Source: Acidobacteriota bacterium
GTDB lineage: Bacteria; Acidobacteriota; Thermoanaerobaculia; Thermoanaerobaculales; Sulfomarinibacteraceae
Assembly: GCA_024641545.1 (NCBI GenBank)
Contig: JAHECW010000005.1
Coordinates: forward strand, 6,067 to 70,066
Direction of reading: 5' to 3'
Length of the DNA stretch: 64,000 bases
The notes under the pieces were generated by a model. That model was not told the DNA's origin. It did no database searches and worked only from the letters and a program-made list of their open reading frames with translations. Shown here in pieces: positions 1 to 64,000 of the stretch. The translations under genes and the position numbers were made by a program. Each line of letters starts with the position of its first letter. Within the stretch, counting starts at the first letter, position 1.

Positions 1-439
1 CCACCCGGTGGTCGCGGTTGATCAGCGCGACAAAGCAGGGGACTTTCTCGAACAGCGCCTGGTACTCGCTCTGGAGCTGTCTCGCGGCGGTCAGATCGGT
101 GGTGATGGCCGCCACGAAGTTCGTCTCGTCCGCGTCGGCCGGGATCGGGGTCAGATTGACCAGATAGTGGACCTCGCGGCCGCGGGCATCGATCCCCGTC
201 TGTTCGAGGGTCCGCGGTCGGCCGTCGCGGAAAACCTCCAGGGCATGGCAGTCGTCGCAGGGTTCATCTCGGTCCTTCGTGATCGAGTAACACGTCCGGC
301 CGCGCGCCGCCCCGAAACAGGCCTCGAAGGCCCGGTTGTGATCAACCACGTTCAACGCCGGGTCGATGACCATCACCCCCGACGGAATCTCGTCGATGAG
401 CCGACCGAGCATCTCGTTTCGCCAGGTTGCCGCGTGCAT
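1..439 (-). CDS. PAS-domain sensor protein, N-terminal part (gene continues beyond the left window edge)
   Basis: Absent from the ORF track because no stop lies in the window. Reverse-complement reading from ATG 439-437 gives MHAATWRNEMLGRLIDEIPSGVMVIDPALNVVDHNRAFEACFGAARGRTCYSITKDRDEPCDDCHALEVFRDGRPRTLEQTGIDARGREVHYLVNLTPIPADADETNFVAAITTDLTAARQLQSEYQALFEKVPCFVALINRDHRV with no stop. PAS-like pattern; GGGAGGTG Shine-Dalgarno 5 nt upstream of the ATG; a second PAS-like repeat starts near the edge. Confidence 0.6.
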   Translation of the reverse strand, partial: MHAATWRNEMLGRLIDEIPSGVMVIDPALNVVDHNRAFEACFGAARGRTCYSITKDRDEPCDDCHALEVFRDGRPRTLEQTGIDARGREVHYLVNLTPIPADADETNFVAAITTDLTAARQLQSEYQALFEKVPCFVALINRDHRV

Positions 440-536
440 CACGACACCTCCCGGCCCCCGCCCGACCGCGTCGCACCATGCGTACGGTCAACCCATCGAG
501 CGGCTGCCCGTCGCGGCCCGGCTGACGCGCCGGCAG

Positions 537-2591
537 TCATTGGAAAAACCCTTCGGCGACAACCACGGGCCGCCCGCCGATCCCATCATCGGGCACGACC
601 TCGATCTCGGATTCGACCCCTCGGTGGCAGAAGCCACAACGGGTCATCACCGGTTCCTCGATCGCTTTCTTGGATTCGTGGGCGCAGTGGCACTCGACAC
701 AGAGCTGGTGCATGGCGAGGCGATATCCGGGAGCGATCCCGGCGATTTCGCTCCGGTCCGCTCTCTCTTCCGGGTCGCTCGCAGCGGACACACCATGGCA
801 CCCGGAACAGGCGATGTCGCCGACGGCGGCGTCGGTCGAGCACTGATGACGGCCCTCGGCGAACGCCTGCGAAATCTCGGCTCGGTGGCACTCGACGCAG
901 GGAGTCGCCGAAGCGCGGTTCTTGACGGCTTCGGTCGCCGGGTGGCAGCGTCCGCAGGAGGCATTGTTGCCGAGCGCGGTGATGTGGTCGTCGTGGATGA
1001 AGGTGTCGGTGCAACGGTACATGTCGGCGTGGCAGGTCGCACACGGCGTGCCCCGCTCAAAGCGGAGGTTGCGATGGTGACAGAGGTTGCACGAGGCCTC
1101 GCCACCGAGCCGGTCGCGGTGGGCGGTGTGGTCGAAGAGCACCGCCCGGCCCGCGCGGTCGCCGTCGATGAGCAGCGCGGTCGTGAATCCCTCGGGGAAC
1201 TGAGCGGGAGCGATCTCGTTGCCGAGGAAGAGCAGGCTCGCCGGCATCGACTCGTCCACCACGAGCCGCACCGCGGCCACCGTCCGAGCCGAACGAGTCG
1301 GCACCGCAGGGGGGTACTTACCACCGGTGGTCGTGGTCTCGAGCACGACCATGCCGACCACGATCCCGATCACCCACCCCGCCGCCGCCAGGTGGGCGCG
1401 GCCGAACCACACCCCACCGAAGTAGTTGTGGGTCAAAGGGTCGGAGATCGGCGGGGTGAAGTGATCGGGATTCGCCGGCGCCTCCTCCCAGACCGGGAAA
1501 CGCTCGACGAAGAAGAGAAAGATCAGGGCCATTCCGGAGACCAATCCGACGCTGACCAGGATCTCGGTCAGGGCCGGAAGGTAGGTTTCCCCGCCGGCCG
1601 CCAGGTGAACGATGCCGCCCACGTCCGCCCGATGGAGGACGAACCCGGCGACGCCGGTGAACGCGCCGACCACGACGGGCCAGTGTTTGTCGGACAGCGA
1701 CGGGAGGTTGAAAAGCACCAACGGAATCACCACCGACATCGCGAGCTCGAGGGCAAAGAGCACCGAGTACCACGATGGCTGTACCAGCAGGTGGAGCTGG
1801 TGGCGAAGACCGAGATCGGTCAGTCTCACCGCGAGATAGAGCAGCAGCACCACCGATGCCGCCCGGACCAGACCGCGGAGCACCGGCCATTCCCCGTGGC
1901 GGTGGTAGAGCCAGGCGGTGGTGCTGCTCTCCACCGCGACCATCATCAAACCGAGCCCGATGGCCGAGACAAAAAAGAGCAGCGGCAGGATGGGTGAATA
2001 CCAAAGCGGGTGGAGACGGTCCTTGGCGAGGAGAAAGAGCGTGCCCAGGGAACTCTGATGGAGGGTGGAAAGGCCGATACCGGCAATCACGAGCACCAGG
2101 CTGACGCGACGCATGACCCGCAGCGCCCGCTCCCACTTCAGACCTTCGAAGAGCACGGGAACGAACTCGAGGGCAAGAACCGTGAGGTAGAGCATGACGC
2201 ACCAGCCGACCTCGAAGAGCGGCGAGTCGGGTTGCCAGAAGACGATCATGCGCCAGATGTTCCACGGCCGGCCGAGGTCGACGAGGAGGCCGAGGGCGAC
2301 GGCGAGATAGCCGAGAAAGGCGGTCAACACCGCGGGCCGGACGAGGCCGTGATAACGGTCGAGGTGGAAGATGTGCACCGTTGCGGCGATCACGAACCCG
2401 CCGGCGGCCAGCGCCACTCCCGAGAGCACGTCGAACCCGATCCACAGACCCCACGGCGTCCCATCCGTGAGCGCCGTGGTGGCGCCGAGGCCGCGCAGGT
2501 AGCGCGCAACGGCCACCGCGGCGGCGATGCCGATCAAGAACCAGAGGACGGCCTTGGTCACGATGAGGCGGGTGTTGTTGGCTTCGTTCAC
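537..2591 (-). CDS. NrfD/PsrC/DsrP-like polytopic membrane subunit fused to a C-terminal heptahaem c-type cytochrome domain
   Basis: GTG start overlapping the upstream stop (GTGA). The first ~430 aa have about 10-11 hydrophobic helices in an NrfD-family pattern. The last ~250 aa are soluble and carry seven CxxCH motifs (CNLCH, CATCH, CGRCH, CVECH, CSGCH, CVECH, CGFCH). Confidence 0.85.
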   Translation of the reverse strand: MNEANNTRLIVTKAVLWFLIGIAAAVAVARYLRGLGATTALTDGTPWGLWIGFDVLSGVALAAGGFVIAATVHIFHLDRYHGLVRPAVLTAFLGYLAVALGLLVDLGRPWNIWRMIVFWQPDSPLFEVGWCVMLYLTVLALEFVPVLFEGLKWERALRVMRRVSLVLVIAGIGLSTLHQSSLGTLFLLAKDRLHPLWYSPILPLLFFVSAIGLGLMMVAVESSTTAWLYHRHGEWPVLRGLVRAASVVLLLYLAVRLTDLGLRHQLHLLVQPSWYSVLFALELAMSVVIPLVLFNLPSLSDKHWPVVVGAFTGVAGFVLHRADVGGIVHLAAGGETYLPALTEILVSVGLVSGMALIFLFFVERFPVWEEAPANPDHFTPPISDPLTHNYFGGVWFGRAHLAAAGWVIGIVVGMVVLETTTTGGKYPPAVPTRSARTVAAVRLVVDESMPASLLFLGNEIAPAQFPEGFTTALLIDGDRAGRAVLFDHTAHRDRLGGEASCNLCHHRNLRFERGTPCATCHADMYRCTDTFIHDDHITALGNNASCGRCHPATEAVKNRASATPCVECHRAEISQAFAEGRHQCSTDAAVGDIACSGCHGVSAASDPEERADRSEIAGIAPGYRLAMHQLCVECHCAHESKKAIEEPVMTRCGFCHRGVESEIEVVPDDGIGGRPVVVAEGFFQ

Positions 2592-3400
2592 GACTCCTCC
2601 TCGTTCCGTTGGACTTCGTCGCCCGGGTCGGCGGTGGCGGCGGTCGGGCCTTCGGCGGCTGCAACCTGGCGCCGCCGTTCGAGCGTCCAGTGGACGCCGT
2701 ACATGAGGCCGGCGACGCCGAAGAAGGTGTAGGGAACGGTGTGCAGGACCTTGCGGGCGAGCTCCGGACGCGATCCGGTGCCGAGATCATCGGGCCAGCG
2801 TGCGTCGGTGAGATCGACGTCCGAGATGGTCAACACCGAGGTGCCGCCGACCTCGTGCTCGCCCCAGATGTGGTCGATGTAGCGCTGTGGCGCCGCGGCG
2901 ATCCTCGAGCGTGCTTCGGCGAGCAGCGCCTCGCGATCGCCGAAGATCGTGGCCTCGGTTGGACAGGCTGCGGTGCAGGCCGGCTGTGAGAGCTCACCCG
3001 CCTTGATCTTGTCGTAACAGAGAATGCACTTGCGCACCCTCGGCGTCGCCGACTCCCACTCGTAGCGTGTCATTGCAAAAGGACAGGCCACCATGCAGTA
3101 GCGACAACCCATGCAGATCACCGGGTTGTAGGCCACCGCGCCGGCTTCGGTCCTGCTCAACGCACCCACCGGGCACGCGGCTGCGCAGGCAGGATCGAGA
3201 CAGTGGCGGCAGTGGAGACGAACGTTCCGGTTACCGGTTTCAACGAGCGTTGTCCACCGGGTGGATGACAGATCGTTGACCCCGCCCTGCCAGCGGTAGG
3301 GCGCATCCGATCCGGTGTCGTTTGTCCGCCGGCACGCGGAGACGCATTCCTCGCAGCCGATGCAGCGGGTCACGTCGGTGAGAATCGCCATGGTCGTCAT
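2588..3400 (-). CDS. 4x[4Fe-4S] ferredoxin-type electron-transfer subunit (NrfC/DmsB/PsrB/DsrO/HmcB-like)
   Basis: Cys clusters CIGCEECVSAC, CRHCLDPACAAACP, CMGCRYCMVACP and CILCYD...CTAACP. ATG overlaps the upstream stop (ATGA). No N-terminal Tat/Sec-like signal is visible. C-terminal hydrophobic helix TVPYTFFGVAGLMYGVHW. Confidence 0.85.
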   Translation of the reverse strand: MTTMAILTDVTRCIGCEECVSACRRTNDTGSDAPYRWQGGVNDLSSTRWTTLVETGNRNVRLHCRHCLDPACAAACPVGALSRTEAGAVAYNPVICMGCRYCMVACPFAMTRYEWESATPRVRKCILCYDKIKAGELSQPACTAACPTEATIFGDREALLAEARSRIAAAPQRYIDHIWGEHEVGGTSVLTISDVDLTDARWPDDLGTGSRPELARKVLHTVPYTFFGVAGLMYGVHWTLERRRQVAAAEGPTAATADPGDEVQRNEEES

Positions 3401-4098
3401 ACCGGCTCTCCCTCCTTGTTCAGGGCCTGCGCGACGTGGCGGCCGGTCTCAGCCGGGAAGTGCCATCCGAGTTGGAAGACCAGACGGGTGAACGGATAGA
3501 GGACACAGTGCGCGATCTTGGTGATCGGAACCAGCACCAATACCAGATCCCCGACAAGCACGTGCAGCAGCAGCATGGTCCGGGCGGCAAACGGGCTGAA
3601 GGCCGGATTCGCCGCCCACCAGCCGAAAAGAACGAGGGCAAACAGGATGACGAGCACGAGCACGTCCCCCGCCCGGGTGATGGCACGCGAACTCGCGGAC
3701 CCGAGCCGGCCCACGACCAGCGCGAGCAACGCCGCCAGGGAAACCAGGGTCACACCGTCGGCAACCGCCTCGGGAATGACCGGCCACCAGACCGGGAGAA
3801 TTCCGGGGAGCAACGCCGCATGCCCGGCCAGAAACAGCGGCACCACGAGCACGCCGACGTGGAAGAGCACCGACGCGGAGCTGTAGACCGGCCGCTTGTG
3901 CCACAAACGGCGGGGCACGAGCCAACCGGCAGTGGCGGCGACAATGTCGCCGAGCGGCAGCCGGCGATCGCCGGCGCGGTGCCACGCAACCGCGATCTGT
4001 CCGACCAGGGTGACGATTCTGTAGCCGAGCCCGAGAACGCACACCGTGAGAGCGATTCGAAAGAGCGGACCACGAGCAAACTCGATCCAGCCGTCCAT
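3397..4098 (-). CDS. NarI/DsrM/HmcE-like membrane cytochrome b subunit
   Basis: 233 aa with 5-6 hydrophobic helices. Conserved-looking intramembrane His residues (LFHVGVL, AGHAAL, LLLHVLVG, KIAHCVL) fit two haem b sites of the nitrate-reductase-gamma family. Sits immediately downstream of the CCG-domain gene. Confidence 0.7.
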   Translation of the reverse strand: MDGWIEFARGPLFRIALTVCVLGLGYRIVTLVGQIAVAWHRAGDRRLPLGDIVAATAGWLVPRRLWHKRPVYSSASVLFHVGVLVVPLFLAGHAALLPGILPVWWPVIPEAVADGVTLVSLAALLALVVGRLGSASSRAITRAGDVLVLVILFALVLFGWWAANPAFSPFAARTMLLLHVLVGDLVLVLVPITKIAHCVLYPFTRLVFQLGWHFPAETGRHVAQALNKEGEPV

Positions 4099-4105
4099 GA
4101 AGACC

Positions 4106-5500
4106 TCACACCTCTGACGCGGCGCCGACGGCCGCGTCGTCGATCTCGATCAGCATTTCCGCCGGCGGGACGATGGCCTTGATCAAGAGGTCGTGCAGGC
4201 CGACGACCCGGACCTGATCCAGCCCGTGGTCCTCGCAGACCTCGCGCAGCTGCTTCTTGCAGTTGGCGCACGGCGCCACGACGATCTCGGCGCCGGTGCG
4301 GCGGATCTGTTCCGCCTTCTTGGCGCCGCCCACCAGGGTTCTGAACTCGCGGATTTCGTCGATGGACACGGTGCCGCCACCGCCGCCGCAGCAGTAGTTT
4401 TCCCGACCCTTCGGGGTCATGTCGACATAGTCGGCGCAGATGTGGCGGAGGATCTCGCGCGGTTGGTCGATGATCCACCCCGTGCGGGCGATGTTGCACG
4501 GATCGTGGTACGTCGTGCGCTGGGAGACGACATCGGGCCGCAACTCGAGCCGGCCCTCCTTCCACGCCCGGTGGGTGTACTCCATGAAGTTCACCACCTC
4601 CGGGGCATCATCGGCGCCGCAGAAGGTCCGGATGAAGAACTTCGCGGACCGGGAGGCGTGGCCGCACTCCCCGATGAGGATCTTCCTCGCGCCCAGCCGG
4701 CGGACCTCCTCGGCCTCCATTGAGACGATCCGGTCGAGCATCCTGTCGGAGTAGAAAAGGCCGTAGTTGATGCCGTCGTACGCTCCCGTACCGATGGTCC
4801 ACGAACCGCCGGTGGCACTCATGACCGCCGCGTTGCCGATGAGGGTGTCGGGTTCGAGCAGATAGTCGCTCACCGCCGGGAAGAAGACATACTCGGTGCC
4901 TTCCCGGTCGATCGGGAACTCGATCTTGAGCCCGACCTCGTCGGCGCAGTCTTCTTCGAGGAACTCGCAGGTGTCGAGGAGGGCCGCCTTGGGGATCGCC
5001 GAGGTGTTGCGGGTGGTCCCGTCGAGTTGCTCCCGCGTCGCGACCACAAGAGCTTTGGGGACGATCCCCACTTCGGCGAGAGACCAACGGGCGAGGTGGG
5101 TGAGGAGCCCGTGGTCGATGCCCATGGGACACTCGAGGTTGCACCGCCGACAGGCCGTGCAGCGGTAGAACTCTTCCGCCATGGTGTTGATGTAGGCCTC
5201 ATCGATCTCGAACGATCGCCCGAACCGCGCCCCCAGGTTTCCGAACGGGGTGAAATACCGGCGATAGACCTTGAGCAGAAGCTCGGACCGGCGGCACGGG
5301 ATGTCGCGGTCCTCTCCCGATGTCTCGTAGACGGGGCAACTGGTGCTGCAGCGGCCGCACCGCGTGGTCACCCGGCAGGCGGTATCGAGCACCATCGCGT
5401 AGTTCGAGTGCGAGAGGATGGCCGCGAGGCCTTCAAGGTACCGCCTCGGCAGATCGCTGGTGTCAACGGGCTCGAGATAGTAGGAACATTCAATGGCCAT
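4106..5500 (-). CDS. DsrK/HdrD/HmcF-like Fe-S protein with CCG (cysteine-rich) domain
   Basis: Two ferredoxin motifs (CGRCSTSCP, CTACRRCNLECP). CCG-domain signature YHDPCNIAR ... NYCCGGGGG ... CANCK. Start trimmed from the track value 5713 to the ATG at 5500 (MAIECSYY...), because a -24/-12 promoter lies at 5545-5562 inside the longer ORF and a GAAGGGA RBS-like stretch precedes 5500. Confidence 0.85.
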   Translation of the reverse strand: MAIECSYYLEPVDTSDLPRRYLEGLAAILSHSNYAMVLDTACRVTTRCGRCSTSCPVYETSGEDRDIPCRRSELLLKVYRRYFTPFGNLGARFGRSFEIDEAYINTMAEEFYRCTACRRCNLECPMGIDHGLLTHLARWSLAEVGIVPKALVVATREQLDGTTRNTSAIPKAALLDTCEFLEEDCADEVGLKIEFPIDREGTEYVFFPAVSDYLLEPDTLIGNAAVMSATGGSWTIGTGAYDGINYGLFYSDRMLDRIVSMEAEEVRRLGARKILIGECGHASRSAKFFIRTFCGADDAPEVVNFMEYTHRAWKEGRLELRPDVVSQRTTYHDPCNIARTGWIIDQPREILRHICADYVDMTPKGRENYCCGGGGGTVSIDEIREFRTLVGGAKKAEQIRRTGAEIVVAPCANCKKQLREVCEDHGLDQVRVVGLHDLLIKAIVPPAEMLIEIDDAAVGAASEV

Positions 5501-5544
5501 GGGAATCCCTTCGGCGCAGCGGGCTGTCGTACCACCCATCGGTA

Positions 5545-5562
5545 GAGCATTTGTTGTGCCAA
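5545..5562 (-). promoter_or_regulatory. Sigma-54 (-24/-12) promoter of the DsrK-like/cytochrome operon
   Basis: The minus strand reads TTGGCACAACAAATGCTC. This is TGGCAC-N5-aTGC with correct GG-N10-GC spacing and one mismatch to TGGCAC-N5-TTGC. It lies ~35 nt upstream of the ATG at 5500 and faces away from a sigma-54 activator gene 145 bp away. Confidence 0.6.
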
Positions 5563-5590
5563 ACCCGAGAATTTTCATGAAACCATTTGT

Positions 5591-5603
5591 TATCAATAAT
5601 TTA
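5591..5603. promoter_or_regulatory. IHF-like bending site between the sigma-54 promoter and the divergent activator gene
   Basis: TATCAATAATTTA fits WATCAANNNNTTR. It lies in the only strongly AT-rich patch of the 5563-5706 intergenic region, ~30-40 bp upstream of the -24 element. Confidence 0.25.
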
Positions 5604-5706
5604 TTAGTGAGTCTGAGAGAAATTTCCGCTTTCGTAATGTCGCGAAATTGGAACTGATGTCTCGAAGGTATTGTAAATATGGAACACTCGATGGATAATC
5701 GGCAAC

Positions 5707-7044
5707 ATGACACACAGGATCGATCCCCGCTATGGCAGCCTGATCTTCGACAACATTCCGCACGGGATCTTCACCGTCGACGCCGAACGGCGAATCACCT
5801 CCTTCAACCGCGCCGCCGAGGAAATCACGGGCTGGTCCCAGGAGGAGGCTCTCGGTCGTCCGTGCACGTCGATCTTCAACTCCAACCACTGCGCCGGCCG
5901 CTGCTTCCTCTTCAACAGCATCGAGCGCGGCGAGCCCCACCGCGACTGCGAGGTCCACATCATCAAGCGAAACGGCACCGAGATCTCGGTCGCGGTGAGC
6001 ACCGCGAGCCTGACGAGTGATGACGGCGAGGTCATCGGCGGGATCGAAATGTTCCGCGACCTCACCGAGGTCAATACCCTCCGGCGGGAACTCGAGGGGT
6101 CCTACCAGATCGGCGATATCGTCTCCAAGAGCGCCGCCATGAAGGGTGTCCGCGATCTCCTTCCGCTCGTTGCCCGCAGCGACAGCACCGTGCTCATCGA
6201 AGGCGAGCCCGGCACCGGCAAAGAACTGGTTGCACGAGCAATCCACAACATGGGTCCCAGGCGGGAGGGCCCGTTTGTCGGGGTCAACTGCGGCGCCCTG
6301 CCGGAATCGCTCGTCGAGTCCGAGCTCTTCGGCCACGTCCGCGGCGCTTTCACCGACGCAAAAAGGGACAAGCCCGGCCGTTTCGCCGCCGCCCAGGGGG
6401 GAACCCTCCTCCTCGACGAGATCGGCGACATCTCGGCCGCGGTGCAGGTCAAACTCCTTCGGGTGCTCCAGGAACGCGAGTACGTGCCTCTCGGATCCTC
6501 GGAGCCCGTCAAGGCCGATGTCAGGATTCTCGCCGCCACCAACCGTGATCTGTCACACGAGGCGATGAACGGCCGCTTCCGCCAGGATCTCTATTTTCGC
6601 CTCAACGTGGTTCGGATCGTGCTGCCGCCGCTGCGTTCCCGGTGGGAGGACATCCCGCTCCTGGTGCAACACTTCATCGAGCGCTTCAACAACCTCCAGG
6701 GGCGCCGGATCTGCGGCATCTCCGAACGCGCCATGACAACCCTCGCGGGTCACTCCTTCCCGGGCAACGTACGCGAACTCGAAAACGCCATCGAACACGC
6801 TTTCGTGGTGTGCGCCGGCAACACCATACGCCGCGAAGATCTGCCGCCGCACATCCGCGGCGAGGCCGCCGTCCCGCCGGAGGCATCCCGGGAATCTGCC
6901 GGCGGTCCGCTCGACGCGGCCGAGGCCGCGGCCATTCGTGACGCTCTCAGGCGCTATTCCAACAACCGAACCGAGACCGCCCGGGGACTGGGCATCTCGC
7001 GGAATACGCTTTGGCGGAAGATGAAGAAATACCGGATACCATGA
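5707..7044 (+). CDS. Sigma-54-dependent transcriptional activator (PAS - AAA+ - Fis-type HTH; no receiver domain)
   Basis: N-terminal PAS (IPHGIFTVDAERRITSFNRAAEEITGW). Walker A GEPGTGKE, GAFTDA loop, LLLDEIGD, PGNVRELEN. C-terminal HTH ETARGLGISRNTLWRKMKKY. Confidence 0.9.
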   Translation: MTHRIDPRYGSLIFDNIPHGIFTVDAERRITSFNRAAEEITGWSQEEALGRPCTSIFNSNHCAGRCFLFNSIERGEPHRDCEVHIIKRNGTEISVAVSTASLTSDDGEVIGGIEMFRDLTEVNTLRRELEGSYQIGDIVSKSAAMKGVRDLLPLVARSDSTVLIEGEPGTGKELVARAIHNMGPRREGPFVGVNCGALPESLVESELFGHVRGAFTDAKRDKPGRFAAAQGGTLLLDEIGDISAAVQVKLLRVLQEREYVPLGSSEPVKADVRILAATNRDLSHEAMNGRFRQDLYFRLNVVRIVLPPLRSRWEDIPLLVQHFIERFNNLQGRRICGISERAMTTLAGHSFPGNVRELENAIEHAFVVCAGNTIRREDLPPHIRGEAAVPPEASRESAGGPLDAAEAAAIRDALRRYSNNRTETARGLGISRNTLWRKMKKYRIP

Positions 7045-7129
7045 TCGATCACGTTCACGTTCCCGGTCGCGGCCTTTTCGGGATCGGAAGCGGGATCGAA
7101 GGTGACAAAGCTCCGAACTCAAAAGGAAC

Positions 7130-7149
7130 GGCCCGCCGATCGGCGGGCC
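7130..7149. terminator. Bidirectional hairpin between convergent genes
   Basis: Perfect 20-nt palindrome GGCCCGCCGATCGGCGGGCC (8-bp GC stem, 4-nt loop). T-rich tract follows on the minus strand (GTTCCTTTTGAG) and a weaker one on the plus strand (GCTGCTGTTCTGATTC). Confidence 0.6.
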
Positions 7150-7177
7150 GCTGCTGTTCTGATTCGATCGTTCGGGC

Positions 7178-8782
7178 CTAGTGCCATTCCCAATCGATAA
7201 ATCCCGGCTTGACGTCGACCATGGCGTTGACGATGAGCTCCACCAGACCGCCGTAGTAGATCCCGGCCTTCTCGAATGCATCGTAGTAGGTGATGATGTC
7301 GCGGATCTGGCCCTTGCAGTTGGAGCACGGCGCGCAGACGTACTTCATGTGCGACGGATCCATGGACTCGTCCTGGAAGGCATTGAGGATCTGGCGGAAT
7401 TTCCGCCGCCCGGTCATCCGATGGCGCCAATCCTTGAAATTGTGGCCCGACATGATGGCGAAGCCCGAACCGCCGCCGCAGCAGTAGTTCTCGACCCCGT
7501 GCGGCGCCATTTCGCGGAAGCGGCCCTCGGGCACCACCGCGTCGATGATCTCGCGCTGCGGCGAGACGATGCCCATGAGGCGCACCAGGTTGCACGGATC
7601 ATGCAGGGTCACCGGGAAGTCGTTGCGGCTCTTGTCGAGCTTGAGCACACCCGATCGGATGATATCGCGCAGGGTCACCATGGAGCTCTCGCGCGGGATG
7701 TTGAGGTCGCCGGTGAGCACCTTGTCGGCGATGACCGTGAGGGCTTTGTGGGCGTGGCCGCACTCACCGAGGACGATCTTTCTGACTCCGAGTTTCTTGG
7801 CGATGGCGGCGTGCCGCACCGCGACCCGCGCGAACTGGACGTCGTCGTACCAGACCCCGTAGTTGATCCCGTCGTAGCCGATGGCATCGGACGACAGGGT
7901 CCAGCTGAGGCCGGCCGCTTCGAAGACCGTGGCGAAGGCGCCGGGGTTCTCGGGCCAGGCCATGATCTCACCGGCATTGTGGATGAGGAGGATGTCGGCG
8001 CCGACCTTGTCGAACGGCGTCTCGATGGTGATGCCGGTGCGCTCCGCGGTGTCTTCGTCGATGAACTCGATGTTGTCCTTGACGATCATCGGGGTCATAC
8101 CGGTGGATGAACCGACCCTGAGCTGAAGCACGGACCCGTCGTCGTGGATCTCCTTGGGAACGATCCCCATCTCCATGCTCGCGATCTTCCGGATCTCGCG
8201 CGACAGCAGCGCGTTGTCGGCGCCGATGGGACAGGTCTGGGCGCAGCGGCGGCAGAGGTTGCAGCGGTAGCTCAACTCGATGAGCCGGGCCACCGTCTCC
8301 CAGTTGAGATCGATGTCGCCGTGCAGCGAAGGCGAGGCCTTCTTGACGTACTTGAAGTAGATCCGGCGCAGGATTTCGGAACGATAGACGGGTCGGTAGA
8401 GTTCGTTCTCACCGCTTTCCTGGAAGATCGGGCAGGCGTCGGAGCAGGTGTGGCACTTGGCGCAGTGCTCCATCGACATCTCGAAGGGCTGGAGGAACGT
8501 CCAGTTGTCGTCGACGCTGAAGAGCTTCTCGAGACCGCTGAGGAAGCCGTTGACCAGCTTGTCTTCCTCTTCCTTGGTCTTCGGTTTCTCGATATTGACC
8601 GCGATGGTGTCGTCGAGAACGACGTACTTTTCGCGGGCGGCGTCGGAGAGCTGGGCGAACTCGGGCTCTTCGTCGATCTTGTCAAAGGGGGGCGGCAACG
8701 GGATCTGTTCGTACTGGTTGATCTGGGCGAGGGGTTCGCCCGGATTCTTCCCCATGTCCTTGACGCTGTTGGGCTGTTTCAT
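7178..8782 (-). CDS. Second DsrK/HdrD-like Fe-S protein with CCG domain
   Basis: CAKCHTCSDACP and CNLCRRCAQTCP ferredoxin motifs. LHDPCNLVR ... NYCCGGGSG ... CAPCSNCK CCG signature. ATG overlaps the upstream stop (ATGA). Confidence 0.85.
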   Translation of the reverse strand: MKQPNSVKDMGKNPGEPLAQINQYEQIPLPPPFDKIDEEPEFAQLSDAAREKYVVLDDTIAVNIEKPKTKEEEDKLVNGFLSGLEKLFSVDDNWTFLQPFEMSMEHCAKCHTCSDACPIFQESGENELYRPVYRSEILRRIYFKYVKKASPSLHGDIDLNWETVARLIELSYRCNLCRRCAQTCPIGADNALLSREIRKIASMEMGIVPKEIHDDGSVLQLRVGSSTGMTPMIVKDNIEFIDEDTAERTGITIETPFDKVGADILLIHNAGEIMAWPENPGAFATVFEAAGLSWTLSSDAIGYDGINYGVWYDDVQFARVAVRHAAIAKKLGVRKIVLGECGHAHKALTVIADKVLTGDLNIPRESSMVTLRDIIRSGVLKLDKSRNDFPVTLHDPCNLVRLMGIVSPQREIIDAVVPEGRFREMAPHGVENYCCGGGSGFAIMSGHNFKDWRHRMTGRRKFRQILNAFQDESMDPSHMKYVCAPCSNCKGQIRDIITYYDAFEKAGIYYGGLVELIVNAMVDVKPGFIDWEWH

Positions 8783-9714
8783 TTGGTCTGGTCCTCCAAG
8801 GTCACGTCAAGCCAGCTTTTCTTACCGTCGGCTCCGATGTGCGGCGCCGACCAGGTCACCGGCCTCGAGAGGAGTTCCTGGATGGTCCCCTCCTGCCGGC
8901 CGCCGGCCAGGTTCGGCTCATCCGACCAGCGGATGGAGTGGTAGGCGAAGTACTTGCCGATGAAATGCGACATATGGGTCGTCGGGATGTAAGCGGTGAG
9001 CAGCGCGAGCAGCACCACCGACAGAGTCAACAGCAGGCCGGCCGGCCCGGCTCCGACCGGTGCGAGGTCGAAGGTCACCAGATTGGTGATGAAGGTGGTG
9101 ACCATGGAGAAATCTCGGTCGTAGACGACAAGAGACACCAACGAGACTCCGAAGGCGGCGATGAAGAAGACGAGGTTGAACAGATCGGCCGGCGCCGTGT
9201 AGTCGCGGAGGGCGCGGCTGCGGCGGCGCATGAAGAGCCCGATGGCGCCGATGATCCCCAAAACCAGCCCTGCCCCACCGAGGAATGGAGCCACGAGGTT
9301 GACGATCTTGGCCACGGGTGCCGCAATGTTCTCCGGAAGATAGCCGACAACCAACCCGCCGGCGAGCATGAGCGCGGTCACGCCGCCCACCAGGTAGAGT
9401 CCGAAGTGAAACGGAAAGGAGCGGGTCCAGAGCTTCTTGTTGTGCTCTCTCAGCGCAACCAGAAAGAGGATCTCCGGCACCATGACCTTGAGCTCGCCGA
9501 AGAGCGAGACCTCGCGTTTCTTGGTCCACCACTCGGTGTCTTCGAGATAGGACCCACCGTACGCGGCCTTTCCACCGCCCTCGTGCGCGACGGGATAGAG
9601 TTCCCACCGCACGTGCATCGGCATCTTCGACCACATCATGAATCGGGCGATGCACGCGATGAGAAAGAAGACGAGGCCGAGGTAGGCGACCACGTACGCG
9701 AAAGTAGTCATCAT
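8779..9714 (-). CDS. Second NarI/DsrM/HmeC-like membrane cytochrome b subunit
   Basis: Polytopic membrane protein with the typical N-terminal stretch MPMHVRWELYPVAHEGGGKAAYGGSYLED...FPFHFGLY. The track start at 9720 is GTG; the ATG at 9714 or 9711 follows a GAGGTG RBS, so the start is uncertain by a few codons. Confidence 0.75.
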   Translation of the reverse strand: MMTTFAYVVAYLGLVFFLIACIARFMMWSKMPMHVRWELYPVAHEGGGKAAYGGSYLEDTEWWTKKREVSLFGELKVMVPEILFLVALREHNKKLWTRSFPFHFGLYLVGGVTALMLAGGLVVGYLPENIAAPVAKIVNLVAPFLGGAGLVLGIIGAIGLFMRRRSRALRDYTAPADLFNLVFFIAAFGVSLVSLVVYDRDFSMVTTFITNLVTFDLAPVGAGPAGLLLTLSVVLLALLTAYIPTTHMSHFIGKYFAYHSIRWSDEPNLAGGRQEGTIQELLSRPVTWSAPHIGADGKKSWLDVTLEDQTK

Positions 9715-10240
9715 TATCACCTCATGGTTATTTTACAGTATTGTGTTACGTCATGCGATAACAGCTTCAACGCGCTCATTCTACTGAAGACGACCGCTGA
9801 TTCTCAAGATTTCGCTCAGCAACGGTTGACCTTCGGATGGGCCCGCGCGCCACTCCACCGATGAACCACTGCCGACGGGACCACATCTCCCGCGATTCGA
9901 GCAATTGCCATTCCTGAGTGAAACGCTCAGCATTGACTCCACCACCGGAGAAGATCGCTCAATCCGTCGCAAGATCAAGTGTTTCGCGATCAAGAAGCTC
10001 CGCGCCGAATCGACTTGTGGTGCAGGTCCGGATCACCGCTGTCGACATGTCGCAATCCTGGAACACCCTCACCCTCCGTTACGGCGAGGTGACACCGGCA
10101 CGTGTATTTGTGCTCAGTTTTGAGATTGAAGCTCGCTGCTGCCGACTTCGAAACCACCCACGAAGGCGCCGGCAGTGTCCGCAGTCTTCGACTCCTGATC
10201 GCGCACAGGCAAGTGGTTTCTTTCACCGCGAGAAGTGCCG

Positions 10241-10268
10241 CGCATCCCTTCGGACTGACAGGGATGCG
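10241..10268 (-). terminator. Hairpin just downstream of the histidine-kinase stop
   Basis: CGCATCCCT-(10 nt)-AGGGATGCG, a 9-bp stem, 14 nt after the stop at 10282. No clear T-run follows, so intrinsic-terminator function is uncertain. Confidence 0.3.
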
Positions 10269-10281
10269 ACACCGAAGGGGA

Positions 10282-11736
10282 TCAGCGGTCGATGATCTCC
10301 GGCGGAATGTGGTGCAACGGAAGCACCATCGTCACCGTCGTTCCGAGTCCCACCGCGCTCTCGAGCGAGACCTTGCCGCCGTGCATCTGCGCTGCTTCCC
10401 GCACGATCGAGAGCCCGAGCCCGGTGCCTTCGGCTTGGGCGTGCTTGGCGTTGGGGGCGCGGACGAACTCGAGAAAGACATCATCCTGGAGCTCCTTCGG
10501 AATTCCGATTCCGTCGTCCGCGACCACTACCATCGCGTGGGATCGATCGATGCCGAGGGCCACGGTGACGGTGCCGCCCCCCGGCTTCGAGTACTTGATC
10601 GCGTTGTGGATCAGATTCTCGAAGGCGTAGACGAGATCCGGAGGCACCGCCCAGTCGAGGACTGCGGCGCCCTCGTTGATGAAGTGCGGAATCAGCTCCA
10701 CATTCGCCTCGCGGGCATAAGGGTCGAGCGCATCGAAGAGGTCGGCCAGAATCTGATTGATGCTGACCTTCCGGGTCCACGGCGCCCGGGCCCGGCCCTC
10801 GCGCATCTTGGCCAGCTCCAGGAGATCGTTGACGATGGCGAGGAGCGAGTCCACCCGCGCCGCGGTTCCCTCCAGCAGCCGGCGACCATCGGCAGACCCC
10901 GGTTCGACGTAACCGTCGATCAGGACCTGAATCGACGTCTTGATGGTTCCCAGCGGTGATCGGAGTTGGTGGGCGGAAATCCTCATGTAGTGCGATTTGC
11001 GACGCTCCACCTGGGCCTGTTCTTCGAGGGCGCGGCGGAGCTCTGTGGAGGTCTCGTGGAGTTCGATGTTGCGCGCCTTGAACCGGCTGGTCACCGAATC
11101 CGTGAGATAGACCACACCAAAGACCAAGACCACGAGCATGGCCATGCTGAGGACGCAGCTGCCGACCGTCGACCGGCCGCCCACAACCGTGGCGACCTGT
11201 GCGAGCACACCCAGGTGCTCGAGGGCAAAGAGACTTGCCGCCGCCCCGGCCACCGCAAAGCCGAGTCCGTACATGGTTCGGCCGTCGATCATGATCGTCC
11301 CGATGGCCATGTGGAAAACCACGAACGGCAGGACCGGGCTGGAGCATCCTCCGGTGAAGTGAACCGTGAAGAAGAGCGCCGCCAGATCGGTCACCATCTG
11401 CAGGATGGCGAGCCCCCTGAGCGCGGCGTAGTCCTTTTCGGGACCGAGCCTCGCCCGGAGCACATGGATGAAGACGACGTTGTAGAGGGCGACCAGCACG
11501 GCGACAACGGCCAGGCTCGGGGAGGTCGAGGGCATGGAGAAATACGGCCCCAGCACCGAAGCCAAAGCGAGGCCGAGGGCGGCCAACCAGCGCAGCTTGC
11601 AGAACCAGAGCAGTCGCTCGTGGAGTTCCCAGGAAAAAATGTAACTGAATCGGTTCTTTTCAGTCCCACTCCGGTGCCGCACCGCAGAACCCGGTGCGCC
11701 CTGGGTCTGCGGACGCGGTCCGGTCGATTCTCCCAT
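10282..11736 (-). CDS. Membrane sensor histidine kinase
   Basis: About six N-terminal hydrophobic helices. HisKA H-box ISAHQLRSPL. HATPase motifs (NLIHNAIKYS, DDGIGIP, GTGLGLSIV). Confidence 0.85.
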   Translation of the reverse strand: MGESTGPRPQTQGAPGSAVRHRSGTEKNRFSYIFSWELHERLLWFCKLRWLAALGLALASVLGPYFSMPSTSPSLAVVAVLVALYNVVFIHVLRARLGPEKDYAALRGLAILQMVTDLAALFFTVHFTGGCSSPVLPFVVFHMAIGTIMIDGRTMYGLGFAVAGAAASLFALEHLGVLAQVATVVGGRSTVGSCVLSMAMLVVLVFGVVYLTDSVTSRFKARNIELHETSTELRRALEEQAQVERRKSHYMRISAHQLRSPLGTIKTSIQVLIDGYVEPGSADGRRLLEGTAARVDSLLAIVNDLLELAKMREGRARAPWTRKVSINQILADLFDALDPYAREANVELIPHFINEGAAVLDWAVPPDLVYAFENLIHNAIKYSKPGGGTVTVALGIDRSHAMVVVADDGIGIPKELQDDVFLEFVRAPNAKHAQAEGTGLGLSIVREAAQMHGGKVSLESAVGLGTTVTMVLPLHHIPPEIIDR

Positions 11737-11739
11737 TGG

Positions 11740-12138
11740 TCAGGGCTTCGCTTCGCCCGGTCCGACGAGCTCACCGACCTTGCGCATGAGATCTTCGGGC
11801 GAGATCGGCTTTTCGAGGTAGTGGTCCGCCGGGACCCACGACTCGTCGACCTCCAGTCGCAGGTTGTAGACGCGATCGACTCCGGTGAGGATGATGATCG
11901 GGATGAGCGCGGTCGCGTCGTTGTTCCGAAGGGAACGGGCGACATCGAACCCCTCGGACATGTGGTCCATCATGACGTCGAGAACAATCAAATCCGGCGG
12001 ATCGTCGTCAACGACCGCCAAGGCTTCGGTGCCGTTGGCAACGGTCCGCACGTGATACCGCGTCCCGAGCACCGCGGCCACCGATTGAACGAAAACCGGA
12101 TCGTCGTCCGCAACCAGCACCGTCGGTCGCGGCATCAT
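11740..12138 (-). CDS. Stand-alone receiver-domain response regulator (CheY-like)
   Basis: 132 aa. VLVADDDP ... DLIVLDVMMD ... ILTG ... YLEKP receiver pattern with no output domain. GGAGTGG RBS. 4-nt gap to the kinase gene. Confidence 0.85.
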   Translation of the reverse strand: MMPRPTVLVADDDPVFVQSVAAVLGTRYHVRTVANGTEALAVVDDDPPDLIVLDVMMDHMSEGFDVARSLRNNDATALIPIIILTGVDRVYNLRLEVDESWVPADHYLEKPISPEDLMRKVGELVGPGEAKP

Positions 12139-12260
12139 CCACTCCGAACCGCGGAGGTTCCGGCCCGGGACCGGCGGCGTCTGTCCATCAACGCGTTCAT
12201 GTCAACAACTCGACAATACCCGAGACCCACTCGATGCAACAAGCGCTGCCGAACTTCATC

Positions 12261-13895
12261 TCATCCGCAGGAGCCGGTGGGACAACCCCGACCGGAGAGG
12301 TGGGCTTCATATTCTTTCCGGAAATTGCCCAGGCCGGTGATGACGGAACCGGTGGCATTGCGACCGAGTTCGCACAGGGACGTCTGTCGAATGTGCCGGC
12401 AGAGCCGTTCCAGACGCTTCAGGTCGGACGCCTCTGCCTGACCCGAACCGATGCGATCGAGGAGATTGAGGACCACCCTGGTCCCGATCCGGCAGGGCGG
12501 ACACGTCCCGCACGACTCTTCGGCGCAGAAGGCAACAAAATAGCGAGCGAGAGCCACCGGACAGCTGCCCGGGCCGAGCACCACGACGCTCCCCGAACCG
12601 AGATTGGCCTCGTGGTTGCGGAGCGACCCGAAATCAACGGTGGTGTCGAACTGGGAGCGAGACAGGGTCACACCACCGGGACCCCCGAGGTGGGCTCCCA
12701 GAACCCCGTCGTCGGCGCCCGCGCCGGCGATCTCCTCAACGATCCTGGCAAGGCTCGTCCCGATCGGCACCTCGGCCACCCCGGGTCTGGGGACGGCGCC
12801 CGACACGCTGACCACCTTGGTGCCGGACGGACGGACATCGGCGCCGAGCCGCTCGGGCAGCACGATCAACGGGATGTTGGCCAGCGTCTCGAGACCGTTG
12901 ATCAAGGTCGGGCAACCCCACAGGCCGCTGACCGCCGGGAACGGCGGACGGGGCCTGGCGACCGCGCGACGCCCCTGGAGCGCGTTGAGCAACGAGGTTT
13001 CCTCGCCACCCATGGACGCCCCGGCGTTCTCGCAGATCTCGATCGAGAAATCGAACCCCGAACCGAGAATCCTCGAACCGAGAAAACCCCGATTCCGAGC
13101 CTGCTCTACGGCCCGCTCGGCGCGGGCGACGGCCAGGCGGTGCTCCGATCGGAGAAACAGCCGACCCTCCCTGGCGCCCACCGCATAGCCCGCGATGGCC
13201 ATCCCTTCGACAACACTGTGCGGGTCTCCTTCGACGAGGGTGCGATCCGCGGTCGGTCCCGGGTCGCCCCCTTCGCCGTTGCCGACGACATATCGGATCT
13301 GTCCCGGCGTGTCGGCGACCAGCGCCCACTTCAACCCGACGGGGAACCCCGCCCCGCTCCGTTCCTGGAGACCGGATCGCTTGACCAGATCGATGATCTT
13401 CACCGGATCGAGATCGAGGAGCGATCGCCGCAGCGCATCATAGGCACCGAGCGTAACCGCGTGTTCCACATCCTCGGGATCGACGACGCCGCACCGGGCC
13501 AGCACCTGACGATCCTGGTTCGCGAAGAACGGATTGTCCGCCAGTCCCCGGTATCGCTGACCGCTCGCGGGTTCGAGATACAGCAATCGGTCGATGACCT
13601 CGGATCGACCGACCGTGCGATCGAGGATCTCGTCCACATCCTCCTGCCTGACCCGACAGTAGAGCACGTCCAGTCCTGGAAGGTGGACCAGCGGACCCTG
13701 ACTGCAGAACCCACGGCACCCGACCACGCACGGCTTCGACTCGATCGTGACCTTTGATCCGGAGCCGGCCGCGCCCCCTTGCAGCGCTTCAATCACCTCG
13801 AGGGCACCGAGGGCGATGCAGCCGCTGCCGCCGCAGACACGAATCGCCACCGGAGTCCGGTCCGGAGCCTGCGAGGCGGTCGTCGGCGCCGTCAA
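12261..13895 (-). CDS. NuoF/HoxF/HndC-like NADH-binding FMN/Fe-S subunit with N-terminal thioredoxin-like [2Fe-2S] domain
   Basis: RVCGGSGC...CRGFCSQGP (2Fe-2S), GAGFPVGLKW (NADH site), GGEETSLLNAL (FMN site), ESCGTCPPCRIG (N3 cluster). Start trimmed from 14015 to the TTG at 13895. That TTG overlaps the NuoE-like stop (TTGA) and follows GGAGGA at a 6-nt spacing. A GTG at 13850 is an alternative. Confidence 0.85.
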   Translation of the reverse strand: MTAPTTASQAPDRTPVAIRVCGGSGCIALGALEVIEALQGGAAGSGSKVTIESKPCVVGCRGFCSQGPLVHLPGLDVLYCRVRQEDVDEILDRTVGRSEVIDRLLYLEPASGQRYRGLADNPFFANQDRQVLARCGVVDPEDVEHAVTLGAYDALRRSLLDLDPVKIIDLVKRSGLQERSGAGFPVGLKWALVADTPGQIRYVVGNGEGGDPGPTADRTLVEGDPHSVVEGMAIAGYAVGAREGRLFLRSEHRLAVARAERAVEQARNRGFLGSRILGSGFDFSIEICENAGASMGGEETSLLNALQGRRAVARPRPPFPAVSGLWGCPTLINGLETLANIPLIVLPERLGADVRPSGTKVVSVSGAVPRPGVAEVPIGTSLARIVEEIAGAGADDGVLGAHLGGPGGVTLSRSQFDTTVDFGSLRNHEANLGSGSVVVLGPGSCPVALARYFVAFCAEESCGTCPPCRIGTRVVLNLLDRIGSGQAEASDLKRLERLCRHIRQTSLCELGRNATGSVITGLGNFRKEYEAHLSGRGCPTGSCG

Positions 13896-14449
13896 CGCCG
13901 GTCCTCCGGCCGACGATCGGGGCCGAGGAGCTCGGTCACGAGATCGCCGGCGGCGGCTTCTGTCTCCACGCCGCGAACCCGGTCCTCGATCCGAATCACC
14001 GGCGCGAGGCCGCACACGGCGAGACAGCGCTCCTGGCGCACGGCGAGGGTCGGCTCGCCGGCGATCGGCGGCCGTTCAGCCACCGCTCGGTTGATCCGGC
14101 GCAGCACCCCTTCCCCTCCACACAGGAAACAGCCGGGTCCGGTGCAGACATCGACGATGAGCCGGCCGCGCCGCTCGGAACTGAGTTGCGGGTAGTAGCT
14201 CACAACCCCGGCAACCTGGGCGGGTGAGAGGCCGAACCGGTCCGCCACCAACTCCTGCACTCTCCACGAGACCCTGTCAAAGACCTGCTGGAGACCCAAG
14301 AGCACTCGAATCAGCCCCTCCCGTCCGCCGGGCGCCTGCGCCAGCAACTCGTCGACCAACTCGATCACCGCCGGATCGAGGGCCTCCGCACCATCGCCGC
14401 CTTCGGTGCCGAAGAAACCGGAGTCGGTGATGTCGTCGGTAATGCTCAT
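13892..14449 (-). CDS. NuoE-like thioredoxin-fold [2Fe-2S] subunit
   Basis: VVSYYPQL...VDVCTGPGCFLCGG...CLAVCGLAPV signature. The ATG at 14449 (MSITDD...) lies 2 nt after the upstream stop; the track start at 14476 is a GTG inside the upstream gene. Confidence 0.8.
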   Translation of the reverse strand: MSITDDITDSGFFGTEGGDGAEALDPAVIELVDELLAQAPGGREGLIRVLLGLQQVFDRVSWRVQELVADRFGLSPAQVAGVVSYYPQLSSERRGRLIVDVCTGPGCFLCGGEGVLRRINRAVAERPPIAGEPTLAVRQERCLAVCGLAPVIRIEDRVRGVETEAAAGDLVTELLGPDRRPEDRR

Positions 14450-14451
14450 CG

Positions 14452-16962
14452 TCAGGCCTTTCTCACCTTGACCCACAGGACCTCGCCGCCCTCTTCAAAG
14501 AGGGTCGAAGCTCCATAGCGGCTTCCAACCCAGGGGACGATTACGGTTCCCTGGAGAACCGTTCGATCGAGCCGGGCACGCAGCAGAACCTCTCCCTTGT
14601 CGCTCGACACCGCGACGACTTCACCGCGAGCCACGCCGAGGGCGCGCGCATCGGCCGGGTTGATCCGAACCGCCACCGTCGGCGACAGTTCCTGGAGCAG
14701 CGCGCTGCGCATGGTGACCGAGCCCGAGTGAAAGAGCTGCGGCGCGGCATCGAGCAGAAAACCCGATGCGCCGGCCGCCGCGCGGGGTGGTGAAACCGGA
14801 GTCAGCCGCCGGGGCTGAGATCGTCGCCACCTCCATCCCACCACCCGATCCAGCTCGCGGAAGAGGGCTTCGCCCGTCGGGAGCGACGAGCCCATCCGGC
14901 GTGCGAGTTCGACCAGGATCACCGTATCCGACCTGACTCCGGCAGGGGGACCGAGCGCTCGCCGCAACGGCCGTCGAATACCGTCGGCGCCCACCGTCGT
15001 TCCTTCGCGTTCGCTGAGAATGGCCGCCGGAAGGACCACGTCCGCTCGTTCGGCGGTGCTCGTTCGAAACGCATCGACGACAACCGAGAAACCCGCACCC
15101 TCCACGACCCGCCGAGGATCTTCGCCGCGCGGAAGCAGGTCGATGGGATCAACGCCGACGAGAAGGAGACCCGATGCGGCGTCGGGACCGGCCTTGACCC
15201 AGTCCGAGACCGACCAACCCGCCTCCGAGATGGTCGCGCGCCCGGTGAGATCCTCGAGCTCGACCGCCTGGTTGATGAGCCGATGGCCGGGCAGGAGACG
15301 CGGGTGGAGGCCGACATCGACCAGCCCCTGGACATTGGACCGACCGCCCAGAACGAGCAAACCCGCATCGCTTCCGCACAACGCCGTCAGTGTCGCGGCC
15401 ACCCGCGCCACCGCCGCCTCGTTCCCGGGCACACCGGAGCCGGTCCCCATGATCATCACCGGCCGGCGTGCGGCCGCCAACCGGGAGGCCAGACCGTCAA
15501 TCCGCTCAGCCGTGAGCCCGGTCGCCCGGGCGACCGATTCCGGCGAGAACGCCTCGATGGATCGACGCCAGGCGTCATACCCCGGCAGGTGTTCGATCCT
15601 CCTCGAACGAGGGCCATCGAGAGCCAACAACCGGACCGCCACGGCAACCAGGAGATCGCTGACCGACCCGGGGGCCGGCCGAAGCACATCGGCCGCGTGC
15701 CGATCGAGGCCGCCCGCAACCGGGCTTACCGCGATCACCGGCACCCCCCGTTGGACCGCCGCCTGCACCAGTTCGGTCTTGACCAGCGGGTGACCCCGAC
15801 TCGGATCACTCCCGAAGACCAGTACGAGATCCGCCAGCCTGATCTCGTCAAAACCCGCAGTCGAACGCGGTCGGTCGAAGACCTCCCAGACCCCGTCCAC
15901 CAGCGCCGGCGCTCCGCCGACCGGCGCCATGTCGACGTGCGGACTCTTGAGCACCTCGCGGGCCAGCGCCTGCAGGAGGTAGCCGTCCTCACAGCTCAGC
16001 CGGCCGCCCCCGGCCACCATCACCGGGCCGCGTCCCGCGGCACGTCGAAGGCCGTCCGCCGCCGACGCCAGGCCTTCCTCCCAGCTCACCTCGACCAGCG
16101 TTCCGTCCTTGCGGACCAACGGCGCTCTCAGGCGTTCGGGGTTCGCCACGACATCGAGACCGAGCCACCCCTTGACGCAGAGCTTGCCGCGATTGGGTGA
16201 ACCACCGACCGCTGAGGTCACGCGTTGGAGCCGGCCTTGGTGGTTCTCCACCGACACCTCGCAACCGCAGCAACAGAAGGAGCAGGTGGTCTTGACCCGC
16301 GCTCGTTGCCAGACCGGGATCGGCGACGCGTACGGCTGCGCCACCAGGGCCCCCACCGGACACGCATTGACGCACTGGCCGCAGAACTCGCAGTCCAGCG
16401 GCCGGTCGAGAAAGGTCGCAACGTGGGTTCCCATACCCCGCCCCAGAAAAGCCAGGGCCGCGACCCCCTGAACCTCCTCACACAGGCGGACGCAGCGACC
16501 GCAGACAATGCACTTCCCAGGGTCGCGAATGATCACCGGGGAGGCTTCGTCTCGCGACGCCGGTTTGAAGTCGAACGGCAGAATGTCGTCCGGGATCCCG
16601 ATCTCGTGGACCAGATCCTGGAGGCGGCAGTCCGCGTTGCGTTCGCAGACCGGGCACTCCATTCGATGATTGAGCACGAGCAACTGGAGTTGCTGTTGCC
16701 GGGCTTCGACCACCGCCGGGCTGTCGGTCAGGATGACCATCCCGTCCTGGATCCGCGTCGAGCACGCCGGGACCAGGGCCCCCGAGGCGTCCGCCCGCTC
16801 GACCACACACATCCTGCAGCCGCCGTACGGCGTCAAACGATCATCGTGGCACAGGGTCGGCAGCCGGATTCCGAGTTCCGAGAGCACGTGGATGAGCAAC
16901 CGGTGCCTGGCCGTTCGCACCGGCCGCCCATCGACCGTGAGGGATACGGGTAGGGTTTCCAT
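14452..16962 (-). CDS. NuoG-like Fe-S / molybdopterin-oxidoreductase-fold subunit (apparently non-catalytic MopB domain)
   Basis: N-terminal 2Fe-2S (LCHDDRLTPYGGCRMCVVE). CPVCERNADCRLQD and CIVCGRCVRLCEE...CEFCGQCVNACP clusters. MopB cluster CSFCCCGC...LCVKG. The region aligned to the formate-dehydrogenase active site reads LKSPHVDMAPVGGAP, with no Cys or in-frame TGA. Confidence 0.8.
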   Translation of the reverse strand: METLPVSLTVDGRPVRTARHRLLIHVLSELGIRLPTLCHDDRLTPYGGCRMCVVERADASGALVPACSTRIQDGMVILTDSPAVVEARQQQLQLLVLNHRMECPVCERNADCRLQDLVHEIGIPDDILPFDFKPASRDEASPVIIRDPGKCIVCGRCVRLCEEVQGVAALAFLGRGMGTHVATFLDRPLDCEFCGQCVNACPVGALVAQPYASPIPVWQRARVKTTCSFCCCGCEVSVENHQGRLQRVTSAVGGSPNRGKLCVKGWLGLDVVANPERLRAPLVRKDGTLVEVSWEEGLASAADGLRRAAGRGPVMVAGGGRLSCEDGYLLQALAREVLKSPHVDMAPVGGAPALVDGVWEVFDRPRSTAGFDEIRLADLVLVFGSDPSRGHPLVKTELVQAAVQRGVPVIAVSPVAGGLDRHAADVLRPAPGSVSDLLVAVAVRLLALDGPRSRRIEHLPGYDAWRRSIEAFSPESVARATGLTAERIDGLASRLAAARRPVMIMGTGSGVPGNEAAVARVAATLTALCGSDAGLLVLGGRSNVQGLVDVGLHPRLLPGHRLINQAVELEDLTGRATISEAGWSVSDWVKAGPDAASGLLLVGVDPIDLLPRGEDPRRVVEGAGFSVVVDAFRTSTAERADVVLPAAILSEREGTTVGADGIRRPLRRALGPPAGVRSDTVILVELARRMGSSLPTGEALFRELDRVVGWRWRRSQPRRLTPVSPPRAAAGASGFLLDAAPQLFHSGSVTMRSALLQELSPTVAVRINPADARALGVARGEVVAVSSDKGEVLLRARLDRTVLQGTVIVPWVGSRYGASTLFEEGGEVLWVKVRKA

Positions 16963-16969
16963 CCCGCCC

Positions 16970-19204
16970 TTACTCCGGCGCCGGAGGAGCCAACCGGCGG
17001 ATGGACCACTTTGATCTGAGTCGGTTGGCGAGCCGCATGACGATGCCGGGTTCGGGGTCGAGGGCGTGTTCGACCGAACTCGGCATCATCAGCAAATCGA
17101 GAAGGTGGATCGTCTCGCGGCCGGCGTCACGCAGCGCGCTTCGGCAGCCGATGCAGTAGGTCACCATGGGCAACCGGGTCTGGCCGGACGCGCGGGCGGC
17201 GATCTTCGAGAAGAGCTCCGGATCGACATTTTCGATCTTGCCGCCCGAACCGCAACACCTGGTCCGCTCGTGCGAGTATTCGGTCTCGACCACCTCGGCG
17301 CCGCTGGTTCTGACCAGGGTTCGGATCGCCGCATGGACCTCGGGATTGTGCCGGCTCCGACACGGGTCGTGAACCGCGAACCGTAGATCATCGTATCGCT
17401 GGATCGGGTCCCAGGTCTCCGCCAGCACCTCCCAAACCGAGCTCACCTGAACTTGTGGAAACCACTCGGTCAGCATCTCCTGACACTGGGGACAGGCAGC
17501 GATGAGCTCCTCGGCACCGAGGTCATCCATGGCAGCGGCAATGTGCTCCCGCGCCCGCGCACCTTCTGCTTCCAAACCGAGAATCTCGGCGGGCACGCCG
17601 CAGCAGTACATCAGAACGCCGATCCTCGGATCCTGGCGCAGGAGGTGTTCATAAAGTACCCGGGTCTGTTTCGGCGAGGTGGCGGGCAGCTCGCACCCGG
17701 TGAAGAAGAGACGCCGGGCACGGCGACGGCCGGGCGCGGCGGCCGCGAGCGAAAAGGTGTTCGACAGCCCGGCCCGGAGTTCACGCTGAACCTGGCGGTG
17801 CTCCGGGAGCGGCGCCAACCCCTCGCGAACCGCCTCCCGGCGCGCCGCGAGCATGAGCTCACCGGTATCCAACCCGACCGGACACAAAGTGGCGCAGAGA
17901 CCGCAGATGTTGCACGAGTAGATCGTCTCCACGTGGTCATCGATACCCGCGGCCACCCGCCGAGCCAGATCGCGCGGCGAGTTGCAGTGGCGGGCGAGAA
18001 ACTCGCAGTCGCGAACACAACGATCGCAGGTGCAATCGAGGCAGCGTTCACCTTCGCCGCGAACCTCCCTCTCGGTCATCGGCGGCGCTGCCGGCTGTAG
18101 GAGCAACGGCGTTCGCTGACGGCGGCGGCGCTCGCTCTCATCGATGCCGAGCTTCCAAAGGAGCGGCGGCGGCTGCGTCGCCGAACCCGGATATTCCAAC
18201 GCTTCACCGTCGATGAAACGACGCGCTGATTCGGCCGCCCGCCGACCGTGGGCCATCGCGTCGATGACCGACGTCGGCCCACTGATGGCGTCGCCGGCGG
18301 CGAAAAGCCCCTCCTCACCGGTTTCGCAGGTCACCGGATCGGCCTTGATGGTGTCCCGAGCGCTGGCCTCGACGGCCCCGGCGCCCGATCGCAGGAGTTC
18401 CTGCCCGCCGGCGAACCCCAGCGTCAAGAGCACCACGTCGTGGCGAGCCCGAAGCTCGGCCAGGCTGAGGTCCCTTCCCAGTTGGACGCCCGTTCGGACA
18501 TCGATCTCGAGCGCCGCGATGATGGAGAGGTCGCGCGCACGTACCCTTGCAGGGAGCCGCCACTGAGGTATCCGGGTGGCCAGGCAACCACCGAGCTGCG
18601 GCTCCCGGTCGAAGATCGACACCTGGAATCCGGCACGCCGGAGATCGTGGGCGGCCATCAATCCCGCGGGGCCGGCGCCGACCACGGCGGCGCGCTGCGA
18701 ACGAGACCCGGCCATGGTCAGGATGTGCTCGGGCTCGCCCTCCTCCGACTCGGCCAGGAAACGCTTGATGTCACGGATCCTGATGGCCCGGTCGAGTTCG
18801 AGTCGCTTGCAGTGAAGCTCACACGGCTGGGTGCAGACGTAGCCGAGGATTCCGGGGAAGGGCAGCTTTTCGCGAACGGTCTGCAGCGCTTCGCGAAATC
18901 TCCCGGCGCGGGCAAGCTGGACATAGAGATGGGCGTCGACCCGGATCGGGCACCGTGCCTCACAGTTGGCTGGACCTTCGCCACGACAGCGGTCGAGCAT
19001 TCTGCCGGCGAGCTCGATCACCCGCGTGCGCATGGCGGTGGGCGAGTCGGACCCGGATCCGCCCGGGCTGGTGCCGCGAACGCCGTACCCGTCACCGGCG
19101 CGTAACATGACCTGCACCATCGGTGTTACCCAACCGACGCGACAAACGGGCGACGGAGAGCGGAGAGGCGCAGCCGCCCGGTACGGTTTCCCATGCCAAA
19201 GCAC
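16970..19204 (-). CDS. Fusion protein: GltD-type N-terminal Fe-S domain + FAD-binding fold + HdrD/GlpC-like 2x[4Fe-4S] + two CCG domains
   Basis: CEARCP...YVCTQPCELHCKR (GltD/DPD domain-II-like). VVGAGPAGLMAAHDL...GGCL and FAAGDA (FAD). CLDCTCDRCVRDCEF and CNICGLCATLCPVG. CCG motifs FFTGCE...MYCCGVPAE and VHDPCRSRH...RCCGSGGK...YCIGC. The true start is uncertain: 19204 is GTG, and ATG candidates lie at 19120, 19108 and 19033. Confidence 0.75.
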   Translation of the reverse strand: MLWHGKPYRAAAPLRSPSPVCRVGWVTPMVQVMLRAGDGYGVRGTSPGGSGSDSPTAMRTRVIELAGRMLDRCRGEGPANCEARCPIRVDAHLYVQLARAGRFREALQTVREKLPFPGILGYVCTQPCELHCKRLELDRAIRIRDIKRFLAESEEGEPEHILTMAGSRSQRAAVVGAGPAGLMAAHDLRRAGFQVSIFDREPQLGGCLATRIPQWRLPARVRARDLSIIAALEIDVRTGVQLGRDLSLAELRARHDVVLLTLGFAGGQELLRSGAGAVEASARDTIKADPVTCETGEEGLFAAGDAISGPTSVIDAMAHGRRAAESARRFIDGEALEYPGSATQPPPLLWKLGIDESERRRRQRTPLLLQPAAPPMTEREVRGEGERCLDCTCDRCVRDCEFLARHCNSPRDLARRVAAGIDDHVETIYSCNICGLCATLCPVGLDTGELMLAARREAVREGLAPLPEHRQVQRELRAGLSNTFSLAAAAPGRRRARRLFFTGCELPATSPKQTRVLYEHLLRQDPRIGVLMYCCGVPAEILGLEAEGARAREHIAAAMDDLGAEELIAACPQCQEMLTEWFPQVQVSSVWEVLAETWDPIQRYDDLRFAVHDPCRSRHNPEVHAAIRTLVRTSGAEVVETEYSHERTRCCGSGGKIENVDPELFSKIAARASGQTRLPMVTYCIGCRSALRDAGRETIHLLDLLMMPSSVEHALDPEPGIVMRLANRLRSKWSIRRLAPPAPE

Positions 19205-19361
19205 GGCATCCGCCGGCCGGGACCAGGGCTCGAATCAGCCGAAACGGTCCACGGCAGCGGCCGGTTTGCCGGTTGAGGTCACGAGTCGTTGGCCGAGGTC
19301 CGGCGCGACAAGCCCCGCGGGAGGTCCATCCAGGCACACCTCACCTCTCGGGCGAAAACGC

Positions 19362-19378
19362 TGCAAGTTGTGTGCCGA
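19362..19378 (-). promoter_or_regulatory. Sigma-54 (-24/-12) promoter upstream of the NuoEFG-like / CCG-fusion operon
   Basis: The minus strand reads TCGGCACACAACTTGCA. This is cGGCAC-N5-TTGCA with exact spacing and one mismatch to consensus. It lies in the gap between the DsbA-like stop (19408) and the fusion gene. Confidence 0.55.
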
Positions 19379-19407
19379 CGAAGTTTGTCGAGCCCGACGG
19401 CGGAGGG

Positions 19408-20541
19408 CTAGGGTTCTTCTCCCTTGGCGAGCCGCGCGATGAGGCCCGGGAACCACTCCGAATCGGGCATCTGGATCATCCAGCCGTTGACGAAATAGGT
19501 CGGCGTGGCGTTGACCCCCATCTGGTGGCCGAGGGCGAGCTGGGAGTGGACCGCCGCCAGCGAGACGTTCCGCAGATAGCAGCCACGAAAGAGGGTTTCA
19601 TCAAGGCCTTGACCGGCGACGAAATCCAACGACGTCTGCGTCACCAGGCCGACCTCCATCTCACGCTGGAGATCGTAGAAGAGCTCCTTGAATCCGATGA
19701 CCTGCTGAGTGTCGAGCTCGCCGACACACCATGTCGCCGACGAGGCGCGAAAGGCCCACGGGTGGATGGAGGTCAGCGGAAAGCTGACCATCCCGTGCCG
19801 CACCGCTCCGCCGTTCTCTTCCATCACTGCTTTGACCATCGGCCACTTGGCCTTGCAGGCCGGGCATTCGAGATCGGAAAACTCGACGATCTCCACCTTC
19901 GCCCCATCGCCGCCCGGGTGGTCCCAGACGACAAATGCGTTGGCGCCGAACTGCGCCCTGCGAATGGCCACCGGATCACCGTCCAACGGCATTCCGGAGG
20001 CCATGATGAGGTAGTTTCCATCCGAGGTCACGGCGACGGGTTTTGGAAACTCGCCATACCCGGTGTCCACAATCAGGTTGAAGGGGATGAGGGCGCCGGA
20101 TGTCGCTCCTTCCGGCACATCCCAACTCAACCTGACCTTCATGTTCATGTTGCGCTGAAGGACTTCCGGCAGGAAGCCTTCGAGGAACGGACGCAGCGAT
20201 CGCGGCGCCGTACCGGTTTGTTGAAAGGGGAGTTGGCCGACGCTGCCGAGATAGGCGAGACCGGTCACCTCGTCGATGACGACGGAAGGCTCGCCGGTCA
20301 GGATCTTGTTCTCGCAGGTGCGGGAAACCCTCACCGTCCGGTACGAACCCGACGGTGTCGGGGTGCGTTGATCGGAGACGATCCTGAATGACGAGTCCGG
20401 ATACCAGGGGATGGACCGCTCGACAAAACGCAGAACGACCGGATCCTGGGCGATGAGCGGATCATCGGCGGCATCCACGACCACGCCGCCGAACACCACG
20501 ATCATCGCCAGCACACCGGTCGAGACCTTATTGAACTTCAT
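19408..20541 (-). CDS. Secreted DsbA-family thiol:disulfide oxidoreductase with an extra N-terminal domain
   Basis: Start trimmed to MKFNKVSTGVLAMIVVFGG (signal-like), preceded by GGGAGG; the longer track ORF overlaps recA. Thioredoxin-fold active site FSDLECPACK. Confidence 0.75.
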   Translation of the reverse strand: MKFNKVSTGVLAMIVVFGGVVVDAADDPLIAQDPVVLRFVERSIPWYPDSSFRIVSDQRTPTPSGSYRTVRVSRTCENKILTGEPSVVIDEVTGLAYLGSVGQLPFQQTGTAPRSLRPFLEGFLPEVLQRNMNMKVRLSWDVPEGATSGALIPFNLIVDTGYGEFPKPVAVTSDGNYLIMASGMPLDGDPVAIRRAQFGANAFVVWDHPGGDGAKVEIVEFSDLECPACKAKWPMVKAVMEENGGAVRHGMVSFPLTSIHPWAFRASSATWCVGELDTQQVIGFKELFYDLQREMEVGLVTQTSLDFVAGQGLDETLFRGCYLRNVSLAAVHSQLALGHQMGVNATPTYFVNGWMIQMPDSEWFPGLIARLAKGEEP

Positions 20542-20561
20542 CCGACCTCCCGACATAGCCA

Positions 20562-20613
20562 AACCAACGCGAGCCGCGACCGATTCCGGCCGCGGCTCCG
20601 GATGACGTTGGTT
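20562..20613 (-). terminator. Compound hairpin downstream of recA
   Basis: AACCAACG..GAGCCGCG-(12 nt)-CGCGGCTC..CGTTGGTT, two nested 8-bp stems starting 6 nt after the recA stop. Only a weak T-tract (GTTGGTTTGG) follows, so it may be a terminator, attenuator or RNA stabiliser. Confidence 0.4.
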
Positions 20614-20618
20614 GTGAA

Positions 20619-21650
20619 TCAATCCGCTTTGGTTTCCGTGGTTTCCGAACCCGGAATCAGCCCGAGCGCCTCGCGCAGCTTGACATCGATTTCGCCCGCG
20701 ATGTCGGAATGATCCGCCAGGTAGGCCCGGGCCGCTTCGCGTCCCTGACCGATCCGCTCTTCGCCGTAGGAATACCACGAGCCGGATTTCTGGATCAGCC
20801 GGTGCTCGACCCCGAGGTCGAGGAGCTCGCCGGTCGCCGAGATCCCCTCGCCGTAGAGGATGTCGAACTCGGCGATCTTGAACGGCGCCGCGACCTTGTT
20901 CTTGGCCACCTTGGCCTTGGTGCGGCTGCCGATGACCTGATCGCCCTGTTTGATCGAGGCGATCCGTCGGATGTCGACCCGCACCGACGAATAGAACTTG
21001 AGCGCTCGTCCGCCGCTGGTGGTCTCCGGGGAACCGAACATGACGCCGATCTTCTCTCGGATCTGATTGATGAAAATCAGACACGTATTGGACTTGGACA
21101 CGATGCCGGCGAGCTTGCGGAGCGCCTGCGACATCAACCGCGCCTGCAGGCCGACCACCGCATCGCCCATGTCGCCCTCGAGCTCGGTCCGCGGCACCAG
21201 CGCCGCCACCGAGTCGATGACGACGACATCCACCGAACCCGACCGGATCAGCGTCTCGGCGATTTCCAGCGCCTGCTCGCCGTAATCCGGTTGCGATATC
21301 AGGAGTTCATCGAGGTTGACGCCGAGTTTGGCCGAATACTCCGAGTCGAGGGCATGCTCGGCATCGATGAACGCGGCCAACCCGCCGGCCGCCTGAGCGT
21401 TGGCGATCACGTGCAGGGCCAGGGTGGTCTTTCCCGAGGACTCGGGACCGTAGATCTCAACCACGCGACCCCTCGGCAATCCACCGACGCCGAGGGCGGC
21501 GTCCAGGGCAATCGAACCACTGGGAATCACATTGACTCGGATCTTCGGCTTTTCCCCGAGCCGCATGACCGCGCCTTTGCCGAACTGACGCTCGATCTGA
21601 CCGATGGCTGTTTCCAGCGCCTTGAGCTTGTCGCCCTTGTTTGTGCTCAT
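20619..21650 (-). CDS. recA: Recombinase RecA
   Basis: [33 protein letters not shown]..., Walker [10 protein letters not shown], and a canonical RecA core throughout. AAGGAGA RBS before the ATG at 21650; the track's longer start was rejected. Confidence 0.97.
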
Positions 21651-21717
21651 CAGGATCTCCTTCTGCAGAATGCAGCGTGGTGGGACCGTTTTATCGTAGG
21701 GGCGGGAGAGCAGCGCG

Positions 21718-24483
21718 TCAAGGTCGTTCGGATAACGATTTACCAAGTTGTTGCTGGAGGTCGTGTTCGAGCACGAGGCGGGAAACAGCGACTTCGCGCC
21801 GAGCCGCCTCGAAACCGCCTGAACACGCCTCGGGTTCGACCGGGGTCATGGACTCCAGCCCAATGCACTCTCCATCCGTGACCAGCGGACCCCGGTTGAG
21901 ATAGAGATGGGTGGCATCACGCCAGCATCGGTACTCGCCCACCACCGGCCCGGAAGCGGGCGAACCGAGGAGATTCCGACCGGTGAAGGCGTACGGCCCC
22001 GGATCCACCCCGAGCAGCGCGAGCAGGGTCGGGGCCACGTCGGCGTGGCCCGCCGGCCGGTTCAGTCCCTCGGTCGGCGCCGTGAGACCCGGGACCCGGA
22101 TCAGCAACGGCACCTGCTGACTCAGGTACCAGCCGGCGGCGTCGTTGGAGGTCCCCAGCGCCCGGGCGATCGCCGGCCGCCACTCGAAACCGGCATCGTG
22201 GTCACCCCAAAGAACCACCACGGTGCGGTCCTCGAGGCCCGATTCTTCGAGCCCGGCCATGAACCCCCGGAGGGCCCGGTCGAAGAAGTGCATGGTGTGC
22301 AGGTAATTGCCGAACGGGGTTCCCTCCCAATCCCCGACATCGAGCTCCTTGTGGTGATCCGGAAAGCCGTCGAACGGATGATGAAGAGAGAGGGTCAGAA
22401 GGTACCCACACCATGGTTCGGCCAACTCGGCCAGGCGCCGCGCCGCCTGGGAGAGAAAATCACCATCGTTGAGACCCCAACCGATCTCCTCGCCGGGGTC
22501 GAAATCATCGGCAAACAGGCTCCGACGGTAGCCGAAGGCCCGGTGGGTCACCCGACGATTCCAGAAGGCGCCGTCAAAGGGTACCGCGGAGAGGGTCTCG
22601 TAACCGTGATCGGCCAGGATCGACGCCAGGGCGGTGTAGTGATTCTCTGCGTAAACGAATGCGGCGGCGCCGCGATCGGGGGGCAGCAACGAGACCTGGG
22701 TCGCGAGCTCCGAATCCGAAGACCGTCCCTCCTCGGTCTGGTCGGTGACGTTGGTGAAGAGGATGTTCCCGGTGGCGAGGGAATTCAGAAACGGGGTCAC
22801 CTCGCGGCCGCCGATGCGATACCCGATGACGAACGCCTGCAGCGACTCCACCTGGATCATCACGAGGTTGCGACCTCTGGCGGCGCCGAAGAATGGACCC
22901 GATCCCGCTCGCAGCTCACGCCGCTCGGCAAAGAAATTCAGGATCTCGAGGAACGCATCCTCGTCAAGCTTGGGGCGCACCACGCTGTGCAGCAGGGATC
23001 CGCCGAGATCCGCGGCATGGAGGTTGAGTACGCCGATCTGACGGGCGAGCTGGGTGGTGTGGAAGATCTGCCGGAAGGACACCGGCTCGCCGCGCATCGC
23101 GATGGCGCCGAGAGCGCCGAATCCGATCACTGCCGACCCGATCACCGCGAACCACCGTCTGCGGTCGATCGACCGATCGTGAATCCGCGCCACCATCCAG
23201 ATCAGCACGAGCGCCACCGGAAGATCGGCCCAGAACCACAGGTCACCCGGTCTGAGGAGGCTGCGAATGCTGGCCTCGACCTGCCCGATCTGGTTGACCG
23301 AGGCCAGGGCCGCCACCGATATCAGATCACCGAAGAAACGCTCGTGGATGAGATCGGCAAAGAGAACCGCCGTCACCAGCGTCGCGGCCGCCCACGAGAA
23401 CCACGGCCGGAGCCTGCCGGGCAGCGCCAGCAGAACCAGTACAGACAGGGCCGCAGTGGCCGCGGCAAAGGACAGACCGGCGGCCGACCACCCGAGACCG
23501 GCGCCGGCGAGAACCCAGCCTTGTTTGACGACCACGACCGCGGCCAACCACAGCACATCCGCCGCGGCCCAAGCTCCGGTGAGACGACCGCGCTGAGACA
23601 ACATCCCCGCGAGAGCCACGACCACGATCACCAGCCCGGACCACAAGAAGGGACTGAGCCCGGCCGGCGGTACGACCAGGACAACGACCCGGGGCTCCGA
23701 ACTGGCGTCACGTTCCGAAAACCAGCACACCCCCTCGTCCACCATGTCCCATTGGAGACGGAAAAGCCCCGCGGACGGCGGCGCCGTCACCACCGCCTCG
23801 AGCTCGATGCCCTCGCCCGGTGCAACCGGCCGAGTCACCGCCGTTCGCCTTCCCTCCCAGGCCACCACTTCGCCATCGGCGTTCGACCAGTGAAACGACA
23901 GCGAGACCGATCCGTCACCGGGCCAGACCACCGACCCGTCGTTGCGCAGCGCCACTCGCGCCGTTCGATCACCCCCGGCGCACAGCGCCCTCGGGGTCTC
24001 CACGCGGAGGAACGAGAAGGCATGCGTCGGCATGACGGTCACGCTTTGGAGATCGACCGGAGTGGGATCGACCTGGGAAACCCACAACACGCCCTCCTCC
24101 ACCACATCCCACTGGAGAAGGTACTCCCCGGCACGGTCGGGAGCGCGCAACTTCACCTCGAACACTCTGCTTGCACCGGGTGCGAGCGGATCCGTGAACT
24201 CGCTTCGTTCGCCGTCCCAGACCACAACCTCACCATCGGCGGCGAGCCAGTGATATCCGAGGGCAAAACCCGACTCCGCCGACCACGGGATCCGGCCCCG
24301 GTTGTGGACCTCGAGTTCGATCCGGATCGTCTCAGCGGTGCGGATGGTCAACGCCGGTCGGGGCTGGGTAACGGCGAGATCGTGGATTTCGCCCCCGCCG
24401 GCTTCTGCCGCCGCCGCAAGGACGACGAAGAACACTCCGAGCGACCACCGCCGTTTGGCCGCCAGGGGCGACACCAGTCTCAC
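21718..24483 (-). CDS. LtaS/sulfatase-family (alkaline-phosphatase superfamily) membrane enzyme with duplicated N-terminal beta-sandwich-like domains
   Basis: C-terminal [14 protein letters not shown]...SDSELA...HHPF...WGDH pattern typical of phosphoglycerol/phosphoethanolamine-transferase-like sulfatases. Central block of ~5 TM helices. Two homologous ~110-aa N-terminal repeats. Signal-like N-terminus; GTG start. Confidence 0.7.
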
Positions 24484-24506
24484 CGCCGTTCGTAGGGGGT
24501 GGCGGG

Positions 24507-25028
24507 TTATTGACCGCTCACCGGGTAGCGCTTGTTGTAGATTTCGATCACGATGCTGGTGAGGTTTGCCGGTTCGGCGACATAGACCATGGGCTGCCCG
24601 CCGAGCAGGAACACCGCGTCAAAGTCGTTTGCCTTGGCGTACTCGCGGCCGATGGCGCCGATCTTCGACGTAATCTCCGCGAGGACCTGGGTCTTCTTGG
24701 TTTCGAGCTCGCGTTCGTAGTCGCGGCGGGCATCTTCGAATTCGCGCATGGCGTCGATCTGTCTTCGTTCCAACTCGGCCAGCGCCTCGGGCGATGCCGA
24801 ACCCCGCTGGGCGTTGAGCTGGTCGCCGAGCGCGAGCACCTGGCCCCTGAGCCGGTCGAGACGGGCGTGAAAGGGCGCCTGCCAGGTCTGAAGTTCGGCG
24901 AGCTTCTTCTTTCCCTCTTCGACCTGCGCAACCGCCTGCTCGGCGTCGACGAAACCGATCTTGCCGGCCGTCGCCGGAAGCGCGGCAAGGAGGAGAACCA
25001 GGATGACGGGGACTGTCAATCGACGCAT
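24507..25028 (-). CDS. OmpH/Skp-family periplasmic chaperone
   Basis: MRRLTVPVILVLLLAALPATAG signal, then GKIGFVDAEQAV..., a coiled-coil-rich sequence, ~170 aa. GGAGGTG RBS before the ATG at 25028. Confidence 0.8.
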   Translation of the reverse strand: MRRLTVPVILVLLLAALPATAGKIGFVDAEQAVAQVEEGKKKLAELQTWQAPFHARLDRLRGQVLALGDQLNAQRGSASPEALAELERRQIDAMREFEDARRDYERELETKKTQVLAEITSKIGAIGREYAKANDFDAVFLLGGQPMVYVAEPANLTSIVIEIYNKRYPVSGQ

Positions 25029-25051
25029 GTGACACCTCCGAGGGACGGCGG

Positions 25052-25060
25052 ATTGTATCA
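25052..25060 (-). promoter_or_regulatory. Possible extended -10 promoter for the skp-like gene
   Basis: The minus strand reads TGATACAAT (TGn + TACAAT) about 24 nt upstream of the start codon. No convincing -35 element. Confidence 0.3.
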
Positions 25061-25070
25061 CGGGAGCGGG

Positions 25071-25198
25071 GTCAGGAAGTCAGGAAGTCAGGAAGTCAGA
25101 AAGTGAGGAGGTGAGGAGGCTGGAGTCTGACTAGCGAGCGTGGCGAGCGCTGACAGCGACCGGAGGGAGCGCTCACTTTCTAACCTCCTCATTCCTCC
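25071..25198. repeat. Intergenic 8-mer word array with inverted partner (locus A)
   Basis: 25071-25118 is six head-to-tail 8-mers: GTCAGGAA x3, GTCAGAAA, GTGAGGAG x2. 25172-25198 (CTCACTTTCTAACCTCCTCATTCCTCC) is an inverted copy of about three such units, with a 10-nt perfect core AGAAAGTGAG/CTCACTTTCT. The spacer contains the hairpin GAGCGCT-(16 nt)-AGCGCTC and the 15-mer GGCTGGAGTCTGACT. Confidence 0.7.
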
Positions 25199-25923
25199 GC
25201 TTCGCCGGTGAATCGATACCCGACCCCTCTGACCGTGTGAAAGTGGCGCGGGTGCTTGGGATCGCCTTCAAAGTGCTTTCGAAGCCGGTGAACAAAGGTG
25301 TCCAGCGTCCGGGTCGCGGTGTCGAAGGTGTATCCCCACACCGTCTCGAGGAGTTCCCCGCGAGTCAGGACGCGGCCGTCGCTTTCGGCAAAGAAACGAA
25401 CCAGCATGACCTCCCGTTCGGTGAGCGAGACCTCCCCGTGTCGGGTTGTCGCCCGCATGGTCGAAAGATCGACCCGGCATTCGCCGATGGCGACGACCGG
25501 ACCGGTATGGGGCGGCGTCTGAGCCCAGGCGGAGCGCCGCAGAATCCCACGCACCCGCAGGACCAGCTCCTCGATGACGAAGGGTTTGGTCAGGTAGTCG
25601 TCGGCGCCGAGTCGGAGCCCGAGGACGCGGTCGGCATCGCTGCCCCTGGCGGTCAGGAAGAGAATCGGGATGTGGTTGCGCCCGGCCCGCAGGCGGCGGC
25701 AGACCTCGAGTCCGTCGATGCCGGGGAGCATGATGTCGAGGACCAGGAGGTCGGGTTGGGGCGAGCCTGCACCGAGGGCTGCCAACGCCGCTTCACCGCT
25801 GCCGACGCTCGCGGTTTCGAACTCCTCCAACTCGAGGTTCCGGCACAGCCCATCGGCGAGATGCTCGTCGTCCTCGACAATCAGGAGACGGATCGGGTCG
25901 GGGGCTGATTCGATTGAAGCCAT
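25189..25923 (-). CDS. OmpR/PhoB-family response regulator
   Basis: Start trimmed to MASIESAPDPIRLLIVEDDEHL. Receiver (DLLVLDIMLPGIDG, LTARG, DDYLTKPF) plus winged-helix output (LTEREVMLVRFF...VRGVGYRF). Confidence 0.9.
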   Translation of the reverse strand: MASIESAPDPIRLLIVEDDEHLADGLCRNLELEEFETASVGSGEAALAALGAGSPQPDLLVLDIMLPGIDGLEVCRRLRAGRNHIPILFLTARGSDADRVLGLRLGADDYLTKPFVIEELVLRVRGILRRSAWAQTPPHTGPVVAIGECRVDLSTMRATTRHGEVSLTEREVMLVRFFAESDGRVLTRGELLETVWGYTFDTATRTLDTFVHRLRKHFEGDPKHPRHFHTVRGVGYRFTGEAEE

Positions 25924-25952
25924 GGTCTGCTTCAATTGTACGCCACTGGGAA

Positions 25953-27101
25953 TCAACCTTCGCCGCACTCCGGACGTTCGATGCCGTGGTCCTTGAGCTT
26001 GCGCCACAAGGTGACGCGTGACACCCCGAGACGATCGGCGGCTTCCTGCATCCGCCACCCGCTTCGATGGAGCACCTCGGTGATCAACCGGGCCTCGAGC
26101 GCCGACAACGGATTCTCCATCCGCAGCAACTCATCCACCAGGTGGCTGCCGTAGCCATCCGCGGCCACACACTCCTCCTCGATCCTGCCGTTGGATGCGG
26201 CGATTGCCGCGACCAGGGCCTGCTCGAGGCGCTCAAGCCCCAGGTCGCACCCCAGACGACCCAACCGCTCCATCGCCCCCGGCGTCACCGTGACACCGGG
26301 CGACAGCGTCTGGGCCCACGCCGTGACCATCGGCGCCAGATCATCCCGCAGCTCTTCTACCGTCGGGAGCGCGACCACTTCGGCGATCACCGTTCCATCC
26401 GCCGGCTGATTTCCAGGTGCGGCCCCGACCACCACCTGCCACCCTTCCGGCGGGTCGCTGGCGAGGAGCGATACCGCCCCGTCACCATCGGCGTACATGG
26501 TCCCGGGCGGCCACGGGGTCGTGTTCTCCCAGGTACCCGTCCACAGCTCGAAGAGTTCGTCCGGCAACCCGGCAAAGCGGTGGACGACCCGTCCGACGTC
26601 GCGGCACGCCGGCCGTTCGCCAACGAGGATGAGATGGCCTCGGGTCCGGCCGTTGCGAAGGAGCTTGGACTTCAGCGACCTCGCGGCGGGTGACGAACCG
26701 GCGAGGTAGAACCCCGGATCCGGATCTCTCGGGCGGAGGATCTCCACCGCGCCGAGAAAACCGCCGTCGTCGTCCCGCAACGGAATCACCGTGACGGTCA
26801 GGGGCACGGCCCGCCCATCCTTGGCGCGATAGACGGTGGCGAAATTGTCGACCCGCTCGATGTCGCTCTCGAGGGCAAAGGTCAACGGACAGGCATTCTC
26901 GCAATCGACACCCTTGGTTGTCAGGCGGCAACGTCCGCCGATGGTCTGATCTTCCTGATAACCCAGCAGGCGCCGCGCGGGAGGATTGACAAACCGCAGC
27001 GTGCGCTGATGGTCGAGCACCAGCACGGCGTCGTCAATCAGCTGCAGCACATCCGCCCACCTCGCCGCGAGGATCGGTTCGAGATCATCCGGTCGATTCA
27101 C
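25953..27101 (-). CDS. PAS - degenerate AAA+ - Fis-HTH regulator (sigma-54-activator paralogue that has lost ATPase/sigma-54-contact motifs)
   Basis: PAS with a GGRCRLTTKGVDCENACP motif. The Walker A position reads LILVGERPACRDVGRVVH instead of GExGTGKE. No GAFTGA loop. C-terminal HTH EAADRLGVSRVTLWRKLKDHG is intact. GTG start. Confidence 0.7.
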   Translation of the reverse strand: MNRPDDLEPILAARWADVLQLIDDAVLVLDHQRTLRFVNPPARRLLGYQEDQTIGGRCRLTTKGVDCENACPLTFALESDIERVDNFATVYRAKDGRAVPLTVTVIPLRDDDGGFLGAVEILRPRDPDPGFYLAGSSPAARSLKSKLLRNGRTRGHLILVGERPACRDVGRVVHRFAGLPDELFELWTGTWENTTPWPPGTMYADGDGAVSLLASDPPEGWQVVVGAAPGNQPADGTVIAEVVALPTVEELRDDLAPMVTAWAQTLSPGVTVTPGAMERLGRLGCDLGLERLEQALVAAIAASNGRIEEECVAADGYGSHLVDELLRMENPLSALEARLITEVLHRSGWRMQEAADRLGVSRVTLWRKLKDHGIERPECGEG

Positions 27102-27136
27102 GCCACACGTAACACGCGACGCCGCGAGCTTATTCG

Positions 27137-27352
27137 CTATCGTTCGATCTCGAGCCCCTCTTCGATCACGGGCTCCGCATCGGCGAAGTACATGGCGGTT
27201 TGGGCGATCGGAACAAACATGGCGTGGCGGCGACCGCGGATCTCGACCACGAGGTGGTAGTACCCCTGCGGAGAGATCGCCACCAGCGTCGCTGCGGTGC
27301 CCTTGGCGTCAATCAGCGGACAGTAGACGGAGACCTTGCCGGGTATCTCCAT
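27137..27352 (-). CDS. Small hypothetical protein (71 aa)
   Basis: ATG preceded by AAGGGAG at 5-6 nt. Fills the gap between two regulator genes on the same strand. No recognisable motif. Confidence 0.45.
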   Translation of the reverse strand: MEIPGKVSVYCPLIDAKGTAATLVAISPQGYYHLVVEIRGRRHAMFVPIAQTAMYFADAEPVIEEGLEIER

Positions 27353-27393
27353 GATTGCTCCCTTCGTCCTTCCTTCACATGGTACCGCGTCGC

Positions 27394-32230
<4,837 letters not shown>

Positions 32231-32254
32231 GGGCGCAGGGGCGATCCTATCAAA

Positions 32255-32279
32255 CCGGCCGGGCGCAATGCCCGGCCGG
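32255..32279 (-). terminator. Hairpin terminator downstream of the secreted repeat-protein gene
   Basis: CCGGCCGGGC-GCAAT-GCCCGGCCGG, a perfect 10-bp GC stem ~40 nt after the stop at 32319, followed on the minus strand by TTTGATAGG. Confidence 0.55.
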
Positions 32280-32318
32280 TGAGTCGATTCTACTTATTGA
32301 TCGGTCAATCGGTCGAAA

Positions 32319-33995
32319 TCAGTCCACCGACACCCCGGCGACACCGCCGTCGGCCTGTGGATTGTCGACGATGAATCGCCGTTCGCCGATAAAGCTCCGT
32401 CCGCCCCATCGATCCTCGGTCCAGATCACCAGCACATGTTCACCATCGGCGAGGTCCGCCGCAACGGTGTCGTAGGCATACGCATAACCGGCGCTCGAGG
32501 TGAAATAGGTCGGGAACCAGGGGTAGAGGCCAATGACCTCGGGGCTCGGGAGGAACATTTGATCGACGAAATCAACGAACTCTCCGTCCACCCAGACCTC
32601 GATCTCTTCGACGAAGTCGAGATCGATGGCCCAGCCGGTCACGTCAACGGTGCCGGTGACGACTTCTTCAGGGGCCGCGGGGGTGTAGATATCGCCCCAG
32701 GACGGCCGGTCCGGGTCGTCGTCACAATCGAAGATCACCGGGATCTGGGCGATGTCCGCGACGTTGTTCTCCAAGTCGCCGGCGCGGATCTTCAGATAGT
32801 GCAGGCCCTGGCGGAATCCCTTGCGGATGATGAGATCCGAGACATCGATGACAAATGCAAACCCGCTGTCCTTGGCGTTGGGCACATCGGAGAAGAGCCG
32901 CAGAATGTCCATCCGCGGGTGGCCGTAGTAGTTCACGTCCATCCGCAGCCAACCGTGCCAGAAACCGGGGAAGTTGGTATCGGCGAGAATCGTCCCGTCG
33001 AGCAGCATCTGAACATAGCCCACGCCACCGTTGTCGACCTGAGCTCCGACATCGAGGGCCCAACCCGTGATCAATTCGGTGACCTGAGGATCTTCGTACG
33101 GCGGGCTCGACCAACCACCGGGATCCGTGCACCCCTTGGCGTACATGGTGTGATTGGCGATGGGCCAGTCGATGGCGCCGAACGGCGGCAGATTGTAATT
33201 GACGTTGAAGGTCTGGACATAGCGGGTACCGATGACCCGCGAGGCGTTTTCGTCATCCACCAGGCGGACGGCGAGGACATGGATCCCGTTGGTCCAGTGG
33301 GTGGTGTTGAGCATCTTGACCCAACCCGCATTCACGGCGTCAGGGTGGGATGGGAACATATGCATGATGTCGGGCCGGTGAACTCCGTGGACAGCGTTGC
33401 CCACCGACACCCCATCGACCAGAATCTCGATGAACCGGATCCCGGAATCATCGAGGGCCCAGCCGGTCACCGGGAAGACGCCGCTCATGGGCTGGTTCTT
33501 GCCGGGAAGCTCGATTTCGCCGAACGGCGCCTGGTTCAGACTGTTATCGACCATCACCGACCGCTCACCGTAGTCCGCCGACGTGCCATCCACGAAGGAA
33601 ACCCGCGCGAAGAGGCTGTGGCTGCCGTCAGTCAGGGACGCGGAGTCGAACGACGTGGCGAATCCCGGCCGTTCGAACGGCGTTCCGGTGTACCAGGGGT
33701 AGGCCTGGAGCACGTCGTAGCGGGGCTGGTAGAGATCAGCCGTTGCGACATAGGCGCCATCCACGTAGAGATCGATTTTATCGACTAAAGTGGGCCCCCA
33801 ATCGCAGTTACGCCACGTCCAATACGAACCGCAGTCCTCACCGTCGTCGAGGACATAGCCCGTGACCGCCACGAGACCGAAAACAGTCGCCCCATCATCG
33901 GGTGTATCGAGGCGGAATATGGTCCCTGCAACGGCGTTCCCGGCGAGCAAAACCGTCACCAGAATGAGTGTCGCAACGATAATTCTGTGACGCAT
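32319..33995 (-). CDS. Secreted protein made of four related beta-sandwich/Ig-like modules
   Basis: Start trimmed to MRHRIIVATLILVTVLLAGNAVAG (signal), with GGAGGA 7 nt upstream. Four modules each contain a (V/I)TG(W/Y)(A/V)(L/I)D motif (VTGYVLD, VTGWALD, ITGWALD, VTGWAID), then (V/L)DG..(V/L), and end in a DG.H.L-type motif. Confidence 0.6.
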   Translation of the reverse strand: MRHRIIVATLILVTVLLAGNAVAGTIFRLDTPDDGATVFGLVAVTGYVLDDGEDCGSYWTWRNCDWGPTLVDKIDLYVDGAYVATADLYQPRYDVLQAYPWYTGTPFERPGFATSFDSASLTDGSHSLFARVSFVDGTSADYGERSVMVDNSLNQAPFGEIELPGKNQPMSGVFPVTGWALDDSGIRFIEILVDGVSVGNAVHGVHRPDIMHMFPSHPDAVNAGWVKMLNTTHWTNGIHVLAVRLVDDENASRVIGTRYVQTFNVNYNLPPFGAIDWPIANHTMYAKGCTDPGGWSSPPYEDPQVTELITGWALDVGAQVDNGGVGYVQMLLDGTILADTNFPGFWHGWLRMDVNYYGHPRMDILRLFSDVPNAKDSGFAFVIDVSDLIIRKGFRQGLHYLKIRAGDLENNVADIAQIPVIFDCDDDPDRPSWGDIYTPAAPEEVVTGTVDVTGWAIDLDFVEEIEVWVDGEFVDFVDQMFLPSPEVIGLYPWFPTYFTSSAGYAYAYDTVAADLADGEHVLVIWTEDRWGGRSFIGERRFIVDNPQADGGVAGVSVD

Positions 33996-34051
33996 CAGGT
34001 GTCCTCCTCTGAAGCGCAGTTCCACGCATACGAAAATCTAACCTGTTCGAT

Positions 34052-34079
34052 GATATACCAAATGTCCGTCAACGGTCAA
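34052..34079 (-). promoter_or_regulatory. Sigma-70-like promoter for the secreted repeat-protein gene
   Basis: The minus strand reads TTGACC-(16 nt)-TATATC with TGG immediately upstream of the -10 element. It lies in an AT-rich intergenic patch ~55 nt upstream of the ATG at 33995. Confidence 0.4.
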
Positions 34080-34173
34080 TTGATTTTGTGATGAGCGGCA
34101 CTTCTTCCGGTTGATTTCTGTGAGTAACCCTTTTCATTTTTTCTTTGAATCTGCGGGCCACAATCTCAGACAA

Positions 34174-35157
34174 TTACGCGTCGGCTTTATCGACGTCCCC
34201 GGATGCCAATTCCTCAACGTGAATCCGCGCGCAATTCGCCAGCGCTTGGAGATCGAAACCACCCTCGAGAAACGACAGAACGCGGCCGCCCGACCACCTT
34301 TGCGCGGTCGCGGCCACCGCCGCGCTCATCCGGCGGAAGCCCGACTCCGTAACCCGCATGCCGCCGAGAGGATCGGCGGCGTGCGCGTCGAATCCGGCCG
34401 AGACGATGATTGCGGCCGGCCGCAGCCTCGAGGCAACCTCGTCGAGGGCCTTTTCGAACGCCGCGCAATAGACCGCGTCGCCTGCGCCCGCCAGGAGCGG
34501 GATGTTCCTCGTGGCGCCCTCGCCCAGGCCTGCGCCGGTCTCGTCGGCGGTTCCGGTTCCCGGGAACCCGGGAAAACCGTGGACCGAGACATAGCCGACG
34601 TCGGGCCGATCATAGAAGCACTGCTGGGTTCCGTTGCCGTGGTGGGCGTCGAAATCGGCGATCAGCACCGTGCCGCCCAGGCTCCCGGCCACGATCTCAG
34701 CAGCAACCGCAACCGAATTGAAGAAACAGTAGCCCTTGGCTGCGGCACGCTCGGCGTGGTGGGAGGGCGGCCGGATGACCACAAAGGCGCGTTCGATCTT
34801 CCGGTTGACCAGGTCGAGAGCCGCGTTCATCGCGAGACCCGCCGCCGCCAACGCGGCGTCGAAGGTCCCCCTGGAAAGCCGGCAGTCGTGGCTGTCCAAC
34901 CAACCGTGGCCCTCTTCCGACGCAGCGCGAAGCCGTTCGATGTAGTCGGCCTCGTGGATCCACTTCAGCACCCCGATGACATCGTCGTCGGGAGGCAGGG
35001 GCGCGTGCCGGTCGACGATCCAGCGGCCGCCGCCATCCGGTTCCAGCGCATCCAGGATCACCCGGACCCGGCGGGAGGACTCGGGATGGCCCAGGCCCGG
35101 GTCGTGGTCAAGAACCCGCGGATTGGAACGGACAAAGACTGGCGAGCGATCAGGCAT
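34174..35157 (-). CDS. Histone-deacetylase-family (AcuC/Hda-type) deacetylase
   Basis: PPSHHAERAAAKGYCFFNSVAVAA, DFDAHHGNGTQ, and GGFD-type C-terminal motifs. Confidence 0.85.
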   Translation of the reverse strand: MPDRSPVFVRSNPRVLDHDPGLGHPESSRRVRVILDALEPDGGGRWIVDRHAPLPPDDDVIGVLKWIHEADYIERLRAASEEGHGWLDSHDCRLSRGTFDAALAAAGLAMNAALDLVNRKIERAFVVIRPPSHHAERAAAKGYCFFNSVAVAAEIVAGSLGGTVLIADFDAHHGNGTQQCFYDRPDVGYVSVHGFPGFPGTGTADETGAGLGEGATRNIPLLAGAGDAVYCAAFEKALDEVASRLRPAAIIVSAGFDAHAADPLGGMRVTESGFRRMSAAVAATAQRWSGGRVLSFLEGGFDLQALANCARIHVEELASGDVDKADA

Positions 35158-35232
35158 CTTCCTCCCGGGCGGCTTTCCGGCACCTCAAGCCTCCTGTTGT
35201 GAAGACCGCGCCATCATACTACCCTGTTGGCG

Positions 35233-36261
35233 ATGAAGAGTCCTGCTGTCCGCATCGGTGTTTCCATCGTGCTCATGATCGCCCTGCTGGCGTTCTTTCT
35301 CTGGAACGTCAACTTCGAGGAGATGATGCACGGCCTCAAGCAGGCGGACCCGTGGCTCGTCGCGCTCGCCGCACTCCTCGCCCTCATCGCCTACTGGGCG
35401 AGGGTGATTCGCTGGATGCTCATTCTCCGGCCGGTGGCGAAGGTCCGTCACTCCAGCGCGCTGCTGGCAACGGTGGTCGGCTACGCCGCCATCACCCTGC
35501 TCCCGGCCCGGATGGGCGACATCATCCGCCCGGTGATCCTGGCCAGACGGGATCACTTTCCGGTCTCCGCCGGACTCGCTTCGATTCTCACCGAACGGGT
35601 CTTCGATCTCTGGACCGTGGTGCTGTTCTTCCTCGTGTTCCTGATCTGGCCCCCGGCCATGGCGGATCTGGACGCCGGCGCCGAGGCCAACCTCCACCTG
35701 CTCCGGGTGTCCGGTTACGCCGTCGGGGTGGCCCTCACCCTCGGGACCTTGGTTCTCCTCGGGCTGTTTCAATACCAGGATCGCTTCGTCGCGATCCTCA
35801 GCCGACCGGTTGAGCGCTTCGCCCCGTCATGGCGCGAAGGATTCACCAATTTCCTCAACCACTTCCTCGACGGCCTCCGCGTCCTCCAGCGCCCCCGCGA
35901 TCTCGTCGTCACCGCCACCGCGTCGTTCGCCCTCTGGTACATCATTTTCTGGCAGGTGAGGGTCACCCTTCTCGCCTTTCATCTCGATTTTCCACTCCGG
36001 GTGGCATTCCTGCTGGTGACCCTGGCCGTCCTCGGCCTCGCCATCCCTACGCCGGGTGGAGTCGGCGGCTTTCACAAGGCGACTCAGGTCGGACTCACGA
36101 CGTTCTTCGCCGTTGAACTCAACCTCGCCACCGCCATCGCCATCGTCTATCACGCCATCTGTTTTGTCCCGATCACGGTGATCGGACTGTTCTGCCTGCC
36201 GCTGCTGGGAATGCGTTTTGCCGATGTCCGCGGGTTGGCCGAAGAAGGCGAAATCGAATGA
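35233..36261 (+). CDS. Flippase-like / lysylphosphatidylglycerol-synthase-TM-region family membrane protein (UPF0104-type)
   Basis: About 8 TM helices. N-terminal pattern SIVLMIALLAFFLWNVNFEEM...ADPWLVALA...RVIRWMLIL. The track start at 35227 is TTG; ATG at 35233. Confidence 0.65.
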   Translation: MKSPAVRIGVSIVLMIALLAFFLWNVNFEEMMHGLKQADPWLVALAALLALIAYWARVIRWMLILRPVAKVRHSSALLATVVGYAAITLLPARMGDIIRPVILARRDHFPVSAGLASILTERVFDLWTVVLFFLVFLIWPPAMADLDAGAEANLHLLRVSGYAVGVALTLGTLVLLGLFQYQDRFVAILSRPVERFAPSWREGFTNFLNHFLDGLRVLQRPRDLVVTATASFALWYIIFWQVRVTLLAFHLDFPLRVAFLLVTLAVLGLAIPTPGGVGGFHKATQVGLTTFFAVELNLATAIAIVYHAICFVPITVIGLFCLPLLGMRFADVRGLAEEGEIE

Positions 36262-36719
36262 TCTGCCCATTCTGCGGCGAATCGTCGAACCGGGTGGTGG
36301 ATTCGCGCGAGGTCCGCGAGGGTGCGGAGATCCGCCGCCGCCGCGAGTGCGCCGAATGCAACCGCCGATTCACCACTTACGAACGGGTTGACGAGCTGCC
36401 GGTCACGGTGGTCAAGCGCGATGGCCGACGCGAGAGTTTCGACCGCGAGAAGCTCCTCAACGGGATGCTCCGCGCATGCGAGAAACGACCGGTCCCGCGG
36501 CGCGATCTGCTCAAGATCGTCGACGTGGTGGAATCCGCCATCGCCTCGCAGGAAGTTCGCGAAATGTCCACCGAAGAGATCGGCCATCTCGTGATCGAAC
36601 GACTGCGCAGTCTGGACCAGGTCGCCTACGTTCGCTTCGCCAGCGTGTATCGCCGTTTCGAGGACGTCAACCAATTCATGGAGGAGCTCAAGTCTCTGCT
36701 CCTCACCCACGACGAATGA
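36258..36719 (+). CDS. nrdR: Transcriptional repressor NrdR
   Basis: MICPFCGESSNRVVDSREVREGAEIRRRRECAECNRRFTTYERV zinc ribbon plus an ATP-cone. ATGA overlap with the upstream gene. Confidence 0.95.
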   Translation: MICPFCGESSNRVVDSREVREGAEIRRRRECAECNRRFTTYERVDELPVTVVKRDGRRESFDREKLLNGMLRACEKRPVPRRDLLKIVDVVESAIASQEVREMSTEEIGHLVIERLRSLDQVAYVRFASVYRRFEDVNQFMEELKSLLLTHDE

Positions 36720-39103
36720 AGAACGGAGAAAGCGGCGGCGAACCGCGCTCCGACGTCCTCGAGCTCGAAACCGACATCGTTCAGATCGCCGATGAGCTTC
36801 CGGTGCTGCCGCTGCGCGACGCGGTCCTCTTCCCGTACGCGATCCTGCCGCTTTCGGTGGACCGGGAGGCCTCATCACTGGCGGTCGACGGTGCCCTCAG
36901 CGGCGACCGAGCGATCCTCCTGCTCTCGCAGCGGGATGGGCAGATCAGCGAACCCGGCGGGGACGACCTCTACTCGGTCGGGTGCGTCGGGACCATCATG
37001 CGGGCGGTGAAGCTCCCGGACGGTAGTCAACGCATCCTGGTCCAGGGTCTCTCGCGCGCCCATGCCGACTACTTCACTAACACCCAACCCTATCTGACGG
37101 CGCGAATCCGCCTCATAGAAGAACCCGCCATCGTCAGCGACGGGCTCGAGATCGAAGCCGCGGTCAGGACCATTCGCACCGGTCTGGAGCAGATCCAGAA
37201 CCTGGGCAAGGGCATCTCGCCCGAGATCATGGTCCTCGCGGCCGATCTCGAGGACCCCATTCGTCTCGCCGATCTCGCCGCCGCCAATCTCGGGCTGCCC
37301 GTCGCCGATGCTCAGGAGGTGCTCGAAACCGCCACGATCGAGGCGCGTCTCGAGCGCGTTCATACGTTGCTCGAACGCGAGATCGCCCTCCTCGAACTGC
37401 AGGAGCGGATCTCGACCCGGGTCCGGAACGAGATGGACCGAGGCCAGCGCGAATATCTCCTCCGGCAACAGATGAGGACGATTCAGATGGAGCTCGGCGA
37501 GATCGACGATTCCGAGGGCGAGGTCCAGGAGTACCGCGAACGCGGCGACAAGGTCGAGCTCCCCCCGGCCGCGAGAAAAGAGTTCGACACCCAACTTCGA
37601 CGACTCGCCACCATGCACCCGGACTCCGCCGAGGCATCCGTCGTGCGGACCTGGCTCGACTGGATGACAACGCTGCCGTGGCAGAAGGCCACCAAAGACA
37701 CCCTCGACATCGCGGCCGCGCGGACGATCCTCGATGAGGATCACTATGATCTCGATCGCGTCAAACAGAGAATCGTGGAGTTTCTCGCGGTTCGCCAGCT
37801 CCAGCCGGAGAGCAAGGGGCCGATTCTCTGCTTTGCCGGCCCACCCGGGGTCGGCAAGACCTCCCTCGGTCGCTCCATCGCCCGGGCCATGGGGCGGAGC
37901 TTTGTCCGCACGTCCATGGGTGGCGTAAGGGACGAGGCCGAGATCCGAGGTCATCGGCGGACCTACGTCGGAGCCCTGCCCGGTCGGGTCATCCAATGTC
38001 TGCAACAGGCGGACAGCATCAACCCGGTCTTCATGCTCGACGAGGTCGACAAGATCGGCTCCGATTTCCGCGGCGATCCGTCCTCGGCGCTCCTCGAAGT
38101 TCTTGATCCCGAGCAGAACCACACCTTCCGCGATCACTACCTCGGAGTGGACATCGATCTTTCGCGGGTTCTCTTCATCACCACCGCCAACGTCACCGAC
38201 ACCATTCAACCCGCCTTTCTCGACCGGATGGAAGTGATCCGTCTCGAGGGTTACACCGAAGAGGAGAAGATCGAGATCGCCCGCCGGCACCTGACGCCGC
38301 GGCAGATTCGCGAGAACGGCCTCACCGACGTGCGTCCCACTTTCACCACGAAGGCCCTGCACGAGCTCGTCGACGGCTACACGCGAGAGGCCGGAGTTCG
38401 CAATCTCGAGCGCCGCATCGGCGCCGTCTGCCGCAAGATCGCGGTTCTCGCCGCCGAGAACCGCCGCCGTCCCCGGCGCATCACCCCATCATTGGTCAAC
38501 AAACTCCTCGGCCCCCGCCCGTACCTGGCCGAGGAACGTCTTCAAGAGAACCGCATCGGGGTCGCCACCGGTCTCGCCTACACCCCGGTCGGCGGTGACA
38601 TCCTCCTCGTCGAGGCCGCGGCATCCGCGACCGACAAGGGCGACCTCAGACTCACTGGGTCCCTTGGCGAGGTCATGAAAGAGTCGGCCACCGCGGCGGT
38701 GACCTTTGCCCGGGCCCACGCCGGCGAGCACGGCATCCCCGACAACTGGTTCGATCGCCATCTGTTGCACATCCACGTCCCGGCCGGCGGCGTTCCGAAG
38801 GACGGACCATCGGCGGGAGTGACGCTGCTTGCAGCCATCGTGTCGGCCGCATCGGGACGCCCGGTCCGTCATGATATCGCCATGACCGGCGAGCTCACGC
38901 TGCGCGGCGATGTTCTTCCCGTCGGCGGGGTCAAAGAGAAGGTCCTGGCCGCGCTCCGCGCCGGAATCCGGCGCATCGTTCTCCCGGCCACCAACAAACG
39001 GGACTTCCTGGAGCTTCCGCCGAATGCGCGGCGGCAGGCCAAGGTCCACTATGTTCACAAGGCCGAAGACGTTCTCAACCTGGTCATCGTCAAGGCCAAG
39101 TAA
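36716..39103 (+). CDS. lon: ATP-dependent Lon protease
   Basis: Start trimmed to the ATG at 36716 (MKNGESGG...), which overlaps the nrdR stop (ATGA). LPVLPLRDAVLFPY N-domain, Walker A GPPGVGKTS, and protease site PKDGPSAGVT. Confidence 0.97.
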   Translation: MKNGESGGEPRSDVLELETDIVQIADELPVLPLRDAVLFPYAILPLSVDREASSLAVDGALSGDRAILLLSQRDGQISEPGGDDLYSVGCVGTIMRAVKLPDGSQRILVQGLSRAHADYFTNTQPYLTARIRLIEEPAIVSDGLEIEAAVRTIRTGLEQIQNLGKGISPEIMVLAADLEDPIRLADLAAANLGLPVADAQEVLETATIEARLERVHTLLEREIALLELQERISTRVRNEMDRGQREYLLRQQMRTIQMELGEIDDSEGEVQEYRERGDKVELPPAARKEFDTQLRRLATMHPDSAEASVVRTWLDWMTTLPWQKATKDTLDIAAARTILDEDHYDLDRVKQRIVEFLAVRQLQPESKGPILCFAGPPGVGKTSLGRSIARAMGRSFVRTSMGGVRDEAEIRGHRRTYVGALPGRVIQCLQQADSINPVFMLDEVDKIGSDFRGDPSSALLEVLDPEQNHTFRDHYLGVDIDLSRVLFITTANVTDTIQPAFLDRMEVIRLEGYTEEEKIEIARRHLTPRQIRENGLTDVRPTFTTKALHELVDGYTREAGVRNLERRIGAVCRKIAVLAAENRRRPRRITPSLVNKLLGPRPYLAEERLQENRIGVATGLAYTPVGGDILLVEAAASATDKGDLRLTGSLGEVMKESATAAVTFARAHAGEHGIPDNWFDRHLLHIHVPAGGVPKDGPSAGVTLLAAIVSAASGRPVRHDIAMTGELTLRGDVLPVGGVKEKVLAALRAGIRRIVLPATNKRDFLELPPNARRQAKVHYVHKAEDVLNLVIVKAK

Positions 39104-39349
39104 CGCGTTTCGTGGAAACCCGGCAGGCAAAAAGCTGATTCGACGATCTCGGGGATAGAAGGCGTCACGCTTTCCCCGATAGCGCCGGTCCTTTCCTCCG
39201 GAAAGCCCCGGCACTCTCGGGGTCTGAGGATTTGTGGCGAACAAAACCAAACCGGGCTCAATGCGACGGATCATTGGCCGAAGGCCAACAGCTCGGGCGT
39301 CCCGGTCAGCTCGCCGATGGGGCTGGCACTAGCACCGGGGGACACAGAC

Positions 39350-39416
39350 AACTCAAACCAAAACCTCAGGAATTCACGGGGAAGGAGCGCAGCGACCTTT
39401 CACGGGGGTTCCTGAG
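39350..39416 (-). terminator. Structured terminator-like element downstream of the decarboxylase gene (locus E of the word-repeat family)
   Basis: On the minus strand: CTCAGGAA-(36 nt containing two TTCACGGGG-type direct repeats)-TTCCTGAG, followed by GTTTTGGTTTGAG. It begins ~18 nt after the stop at 39435. Confidence 0.45.
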
Positions 39417-39434
39417 AACCCGAGGGCGCGCAAG

Positions 39435-40376
39435 CTACTGCCGCTTTTTGAAAAACTCGATCGTCTTCTTCAGACCATGTTCGAGCTCGATCTTCGGCTC
39501 CCAGCCGAGCACCCTGCGGGCCAGGGTGATGTCCGGCTGGCGGACCTTGGGGTCGTTGACGGGCAACTCGTGAAACACGACCTCGGAGGAAGCGCCGATG
39601 ATTCGGATGATCTCGCGCGCGAACTGGAGCACCGTCATCTCCGACGGGTTGCCGATGTTGACCGGCTCATCGTAGTCCGAATTGAGCAGTCGCCAGATGC
39701 CCTCGATGAGGTCGTCGACATAACAGAAGGAGCGGGTCTGCGAGCCGTCGCCAAAAACCGTCAGCGGCTCGTTCGCCAACGCCTGGCAGATGAACGCCGG
39801 CACGACCCGACCGTCGCCGGCCCGCATCCTCGGTCCGTAGGTGTTGAAGATCCTGACGATCCGGGTCGAGAGCCCGTGGTGGCGGTTGTAGGCCATGGTG
39901 ATGGCTTCTGCGAACCGCTTGGCCTCGTCGTAGACTCCTCGCGGACCGACCGGGTTGACGTTGCCCCAGTAGGTTTCGGGCTGGGGGTGAACCAACGGAT
40001 CGCCATAGCTCTCCGATGTCGAGGCGAGGAGAAAACGCGCGCCCTTGGACTTGGCGAGGCCGATCGCCTTGTGGGTCCCCAACGACCCGACCTTGAGGGT
40101 CTGGATGGGCAGTTTGAGATAGTCGATGGGCGATGCCGGGGAGGCGAAGTGCAGCACGAAATCCAACCGACCGGCGACGTGAATGAAATTGGTCACATCG
40201 TGCTCGACGAAGATGAACCCGTCTCGGCCGAAGAGATGTTCGATGTTCTCGAGGCTGCCGGTGATGAGGTTGTCCATGCAGACCACATCGAGACCCTCTT
40301 TGAGCAGCCGCTCACAAAGATGAGAGCCGAGGAAGCCCGCGCCTCCGGTCACCAACGCCCGTCGTTTTCCCGTCAT
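39435..40376 (-). CDS. UDP-glucuronate decarboxylase-like NAD-dependent epimerase/dehydratase (SDR)
   Basis: [43 protein letters not shown], and YDEAKR catalytic motif. ATG at 40376 follows GGAGG at 5 nt; the track start at 40379 is TTG. Confidence 0.85.
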
Positions 40377-40416
40377 CAAGGCCTCCGAGGCGGGAGCCTA
40401 GCACAGTTCAATAAGC

Positions 40417-40441
40417 GAAACCCGCGCGGTGCGCGGGTTTC
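40417..40441 (-). terminator. Hairpin terminator after tRNA-Asn
   Basis: GAAACCCGCGC-GGT-GCGCGGGTTTC, 17 nt after the tRNA 3-prime end. The minus strand continues TTTCGCTTATTG. Confidence 0.55.
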
Positions 40442-40457
40442 GTTGATTGAGATGTTC

Positions 40458-40534
40458 TGGCTCCGCAGGAGGGATTTGAACCCCCAACCTAGTGGTTAAC
40501 AGCCACCCGCTCTACCGTTGAGCTACTGCGGAGC
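40458..40534 (-). tRNA. tRNA-Asn (anticodon GTT), CCA encoded
   Basis: The minus strand reads GCTCCGCAGTAGCTCAACGGTAGAGCGGGTGGCTGTTAACCACTAGGTTGGGGGTTCAAATCCCTCCTGCGGAGCCA (77 nt). 7-bp acceptor stem GCTCCGC/GCGGAGC, anticodon loop CTGTTAA, T-arm GGGGG-TTCAAAT-CCCTC. Confidence 0.95.
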
Positions 40535-40552
40535 ATCAAGCAGCAGGACGGT

Positions 40553-40580
40553 ATTGTAGTCTCCGGTTGTCGATTGTCAA
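40553..40580 (-). promoter_or_regulatory. Near-consensus sigma-70 promoter for tRNA-Asn
   Basis: The minus strand reads TTGACA-(16 nt)-TACAAT, with the -10 element ending 18 nt upstream of the mature tRNA 5-prime end. The -35 hexamer overlaps the TGA stop of the upstream DUF3891-like gene. Confidence 0.6.
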
Positions 40581-41383
40581 CCAAGGGCGGATGCGCGCAG
40601 GAGCGTGAAGTTCAATCTCTCGACGGGAGCCCGCAGGAGAACCTCGCGGAACTCGTCGGCGGAGTCGAAGCGCGTTTCCGGCAGAACACGCCCCTCGACC
40701 TGAAGCCGCACCCGATCCCCCTCCATGGGCCACGGATCGACCCTCCAGTTGGTTTGATCCATGGCGCTGAACCTGACGGATCGAACCTCACCGTCCGCGG
40801 TCGGCGCCGCAACCTCGAACTCCGACGCCAGGGCGGCACAAAGATAGACCGAAACCCTGTCGGCAAGGGTCAGGATGTCGGCATTGGATTGCCGCCTCGT
40901 TCCCCGCAGGCAACCCTGGTAGCGGGCATCCGGACCGAGGATCTCCACCCACTCGTCCTTCCGGCGATTCATCTCGGCTCGGAAGCGCTCCGCGAGGCGG
41001 CCCGACGAGGTGTCCCCACGCGCCAGGTAATCCGCGGTCTTGGTTTCCGCCATCTCGGCGAAATGGCTGGCGACCAGAAGCGCCGCATATCTGCTGTGAA
41101 GGACGGTTCGGGCGACGCACCGACGCCAGATCTCGAGGTGGCGTTCCACCTCCATCCGGTCAAAGGTCCGCGGGCGGCCCTCGTCATCGATTCCCGGCGC
41201 CTCGTCGAATTCGGTCCAGCCGGAGTCGTGGAGCATCACGGCCGCGAGAACCTCGGCTCGGGGGAGCGGCCGGCAGAAGTGTCGATTACCCCAGTGCTCG
41301 GCCAGCTGCCAGGCGAGCCAGGAGTGCGAAGCCTGAGGGATTGCCAGGGTTCGAGTCGGGTCGTCTCCGGTGTGCAGGAACAT
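40577..41383 (-). CDS. DUF3891-like hypothetical protein (HD-like N-terminal motif)
   Basis: Only the C-terminal 268 aa of the 559-aa track ORF are kept (MFLHTGDDPTRTLAIPQASHSWLAWQLAEHWGN...MLHDSGW). The N-terminal extension is Arg/Pro-rich and then antisense to gdhA. Confidence 0.55.
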   Translation of the reverse strand: MFLHTGDDPTRTLAIPQASHSWLAWQLAEHWGNRHFCRPLPRAEVLAAVMLHDSGWTEFDEAPGIDDEGRPRTFDRMEVERHLEIWRRCVARTVLHSRYAALLVASHFAEMAETKTADYLARGDTSSGRLAERFRAEMNRRKDEWVEILGPDARYQGCLRGTRRQSNADILTLADRVSVYLCAALASEFEVAAPTADGEVRSVRFSAMDQTNWRVDPWPMEGDRVRLQVEGRVLPETRFDSADEFREVLLRAPVERLNFTLLRASALG

Positions 41384-41667
41384 CCGATAATTGTACCCGA
41401 TGCGCCGGTCCGGACCGGCTGCTCCCACCGGCGGGGGAGGTTCGGGCGAACCCACTGATCGCCCGGGCCGGACCGCGATCAGCTCGCTGCCGCCGGGTCG
41501 TTCGCCGCAGACGGAGACGGCGGCCCGAACTCGCGCTGGCCGAGTGTTCGGTCGACTCCGACTCGGGCCCTGGCTCAATCTCGACCGCGCCGATCCGCTC
41601 GTCCCTGCGATATCCGCCTTCCGCATCGATCGACACCGGCGCGGCCAGCCGAAGGACCCGAAAAACC

Positions 41668-41697
41668 TTGACTCTCCACCCGTGCGAGGCGTATAAC
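41668..41697 (+). promoter_or_regulatory. Sigma-70-like promoter for gdhA
   Basis: TTGACT-(18 nt)-TATAAC about 55 nt upstream of the ATG. GGGAG RBS 6 nt before the start. Confidence 0.5.
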
Positions 41698-41752
41698 CCG
41701 CAGACGCTTCGTTTCGCTCCGGGACGGCGCGAACGGTAACCAGGGAGTCAAA

Positions 41753-43036
41753 ATGAGCCACGAGTTCAACGCCTTCACCATGGCCCAGCGTCAGTTCGAC
41801 GCGGTCGCCGAACTGCTCCAACTCGACGACGGTATCCGCGATCTGCTGCGGGTGCCGCAGCGCGAGTACCACTTCACCATTCCCATCCGCATGGATGACG
41901 GATCGGTCAAGGTCTTCAGGGGATTCCGCGTCCAGCACAACGACGCCCGCGGCCCCGCCAAGGGCGGCATCCGCTTCCACCCCCAAGAGACAGTTGACAC
42001 GGTGCGGGCCCTGGCCACCTGGATGACCTGGAAGTGCGCCGTTGTCGACATCCCGCTCGGCGGCGGCAAGGGCGGCGTCATCTGCGACCCGCACAATCTC
42101 TCGCCGCGCGAGCAGGAAGCGCTGTGTCGCGGCTGGGTCCGCCAGGTTTCGAAGAACATCGGACCGATCAACGATGTCCCGGCCCCGGATGTCATGACCA
42201 ACCCGCAGCACATGGTCTGGATCCTCGACGAGTACGAGAAGCTCGCCGGCGGCCACTACCCCGGCATGATCACCGGCAAGCCGGTCGAGGTCGGTGGATC
42301 ACTCGGCCGCACCGAAGCCACCGGCTACGGCGTGGTCTATACCGTGCGCGAGGCGCTCAAACGCATGAACCTCTCGATGGGGGAGATCCGCGCTTCGATC
42401 CAGGGCTTCGGCAACGTCGCCCAGTACGCCTCCAAGAAGCTCATCGAGCTCGGTGCGACGGTGGTCGCGGTGTCCTGCTGGGACAACGACGACCAGATCT
42501 CCTACACCTACAAGAAGGCGGACGGCATCGACGCCGATTTCCTGCTCTCGATCACCAATCGGTTCGGCGCCATCGACAAGGCCAAGGCCGAGGCCGCCGG
42601 TTACGAACGGCTCGAGGCCAACGCCTGGCTCGATCAGGATGTGCATATTCTCATCCCGGCGGCGCTGGAAAACCAGATCACCGCCGACAACGTCGAGCGG
42701 ATCCACTCGAACGTCAGGATCGTGGCCGAAGGCGCCAACGGGCCGACCACTCCCGAAGCCGACGAGGTGCTCAAGAAGCGCGGCATCTTCGTCATTCCCG
42801 ACTTCCTCGCCAACGCCGGTGGCGTCACCTGCTCCTACTTCGAGCAGGTCCAGTGCAACACCAACTTCTTCTGGCCCAAGGACGAGGTCCTGAAGCGTCT
42901 CGACCAGAAAATGACCACGGCCTTCCACGCCGTGGCCGATCTGTCCGAGGAGACCGGCGAGTACATGCGCGACGCCGCCTACATGATCGCGATCCAGCGC
43001 GTCGCCACCGCCTGCCACCTCCGCGGCTGGGCGTAG
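41753..43036 (+). CDS. gdhA: Glutamate dehydrogenase (Glu/Leu/Phe/Val dehydrogenase family)
   Basis: GPAKGGIRFHP catalytic Lys motif, IPLGGGKGG, and NAD(P) fold GFGNVAQ. Confidence 0.93.
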   Translation: MSHEFNAFTMAQRQFDAVAELLQLDDGIRDLLRVPQREYHFTIPIRMDDGSVKVFRGFRVQHNDARGPAKGGIRFHPQETVDTVRALATWMTWKCAVVDIPLGGGKGGVICDPHNLSPREQEALCRGWVRQVSKNIGPINDVPAPDVMTNPQHMVWILDEYEKLAGGHYPGMITGKPVEVGGSLGRTEATGYGVVYTVREALKRMNLSMGEIRASIQGFGNVAQYASKKLIELGATVVAVSCWDNDDQISYTYKKADGIDADFLLSITNRFGAIDKAKAEAAGYERLEANAWLDQDVHILIPAALENQITADNVERIHSNVRIVAEGANGPTTPEADEVLKKRGIFVIPDFLANAGGVTCSYFEQVQCNTNFFWPKDEVLKRLDQKMTTAFHAVADLSEETGEYMRDAAYMIAIQRVATACHLRGWA

Positions 43037-43077
43037 ATCCCGAGGTCGACAGTCGACCGTTCACAGTTTCATCTCGG

Positions 43078-43106
43078 AACGCCCGGCTTCGGCCGGGCGT
43101 TTTTTG
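43078..43106 (+). terminator. Rho-independent terminator of gdhA
   Basis: AACGCCCGGC-TTCG-GCCGGGCGTT, followed by a T6 run. Confidence 0.85.
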
Positions 43107-43155
43107 TATCAAAGGCCCGTCGGCGACCCCGGCACCACCGCCCTCGGGGAGTCAC

Positions 43156-43320
43156 CCCAGAGGCACAGAGGGCATCTGACCGACTTCAGCGCCAGACCTT
43201 CGCCGATCCAACCGATGAGACCCCTGCGCGGTTGACTCACCGTTGAAGAACCGAAAGGCGAGGAGCGGAGAGTCAGACTTCAGCCAGCTGACGCTCCCTC
43301 TGTGTCTCCGTGCCCCTGTG
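43156..43320. repeat. Intergenic 8-mer word inverted array (locus B)
   Basis: Left arm CCCAGAGG CACAGAGG (43156-43171). Right arm CCTCTGTG TCTCCGTG CCCCTGTG (43297-43320) is three inverted units. The spacer carries AGTCAGACTTCAGCC (43271-43285), 14/15 identical to the reverse complement of 25118-25132 in locus A. Confidence 0.65.
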
Positions 43321-43351
43321 ATGATTCGGAGACGCCGAATACGAACCAGGG

Positions 43352-45673
43352 CTATTTCGGCGGGCCGAGGAAGGCGAGCGCGCGATCGGCTTCGGCGTCC
43401 ATCACCACGTGCATGAGCCGCCCGCCGCTCACCTCCGGGACATTGATCACCCGGACCACGTGCTCCATGTCCGCGAATTCCGGCGCCACCGTGGCCAGGG
43501 CATTCGGTGAACCGCGGAGGAACTCCTCGTTCCAAACCACCCGCAGATCATCCGGGTAGACGGGCAGGTATGCGATTTTCGATTCCACGAGATCGTTGAA
43601 GAAATGGGTCCCGAACGAGACATCCGGCAGGTAGGAACCCACCTTTCGCGCGATCTCCACCAACATGGCGGTATTGCTGATATCGGAGTAGGTCACCGGC
43701 ACTCCGAGCCGGATGTCGCCCCGGCTTCCCCACCGGCCGGGTCCCATCAGAATGAAGCACCGCGCGGGGAGGATCTGATTCAGCGCGCTGATGGCACGCC
43801 CGACCCGCAGCATGGCGTCCCGGGTCGCCAGCTTCTCATAATCGCGCGGATCGACCAGCACCACGTACTCGATATTCGGGCTCTGCGCCATCTGGACATA
43901 GCGGTTGGCCGAAAAGACCTGATCCGCGGTGTCGACATTTGCCGGCACGACCACCCGCTGTTCGGACGTGCCGAGGCTCAGCGCCCGGCACTGGAGCATG
44001 AAGAGACTCTCGCCGTCATGGGCGAACTCGACATCGACGGGTTCGCCGAGACCGTCCTCGAGAAGATCGAGCATGGTCTTCAGAGCGGCGGGAAACCCCG
44101 ATCGGACCAGACCGTCAAAGGTCACGACCAGCTCGGATGGCTCGACCTGCGCCATGAGGCCGACCATGGGGAGCAGTTGCTGATGGCGGTAGATCGAAAA
44201 GATCTTGTTCATGTTCGGCAGCTTGCGGCCCACCCGGCTGAGGAACCGCTCGATCGGGATCGAATCGAATTGACCTTCGGTCAGGTCGATGACATCGACT
44301 TCGCCCTGAGAGTACCGGTAGACCTCGTCCGGCTGCTGGACCGCCCTCAGCGTCGGTTGTTCGAGAGCGACCAGGACCGGATAGTCGTCGACGGTTCGAT
44401 CGACTGCCCGGGTACCGAGGCCGAGCACCAGCCGGGCCATCCCGTCGGTGTGGCGGATCCTCGGCGACCAGCGCATCTCGCAGCGCGAGAACGCGACCCC
44501 GGCAAAGACCGGGACCTTCATGTTCCCGACCTCGCGACCCACCACCTCCTGGATGAGAATCCCCATCTGTTCCTGGAAGTCGAGCAGGCCCCGGCTCCGC
44601 CGGTACTCGATGGGATCGGGATGGAACACCGAGGCGTAGACCTCGGAGATCGCATTCTCGAGGGAGTCCAGCCGCGCCTCGATTGAGCCCTGGTTGCGGA
44701 TGAACAGGCTCTTGTACTTACCGGAAAAGGCGTGGCCGATGCGATCCTCGAGCAGGCTGGACGACCTGACGACCAGGGGACGCTCGCCGATATCGAGGAG
44801 CATCTGTTCCAGGCCGTCGTGGATGGTCGGAGGCATGGCGCCGTTCTTGAAGAGCCGCTCGACCAGCGGGTACTCCTGCCGCACCTCCTCGATATCCTTG
44901 TACTTGACGTTGATGATCTCCTCGAGATTGTTGTACTGAATGAACTCGAGGATTCCGTTGGACGGCAGAAAGTGGGATCGGGGAATGCGGTACTCGGTGT
45001 CGAAAAGCCCGTCGTACCGAGCCTGCTGCAGGATGGAATGGGCGAGGACGAGACCCGCCGCCTTGCCGCCGAGCCTCCCCTGTTGGCCGTAGGTGGGAAT
45101 GATCCGGTCGAGCACCCAGCCGAAGTCGCTGATCCGGACGAACTTCTTGGCCACGGCGATGAAGTCGAGGTGGTCGGTCAACAACCTTCGAACCAGGGCC
45201 GCCCTGGTCCCGATGATGTCCTCTGGCAGCGACGAGCCCTCACCGGGCGCAAACTCGAGGAACTCGTGCACCCTGTCGCGAAGATCACCGAGCGGTGTGT
45301 CCGGGTCCTCGGCCAGGCGCGCAACCTCGAGAGCGAGCGCCCGCTTCTCGGTGAGGACGATGGTCGTGCCGATCTCCTCCGACGAGAGGTGCTTCTCGGC
45401 ATATTTCAACGCCAGTTCGTACAGGGCGTGACGGCTCTGCTTCGGCAGCCGGGGCTTCGGACGGTTCGGGTCGAGCCGGGCCCGCGAGCCCGACAGATTG
45501 AGGGCGACCGCGATCTCCTCATCGATGTCGTCGAGATCGATGAGACCCCGTCGCTGCATGTCGAGAAGGAGCCGGCGGCACACCCGCTGGGCGAGCCCAG
45601 GGCGCTGCTGCCGAAGCTTGTCGAACCGCTCACGCCAAACCGCCTGCGTCAATAGCCCTCCCGGTCGGGGCAT
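43352..45673 (-). CDS. PEP/pyruvate-binding (ATP-grasp, PEP-synthase N-terminal-like) domain protein
   Basis: GGKAAGLVLAH, VVRSSSLLED and other motifs of the pyruvate-phosphate-dikinase nucleotide-binding domain. No phosphohistidine swivel or PEP-utilising C-terminal domain was recognised. Start trimmed to the ATG at 45673. Confidence 0.65.
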   Translation of the reverse strand: MPRPGGLLTQAVWRERFDKLRQQRPGLAQRVCRRLLLDMQRRGLIDLDDIDEEIAVALNLSGSRARLDPNRPKPRLPKQSRHALYELALKYAEKHLSSEEIGTTIVLTEKRALALEVARLAEDPDTPLGDLRDRVHEFLEFAPGEGSSLPEDIIGTRAALVRRLLTDHLDFIAVAKKFVRISDFGWVLDRIIPTYGQQGRLGGKAAGLVLAHSILQQARYDGLFDTEYRIPRSHFLPSNGILEFIQYNNLEEIINVKYKDIEEVRQEYPLVERLFKNGAMPPTIHDGLEQMLLDIGERPLVVRSSSLLEDRIGHAFSGKYKSLFIRNQGSIEARLDSLENAISEVYASVFHPDPIEYRRSRGLLDFQEQMGILIQEVVGREVGNMKVPVFAGVAFSRCEMRWSPRIRHTDGMARLVLGLGTRAVDRTVDDYPVLVALEQPTLRAVQQPDEVYRYSQGEVDVIDLTEGQFDSIPIERFLSRVGRKLPNMNKIFSIYRHQQLLPMVGLMAQVEPSELVVTFDGLVRSGFPAALKTMLDLLEDGLGEPVDVEFAHDGESLFMLQCRALSLGTSEQRVVVPANVDTADQVFSANRYVQMAQSPNIEYVVLVDPRDYEKLATRDAMLRVGRAISALNQILPARCFILMGPGRWGSRGDIRLGVPVTYSDISNTAMLVEIARKVGSYLPDVSFGTHFFNDLVESKIAYLPVYPDDLRVVWNEEFLRGSPNALATVAPEFADMEHVVRVINVPEVSGGRLMHVVMDAEADRALAFLGPPK

Positions 45674-45749
45674 TGTAGCTTGGCGGGGAGGGCTTTGGGC
45701 CGTGAGATCTCGAGGTCTTGAGGTCGTGAAGTCCGGAGGACCACTGACG

Positions 45750-47102
45750 CTACCCGTCCTCTGGGAGGGCCGGCATCTCGGCCGCCGGTCGCAGGTTTCC
45801 GATGTCGCCGACGATGGTTTCCGCCGAGACCGCATCCACCCCCATCACGTTGTCGCGGGAACTCACCGTCACCGCGGCGTGGCCGCCCTCCTCGAGCGGT
45901 GCGAAAAACGTATAGGTCAGGGTCTCGGCACCCTCATCGCCGGCGAGGTCGAGGATGACACTTCCCATGACCTCGGTGGGCGGCAGCACCAGATCGTGTT
46001 CGCGAACCTCGAGATCGGCGAGCGCGCTGAGGCGCCGACTCAGCTCCGGGTTGTCGGCCTCCCCACCATCTTCGGCCTGCCACATGCCATCGACCCGGTC
46101 GAAACGGGTCTGTCCCGCCGCACCCGCGAACTCGATCTTCGTCACATCCCAGGTCGTCAAGGGCCAGACTCGATTCGACCGCCACAGCACCGGCGCCTTG
46201 GAGAGCCTGGTCACGATGGCCGAGGGCACCCGAAAGAGATCCGATCCGTTGCGACGGCAGACCGCCGTACCGGTTTCTTTGTCGGCGGCGGACAGCTCGA
46301 GGGTGAGCGCGTCGTCTCCGGCCTTGCCTTGCAGGCGCACCCGAAACGCCGGTGGGTCGAGACCGAGGCTTGAAGCATCGGGATCGCCGGGTAGAAACTC
46401 GCTGACCCGGAGGGTGTTGAGCTCGGAGACCAGGCTCCGCATCTGATCGGGATCGGCGAGATCGGCCAGCGGTTCCCGAAGCTGCCACCGACCGCGCACC
46501 TGCTCGGCGCGAATGCGATCCTCGACCGTCTCGATCTCCACCGACTCGAGATCGTGCTCGGGCAGATCGACGACGTCGCGCGATCGCCAGTCGTCGACAT
46601 CCTTGGCCAGATCGGCGGCAAAATACCCCGGAACCAGGATGATCTCCTCGTCCTCATTCCTCCTCACGGCCCGGTTGGATCCGAGGGGCGCCTCGTCGCC
46701 GACCGCGAGGGAGAATCGCCGCCCCTGCGCATCGACGAGAGCGAGTCCGAGAACCGGAGCGTCGAGCCCGTAATCGCCCGGAGCGACCTCTCCTGCGGGG
46801 AGGGTTCTCTCGGCATCGAGGTCGGCGATGGCGTCGACGAACGCCTTGACCGTGGTGGCGTCGGCCGGATACTCCACGGGCTCGACCAGCCGCCACTCGT
46901 CATTGTTCTTGGCGAGACGGATGGAACCATGGCCGGTCTCGAGTTCCAGCGCCACAACCGCGTCCCGGTCGAGATTCGGGAAGAGCCTGTCGGCCCGTTC
47001 TTCGCGCTCATCGGTGGTGGGCTGGTGGCGCTCGACAAAGAAGATGAACAGCCCCAGGGCGATCGCCACCGATACCAGGATGATCAGATTCCTGCTTCGC
47101 AT
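45750..47102 (-). CDS. DUF4340-like protein (single N-terminal TM)
   Basis: MRSRNLIILVSVAIALGLFIFFV anchor. Position immediately after a GldG-like gene is the usual context for DUF4340. GGAGGGG RBS. Confidence 0.55.
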   Translation of the reverse strand: MRSRNLIILVSVAIALGLFIFFVERHQPTTDEREERADRLFPNLDRDAVVALELETGHGSIRLAKNNDEWRLVEPVEYPADATTVKAFVDAIADLDAERTLPAGEVAPGDYGLDAPVLGLALVDAQGRRFSLAVGDEAPLGSNRAVRRNEDEEIILVPGYFAADLAKDVDDWRSRDVVDLPEHDLESVEIETVEDRIRAEQVRGRWQLREPLADLADPDQMRSLVSELNTLRVSEFLPGDPDASSLGLDPPAFRVRLQGKAGDDALTLELSAADKETGTAVCRRNGSDLFRVPSAIVTRLSKAPVLWRSNRVWPLTTWDVTKIEFAGAAGQTRFDRVDGMWQAEDGGEADNPELSRRLSALADLEVREHDLVLPPTEVMGSVILDLAGDEGAETLTYTFFAPLEEGGHAAVTVSSRDNVMGVDAVSAETIVGDIGNLRPAAEMPALPEDG

Positions 47103-47114
47103 CCCGCCCCTCCG

Positions 47115-48596
47115 TCAGTGCCTACGGCGCCGCCACACCATGATTCCCATGGCGATGGCCGCCCCCGGCATGACGAGGAGCACCACCACCAGGATGAGCC
47201 GCATTTTCTGCTGATCGATGAACAGGCTCATGCTCTCCATGTCGTGCGGAGGAATGCCCATGGCATGATCGCGGGCGACCAGCCAGTTGATGGTGTTCAT
47301 GGCCAGGATCTCGTTGCCGGCATTGCCGATGTCGACATCGGTGAGAAAATCCGAGTCGCCGAAGACCGCCAACCTGGATGTGACCTCGGAATCCCCGGCG
47401 GGATGGTCGCCGCCGTCGAGCGCCGCGGCCGCGCTTTCGACCACCACTGCGGGCGCCACCGGCCCCCCGGTGTCGAGACCCGCGTCGAAGACCACCGGTT
47501 CACCGCGCAGCAGCATCCCGAGATCGGTCTCGCCCCAGCCTTCGGTGCTGGTTTCGACCAGAATCCGGGCGTCATCGGAATCGGCGGTCAGCGACCTCGT
47601 CACGGTGAACAGCACCGCGATCCCATCGAGCCCGGTGGTCACCGGGTGATCGGCGAAATCGGTCAGATAGACCGCCGACAGATCAAAGAACGGCAGCTTG
47701 CGCGACGGATCCACCACCAGGTCGTCGTTGACCACGACGCCGCGGGTGGCGAGAAAGGGCTCGAGCCTGGTCTGCCGCATGGTGCCGTCGGGCTCGATGA
47801 GTGGATCGAGGGCCACCATGAGTCGACCTCCACCATCGAGGAAGGCGTCGAGGGCGGCGACCTCGGCCTCGGTGTAGGGGCGGGTGGGACCGACGATGGC
47901 GATGACATCGGCGTCATCGGGAATCACGCCCGAGAGCAGGCTGGCCTCCTCCGCGACCATGTTGTCCTTCTTCATCTTGTCGACCAGGATCGACAGGCTG
48001 CGACCGGCGAGGGCGCCGTCGCCCTGCGACCCGGGAGTGGCTTCGCCGTGGCCGGTGACGAAGTAGATCTTCGGAACCGAGCTGACCACCAGCGACTGGA
48101 TGGCGGAGGTGAACTCCTCCTCGCCCCTGAAAGCCCGCACGGTCGGCTGTTGGCCGTACTGCATCCCCGAGTAGTCGTAGTCCACCATCTGTTCCGATGT
48201 CACGTACTTGGTCCGATCACCGGCGATGAAGACGACGGTGTTGGCCATGGTGATGCCGAACTGCTCGGCCAGGGCTTTTGTCTTGAGCGGCTCGCGTTCG
48301 GGATCGATGTAGTCGAGGACGATCTTGTCCGACACCGCGGCGTAGCGCTCGAGGAGCTCCTGCGCCTGATCGAAGAGCGGGCTGGACGGCACCATGAAGA
48401 CCACGACCCGCACCTCGGTGTCGAGGCCGCGGACCAGGTCGATGGACTTCTCGGAGAGGGTGTAGAGGTTGGACGAGGTCCAGTCCCACCGCCGGTAGTG
48501 CCGGGTCCCGAGCCAGTTGGCCATTCCGACCAGAACCACCACCACGACCAGGGCGGCGACACCCGCCGCACCGTAACGTACGCTTTTCTTTCTCAT
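47115..48596 (-). CDS. GldG-like ABC-transporter auxiliary component
   Basis: N- and C-terminal TM anchors flank a large extracytoplasmic domain (RRWDWTSSNLYTLSEKS...). Follows the ABC-2 permease. Confidence 0.65.
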   Translation of the reverse strand: MRKKSVRYGAAGVAALVVVVVLVGMANWLGTRHYRRWDWTSSNLYTLSEKSIDLVRGLDTEVRVVVFMVPSSPLFDQAQELLERYAAVSDKIVLDYIDPEREPLKTKALAEQFGITMANTVVFIAGDRTKYVTSEQMVDYDYSGMQYGQQPTVRAFRGEEEFTSAIQSLVVSSVPKIYFVTGHGEATPGSQGDGALAGRSLSILVDKMKKDNMVAEEASLLSGVIPDDADVIAIVGPTRPYTEAEVAALDAFLDGGGRLMVALDPLIEPDGTMRQTRLEPFLATRGVVVNDDLVVDPSRKLPFFDLSAVYLTDFADHPVTTGLDGIAVLFTVTRSLTADSDDARILVETSTEGWGETDLGMLLRGEPVVFDAGLDTGGPVAPAVVVESAAAALDGGDHPAGDSEVTSRLAVFGDSDFLTDVDIGNAGNEILAMNTINWLVARDHAMGIPPHDMESMSLFIDQQKMRLILVVVLLVMPGAAIAMGIMVWRRRRH

Positions 48597-48600
48597 CGCC

Positions 48601-49362
48601 CTACCTCCACTTGCCGAGCTCGAGGCTCTTTGTCGACAGGAAAAGGAAGAGGCCGGTGAGCGAGAGCTCGTAGACCACGTACCTCGTGTCGACGATGCCC
48701 TTGGCGTAGTCGGCCATCTGTTGCCACAGATCCGCGTGATCGATCACGGCCCCGAGGCCGGATGACGAGAGCAGCAGACCGCGCGTGAGCGGCAGGCCGA
48801 AGAGGATGATCAGACCGGTGAAGGCGATGACCGCGGCGATGATCTGGCTTCGGGCCAGGGTCGAGGCAAAGAGACCGAGGGAAACAAAGAGCGCACCGAA
48901 GAGCGCGACTCCGAGATAGGACGAGGCCACCGCCCCCCAATCGATCGCCGCCTGGCTCTTGACCATGAGCACGTAGACCAGGGTCGGTGTCCACAGCGCG
49001 AGATAGAAGATGAAAACGGCGGCGAACTTGCCGATGATGACCTGGGTTTCGGTCACCGGCGAGGTCAGGAGGACCTCGATGGTGCCCGATCGCCGTTCTT
49101 CGGCCACGAGGCGCATGGTGATGAGCGGCGCAACCACCAGGAAGAACCAGAAGAAGATCGTGCCGCCGAAGAACGCCTGGAGAATCGACATCGAGGACTG
49201 GCCGGGTTGGCTGAGATACCCGAGGATCAGGCTGAAGAGGGCGCCCTGGAGCAGCAGGAAGGCGGCCAAGACAATATAGGCCAGCGGCGAGGAGAACGTG
49301 GCGATGAGCTCGCGCCGGATGATGGCGGCCAGGGCCCTGAGCCAGATGATCAGTGCCGCCAT
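48601..49362 (-). CDS. ABC-2-type transporter permease (GldF-like)
   Basis: Six hydrophobic helices. N-terminal IIRRELIATFSSPLAYIVLAAFLLLQG pattern. Confidence 0.8.
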   Translation of the reverse strand: MAALIIWLRALAAIIRRELIATFSSPLAYIVLAAFLLLQGALFSLILGYLSQPGQSSMSILQAFFGGTIFFWFFLVVAPLITMRLVAEERRSGTIEVLLTSPVTETQVIIGKFAAVFIFYLALWTPTLVYVLMVKSQAAIDWGAVASSYLGVALFGALFVSLGLFASTLARSQIIAAVIAFTGLIILFGLPLTRGLLLSSSGLGAVIDHADLWQQMADYAKGIVDTRYVVYELSLTGLFLFLSTKSLELGKWR

Positions 49363-49363
49363 C

Positions 49364-50323
49364 TCACACCTCCTGCGCGGCGGACGCGGCCATCGGCGCC
49401 GCGTCGTCCGCCGTCGTCAACCGAACGAAGACATCCTCGAGGGTGGCTCGCTGGGGGGTCAGGCCGAGCAGGATCCACCCGCGGTCCACGGCGAGGTGGA
49501 ACACGCCTTCGCGGGGATCCGCGTCGCCGGCGTGCTCGATGAGGAAGACACCGTCTGCGCGCCGGTTCACCGCCACCACGCCGGGCAAGCGGCCAAGCGA
49601 CTCGGCTGCGTCGTCGCCCGCGCCGCGGATCTCGACCCGCACCACGGGGTTGCCGATGAGTTTCGTGCGCAGGGCTTCGGGGGTCCCGTCGGCGACCACC
49701 CGGCCGTGATCGATGATGAAGACCCGTTCGCAGATCTGTTCGACCTCGGGCAGGATGTGGGTGGACAACACCACCGTGTGATCCCTTCCGAGTTCGGTGA
49801 TGAGCTCGCGAATCTTGATGATCTGGTTCGGATCGAGGCCGACGGTGGGCTCGTCGAGGATGAGCACCGGCGGTTTGTGAATGAGCGCGCCCGCCAATCC
49901 GACCCGTTGGCGATAGCCCTTGGAGAGGGTCCCGATCGCCTGTCTTCGGACATCCGAGAGCATGCAGCGCTCGACGACGTACTCGAGGCTTTCGGAAAGC
50001 TCCGGCCGCCGCACACCCTCGACATCGGCGCGAAACCGCAGATATTCATCCACCCGGAGCTCGGGGTAGAGGGGCACGTTCTCGGGCAGATAACCGATCT
50101 TGCGGCGCAGACCCACGGGATCGGCGTCGAGATCGACCCCGGCGACGACGACGCGACCGGTGGTGGGCGGCAGGAAGCCGGTCATCATCCGCATGACGGT
50201 GGTCTTCCCGGCTCCGTTGGGCCCGAGAAAACCGAGGATCTGGCCTTCCGGCACATGAAACGACAGGCCGTCGACCACAGGGGTGTCGACATAGACCCGA
50301 CTCAGGTTTTCGACCTCGATCAT
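49364..50323 (-). CDS. ABC transporter ATP-binding protein
   Basis: Walker A GPNGAGKTT, signature LSKGYRQR, Walker B VLILDEPT. ATG at 50323 follows GAGGAG; the track start at 50329 is TTG. Confidence 0.9.
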   Translation of the reverse strand: MIEVENLSRVYVDTPVVDGLSFHVPEGQILGFLGPNGAGKTTVMRMMTGFLPPTTGRVVVAGVDLDADPVGLRRKIGYLPENVPLYPELRVDEYLRFRADVEGVRRPELSESLEYVVERCMLSDVRRQAIGTLSKGYRQRVGLAGALIHKPPVLILDEPTVGLDPNQIIKIRELITELGRDHTVVLSTHILPEVEQICERVFIIDHGRVVADGTPEALRTKLIGNPVVRVEIRGAGDDAAESLGRLPGVVAVNRRADGVFLIEHAGDADPREGVFHLAVDRGWILLGLTPQRATLEDVFVRLTTADDAAPMAASAAQEV

Positions 50324-50472
50324 CGACAACTCCTCGATCGCCCGGGAGGGATCACCACCTCCGCGCGGCGGTTCTTCACCGTCTCAAAGGCGCAAGATAA
50401 GCAAGACCGATGCCTGGTGCAAGTCCCTTTGCGGCGCGACCCATCGACTGGATTCACGCCACCTTGGCGCGA

Positions 50473-51060
50473 TTACGCGCCACGAACCGGGGTCACGATG
50501 AGCATCAACGTGGTCGAACCGAGGGTGAACTCGTCCTGGTGGTCCAACTTCACCCTGTCGATTCTCCTGCCTTCAAACCAGGTGCCGTTGGTCGCCTCGA
50601 GATCGATGAGTTCGACATCCAGGTCTCGGATCTCGATCGCGAGATGACGCCTTGACACTTCGGAATCCCGCAACTGGATATCCATGGCCGAGCCCCGACC
50701 AATGAGGATCCGCGGTTTGTGAAGCTGAAAGACGCTGCCCGCCTGCCCACCGGCGATCACGGCGAGTGAATAGCGGGGGTCCGACGGCAACGCGGGAAGC
50801 GGCGAGTCCGGCGCGGGTTTGGGCTCGGGCGCCGCGACGGTCGGCGTCTGATGTTCCGAGGTCAACACTCTCCGCCTGAATCCCGGGACGGCGTCATCTT
50901 CGACCGGCGGCGCCGCGTGACCCGCAGCCCCCAACACCGGATTGACTGCCTCGAACGTGAACCCGCACGACGTACACTTGACCTTCTTGGACGAATCACC
51001 GTCGAAACGGCGTTCATCGTATCGGTATTTTGTCTCACAATCAGGGCAAGTGATGATCAC
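50473..51060 (-). CDS. MJ0042-type zinc-ribbon + FHA-domain protein
   Basis: (M)IITCPDCETKYRYD...VKCTSCGFTFE zinc ribbon. Pro-rich linker. C-terminal FHA (ILIGRGSAMDIQLRDSEVSRRHLAIE...NGTWFEG). GTG at 51060 follows GGAGG at 5 nt. Confidence 0.7.
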   Translation of the reverse strand: MIITCPDCETKYRYDERRFDGDSSKKVKCTSCGFTFEAVNPVLGAAGHAAPPVEDDAVPGFRRRVLTSEHQTPTVAAPEPKPAPDSPLPALPSDPRYSLAVIAGGQAGSVFQLHKPRILIGRGSAMDIQLRDSEVSRRHLAIEIRDLDVELIDLEATNGTWFEGRRIDRVKLDHQDEFTLGSTTLMLIVTPVRGA

Positions 51061-51135
51061 TCCAACCTCCGGGAATCCCTCCACATAGTAGCATCCGACT
51101 CCGCTGCGACCTATCGCCGCGCAGCCCGCCGGCCT

Positions 51136-53214
51136 TCACTCCTGGCCGTTGCCGGCGGCGGTCCACCGGTCCATCCAGTCCAGCACGACCTCGTGCCACT
51201 GAATCGAGTTGAGCGGTTTCAAGACCCAGTGGTTCTCGTCCGGGAAGTAGAGCAACCGTGACGGCACCCCACGCCGCTGCAGCGCGTTGAAGGTCGCGAT
51301 TCCCTGGGTGTCCACGACGCGATAGTCGAGGGCGCCGTGGATCACCAGCTCCGGCGTCTTCCAATTGCCGACGAAGTGAACCGGAGAGTGCCTGGCGTAG
51401 CTCTCGGGATGATCCCAGGGCGTCCCGCCGTGCTCCCACTCCGGGAACCAGAGCTCCTCGGTGTCGTAGTACGCCATCGTCTCGTCGAGATTGCCGTCGT
51501 GGCAGACCAGCGCGGCGAACCGGTCGGTCTGGCCCTGGATCCAGTTGATCATGTAGCCGCCGAAGCTCGCGCCGGCGGCCGCCACCCGGTCGGGATCGAT
51601 CCAGGCGTGCCTGCGGAGGACGTCGTCGAGACCCTTCATGAGATCCTCGTACGGGGCGCCTCCCCAGTCGCCGTTGATGGCGTCGGTGAAGGCCTGACCG
51701 TAACCCGTCGAGCCGTGGAAGTCGACCATGGCGACCGCGTAGCCGTGACCGGCGTAGATCTCCGGATTCCACCGGTAGTGCCAATGATCGTCAAAGCTCC
51801 CCTGCGGACCGCCGTGGATCAGGAACGCGAGCGGGTACTTCTTCCCCGGCACTCGGTTCGCCGGTTCGATGAAGTAGCCGAAGACCTCGTCGCCGTGCGC
51901 ACCGATGAAGGAAAACTGCTGGTAGGCGCCGAAGTCGATGGCCGCGAGCCGGTCGGTGTTGAGGTGGGTGATCTGGAGCGGCTCACCACCGTCCGCCGGA
52001 CGCACGTAGAGCTCCACCGGCGAGGTCAGCCTGTCCTGGGCAAAAAGCAACCGCCCGTCGGGCAGTGGATTCGGGCTCGAGTTGGTGTGCCGCGTCAGCA
52101 GCGCCTGGACCGCGCCGTCGTCGGGGCCGATGCGAAAGATCGAGCGGTTGCCGACATTGTCGGCCGAAGCGTAGATCGACGCCCCGTCCGGCGACCAGAC
52201 GATCCCGCCCGGCGAGCGGTCCCAGGCCTCGGTCAGCACCCGCGCCTCGCCGCCCGGCCAGTCCATCACCATCACCCGGAAGCGATCCGCCTCGTACCCG
52301 GGTCGAGTCATGGCCAGATAGGCCAGCTTCGAGCCGTCGGGCGAGAACGCGGGGGCCGCGTCCCAGGCTCGATTGGCCGTCGTCAGCTTCGCCGCCGGCG
52401 CAGCACCGTCGGTGGCCACCACCCAAAGGTCGTAATCGGTGGACCAGGTCTCCTCGGAACCGTTGACCACCTTGGCGGTGTAGACCAGTGTCGCGTCGTC
52501 TGGGGACACGGTCCAGTCTTCGTCACCACCCCAAGGAACGGTCGGGCAGTCGCCGTCGACAGCGGCCATCAAATCCACCGCTTCGCCGCTCGGCAGTCCG
52601 TCCTCGCCGAGGCCGATCCTGAAGACATGGTTGCGCCGGCCGTCCTTCCACGTGTCCCAGTGCCGGACGAAGGTCCTGTCGAAGATCATCCCGGTGGTTT
52701 TCCGCGCGGCTTCCCTCTCCAACCGCTCGCCGGTGCACAGCACCGGGTCGTCACAGTCGGCATAGACCTTGAGACCGAGATAGAGGGCCCGGACGCCGGG
52801 GCCGACCTTGAGGGCTTCGACGTCGACGGGCAGATCGGTGACCTGCTCCGCCTCGCCGCCGTCGACCGCCATCCGCCACACCTGCGCCGACCCGGAACGA
52901 GCCGACAGGAAGTAGACGGTGCGGGAGTCGGCCCAGCGCGGGCTCCAGTCGGACGCGGCGTTCCTCGTCACACGACGCACAACCGAGCCGTCGGTGGCCG
53001 CCAGCCAGAGGCTCCGGCCGCCGCGGTTGGCTTCGAGATCCATGGTCGACACCACGAAAGCGACCATCGAACCATCGGGGGACGGCCGGGGATCCTCGAC
53101 GCGCTCCATGGCGACGAGATCATGGACGTCAATGGGGTGGGTCTCGGCGGCGACGGTGAGCGCAGCGCAGGAGAGCGCCACGGCGACGCCGACGCTCAGG
53201 CAAGGTCGTTTCAT
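51136..53214 (-). CDS. Secreted S9-family serine peptidase (prolyl oligopeptidase / acylaminoacyl-peptidase type)
   Basis: Signal-like N-terminus, beta-propeller-like N-terminal half, and catalytic GASFGGYM serine motif with downstream D and H regions. Confidence 0.85.
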   Translation of the reverse strand: MKRPCLSVGVAVALSCAALTVAAETHPIDVHDLVAMERVEDPRPSPDGSMVAFVVSTMDLEANRGGRSLWLAATDGSVVRRVTRNAASDWSPRWADSRTVYFLSARSGSAQVWRMAVDGGEAEQVTDLPVDVEALKVGPGVRALYLGLKVYADCDDPVLCTGERLEREAARKTTGMIFDRTFVRHWDTWKDGRRNHVFRIGLGEDGLPSGEAVDLMAAVDGDCPTVPWGGDEDWTVSPDDATLVYTAKVVNGSEETWSTDYDLWVVATDGAAPAAKLTTANRAWDAAPAFSPDGSKLAYLAMTRPGYEADRFRVMVMDWPGGEARVLTEAWDRSPGGIVWSPDGASIYASADNVGNRSIFRIGPDDGAVQALLTRHTNSSPNPLPDGRLLFAQDRLTSPVELYVRPADGGEPLQITHLNTDRLAAIDFGAYQQFSFIGAHGDEVFGYFIEPANRVPGKKYPLAFLIHGGPQGSFDDHWHYRWNPEIYAGHGYAVAMVDFHGSTGYGQAFTDAINGDWGGAPYEDLMKGLDDVLRRHAWIDPDRVAAAGASFGGYMINWIQGQTDRFAALVCHDGNLDETMAYYDTEELWFPEWEHGGTPWDHPESYARHSPVHFVGNWKTPELVIHGALDYRVVDTQGIATFNALQRRGVPSRLLYFPDENHWVLKPLNSIQWHEVVLDWMDRWTAAGNGQE

Positions 53215-53288
53215 CGGAAACCTCCGACCCGGGAAACCGGGCAGGAGACATGGTAGCGCAGCTTTCAGGATGCCGGTTGCACGTCGCG

Positions 53289-53864
53289 TCAGGTCTTCGG
53301 CACCCAGTCTTCAAGTCGACCGGATTCGAACCCGCCTGCGAAGAGGATGCCGGCCGGACGCTCGGCTGCAACTTCGGCCTGGACGGCCTCGGCGACGACG
53401 GGCGCTCCGGACGATGCCTCGCGGACGACCGCCTGCATGAGGTCGGCGGGCTCGGGGTCGGGAGCCTCGATCAGGGCGAACGCGCCGGCCGCTTCGGAAG
53501 GCTCGAAGGTGATGGTTCGAATCGCCGCCATCCGCGACGCCGGCGTCTCAGCGACGGGGGTCGTGCTCTGCGATACCCAGATGGTCCCGACGGCGAGCGC
53601 CACCACCACCGCGGCGGCCGCTGCCATCCATCGGAAACCGCGGCGACGCGCGGGAAGCCGAAGGCCGGCAAACGCCGCGGCGACAGCCTCATCGACCACC
53701 TCGGCCGCTCCACCCTCGAACTGTCCCTGCCACCACGCCCGGCAGACCGGGCAGGACGCACCGACGTTCTCGGCCTCGATGGCGGCGGAATCGTCGAGCC
53801 GGCCGAGCGCGAGGTCGAACACCAGTCGTCCGTGGTCGGGGCAGTTCGGGGAATGCATCATCAT
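53289..53864 (-). CDS. Putative zf-HC2-type anti-sigma factor (single TM)
   Basis: N-terminal CPDH...CPVCRAWW Cys/His pattern, central TM WMAAAAAVVVALAVGTIWV, and an Ala/Pro-rich outside domain. Start ambiguous among three consecutive ATGs. No adjacent sigma-factor gene. Confidence 0.4.
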   Translation of the reverse strand: MMMHSPNCPDHGRLVFDLALGRLDDSAAIEAENVGASCPVCRAWWQGQFEGGAAEVVDEAVAAAFAGLRLPARRRGFRWMAAAAAVVVALAVGTIWVSQSTTPVAETPASRMAAIRTITFEPSEAAGAFALIEAPDPEPADLMQAVVREASSGAPVVAEAVQAEVAAERPAGILFAGGFESGRLEDWVPKT

Positions 53865-53977
53865 CTCCACTGACAAGGACGCTGGCGGATCGCCGAGGTA
53901 ACGCTCACCGGGAAAATCCGTTGATTCGCCCGCCCCGCGTCCGAATCACCGTTTTGCGGAGAATGGTTTAGGCTTCC

Positions 53978-54778
53978 ATGATGGCAAAGTCCCCTCCCAT
54001 CGCAGTTGTCACCGGAGCGTCGAGCGGTATCGGGGCGGCGTCGGCGCTGGCCCTCGCCGAGAACGGTTGGCGCGTGGTGCTGGTGGCGCGTCGCGCCGAC
54101 CGGCTCGCCACGCTCGCTGCCGGGATCGCCGGCGCCGGCGGCGAGGTCCTCGCCGAAGCCCTCGACGCCGCCGACGGCGCCGCCGTCGACGCCATGGCCG
54201 AAAGGGTCCGCGCCGCTTGGGGCGCGCCGTCGCTCATCGTCAACTCCGCCGGCGCCGGAACCTGGCGTTTTCTCGAGGAGACCACGGCCGCTCAGATCGA
54301 CGCCATGATCGGCGCACCCTACCTCGCGGCGGCGCACACCTGTCGCGCCTTCATCGCCGACATGATCGCCGCCGGTCGCGGTCAGCTCATCCACATCGGT
54401 TCGCCGGCATCGATCATCCCGTGGCCCGGCGCCACCGCCTACACCGCTTCGCGCTGGGCGCTCCGCGGTCTGCACGAAGCCCTGCGCCAGGATCTCGGCG
54501 GAACCGGTGTCCGGAGTTCCCTCGTCTACTTCGGCGAGGTTTCGAGCGAGTACTTCGAAGCCAACCCCGACTCCCACGAGCACATCCCCAGCCTCGCCTC
54601 GTGGATTCCGGTCAGCACCCCCGAAACCTGCGCCGGGGTGATTCTCGGAGTCGTCCGCCGGCCGCGGCCGGTGGTCTGCCACCCGTTCGCCCTGCGTCTC
54701 ATGGCCTGGACCGCGGCGCTCGCGCCGGGTCCGACCAGGTGGCTCATCGCACGAACGGGAAGAAGACACGATAAGTAG
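53978..54778 (+). CDS. Short-chain dehydrogenase/reductase (SDR)
   Basis: VVTGASSGIGAA cofactor motif, NSAG, and YTASRWAL (YxxxK-like position). Confidence 0.85.
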   Translation: MMAKSPPIAVVTGASSGIGAASALALAENGWRVVLVARRADRLATLAAGIAGAGGEVLAEALDAADGAAVDAMAERVRAAWGAPSLIVNSAGAGTWRFLEETTAAQIDAMIGAPYLAAAHTCRAFIADMIAAGRGQLIHIGSPASIIPWPGATAYTASRWALRGLHEALRQDLGGTGVRSSLVYFGEVSSEYFEANPDSHEHIPSLASWIPVSTPETCAGVILGVVRRPRPVVCHPFALRLMAWTAALAPGPTRWLIARTGRRHDK

Positions 54779-54818
54779 ACCGCTCAGACGCAAAGAACGC
54801 CAAGCATCACCATCCGAC

Positions 54819-54889
54819 CGATCACATCGGGTGCCGGGCGGTGAACAGCCCGGCAACCGATGTGATCGTGATCCTCTGTGAACTTCGTG
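54819..54889. repeat. Long compound hairpin plus 8-mer words (locus D)
   Basis: CGATCACATCGG (54819-54830) pairs perfectly with CCGATGTGATCG (54857-54868). Nested GCCGGGC/GCCCGGC stem with an 8-nt loop. Immediately followed by CCTCTGTG AACTTCGTG, the same words as loci B and C. Confidence 0.65.
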
Positions 54890-54935
54890 CCGTCACGGTC
54901 TCAACTGTCCCCGTGAGTTGCGCTACCCTTCAGCC

Positions 54936-55829
54936 ATGGACAACACCATCACCTGTGGTGACTGCGGCGCCGATCTCCCCGAGCGCTCGACCATCTGCGC
55001 TTCCTGCGGCTGGGACCTCAGCGCCGCAATCGCGACCCACCCCCGCCGATCGATCGTCGGGATGTTGGGTTCGGGCGGCTGGCGGGTCCTGGTCTACGGC
55101 GCGATCATCCTGCTGCCGATTTTCGGTTTCGCCCGGCTGCGCGACACCGGACCCGGTCCGGACCTGGCGACGACCCTGCGCTGGATGGTCGCCGGCGACG
55201 GCGGCCGCGCCGCCGAACTCGTCACCATTCACCGCGCACACGAGATCGGTGCCGCCGCCTCCCGCTATGCGGTGCGCGAGACCGAGCCCTTCCCCTTTGC
55301 GGGGACGTGGGGGAACGAACTCGCTCCGTACTCGACCATGGCCGTCCGCGGATGGATCCCATTGGTCTTCTTCGGCGCCGACAGCGAGATGGCGCCGGCC
55401 TCGGTTCGCGAGTTCTACGAGATCCGTGAGACCGACGGCTGGGGCCGCGACTACGCAATCAGGACCCGCTTCATCGAACGCGGTGACGGTTGGATGCGCG
55501 AACCCGAGATCGAGGCGGATCTCGCGGCCGGGCTTCAGGCGACGTTCCACACCGTCGATCGCCCCGATCTCGGCGACGGCGACTGGCGGCGGCTCGAGCT
55601 CGTTTCGGCCGGACCCGACGGCGCCTTCGACACCGGGGACGACCTTCGTTTCATCACCTACAGTCTCATCGCCCGTCCCTTGCGGTTGCAGCTCTCACCG
55701 GAAAGGGTGCTCAGACAACACGAGCGCGACTCCACCATCGGGCCCCAGTACTTCCGCGTCGAGGGCAGCGAGTACGACCTCATCGATGCCCGGCTCCTCG
55801 CCGAGTACCGCCTGACGAGTTTGTACTGA
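54936..55829 (+). CDS. Hypothetical zinc-ribbon membrane protein
   Basis: MDNTITCGDCGADLPERSTICASCGWDL zinc ribbon, one TM (WRVLVYGAIILLPIFGF), then a ~220-aa domain with no recognised motif. Confidence 0.5.
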   Translation: MDNTITCGDCGADLPERSTICASCGWDLSAAIATHPRRSIVGMLGSGGWRVLVYGAIILLPIFGFARLRDTGPGPDLATTLRWMVAGDGGRAAELVTIHRAHEIGAAASRYAVRETEPFPFAGTWGNELAPYSTMAVRGWIPLVFFGADSEMAPASVREFYEIRETDGWGRDYAIRTRFIERGDGWMREPEIEADLAAGLQATFHTVDRPDLGDGDWRRLELVSAGPDGAFDTGDDLRFITYSLIARPLRLQLSPERVLRQHERDSTIGPQYFRVEGSEYDLIDARLLAEYRLTSLY

Positions 55830-55924
55830 CCCCCCACAGGGCCACGACAATGGGGCCAGAACACCGGGTCCTGATGATTTCACGCGCGGAGATCGATCGT
55901 GCCGCCCGCAGCGAAGATGCGTGA

Positions 55925-56080
55925 AACACGAAGTTCAACAAGACCCACAAAGAAACCACAAAGTCGCTTTCTGCCTCATCGCACGCCATCGAATGGTGAC
56001 CCACGGTGCGGATCGGAGGGAGCCCGGGTCATTCTCCGATGCTTCGTGGGGCCGTCGCGGTTCTTTGTGCCCTTCGTGTT
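55925..56080. repeat. Intergenic 8-mer word inverted array (locus C)
   Basis: Left arm AACACGAAG...CACAAAGAAACC CACAAAGT (55925-55964). Right arm GGTTCTTTGTGCCCTTCGTGTT (56059-56080) is the reverse complement, AACACGAAGGGCACAAAGAACC. The spacer contains GGAGGGAGC, as in locus A. Confidence 0.65.
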
Positions 56081-56176
56081 CCGAATAACATCGCGGAAGC
56101 CGCACGGATCAATGAGCCGGATGACCCCGATACCTTCAAGCCCCGAGGCCCACCCTGCATCCTCCCGGTCCAGGTA

Positions 56177-59100
56177 TCAGCCGAGGTTGGCGGCCCACGG
56201 GGGTTTGGACCCGAGGTCGTCCTGCAGCGCCCTGACCGTCAGCGGTCCGCGGCGCAGTGTCGCCACCGCCTCGGCGGCGGCGTAGGCGCCCGGGATGGTC
56301 GTGAAGTAGGGCACGTTGGCGTCGAGCGCCGCGCGGCGGATCGACGGCGCGTCGCGGGCCGCCTTGCGGCCGGCCGCGGTGTTGACCACCAGATCGATCC
56401 CGCCCCCGGCCAGCAGGTGGGGGATGTCGGGATCACCCTGGCCGACCTTGAATACCGTTCTCACCTCGGGGTAACCCGCTGCGTGGAGCATCTTCGCGGT
56501 TCCCTCGGTGGCGAGGAGCTCGAATCCGAGTTCCTCGAAGCGCGCAGCCAGCGCCGGCAGACGGGTCTTGTCACGATCGGCAAAAGAAAGCAGCACCTTG
56601 CCCTCTTCGGGGAGCCGCCACCCGGCGGCGAGAGCAGCCTTTGCAAAGGCCTCGCCGAAGGTGCGGCCGCGACCCATGACCTCGCCGGTGGAGCGCATCT
56701 CGGGACCCGGCAGCGGGTCGACCCCCGGGAATCGCTCGAAGGGAAAGACCGGTAGTTTGACCGCCACCTCGGAGGGCACGCCATCGTGAACCCCGAGCTC
56801 GGCGAGACTGGCGCCGGCGCAGACCCGGGCCGCGAGCTCGGCCCACGGCATCCCGGTGGCGCGGGCGAGGAACGGCACCGTCCGCGATGCCCGGGGGTTG
56901 ACCTCGATGAGGTAGACCACGCCCTCCTGAATGGCGAACTGGACATTCATCAGACCACGCACCCCGAGGGCCAGTGCGAGGAGCCTGACCTGGCGTCTGA
57001 GCTCGGCCTGGAGCTCGAGGGGCAGGCTCACCGGCGGGGTCACGGCGCCCGAATCACCCGAGTGGACCCCGGCCTCTTCGATGTGCTCCATGATGCCGCA
57101 GATGACGACCCGCTCGCCGTCGGCGACCGCGTCGACATCGACCTCGGAGGCCTGTTCGAGGAAGTGGTCGAGGAGGACCGGCCGGTCGGGATCGACGGCG
57201 GCGGCCCGTTCGAGGTACTCGGCGAGCTCGTCGGGACCGTAGACGATCTCCATGGCGCGGCCGCCGAGCACATAGGACGGCCTTACCAGGAGCGGGTAGC
57301 CGAGCTCCTCACCGGCGGCCCCTGCCTGGTCGGCGGAGGAGATCATCCTGCCCGGCGGCTGGCGCAGCCCGAGATCGCGCAGCAGCTCCGAGAAACGACC
57401 ACGATCCTCGGCCCGATCGATGGCGTCGCGCGGCGTGCCCCAGATCGGAATCTGGTACTTTTCCAGGTCCCCGGCAAGCTTGAGCGGGGTCTGGCCGCCG
57501 AGCTGGACGATGACGCCCACGGGACGTTCGGCATCACAGATGTCGAGCACGTCTTCGATGTGGAGGGGATCGAAGTGGAGCCGGTCGACGGCGTCGTAAT
57601 CGGTGGACACGGTCTCGGGATTGCAGTTGACCATCACCGCTTCGAAACCCTCTGAACGAACCCCGGCCACCGCCTCGACGCAGCAGGCGTCGAACTCGAT
57701 GCCTTGACCGATCCGCACCGGACCGCCGCCCAGGATGACCACCGACCGGCGGGCCGCGGGCTGCTCGTCGCGGTCGCCGAAACTGCCGTAGAGATACGGC
57801 GTCCGGGCTTCGAACTCGGCGGCGCAGGTGTCGACCCGGCGCCGGATCCGGCGCAGCCCGAGATCGAGTCGACGCTGCCGTTCGGTTTCGGGAGTCGTTC
57901 CCTGAAGCCGCGCCAGTTGACTGTCGGCAAAACCGAGCCGTTTGGCGGCGAGGCGGGTCGGCGCATCGAGCTCCGGGTTCCGCAGCGCGGTCTCGGCCGC
58001 CACCAGACCGCCGATTCGGCGCAGGAACCACGGGTCGACGGCGGTGATCTCGATGAGGCGTTCCTCGCGCCACCCACGGCGCAGGCCCTCGGCGAGCTCC
58101 CACAGGCGTTCGGGCGACGGGATGGCGAGTCTCGCCGCGAGGCCGTCGTCATCCGCCGCTCGCAGATCGGCCGGCGCCTCGAGCGAGTCGCGATCGATTT
58201 CGAGGGAGCGAATCGCCTTGAGGAGGGCCTCTTCGAAGGACCGACCCATGGCGGCGACCTCGCCCACCGCCTTCATCGCGGTGCCGAGGACGGGCTCGGC
58301 GCCGGGGAACTTCTCGAAGGCGAACCGGGGGATCTTGACGACCACATAGTCGAGTGCCGGTTCGAAGCTGGCGGGCGTCGTGCCCGTGATGTCGTTGGAG
58401 ATCTCGTCGAGGCGGCGGCCGAGGGCCACCTTGGCCGCGATTCGGGCAATCGGGAATCCCGTCGCCTTGGAGGCCAGCGCCGACGATCGCGAGACCCGCG
58501 GGTTCATCTCGATGATGGCGTAGCGGCCGTCCTCGGGATTGACCGCGAACTGAACATTGGCGCCGCCGGTGGCGACGCCCACCGCGTCGAGGACGCCGCG
58601 GGCGGCGTCGCGCAGCACCTGGTACTCGCGATCGGTGAGGGTCTGGGCCGGGGCGACCGTGATGGAGTCGCCGGTGTGCACCCCCATGGGGTCGAGGTTC
58701 TCGATGGAGCAGACCACGACAAAGGCGCCCGCCGAGTCGCGCATGACCTCGAGCTCGAACTCCTTCCAACCGAGCACCGAGGTTTCGACCAGAACCTGGT
58801 TGGTCGGCGACGCCTCGAGACCGCGTCGGAGCAGGTCTTCGAACGATTTCCGGTCGAAGGCGGAACCGCCGCCCCAACCGCCGAGAGTGAAGGACGGACG
58901 TAGAATGGCGGGGAGGCCGATGGTTTCGAGTGCGGCGAGCCCTTCCTCGATGGTGGTCACGGTCTTTGCCGGCAGCACCGGCAGGCCCGCCTCGGTCATG
59001 GCCTGGCGGAATTCTTCGCGGTCTTCGGCGAGTCGGATCGACCGGACCGAGGCGCCGAGAAGCTGAATTCCGAGGCGCTCGAGAACGCCTTCCTCGTCGA

Positions 59101-59404
59101 GCGCCACCGCCAGGTTGAGGGCGGTCTGGCCGCCGAGGGTCGGGATGAGCGCGTCGGGCCGCTCGCGTTCGAGCACCGCGGTGACCGATTGCAGGGTCAG
59201 CGGTTCGACATAGGACCGGTGGGCGAGGCGGGCGTCGGTCATGACCGTGGCCGGGTTGGAGTTCACCAGCACGACCCGGCAACCCTCCTCGCGCAGGGCC
59301 TTGACGCCCTGGACGCCGGAGTAATCGAACTCGCAGGCCTGGCCGATCCGGATCGGTCCGGCGCCGAGGATGCAGACCGACTCGGGGATGGCGGGCCGGC
59401 TCAT
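56177..59404 (-). CDS. carB: Carbamoyl-phosphate synthase large subunit
   Basis: 1075 aa. Duplicated ATP-grasp halves ([19 protein letters not shown]... and [16 protein letters not shown]...) and a C-terminal MGS-like domain. Confidence 0.97.
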
Positions 59405-60567
59405 GATTCCGTCTCCCGACAGCGTTGGGCGAATCGCGTGAAGAGTCCGACGGCGTCGTTGGGACCCGGCGCCGCCTCGGGATGGAACTGGACCGCCTCG
59501 ACGCCCACCCTCGGCAGGGCGAGGCCCTCGAGGGTGCCGTCGGTGAGATTGATGTGCGTCACTTCGACCTCGCGCGGCAGCGACGACTCCTCCACCGCAT
59601 AGTTGTGATTCTGCGAGGTCACCAGGACCCGGCCGGTGGCGAGCTCACGCACCGGGTGGTTGCCGCCGTGATGACCATAGGGCAGCTTGACGGTGCGGCC
59701 GCCGAGGGTCAGTCCGAGAAGCTGACAACCCAGACAGATGCCGAGAATCGGTACTTTGCCGACGAGGCCGTCGATGAGCTCGCGGGCGCCGGCCACCGCC
59801 GCCGGATCGCCGGGGCCGTTGGACAGCACCACCCCGGCGTGGCCCCCGGTGAGCACCTCGCGGGCGGATACCGACGGCGGCAGGACCCGAACCCGTAGAT
59901 TCTCGGCGACCAGTCGTCGGAGGATGGAGCGCTTGACGCCGAAGTCGATCACCGCCACCGGCGGCCGGTCTTTAGGGTCCATCGCCGGCGCGGACTCGGA
60001 CGGAGATCTCCACGGGCCCCGGTCCCAGGCGTAGGCCTCACCGCACGCGACCTCGCGGGCGAGATCGCAACCATCGGTTCCCCGCGCCCTGCGCGCGCGC
60101 TCGACGAGCGCATCGACCTCCGTTCCGTCGGTGGCAAGCACCCCGGGAACCGCGCCCGCCGTGCGGATGTGGCGGACGATCGAACGGACATCAAAGCCCC
60201 ATCCAACCGCGACGCCGACGCGACGAAGCCAATCCGAGGCGTCCTCTTCGGAGCGCCAGGAGGACGGCTCGCGGTCGAGATCCTGGACGATGAGCGCCCG
60301 CGCCCACACCCTGTCGGACTCGGCATCGAGGGCGTTGACCCCGACCTGACCGACGTGAGAGGTCGTCAGACAGAGGATCTGCCCGTGGTAGGAGGGGTCG
60401 GTGAGCATCTCCTGGTAGCCGGTCATGGCGGTGTTGAAGACGACCTCGCCGTCGATGATCGCCGGCGCCCCGGCGGCAAAACCGGAGAAAACAGTCCCGT
60501 CCGCGAGGACGAGATGGGCGGGCCGTGGGCTGTCGAGCAGGCGCGGGAGAGAGGAAGTTGTCACCAT
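59401..60567 (-). CDS. carA: Carbamoyl-phosphate synthase small (glutaminase) subunit
   Basis: [16 protein letters not shown]-terminal domain; glutamine-amidotransferase triad region GICLGCQLL ... HNY...FHPE. ATGA overlap with carB. Start ATG at 60567 or 60588; the track's longer start was rejected. Confidence 0.93.
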
Positions 60568-60667
60568 TCTGAGGGCGGAGCTTAGCATGGCTCTTGCGCG
60601 GATTTCCTCCCACTCGGTTTTGCGCCGGCCCACCCGGACGAAGCGCGCTCGCGTATCCTTGAACCAC

Positions 60668-61240
60668 ATGAGCGTTACCAACGACGCATCCGCCTGGGAG
60701 GCCACGGCCGTGCTGGTTCGCCGGGCGCGATCGGGGGATGAACGGGCATTCGCAGAGCTGCTCCAAAGCCACCGAGCCGCCATCACTTCGACGCTGTTCG
60801 CGTGCGGAGTGCGGCAACCGGAGACCGCTCAGGATCTCGCCCAGGACGTCGCTCTGAGAGTGTGGAACAGCCTATCCAGCCTGAACGATCCACGCACCTT
60901 CAAGGCCTGGGTCCGGCGGATCGCCGCCAATGCCGCGCGCGATCACCTCCGGCGAATGGCGGTGCGCAAGGAGGACGAGCTCGACGCCGCACTGCACGTC
61001 GAGTCCGACGACGATCCCCACGTGCAGGCCGAGCGCCTCGCCGAGCTCCGGCTCATGATGACGGCGCTCGACAGCGAGGATGCCGAGGTCGTTGAGCTCC
61101 TCATGGCCAAGGCCGACGGCGAGAGCATCGAGAGCATAGCCGGTCGGCTCTCGCTCAGCGAGGGCGCGCTCAAGATGCGGCTCATGCGGGTACGCAAGAG
61201 ATTGAAGAAGAAACTCGAAGAGTTGCGGCTCGGGAAGTGA
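60668..61240 (+). CDS. ECF-type sigma-70-family sigma factor
   Basis: Start trimmed to MSVTNDAS. Region 2 (FAELLQSHRAAITSTLF...DLAQDVALRVW...FKAWVRRIAANAARDHLRR) and region 4 HTH (IAGRLSLSEGALKMRLMRVRKRLK). Confidence 0.85.
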   Translation: MSVTNDASAWEATAVLVRRARSGDERAFAELLQSHRAAITSTLFACGVRQPETAQDLAQDVALRVWNSLSSLNDPRTFKAWVRRIAANAARDHLRRMAVRKEDELDAALHVESDDDPHVQAERLAELRLMMTALDSEDAEVVELLMAKADGESIESIAGRLSLSEGALKMRLMRVRKRLKKKLEELRLGK

Positions 61241-61282
61241 ACCGGACAGCGGCCGGGGTGGAAGGACGCCCCGCCCGTCGGC

Positions 61283-62473
61283 TTACCTGGCGCCGGGACG
61301 CCACCACGGCTCGAGCCGCCGGCACAGCGCCGCCCACGCGGCATCGGTGTCGATGATGGCGTCGCCGCCGAGCTTGACCAGCATCTCGTCGGCGAGGACG
61401 AGCGCGAGCATGGACTCGACGATCACCGGCGCCGCGCCGATGGCCGTGACATCGGAGCGCTCCCACGCCGTAGCCCCGGCCTCGCCGGTGGTCAGATCCA
61501 CCGAAGGCAGACCCTTGCGCAGCGTCGAGATCGGCTTGAAGTACGCCCGTGCCACGAGATCCTCGCCGTTGGTCACGCCGCCCTCGAGCCCGCCGGCGCG
61601 GTTGCTGTCCCGGCGCAGCCGGCCATCGACGACGCGGATCGCATCGTGCGCCGCGGACCCGAGACACCCCGCGACCTCGATCCCGGCGCCGACGGCGGCG
61701 GCCTTGACCGAGTGGATGCTGACCAACGCCTGGACGATCCGTCCGTCGAGCTTGCGATCCCAGTGGGCGTACGAGCCGAGACCCGGCGGCAGCCCCCGGA
61801 CCACCCCGCCGACCACGCCGCCCATGGTGTCGCCGTCGGTGCGAGCGGCGCGGACCGCCTCCACCAGGTCTCCCTCACGGTCGGGATGAGGCGTCACCAG
61901 GGGCGAGTCGAAGTCGACACCGGCGAGGCCGTCCCAGGTCGGCGGACCATCGCTGACCACGTGCGGTCCGAGCTGGAGCACCGCCGACCGCTGCGCGATC
62001 CCGTAGCGTGCGAGGAGCTGGGCGCAGACGGCGCCGGCCATGACCCGCGCCCCGGTTTCGCGCGCCGAAGCCCGTTCGAGGACGTTGCGCATGTCCTCGA
62101 GCTGATCCGTCGAAGCGCCGCCGGAGTAGTCCGCGTGGCCGGGACGGGGCCGGGTCACGGCGCGGCTGAGCGCCTGCTCCTCGTCGATGGCCCAGGGGTC
62201 CATGATCTCCGACCAGTTTTTCCAATCGCGATTTTCGAGCTCGAGCACCAGCGGACCGCCGATGGTCCGGCCGTTGCGCAGACCGCCGGTGACCACGACC
62301 TCGTCGGTCTCGATGCGTTGGCGGCCGCCGCGGCCGAAACCGTGCTGGCGACGTTTGAGCCAGGAGTTGATAAAGACCTCATCGAGCTCCAGACCCGCCG
62401 GCAACCCCTCGAGAACGGCCGTCAGCCGCGGCCCGTGGGACTCACCGCCGGTGAGAAACCGGAGCCGCCTCAT
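61283..62473 (-). CDS. aroC: Chorismate synthase
   Basis: MRRLRFLTGGESHGPRLTAVLEGLPAGL and downstream canonical motifs (RPGHADY, SARETA). The track start at 62479 is TTG. Confidence 0.95.
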   Translation of the reverse strand: MRRLRFLTGGESHGPRLTAVLEGLPAGLELDEVFINSWLKRRQHGFGRGGRQRIETDEVVVTGGLRNGRTIGGPLVLELENRDWKNWSEIMDPWAIDEEQALSRAVTRPRPGHADYSGGASTDQLEDMRNVLERASARETGARVMAGAVCAQLLARYGIAQRSAVLQLGPHVVSDGPPTWDGLAGVDFDSPLVTPHPDREGDLVEAVRAARTDGDTMGGVVGGVVRGLPPGLGSYAHWDRKLDGRIVQALVSIHSVKAAAVGAGIEVAGCLGSAAHDAIRVVDGRLRRDSNRAGGLEGGVTNGEDLVARAYFKPISTLRKGLPSVDLTTGEAGATAWERSDVTAIGAAPVIVESMLALVLADEMLVKLGGDAIIDTDAAWAALCRRLEPWWRPGAR

Positions 62474-62585
62474 CGCCAAAAACCGCCGAGAATAACGCCA
62501 AATGAAACCATGCTTCAGTTATACGCGGTCCCGGCCCAACCGCCAAGATCGCACGCCGCGGTTCTCTGATATGATCCCTGCGCGC

Positions 62586-64000
62586 CATGGCTGGACGACC
62601 CCGGTTTTCCACGATTCTTATTGTGGGGTGTGCATCGGCGATCACCCTCGTTCCACCCTATGCCGCGGCGCAGCATCAGAGACTCACTCTCCTTCACACC
62701 TCCGATCTCCACGGCAGCGTGCTGCCCTGGGACGACTTCCAGAATCAACCCTCCGATGGTTCGCTGGCGCAGGTTTCGACCCTCGTCAAGCAGATCCGGG
62801 ATGAGGTCGACCACCCGGTCCTGGTTTTCGATTCCGGCGACACCATCCAGGGGACCCCGTTCGAACAGTTCCCCCACGTCCGCTGGTCCGAGCCGAGTCC
62901 GACCATTGCGGCCATGAACCTCATCGGCTACGACGCCATGGCCGTGGGCAACCACGAGTTCAATTTCGGGCTCGATGTCCTGCGCCGGGCCGAGAGCCAG
63001 GCCGATTTCCCCTTCCTTTCGGCGAACACCGTCAATCAGGCCGACTCCCGGCCGGCGTTCCCGACCCACATGGTGATCGAGGCCGGTGATCTCCGAGTCG
63101 GAGTGATCGGCCTCGTGACCCCGAACATCCCGGGCTGGGAGCGGCCGGAACACTATCGGGGCCTGGTCTTTGAGCCCATGGATGCGACCGCCCGGGAACA
63201 GGTCCGGCTGCTGCGCGACAAGGAGGGGTGCGATCTCGTGATCGTCCTCGCCCACACCGGGTTCGAAAAGGACCCCGACGACGGCTCCCCGAGCGGAACC
63301 GAAGTCGAAGATTTCGCCTCGCGTTTGTCGCAGGTTCCGGGCGTTGACGTCCTCCTCACCGGTCACACCCACAAGGACATCCCGCCTCGTCAACTCGCCG
63401 GCGCCATCGTGTCGCAGCCCCGGGCCCGCGCCCGGCTGCTGACCCGGATTGACCTCGAGCTCGAACGTACGGACGACGCTTGGCGACTCGCATCGTGGGA
63501 GGGTCGGAACCTGCCGATCGAGTCCGTCACACCCGACCCGGCGATCCTCGAGCCCATGGCCGCGCTCCACGAACGGGTGGTCGAGGCTCTCGACGGGCCC
63601 GTAGGCCGGGCCGACGCACCCGTCAGCGTGGCCGGTTGCCGGCTCCACGACTGCGCCGCCCTCGACCTCATCCATCAGGTCCAACTCGCTGCTTCGGGAG
63701 CGGATCTTTCGCTCGCATCGCTGCTCACCGATCGCACGCCGGACCTCCCGGCCGGGCCCGTGACCTGGCGTTGGATCTACTCGTTCTATGTCTATCCCAA
63801 TACCCTGGTGAAGGTTGCAATCACCGGCGCCGAGATCAAGGACATCCTCGAACACGCGGCCCGTTACTACAGCGGTCTCGACTGCGATTCGGAGGGTGCG
63901 TGCACGCTATTGACAGATCCCACCGTCCCGCACTACAACGTGGACACGATGGCGGGGGTTTCTTACCGAGTGGACCCCACCCTGCCGGTGGGCCACCGGG
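62586..64000 (+). CDS. Secreted bifunctional metallophosphatase / 5-prime-nucleotidase-family protein (runs off the right window edge)
   Basis: Absent from the ORF track (no stop in the window). ATG at 62586 gives MAGRPRFSTILIVGCASAITLVPPYAAAQHQRLTLLHTSDLHGSVLPWDD...FDSGDTIQGTP...GNHEFNFG...VLAHTGF...LTGHTH..., the calcineurin-like phosphoesterase motif series. The frame stays open to 64000. Confidence 0.8.

Follow-up and report, generated by a model that had tools for sequence, protein, structure and literature searches.

What does a GltD-like flavoprotein do once it has lost its NAD(P)H-binding domain and carries an HdrD-like C-terminus instead? The question is raised by an open reading frame at 16970..19204 (-), 744 codons long from a GTG, in the 64,000-nucleotide stretch of Acidobacteriota DNA analysed here (the window). 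We refer to its product as X, and to the products of its three downstream partner genes as G, E and F. Gene X is taken here as 16970..19108 (-), encoding 712 amino acids from the ATG at 19108.

The N-terminal part of X contains a GltD/NfnB/DPD-type Fer4_20 domain for two [4Fe-4S] clusters at 18743..18994 (-) (residues 71-154; Pfam PF14691, 59.1 bits, cut-off 25.8), with six invariant cysteines (C73, C81, C85, C124, C128 and C132 in 744-residue numbering). An FAD-binding Rossmann domain with the motifs GAGPAG, GGCL and FAAGDA is found at 18245..18700 (-) (Pfam Pyr_redox_2). The C-terminal half comprises an HdrC-like ferredoxin region at 17867..18046 (-) (Pfam Fer4_17, residues 387-446), in which invariant cysteines form two [4Fe-4S] motifs, and two CCG domains at 17471..17707 (-) (C504, C534, C535, C571 and C574) and 17132..17377 (-) (C615, C650, C651, C684 and C687). 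The first ferredoxin motif is an atypical five-cysteine variant (CxxCxCxxCxxxC) and the second is canonical (CxxCxxCxxxCP), while both CCG motifs are complete (C504 x29 CC x35 CxxC and C615 x34 CC x32 CxxC). All ten CCG cysteines are kept in 68/68 homologues, among which the FAD-binding motifs (GxGxxG, GG and GD) and all cluster cysteines are likewise invariant. X has no transmembrane segment, and a conserved basic helix (NRLRxKW) can be seen at its C-terminus. The initial annotation had pointed to the motifs CEARCP, CTQPCELHCKR, VVGAGPAGL, GGCL and FAAGDA, all of which are present in the frame, and its reading of the C-terminus as HdrD-type, with two 4Fe-4S motifs and two CCG domains, agrees with the Pfam matches and the complete CCG motifs.

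X thus has two traits of the GltD family, the Fer4_20 domain and the FAD Rossmann fold, but not the second dinucleotide domain. In the intact relatives P0124, P0128, P0363 and P0385, a block of ~146 residues with a second dinucleotide motif (GGGNVAxD) occupies the place of a junction segment at 18305..18415 (-) (residues 264-300 of the 744-residue frame), and the alignment shows that this block is absent from X. The only Rossmann fold that Pfam recognizes (residues 169-320) matches just positions 142-291 of the 291-position Pyr_redox_2 profile. In a phmmer search against the PDB, residues 52-264 of X align with 76-287 of NfnA (9bov_A) and those from 265 onward with 432 onward, so that ~145 NfnA residues have no counterpart. 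The AlphaFold2 model of X (pLDDT 86.9, pTM 0.76) contains a single beta-alpha-beta fold and no second one: strands 225-228 and 268-270 (numbered in the 712-residue protein from ATG 19108) are separated by one helix only. The initial annotation had claimed that the second nucleotide-binding fold is gone; the domain HMMs, the structure prediction, the NfnA-type alignment and the comparison with intact relatives all bear this out. X would probably be unable to bind NAD(P)H itself, because the domain for it has been excised, and we therefore propose that its FAD is fed by Fe-S clusters and not by hydride transfer.

The fusion recurs on hundreds of independent contigs, with no frame break, and in 46 species-representative genomes, which rules out an assembly artefact joining two genes, a possibility that had been raised at the outset. 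We found more than 400 homologues of X; the 46 species genomes with the fusion are nearly all from Acidobacteriota, with hosts in Thermoanaerobaculia, Holophagae and Vicinamibacterales. The initial annotation did not recognize the domain order as a named family, but a database search for the same fusion recovered it both in the X homologues and in an NCBIfam family, NF045663 (‘diclust_near_Sec’, ‘pyridine nucleotide-disulfide oxidoreductase/dicluster-binding protein’), which describes the same order without the NAD(P)H domain. NF045663 shares with X the Fer4_20 domain, the FAD Rossmann fold lacking an NAD(P)H domain, the HdrC-like ferredoxin and the two CCG domains, and differs by a C-terminal extension of ~100 residues (profile positions 662-759) that X does not have. 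X matches it continuously (residues 70-735 to profile positions 9-661) with 505.8 bits (E = 1.8e-151), which is just under the curated cut-off of 530 bits; among cluster representatives, P0121 reaches 523 bits and P0122 476 bits, and the clade member P0117 bears the family name at NCBI. Core members of NF045663 score 930-1020 bits, are ~32% identical to X and come mostly from Chloroflexota; instead of NuoEFG, their neighbours are a xanthine-dehydrogenase-type Mo enzyme, DUF7479 and a radical SAM gene. In a neighbour-joining tree, this core forms a branch separate from the X family. Literature searches on the X fusion, the NCBIfam name and rhodanese/DedA/Hdr links found no paper on this protein or operon.

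The nearest relatives outside the X family are intact GltD-HdrD fusions (37-38% identity; scores of 550-650 bits with the X profile), which are abundant among anaerobes, measure ~830-860 amino acids and are annotated, as in Desulfitibacter alkalitolerans P0363, as ‘FAD-dependent oxidoreductase’. They have the N- and C-terminal modules of X and every cluster cysteine, but still have the NAD(P)H domain and its GGGNVAxD motif. None of six sampled loci has NuoE, NuoF or NuoG neighbours beside the intact fusion, and one intact relative is followed by SdhA/SdhB-like (fumarate-reductase-like) genes. A metagenome scan with the intact-fusion alignment picked up generic GltD genes for the most part, as its patterns lacked specificity, and partner association was not drawn from it. 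A crude tree suggests that the NAD(P)H domain was lost recurrently, at least two or three times; the GltD-HdrD unit may therefore be a portable electron-transfer cassette that has been paired with different input modules.

The putative input module at this locus is encoded by the genes that follow X, which are tightly packed (gaps of 7, 2 and 41 nt). G (14452..16962 (-), 836 amino acids) begins 7 nt past the end of X and is a NuoG/FdsA-like Fe-S scaffold with Fer2_4, NADH-G_4Fe-4S_3 and Fer4 domains (Pfam), whose best alignment is with FdsA (6tg9_A, 282 bits). At the catalytic Cys386-His387 of FdsA, G has Gly-Gly (‘apvggapa’ versus ‘arvchspt’ of 6tg9_A), and the catalytic Arg of FdsA has no aligned counterpart (‘lggrsnvqg’ versus ‘lrgqnnvqg’). 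As judged from these alignments, the molybdopterin-like domain of G is catalytically dead; formate dehydrogenase is ruled out as the partner activity, since G lacks the catalytic Cys/Sec-His and Arg. E (13892..14449 (-), 185 amino acids) is a NuoE/HydC-like [2Fe-2S] subunit with four conserved cysteines (2Fe-2S_thioredx, 79 bits). F (12261..13850 (-), 529 amino acids) is a NuoF/HydB(BfuB)-like FMN/NADH subunit (Complex1_51K, 111 bits; NADH_4Fe-4S, 96 bits) with an N-terminal thioredoxin-like [2Fe-2S] domain. Its closest solved relatives are HydB/BfuB subunits (7t2r_B, 452 bits, versus 280 bits for Nqo1), and it is nearer to HydB than to Nqo1 or FdsB. F shows some divergence in its FMN/NADH motifs, as in SGAGFP and NGEGGDPG. 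F stops just past the N3-type cluster and has no Fer4 match for a C-terminal 2x[4Fe-4S] (B3/B4) domain, and window-clade operons have no room for a separate gene of that type.

The order X-G-E-F is kept in ~40 loci long enough to judge, from the 46 species genomes, down to 49-56% identity. The earlier idea of an adaptor that relies on a NuoF-like partner fits this recurring trio, which was absent from all six intact-fusion loci. ‘NuoF-like partner’ proved too simple, since the partners are separate NuoE-like and NuoF-like genes together with a catalytically dead FdsA-like scaffold. A receiver-only response regulator (11740..12138 (-)) and a PilS-like histidine kinase (10282..11736 (-)) are syntenic with the operon in most loci. 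A DsrM/NarI-like membrane cytochrome b (8779..9714 (-)) and a DsrK/HdrD-like protein (7178..8782 (-)) lie farther on, as they do downstream of the operon in many relatives; DsrKJOP-like genes are also nearby. No Nuo membrane-arm or Q-module genes occur within ~10 kb either side of X, and a scan of ten long ORFs from 32 to 64 kb met no dsrAB, dsrC or other sulfur gene; these ORFs were housekeeping or uncharacterised (Lon, CarAB, peptidases). The thioredoxin-like protein encoded upstream (19408..20541) adjoins X in only part of the loci and was rejected as a substrate, as its signal peptide and DsbA-like CPAC motif make it extracytoplasmic.

Of the four start codons considered initially for X, the maximal one (GTG 19204) could be excluded; the start is indeed ambiguous, with three candidates left. 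We consider ATG 19108 most likely, then 19033 (687 amino acids, the JGI gene call), then 19120 (716 amino acids). Conservation of the peptide ‘MLRxGD’ is undermined as proof of 19108, in that the stretch is a conserved nucleotide element (19091..19131 (-); GGGTAAC-N17-GTTACGCGCCGGTGAC) that overlaps the start candidates 19120 and 19108. In sister clades, the stretch encoding ‘MLRxGD’ is found outside the X frame, at the 3′ end of a small 4-Cys gene. An Rfam search of the leader region gave no match, and a scan for sigma-70 promoters and terminators gave nothing informative.

We distinguished a window clade (X at least 69% identical) from a sister clade (X ~50-56% identical). The window clade differs from the sister clade by three absences: F has no ferredoxin domain, and neither the small 4-Cys partner gene nor the rhodanese/VTT genes are present. 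The B3/B4 domain of F, 61 residues with 8 cysteines in most sister-clade loci, is missing throughout the window clade. In most sister-clade loci, the cluster is followed by a gene pair for a secreted rhodanese and a VTT/DedA protein; this pair also adjoins intact fusions in Desulfitibacter (L052) and on an unclassified metagenome contig (L138), and the Desulfitibacter intact fusion gene is followed by YeeE-TusA-YeeE. The rhodanese/VTT pair, the small 4-Cys gene and YeeE/TusA genes are all absent from the window.

Among solved complexes, NfnABC/StnABC (9bov, 9n5u and 8oh5) resemble X-G-E-F in combining a GltD-like module, a pterin-inactive NuoG/Fdh-like scaffold, a NuoE-like subunit and a HydB-like NuoF, and there the GltD module feeds a NuoG-like Fe-S chain (PMC11829005, PMC12018979). 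By both sequence and fold, the best match for the GltD module of X is that of NfnA/StnC. In Nfn/Stn, however, this module forms part of the NuoG-like subunit and takes NADPH as third substrate, whereas X is a separate protein that has an HdrD-type module in place of the NADPH domain, and F in the window lacks the B3/B4 ferredoxin domain. This C-terminal ferredoxin-type domain defines BfuB; the other Bfu traits (the FMN and 4Fe-4S domains of NuoF, a NuoE-like BfuC, and the 2Fe-2S and 4Fe-4S domains of BfuA) are all present in the window (PMC9304861). FdsABG and NuoEFG are likewise related, with FdsA nearest to G, and with E and F as NuoE and NuoF homologues, but G lacks the catalytic residues of FdsA and the membrane Nuo subunits are not nearby. 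The C-terminal half of X resembles HdrD/HdrBC and DsrK in placing an HdrC-like ferredoxin before two CCG motifs that hold every cysteine expected for two non-cubane [4Fe-4S] clusters; it differs in the five-cysteine first ferredoxin motif, and no membrane partner of the HdrE or DsrM kind is encoded in the operon. As the host is not a methanogen, CoM-S-S-CoB would not be expected as a substrate.

We propose that X, G, E and F form a soluble complex, X-G-E-F, in which X would be the subunit on the substrate side; the complex would use NADH as its pyridine-nucleotide substrate and reduce an S-S bond, a reading to which we give about an even chance. It is based on the domain content, the deletion, the conserved operon, the dead formate dehydrogenase site and the loss of B3/B4; from these we infer the order and direction of electron flow and the nature of the substrate. 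NADH would be oxidised at the FMN of F, and electrons would pass via the Fe-S clusters of E and G to the two [4Fe-4S] clusters and the FAD of the GltD-like module of X. They would then run through the HdrC-like ferredoxin clusters to two HdrB-type non-cubane [4Fe-4S] sites in the CCG domains, where the S-S bond of a disulfide, persulfide or polysulfide on some carrier would be reduced. Two points count against this wiring: the role of the FAD would lack an explanation if electrons ran directly along the Fe-S chain, and the FMN/NADH motifs of F diverge somewhat. X would act on a disulfide or persulfide, with hints of sulfur chemistry in the complete CCG motifs, the DsrMK-like genes downstream in many loci and the rhodanese/VTT and YeeE/TusA neighbours. 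These last genes and the small 4-Cys gene are missing from the window, which speaks against S-S reduction, as do the CCG domains of the non-disulfide enzymes GlpC, GlcF, LutA, SdhE and EtfD and the fumarate-reductase-like genes beside one intact relative. Instead, the CCG domains could exchange electrons with a non-sulfur substrate, with a quinone or with a membrane partner (the DsrMK-like pair, for instance), in the way of those enzymes. We regard this as unlikely, in that the HdrB-like set of five cysteines is complete in each CCG motif, X lacks transmembrane segments and sulfur-trafficking genes are recurrent neighbours; in its favour are the Foldseek rank 10 of mycobacterial EtfD for X, weak NCBIfam matches of X to TfrB, LdhH, GlpC and GlcF, the SdhA/SdhB-like genes after one intact relative, and the basic C-terminal helix, which could dock. 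The reverse direction, in which thiol or sulfane sulfur would be oxidised at the CCG site and electrons passed to NAD+ in an sHdr-like manner, strikes us as the most doubtful of the readings. Hdr-like modules do act oxidatively in sulfur oxidisers, and DsrMK-type and DsrKJOP-like genes are nearby. Thiol/disulfide couples, however, generally lie at higher potentials than NAD+/NADH, and it would take an extra driving force to reduce NAD+, and the window contains no genes for a lipoate-binding protein, DsrE or TusA.

Two further alternatives concern electron bifurcation. X-G-E-F could be a Bfu-type bifurcating or confurcating enzyme, in which the F-E core couples NADH and ferredoxin to the third substrate of X, as in NfnABC/StnABC and HydABC. 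BfuB subunits are the best solved relatives of F, E, F and G show the Bfu A/B/C layout, the N-terminus of X is closest to the NfnA/StnC GltD module, and F of the sister clade has the BfuB-defining C-terminal 2x[4Fe-4S] domain (PMC9304861). For the window this is nonetheless improbable: ferredoxin binds at B3/B4 in solved Nfn-Bfu structures (PMC12018979), and F lacks that domain throughout the clade, with no room for a separate gene. A disulfide-type acceptor is also more positive than NAD, and ferredoxin co-oxidation would therefore be unneeded. It is very unlikely, in our judgement, that bifurcation takes place in X itself, whose FAD would, like that of HdrA, be reduced stepwise by clusters and split electrons between the high-potential CCG site and a low-potential acceptor reached via the Fer4_20 clusters. 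In favour of this, the FAD motifs are strictly conserved despite the loss of the pyridine-nucleotide site, and HdrA already offers an example of a bifurcating FAD that receives electrons from clusters only. The homologous FAD of NfnSL is described as bifurcating, with two [4Fe-4S] clusters as the low-potential branch (PMC12018979). The operon, though, has no identifiable low-potential acceptor site or ferredoxin-binding module. As the window-clade F lacks the domain for ferredoxin exchange in Bfu, the window-clade enzyme is most likely a simple, non-bifurcating NADH-dependent reductase.

A broader reading, which we offer tentatively and think rather unlikely to hold in full, is that X-G-E-F represents an undescribed NuoEFG/Bfu-core class with an S-S third substrate, which would provide Hdr-type reduction in non-methanogenic bacteria, driven by NADH or, in the sister clade, by NADH and ferredoxin. 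The GltD-type FAD would be fed by clusters alone and might be a second bifurcation site, and the window clade would have arisen naturally as a ‘de-bifurcated’ derivative. Many clades had no assigned function in the survey in which Bfu was defined (PMC9304861), and X-G-E-F would add a sulfur-linked ‘third substrate’ to the family. If the proposed wiring is true, it would be a new join of a complex-I/Bfu-type NADH module with an HdrB-type disulfide-reducing site, through a linking flavin that no longer sees NAD(P)H. Clades with and without the ferredoxin-binding domain provide a natural comparison for the parts needed in bifurcation. X-G-E-F is common in Acidobacteriota, a phylum that is abundant in soils and sediments and has been implicated in sulfur cycling (PMC8528874).

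The open reading frame of X (16970..19204, − strand; 744 codons counted from a GTG), which joins a GltD-like N-terminus to an HdrD-type C-terminus, contains all of the motifs quoted in the initial annotation. Pfam matches comprise Fer4_20 (residues 71-154), a single dinucleotide fold (residues 169-320; Pyr_redox_2, profile positions 142-291 of 291 only), a Fer4_17 dicluster region (residues 387-446) and, in the C-terminal part, two CCG domains, each with its full set of five cysteines. The CCG cysteines, cluster cysteines and FAD motifs are invariant across 68 homologues. The initial annotation had proposed that a second, NAD(P)H-binding fold is missing, and three independent tests confirmed this absence. 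In phmmer searches against PDB chains, residues 52-264 of X align with residues 76-287 of NfnA (9bov_A) and residue 265 onward with 432 onward, skipping ~145 NfnA residues; StnC (8oh5_C) and Thermococcus NfnA (9n5u_A) show the same skip. An alignment placed the difference in a ~146-residue block with GGGNVAxD, which is present in domain-keeping relatives and missing from X of the window. In an AlphaFold2 model with the 68 homologues as input (pLDDT 86.9, pTM 0.76), only one helix occupies the expected site of the second Rossmann fold. Foldseek related the N-terminal half to NfnA, StnC, NfnI-L and GltD, and ranked EtfD, an HdrD-like protein, tenth for the model. Directly after the FAD 'GG' lies Cys175 of the 712-aa form (GGCL; 18682..18684, −), invariant in the 68 X-family members; the position is Met in four aligned domain-keeping relatives and Asp/Pro in two NF045663 core members, and Cys175 may be specific to the family and lie close to the flavin.

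An assembly artefact joining two genes is ruled out by the more than 400 homologues that share this Pfam architecture and by the presence of the X gene in 46 species-representative genomes, nearly all Acidobacteriota (Thermoanaerobaculia, Holophagae and Vicinamibacterales). The domain order, previously thought to lack a family name, is exactly that of NCBIfam NF045663 ('pyridine nucleotide-disulfide oxidoreductase/dicluster-binding protein'); X matches this profile continuously (E = 1.8e-151), its 505.8 bits lying just under the curated cut-off of 530, with the final ~100 profile positions unmatched. A profile search over 1.84 billion representatives yielded three related groups: the X family (about 705-716 aa), a very large group of domain-keeping fusions (about 830-860 aa; Chloroflexota, Desulfobacterota, Syntrophales and Desulfitibacter), and the NF045663 core (about 750-790 aa; mostly Chloroflexota), which likewise lacks the NAD(P)H domain. 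A crude neighbour-joining tree, midpoint-rooted and not bootstrapped, makes the domain-keeping group the sister of the X family. The domain was probably lost more than once, because the NF045663 core stands apart in this tree and P0132, another protein without the domain, is placed inside the domain-keeping group.

X is followed on the same strand by genes for G (14452..16962; 836 aa, NuoG/FdsA-like), 7 nt after X, E (13892..14449; 185 aa, NuoE-like), 2 nt after G, and F (12261..13850; 529 aa, NuoF-like), 41 nt after E. This order is kept in essentially every sufficiently long locus, down to 49-56% X identity, and a receiver-only response regulator and a PilS-like kinase usually come next. The best alignment of G is with FdsA of Rhodobacter capsulatus, and a role as formate dehydrogenase is ruled out by Gly-Gly at the FdsA catalytic Cys-His and by the unaligned catalytic Arg, so that G is an Fe-S scaffold. 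E retains four cysteines. The nearest relatives of F are HydB/BfuB subunits from bifurcating enzymes (452 bits vs 280 for Nqo1), with which it shares an N-terminal thioredoxin-like [2Fe-2S] domain.

The proposed dependence of X on its NuoF-like partner gains support from a contrast between neighbourhoods. None of six domain-keeping relatives inspected within their contigs (0/6) lies next to a NuoE/F/G trio; in one, an unrelated NuoF-GltD fusion gene is located two genes upstream. Two NF045663 core members adjoin a xanthine-dehydrogenase-type molybdoenzyme with a 2Fe-2S subunit. Domain-less forms thus pair with another electron-input module, which is NuoEFG-like in the X family; the pattern is consistent, although it comes from a small sample.

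Of four start candidates put forward for X, the GTG at 19204 is excluded by an in-frame TGA seven codons upstream of the 19108-equivalent in four close relatives and by a drop in GC3 (0.61 over 19204..19121 vs 0.84 over 19108..19034), and those at 19108, 19120 and 19033 remain. Relatives' gene calls mostly begin at the 19108- or 19120-equivalent; the 19120 ATG is missing in locus L005 and the 19108 ATG in L009, and P0006/L007 has Leu in place of Met58 (19033, the JGI call). By GC3, translation is more likely to begin at 19108 or 19120. Overall, we consider a start at 19108 somewhat probable, one at 19033 doubtful and one at 19120 quite improbable; all functional domains begin downstream of all three.

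Peptide conservation is unusable as start evidence, since 'MLRxGD' results from translating an element conserved at the nucleotide level (19091..19131, −; roughly (G)GTTTCG-N5-GTGCY-N7-9-GTTACG-N4-GGTGAC), which precedes X in nearly all clades. It includes an imperfect palindrome (GTTAC-N6-GTNAC), and both spacer indels observed (L010, -6 nt; P0002, -12 nt) have lengths divisible by three. In the window the element overlaps the 19108 ATG and is translated M-L-R-A-G-D; in sister clades it falls outside the X ORF, where it forms the 3' end of a small 4-Cys gene and precedes the start by 35-140 nt. It is kept where that gene is lost and may for this reason be an operator or RNA element; Rfam gave no match. 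The small gene, directly upstream of X in sister clades (L002 9646..9903 and at least 25 other loci), encodes a ~85-aa protein with four Cys (CxxC ... LSSxYGSTRGxxGxC ... FxDPxxxC) that matches nothing in Pfam or NCBIfam. The window (19109..19407) and nearly all of its clade yielded no homologue, and the window ORF 19092..19337 shares only its last few codons.

Bfu enzymes are defined by a BfuB with a C-terminal 2x[4Fe-4S] ferredoxin-type domain (PMC9304861), and in solved Nfn-Bfu structures low-potential electrons exit via the B3/B4 clusters of this domain, where ferredoxin binds (PMC12018979). In most sister-clade loci F carries a 61-residue, 8-Cys 2x[4Fe-4S] ferredoxin domain, and these enzymes are therefore formally Bfu-type. 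In contrast, F of the window ends ...CPTGSCG without this defining domain, as in the whole window clade (X identity at least 69%), and the window enzyme most likely exchanges no electrons with ferredoxin at the B3/B4 site. The small 4-Cys gene and a rhodanese/VTT pair are also missing from the window clade. Many clades in the Bfu survey were left without an assigned function (PMC9304861).

Several points of sequence and gene context favour an S-S compound as a candidate substrate of X-G-E-F. Both CCG motifs are complete and HdrB-like, and DsrM/DsrK-like genes lie downstream in many loci, with a DsrK'JOP-like cluster beyond them in the window. A secreted tandem rhodanese (~320 aa) and a VTT/DedA membrane protein (~250 aa) come after the X cluster in most sister-clade loci (L002 19150..21017) and adjoin domain-keeping fusions in Desulfitibacter (L052 14234..15968) and an unclassified metagenome contig (L138 2877..4584), three distant lineages; a VTT domain is fused onto some domain-keeping fusions (P0345, P0355), and YeeE-TusA-YeeE immediately follows the Desulfitibacter alkalitolerans fusion gene. 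The top NCBIfam match of the rhodanese is ExtH, a selenite/tellurite-reduction rhodanese (79 bits, under the cut-off). Caution comes from the use of CCG domains in non-disulfide chemistry as well, from fumarate-reductase-like genes after one domain-keeping relative, and from the absence of sulfur-trafficking neighbours, the rhodanese/VTT pair among them, within the 64-kb window.

Downstream of the operon (about 540..9714, −; cf. L051 9069..18246), a DsrM/NarI-like and DsrK-like pair is followed by a divergent sigma-54 activator, beyond which a second HdrD-like protein, a 233-aa protein, a Fer4_11 protein and an NrfD-cytochrome c3 fusion together resemble DsrK'JOP; CCG-domain redox modules are densely clustered in this region. 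On the other side, 19408..20541 (−) encodes a secreted DsbA/Thioredoxin_4-like protein (377 aa, signal peptide, CPAC motif) with a weak match to the Rcas_1661 thioredoxin-like (seleno)lipoprotein family (42 bits vs a cut-off of 190); the 558-codon ORF given for this region is over-extended. Part of the family shares the arrangement of this gene and recA upstream of X. DUF7479 (~70 aa) follows NF045663 core genes and one domain-keeping fusion (L055 10346..10558; L056 10310..10528; L139 8814..8999) and is C-terminally fused in P0167 (residues 808-866). Genes for a C_GCAxxG protein, a methyltransferase, an HMPTM-type radical SAM enzyme and an AMP-binding enzyme accompany it; the window contains nothing corresponding to this conserved accessory set.

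In ANME-1 and Bathyarchaeota, HdrA proteins are known that carry an NfnB/GltD-like insert, and the inserts were inferred to bind NAD(P)H (PMC9012536, PMC12054007). In P0171 (1328 aa) a GltD-like module is fused to HdrA2; its Pyr_redox_2 match is limited to profile positions 131-291, and it seems also to be without the NAD(P)H domain. Given this protein, the published inference may deserve a check for domain loss. Our literature search found no paper on the GltD-HdrD fusion, the NCBIfam name or the X-G-E-F operon. X is a catalogued, uncharacterised family within a conserved, undescribed operon, and X-G-E-F is most reasonably viewed as a new form of NuoEFG/Bfu-core oxidoreductase whose terminal module is of the HdrD type.
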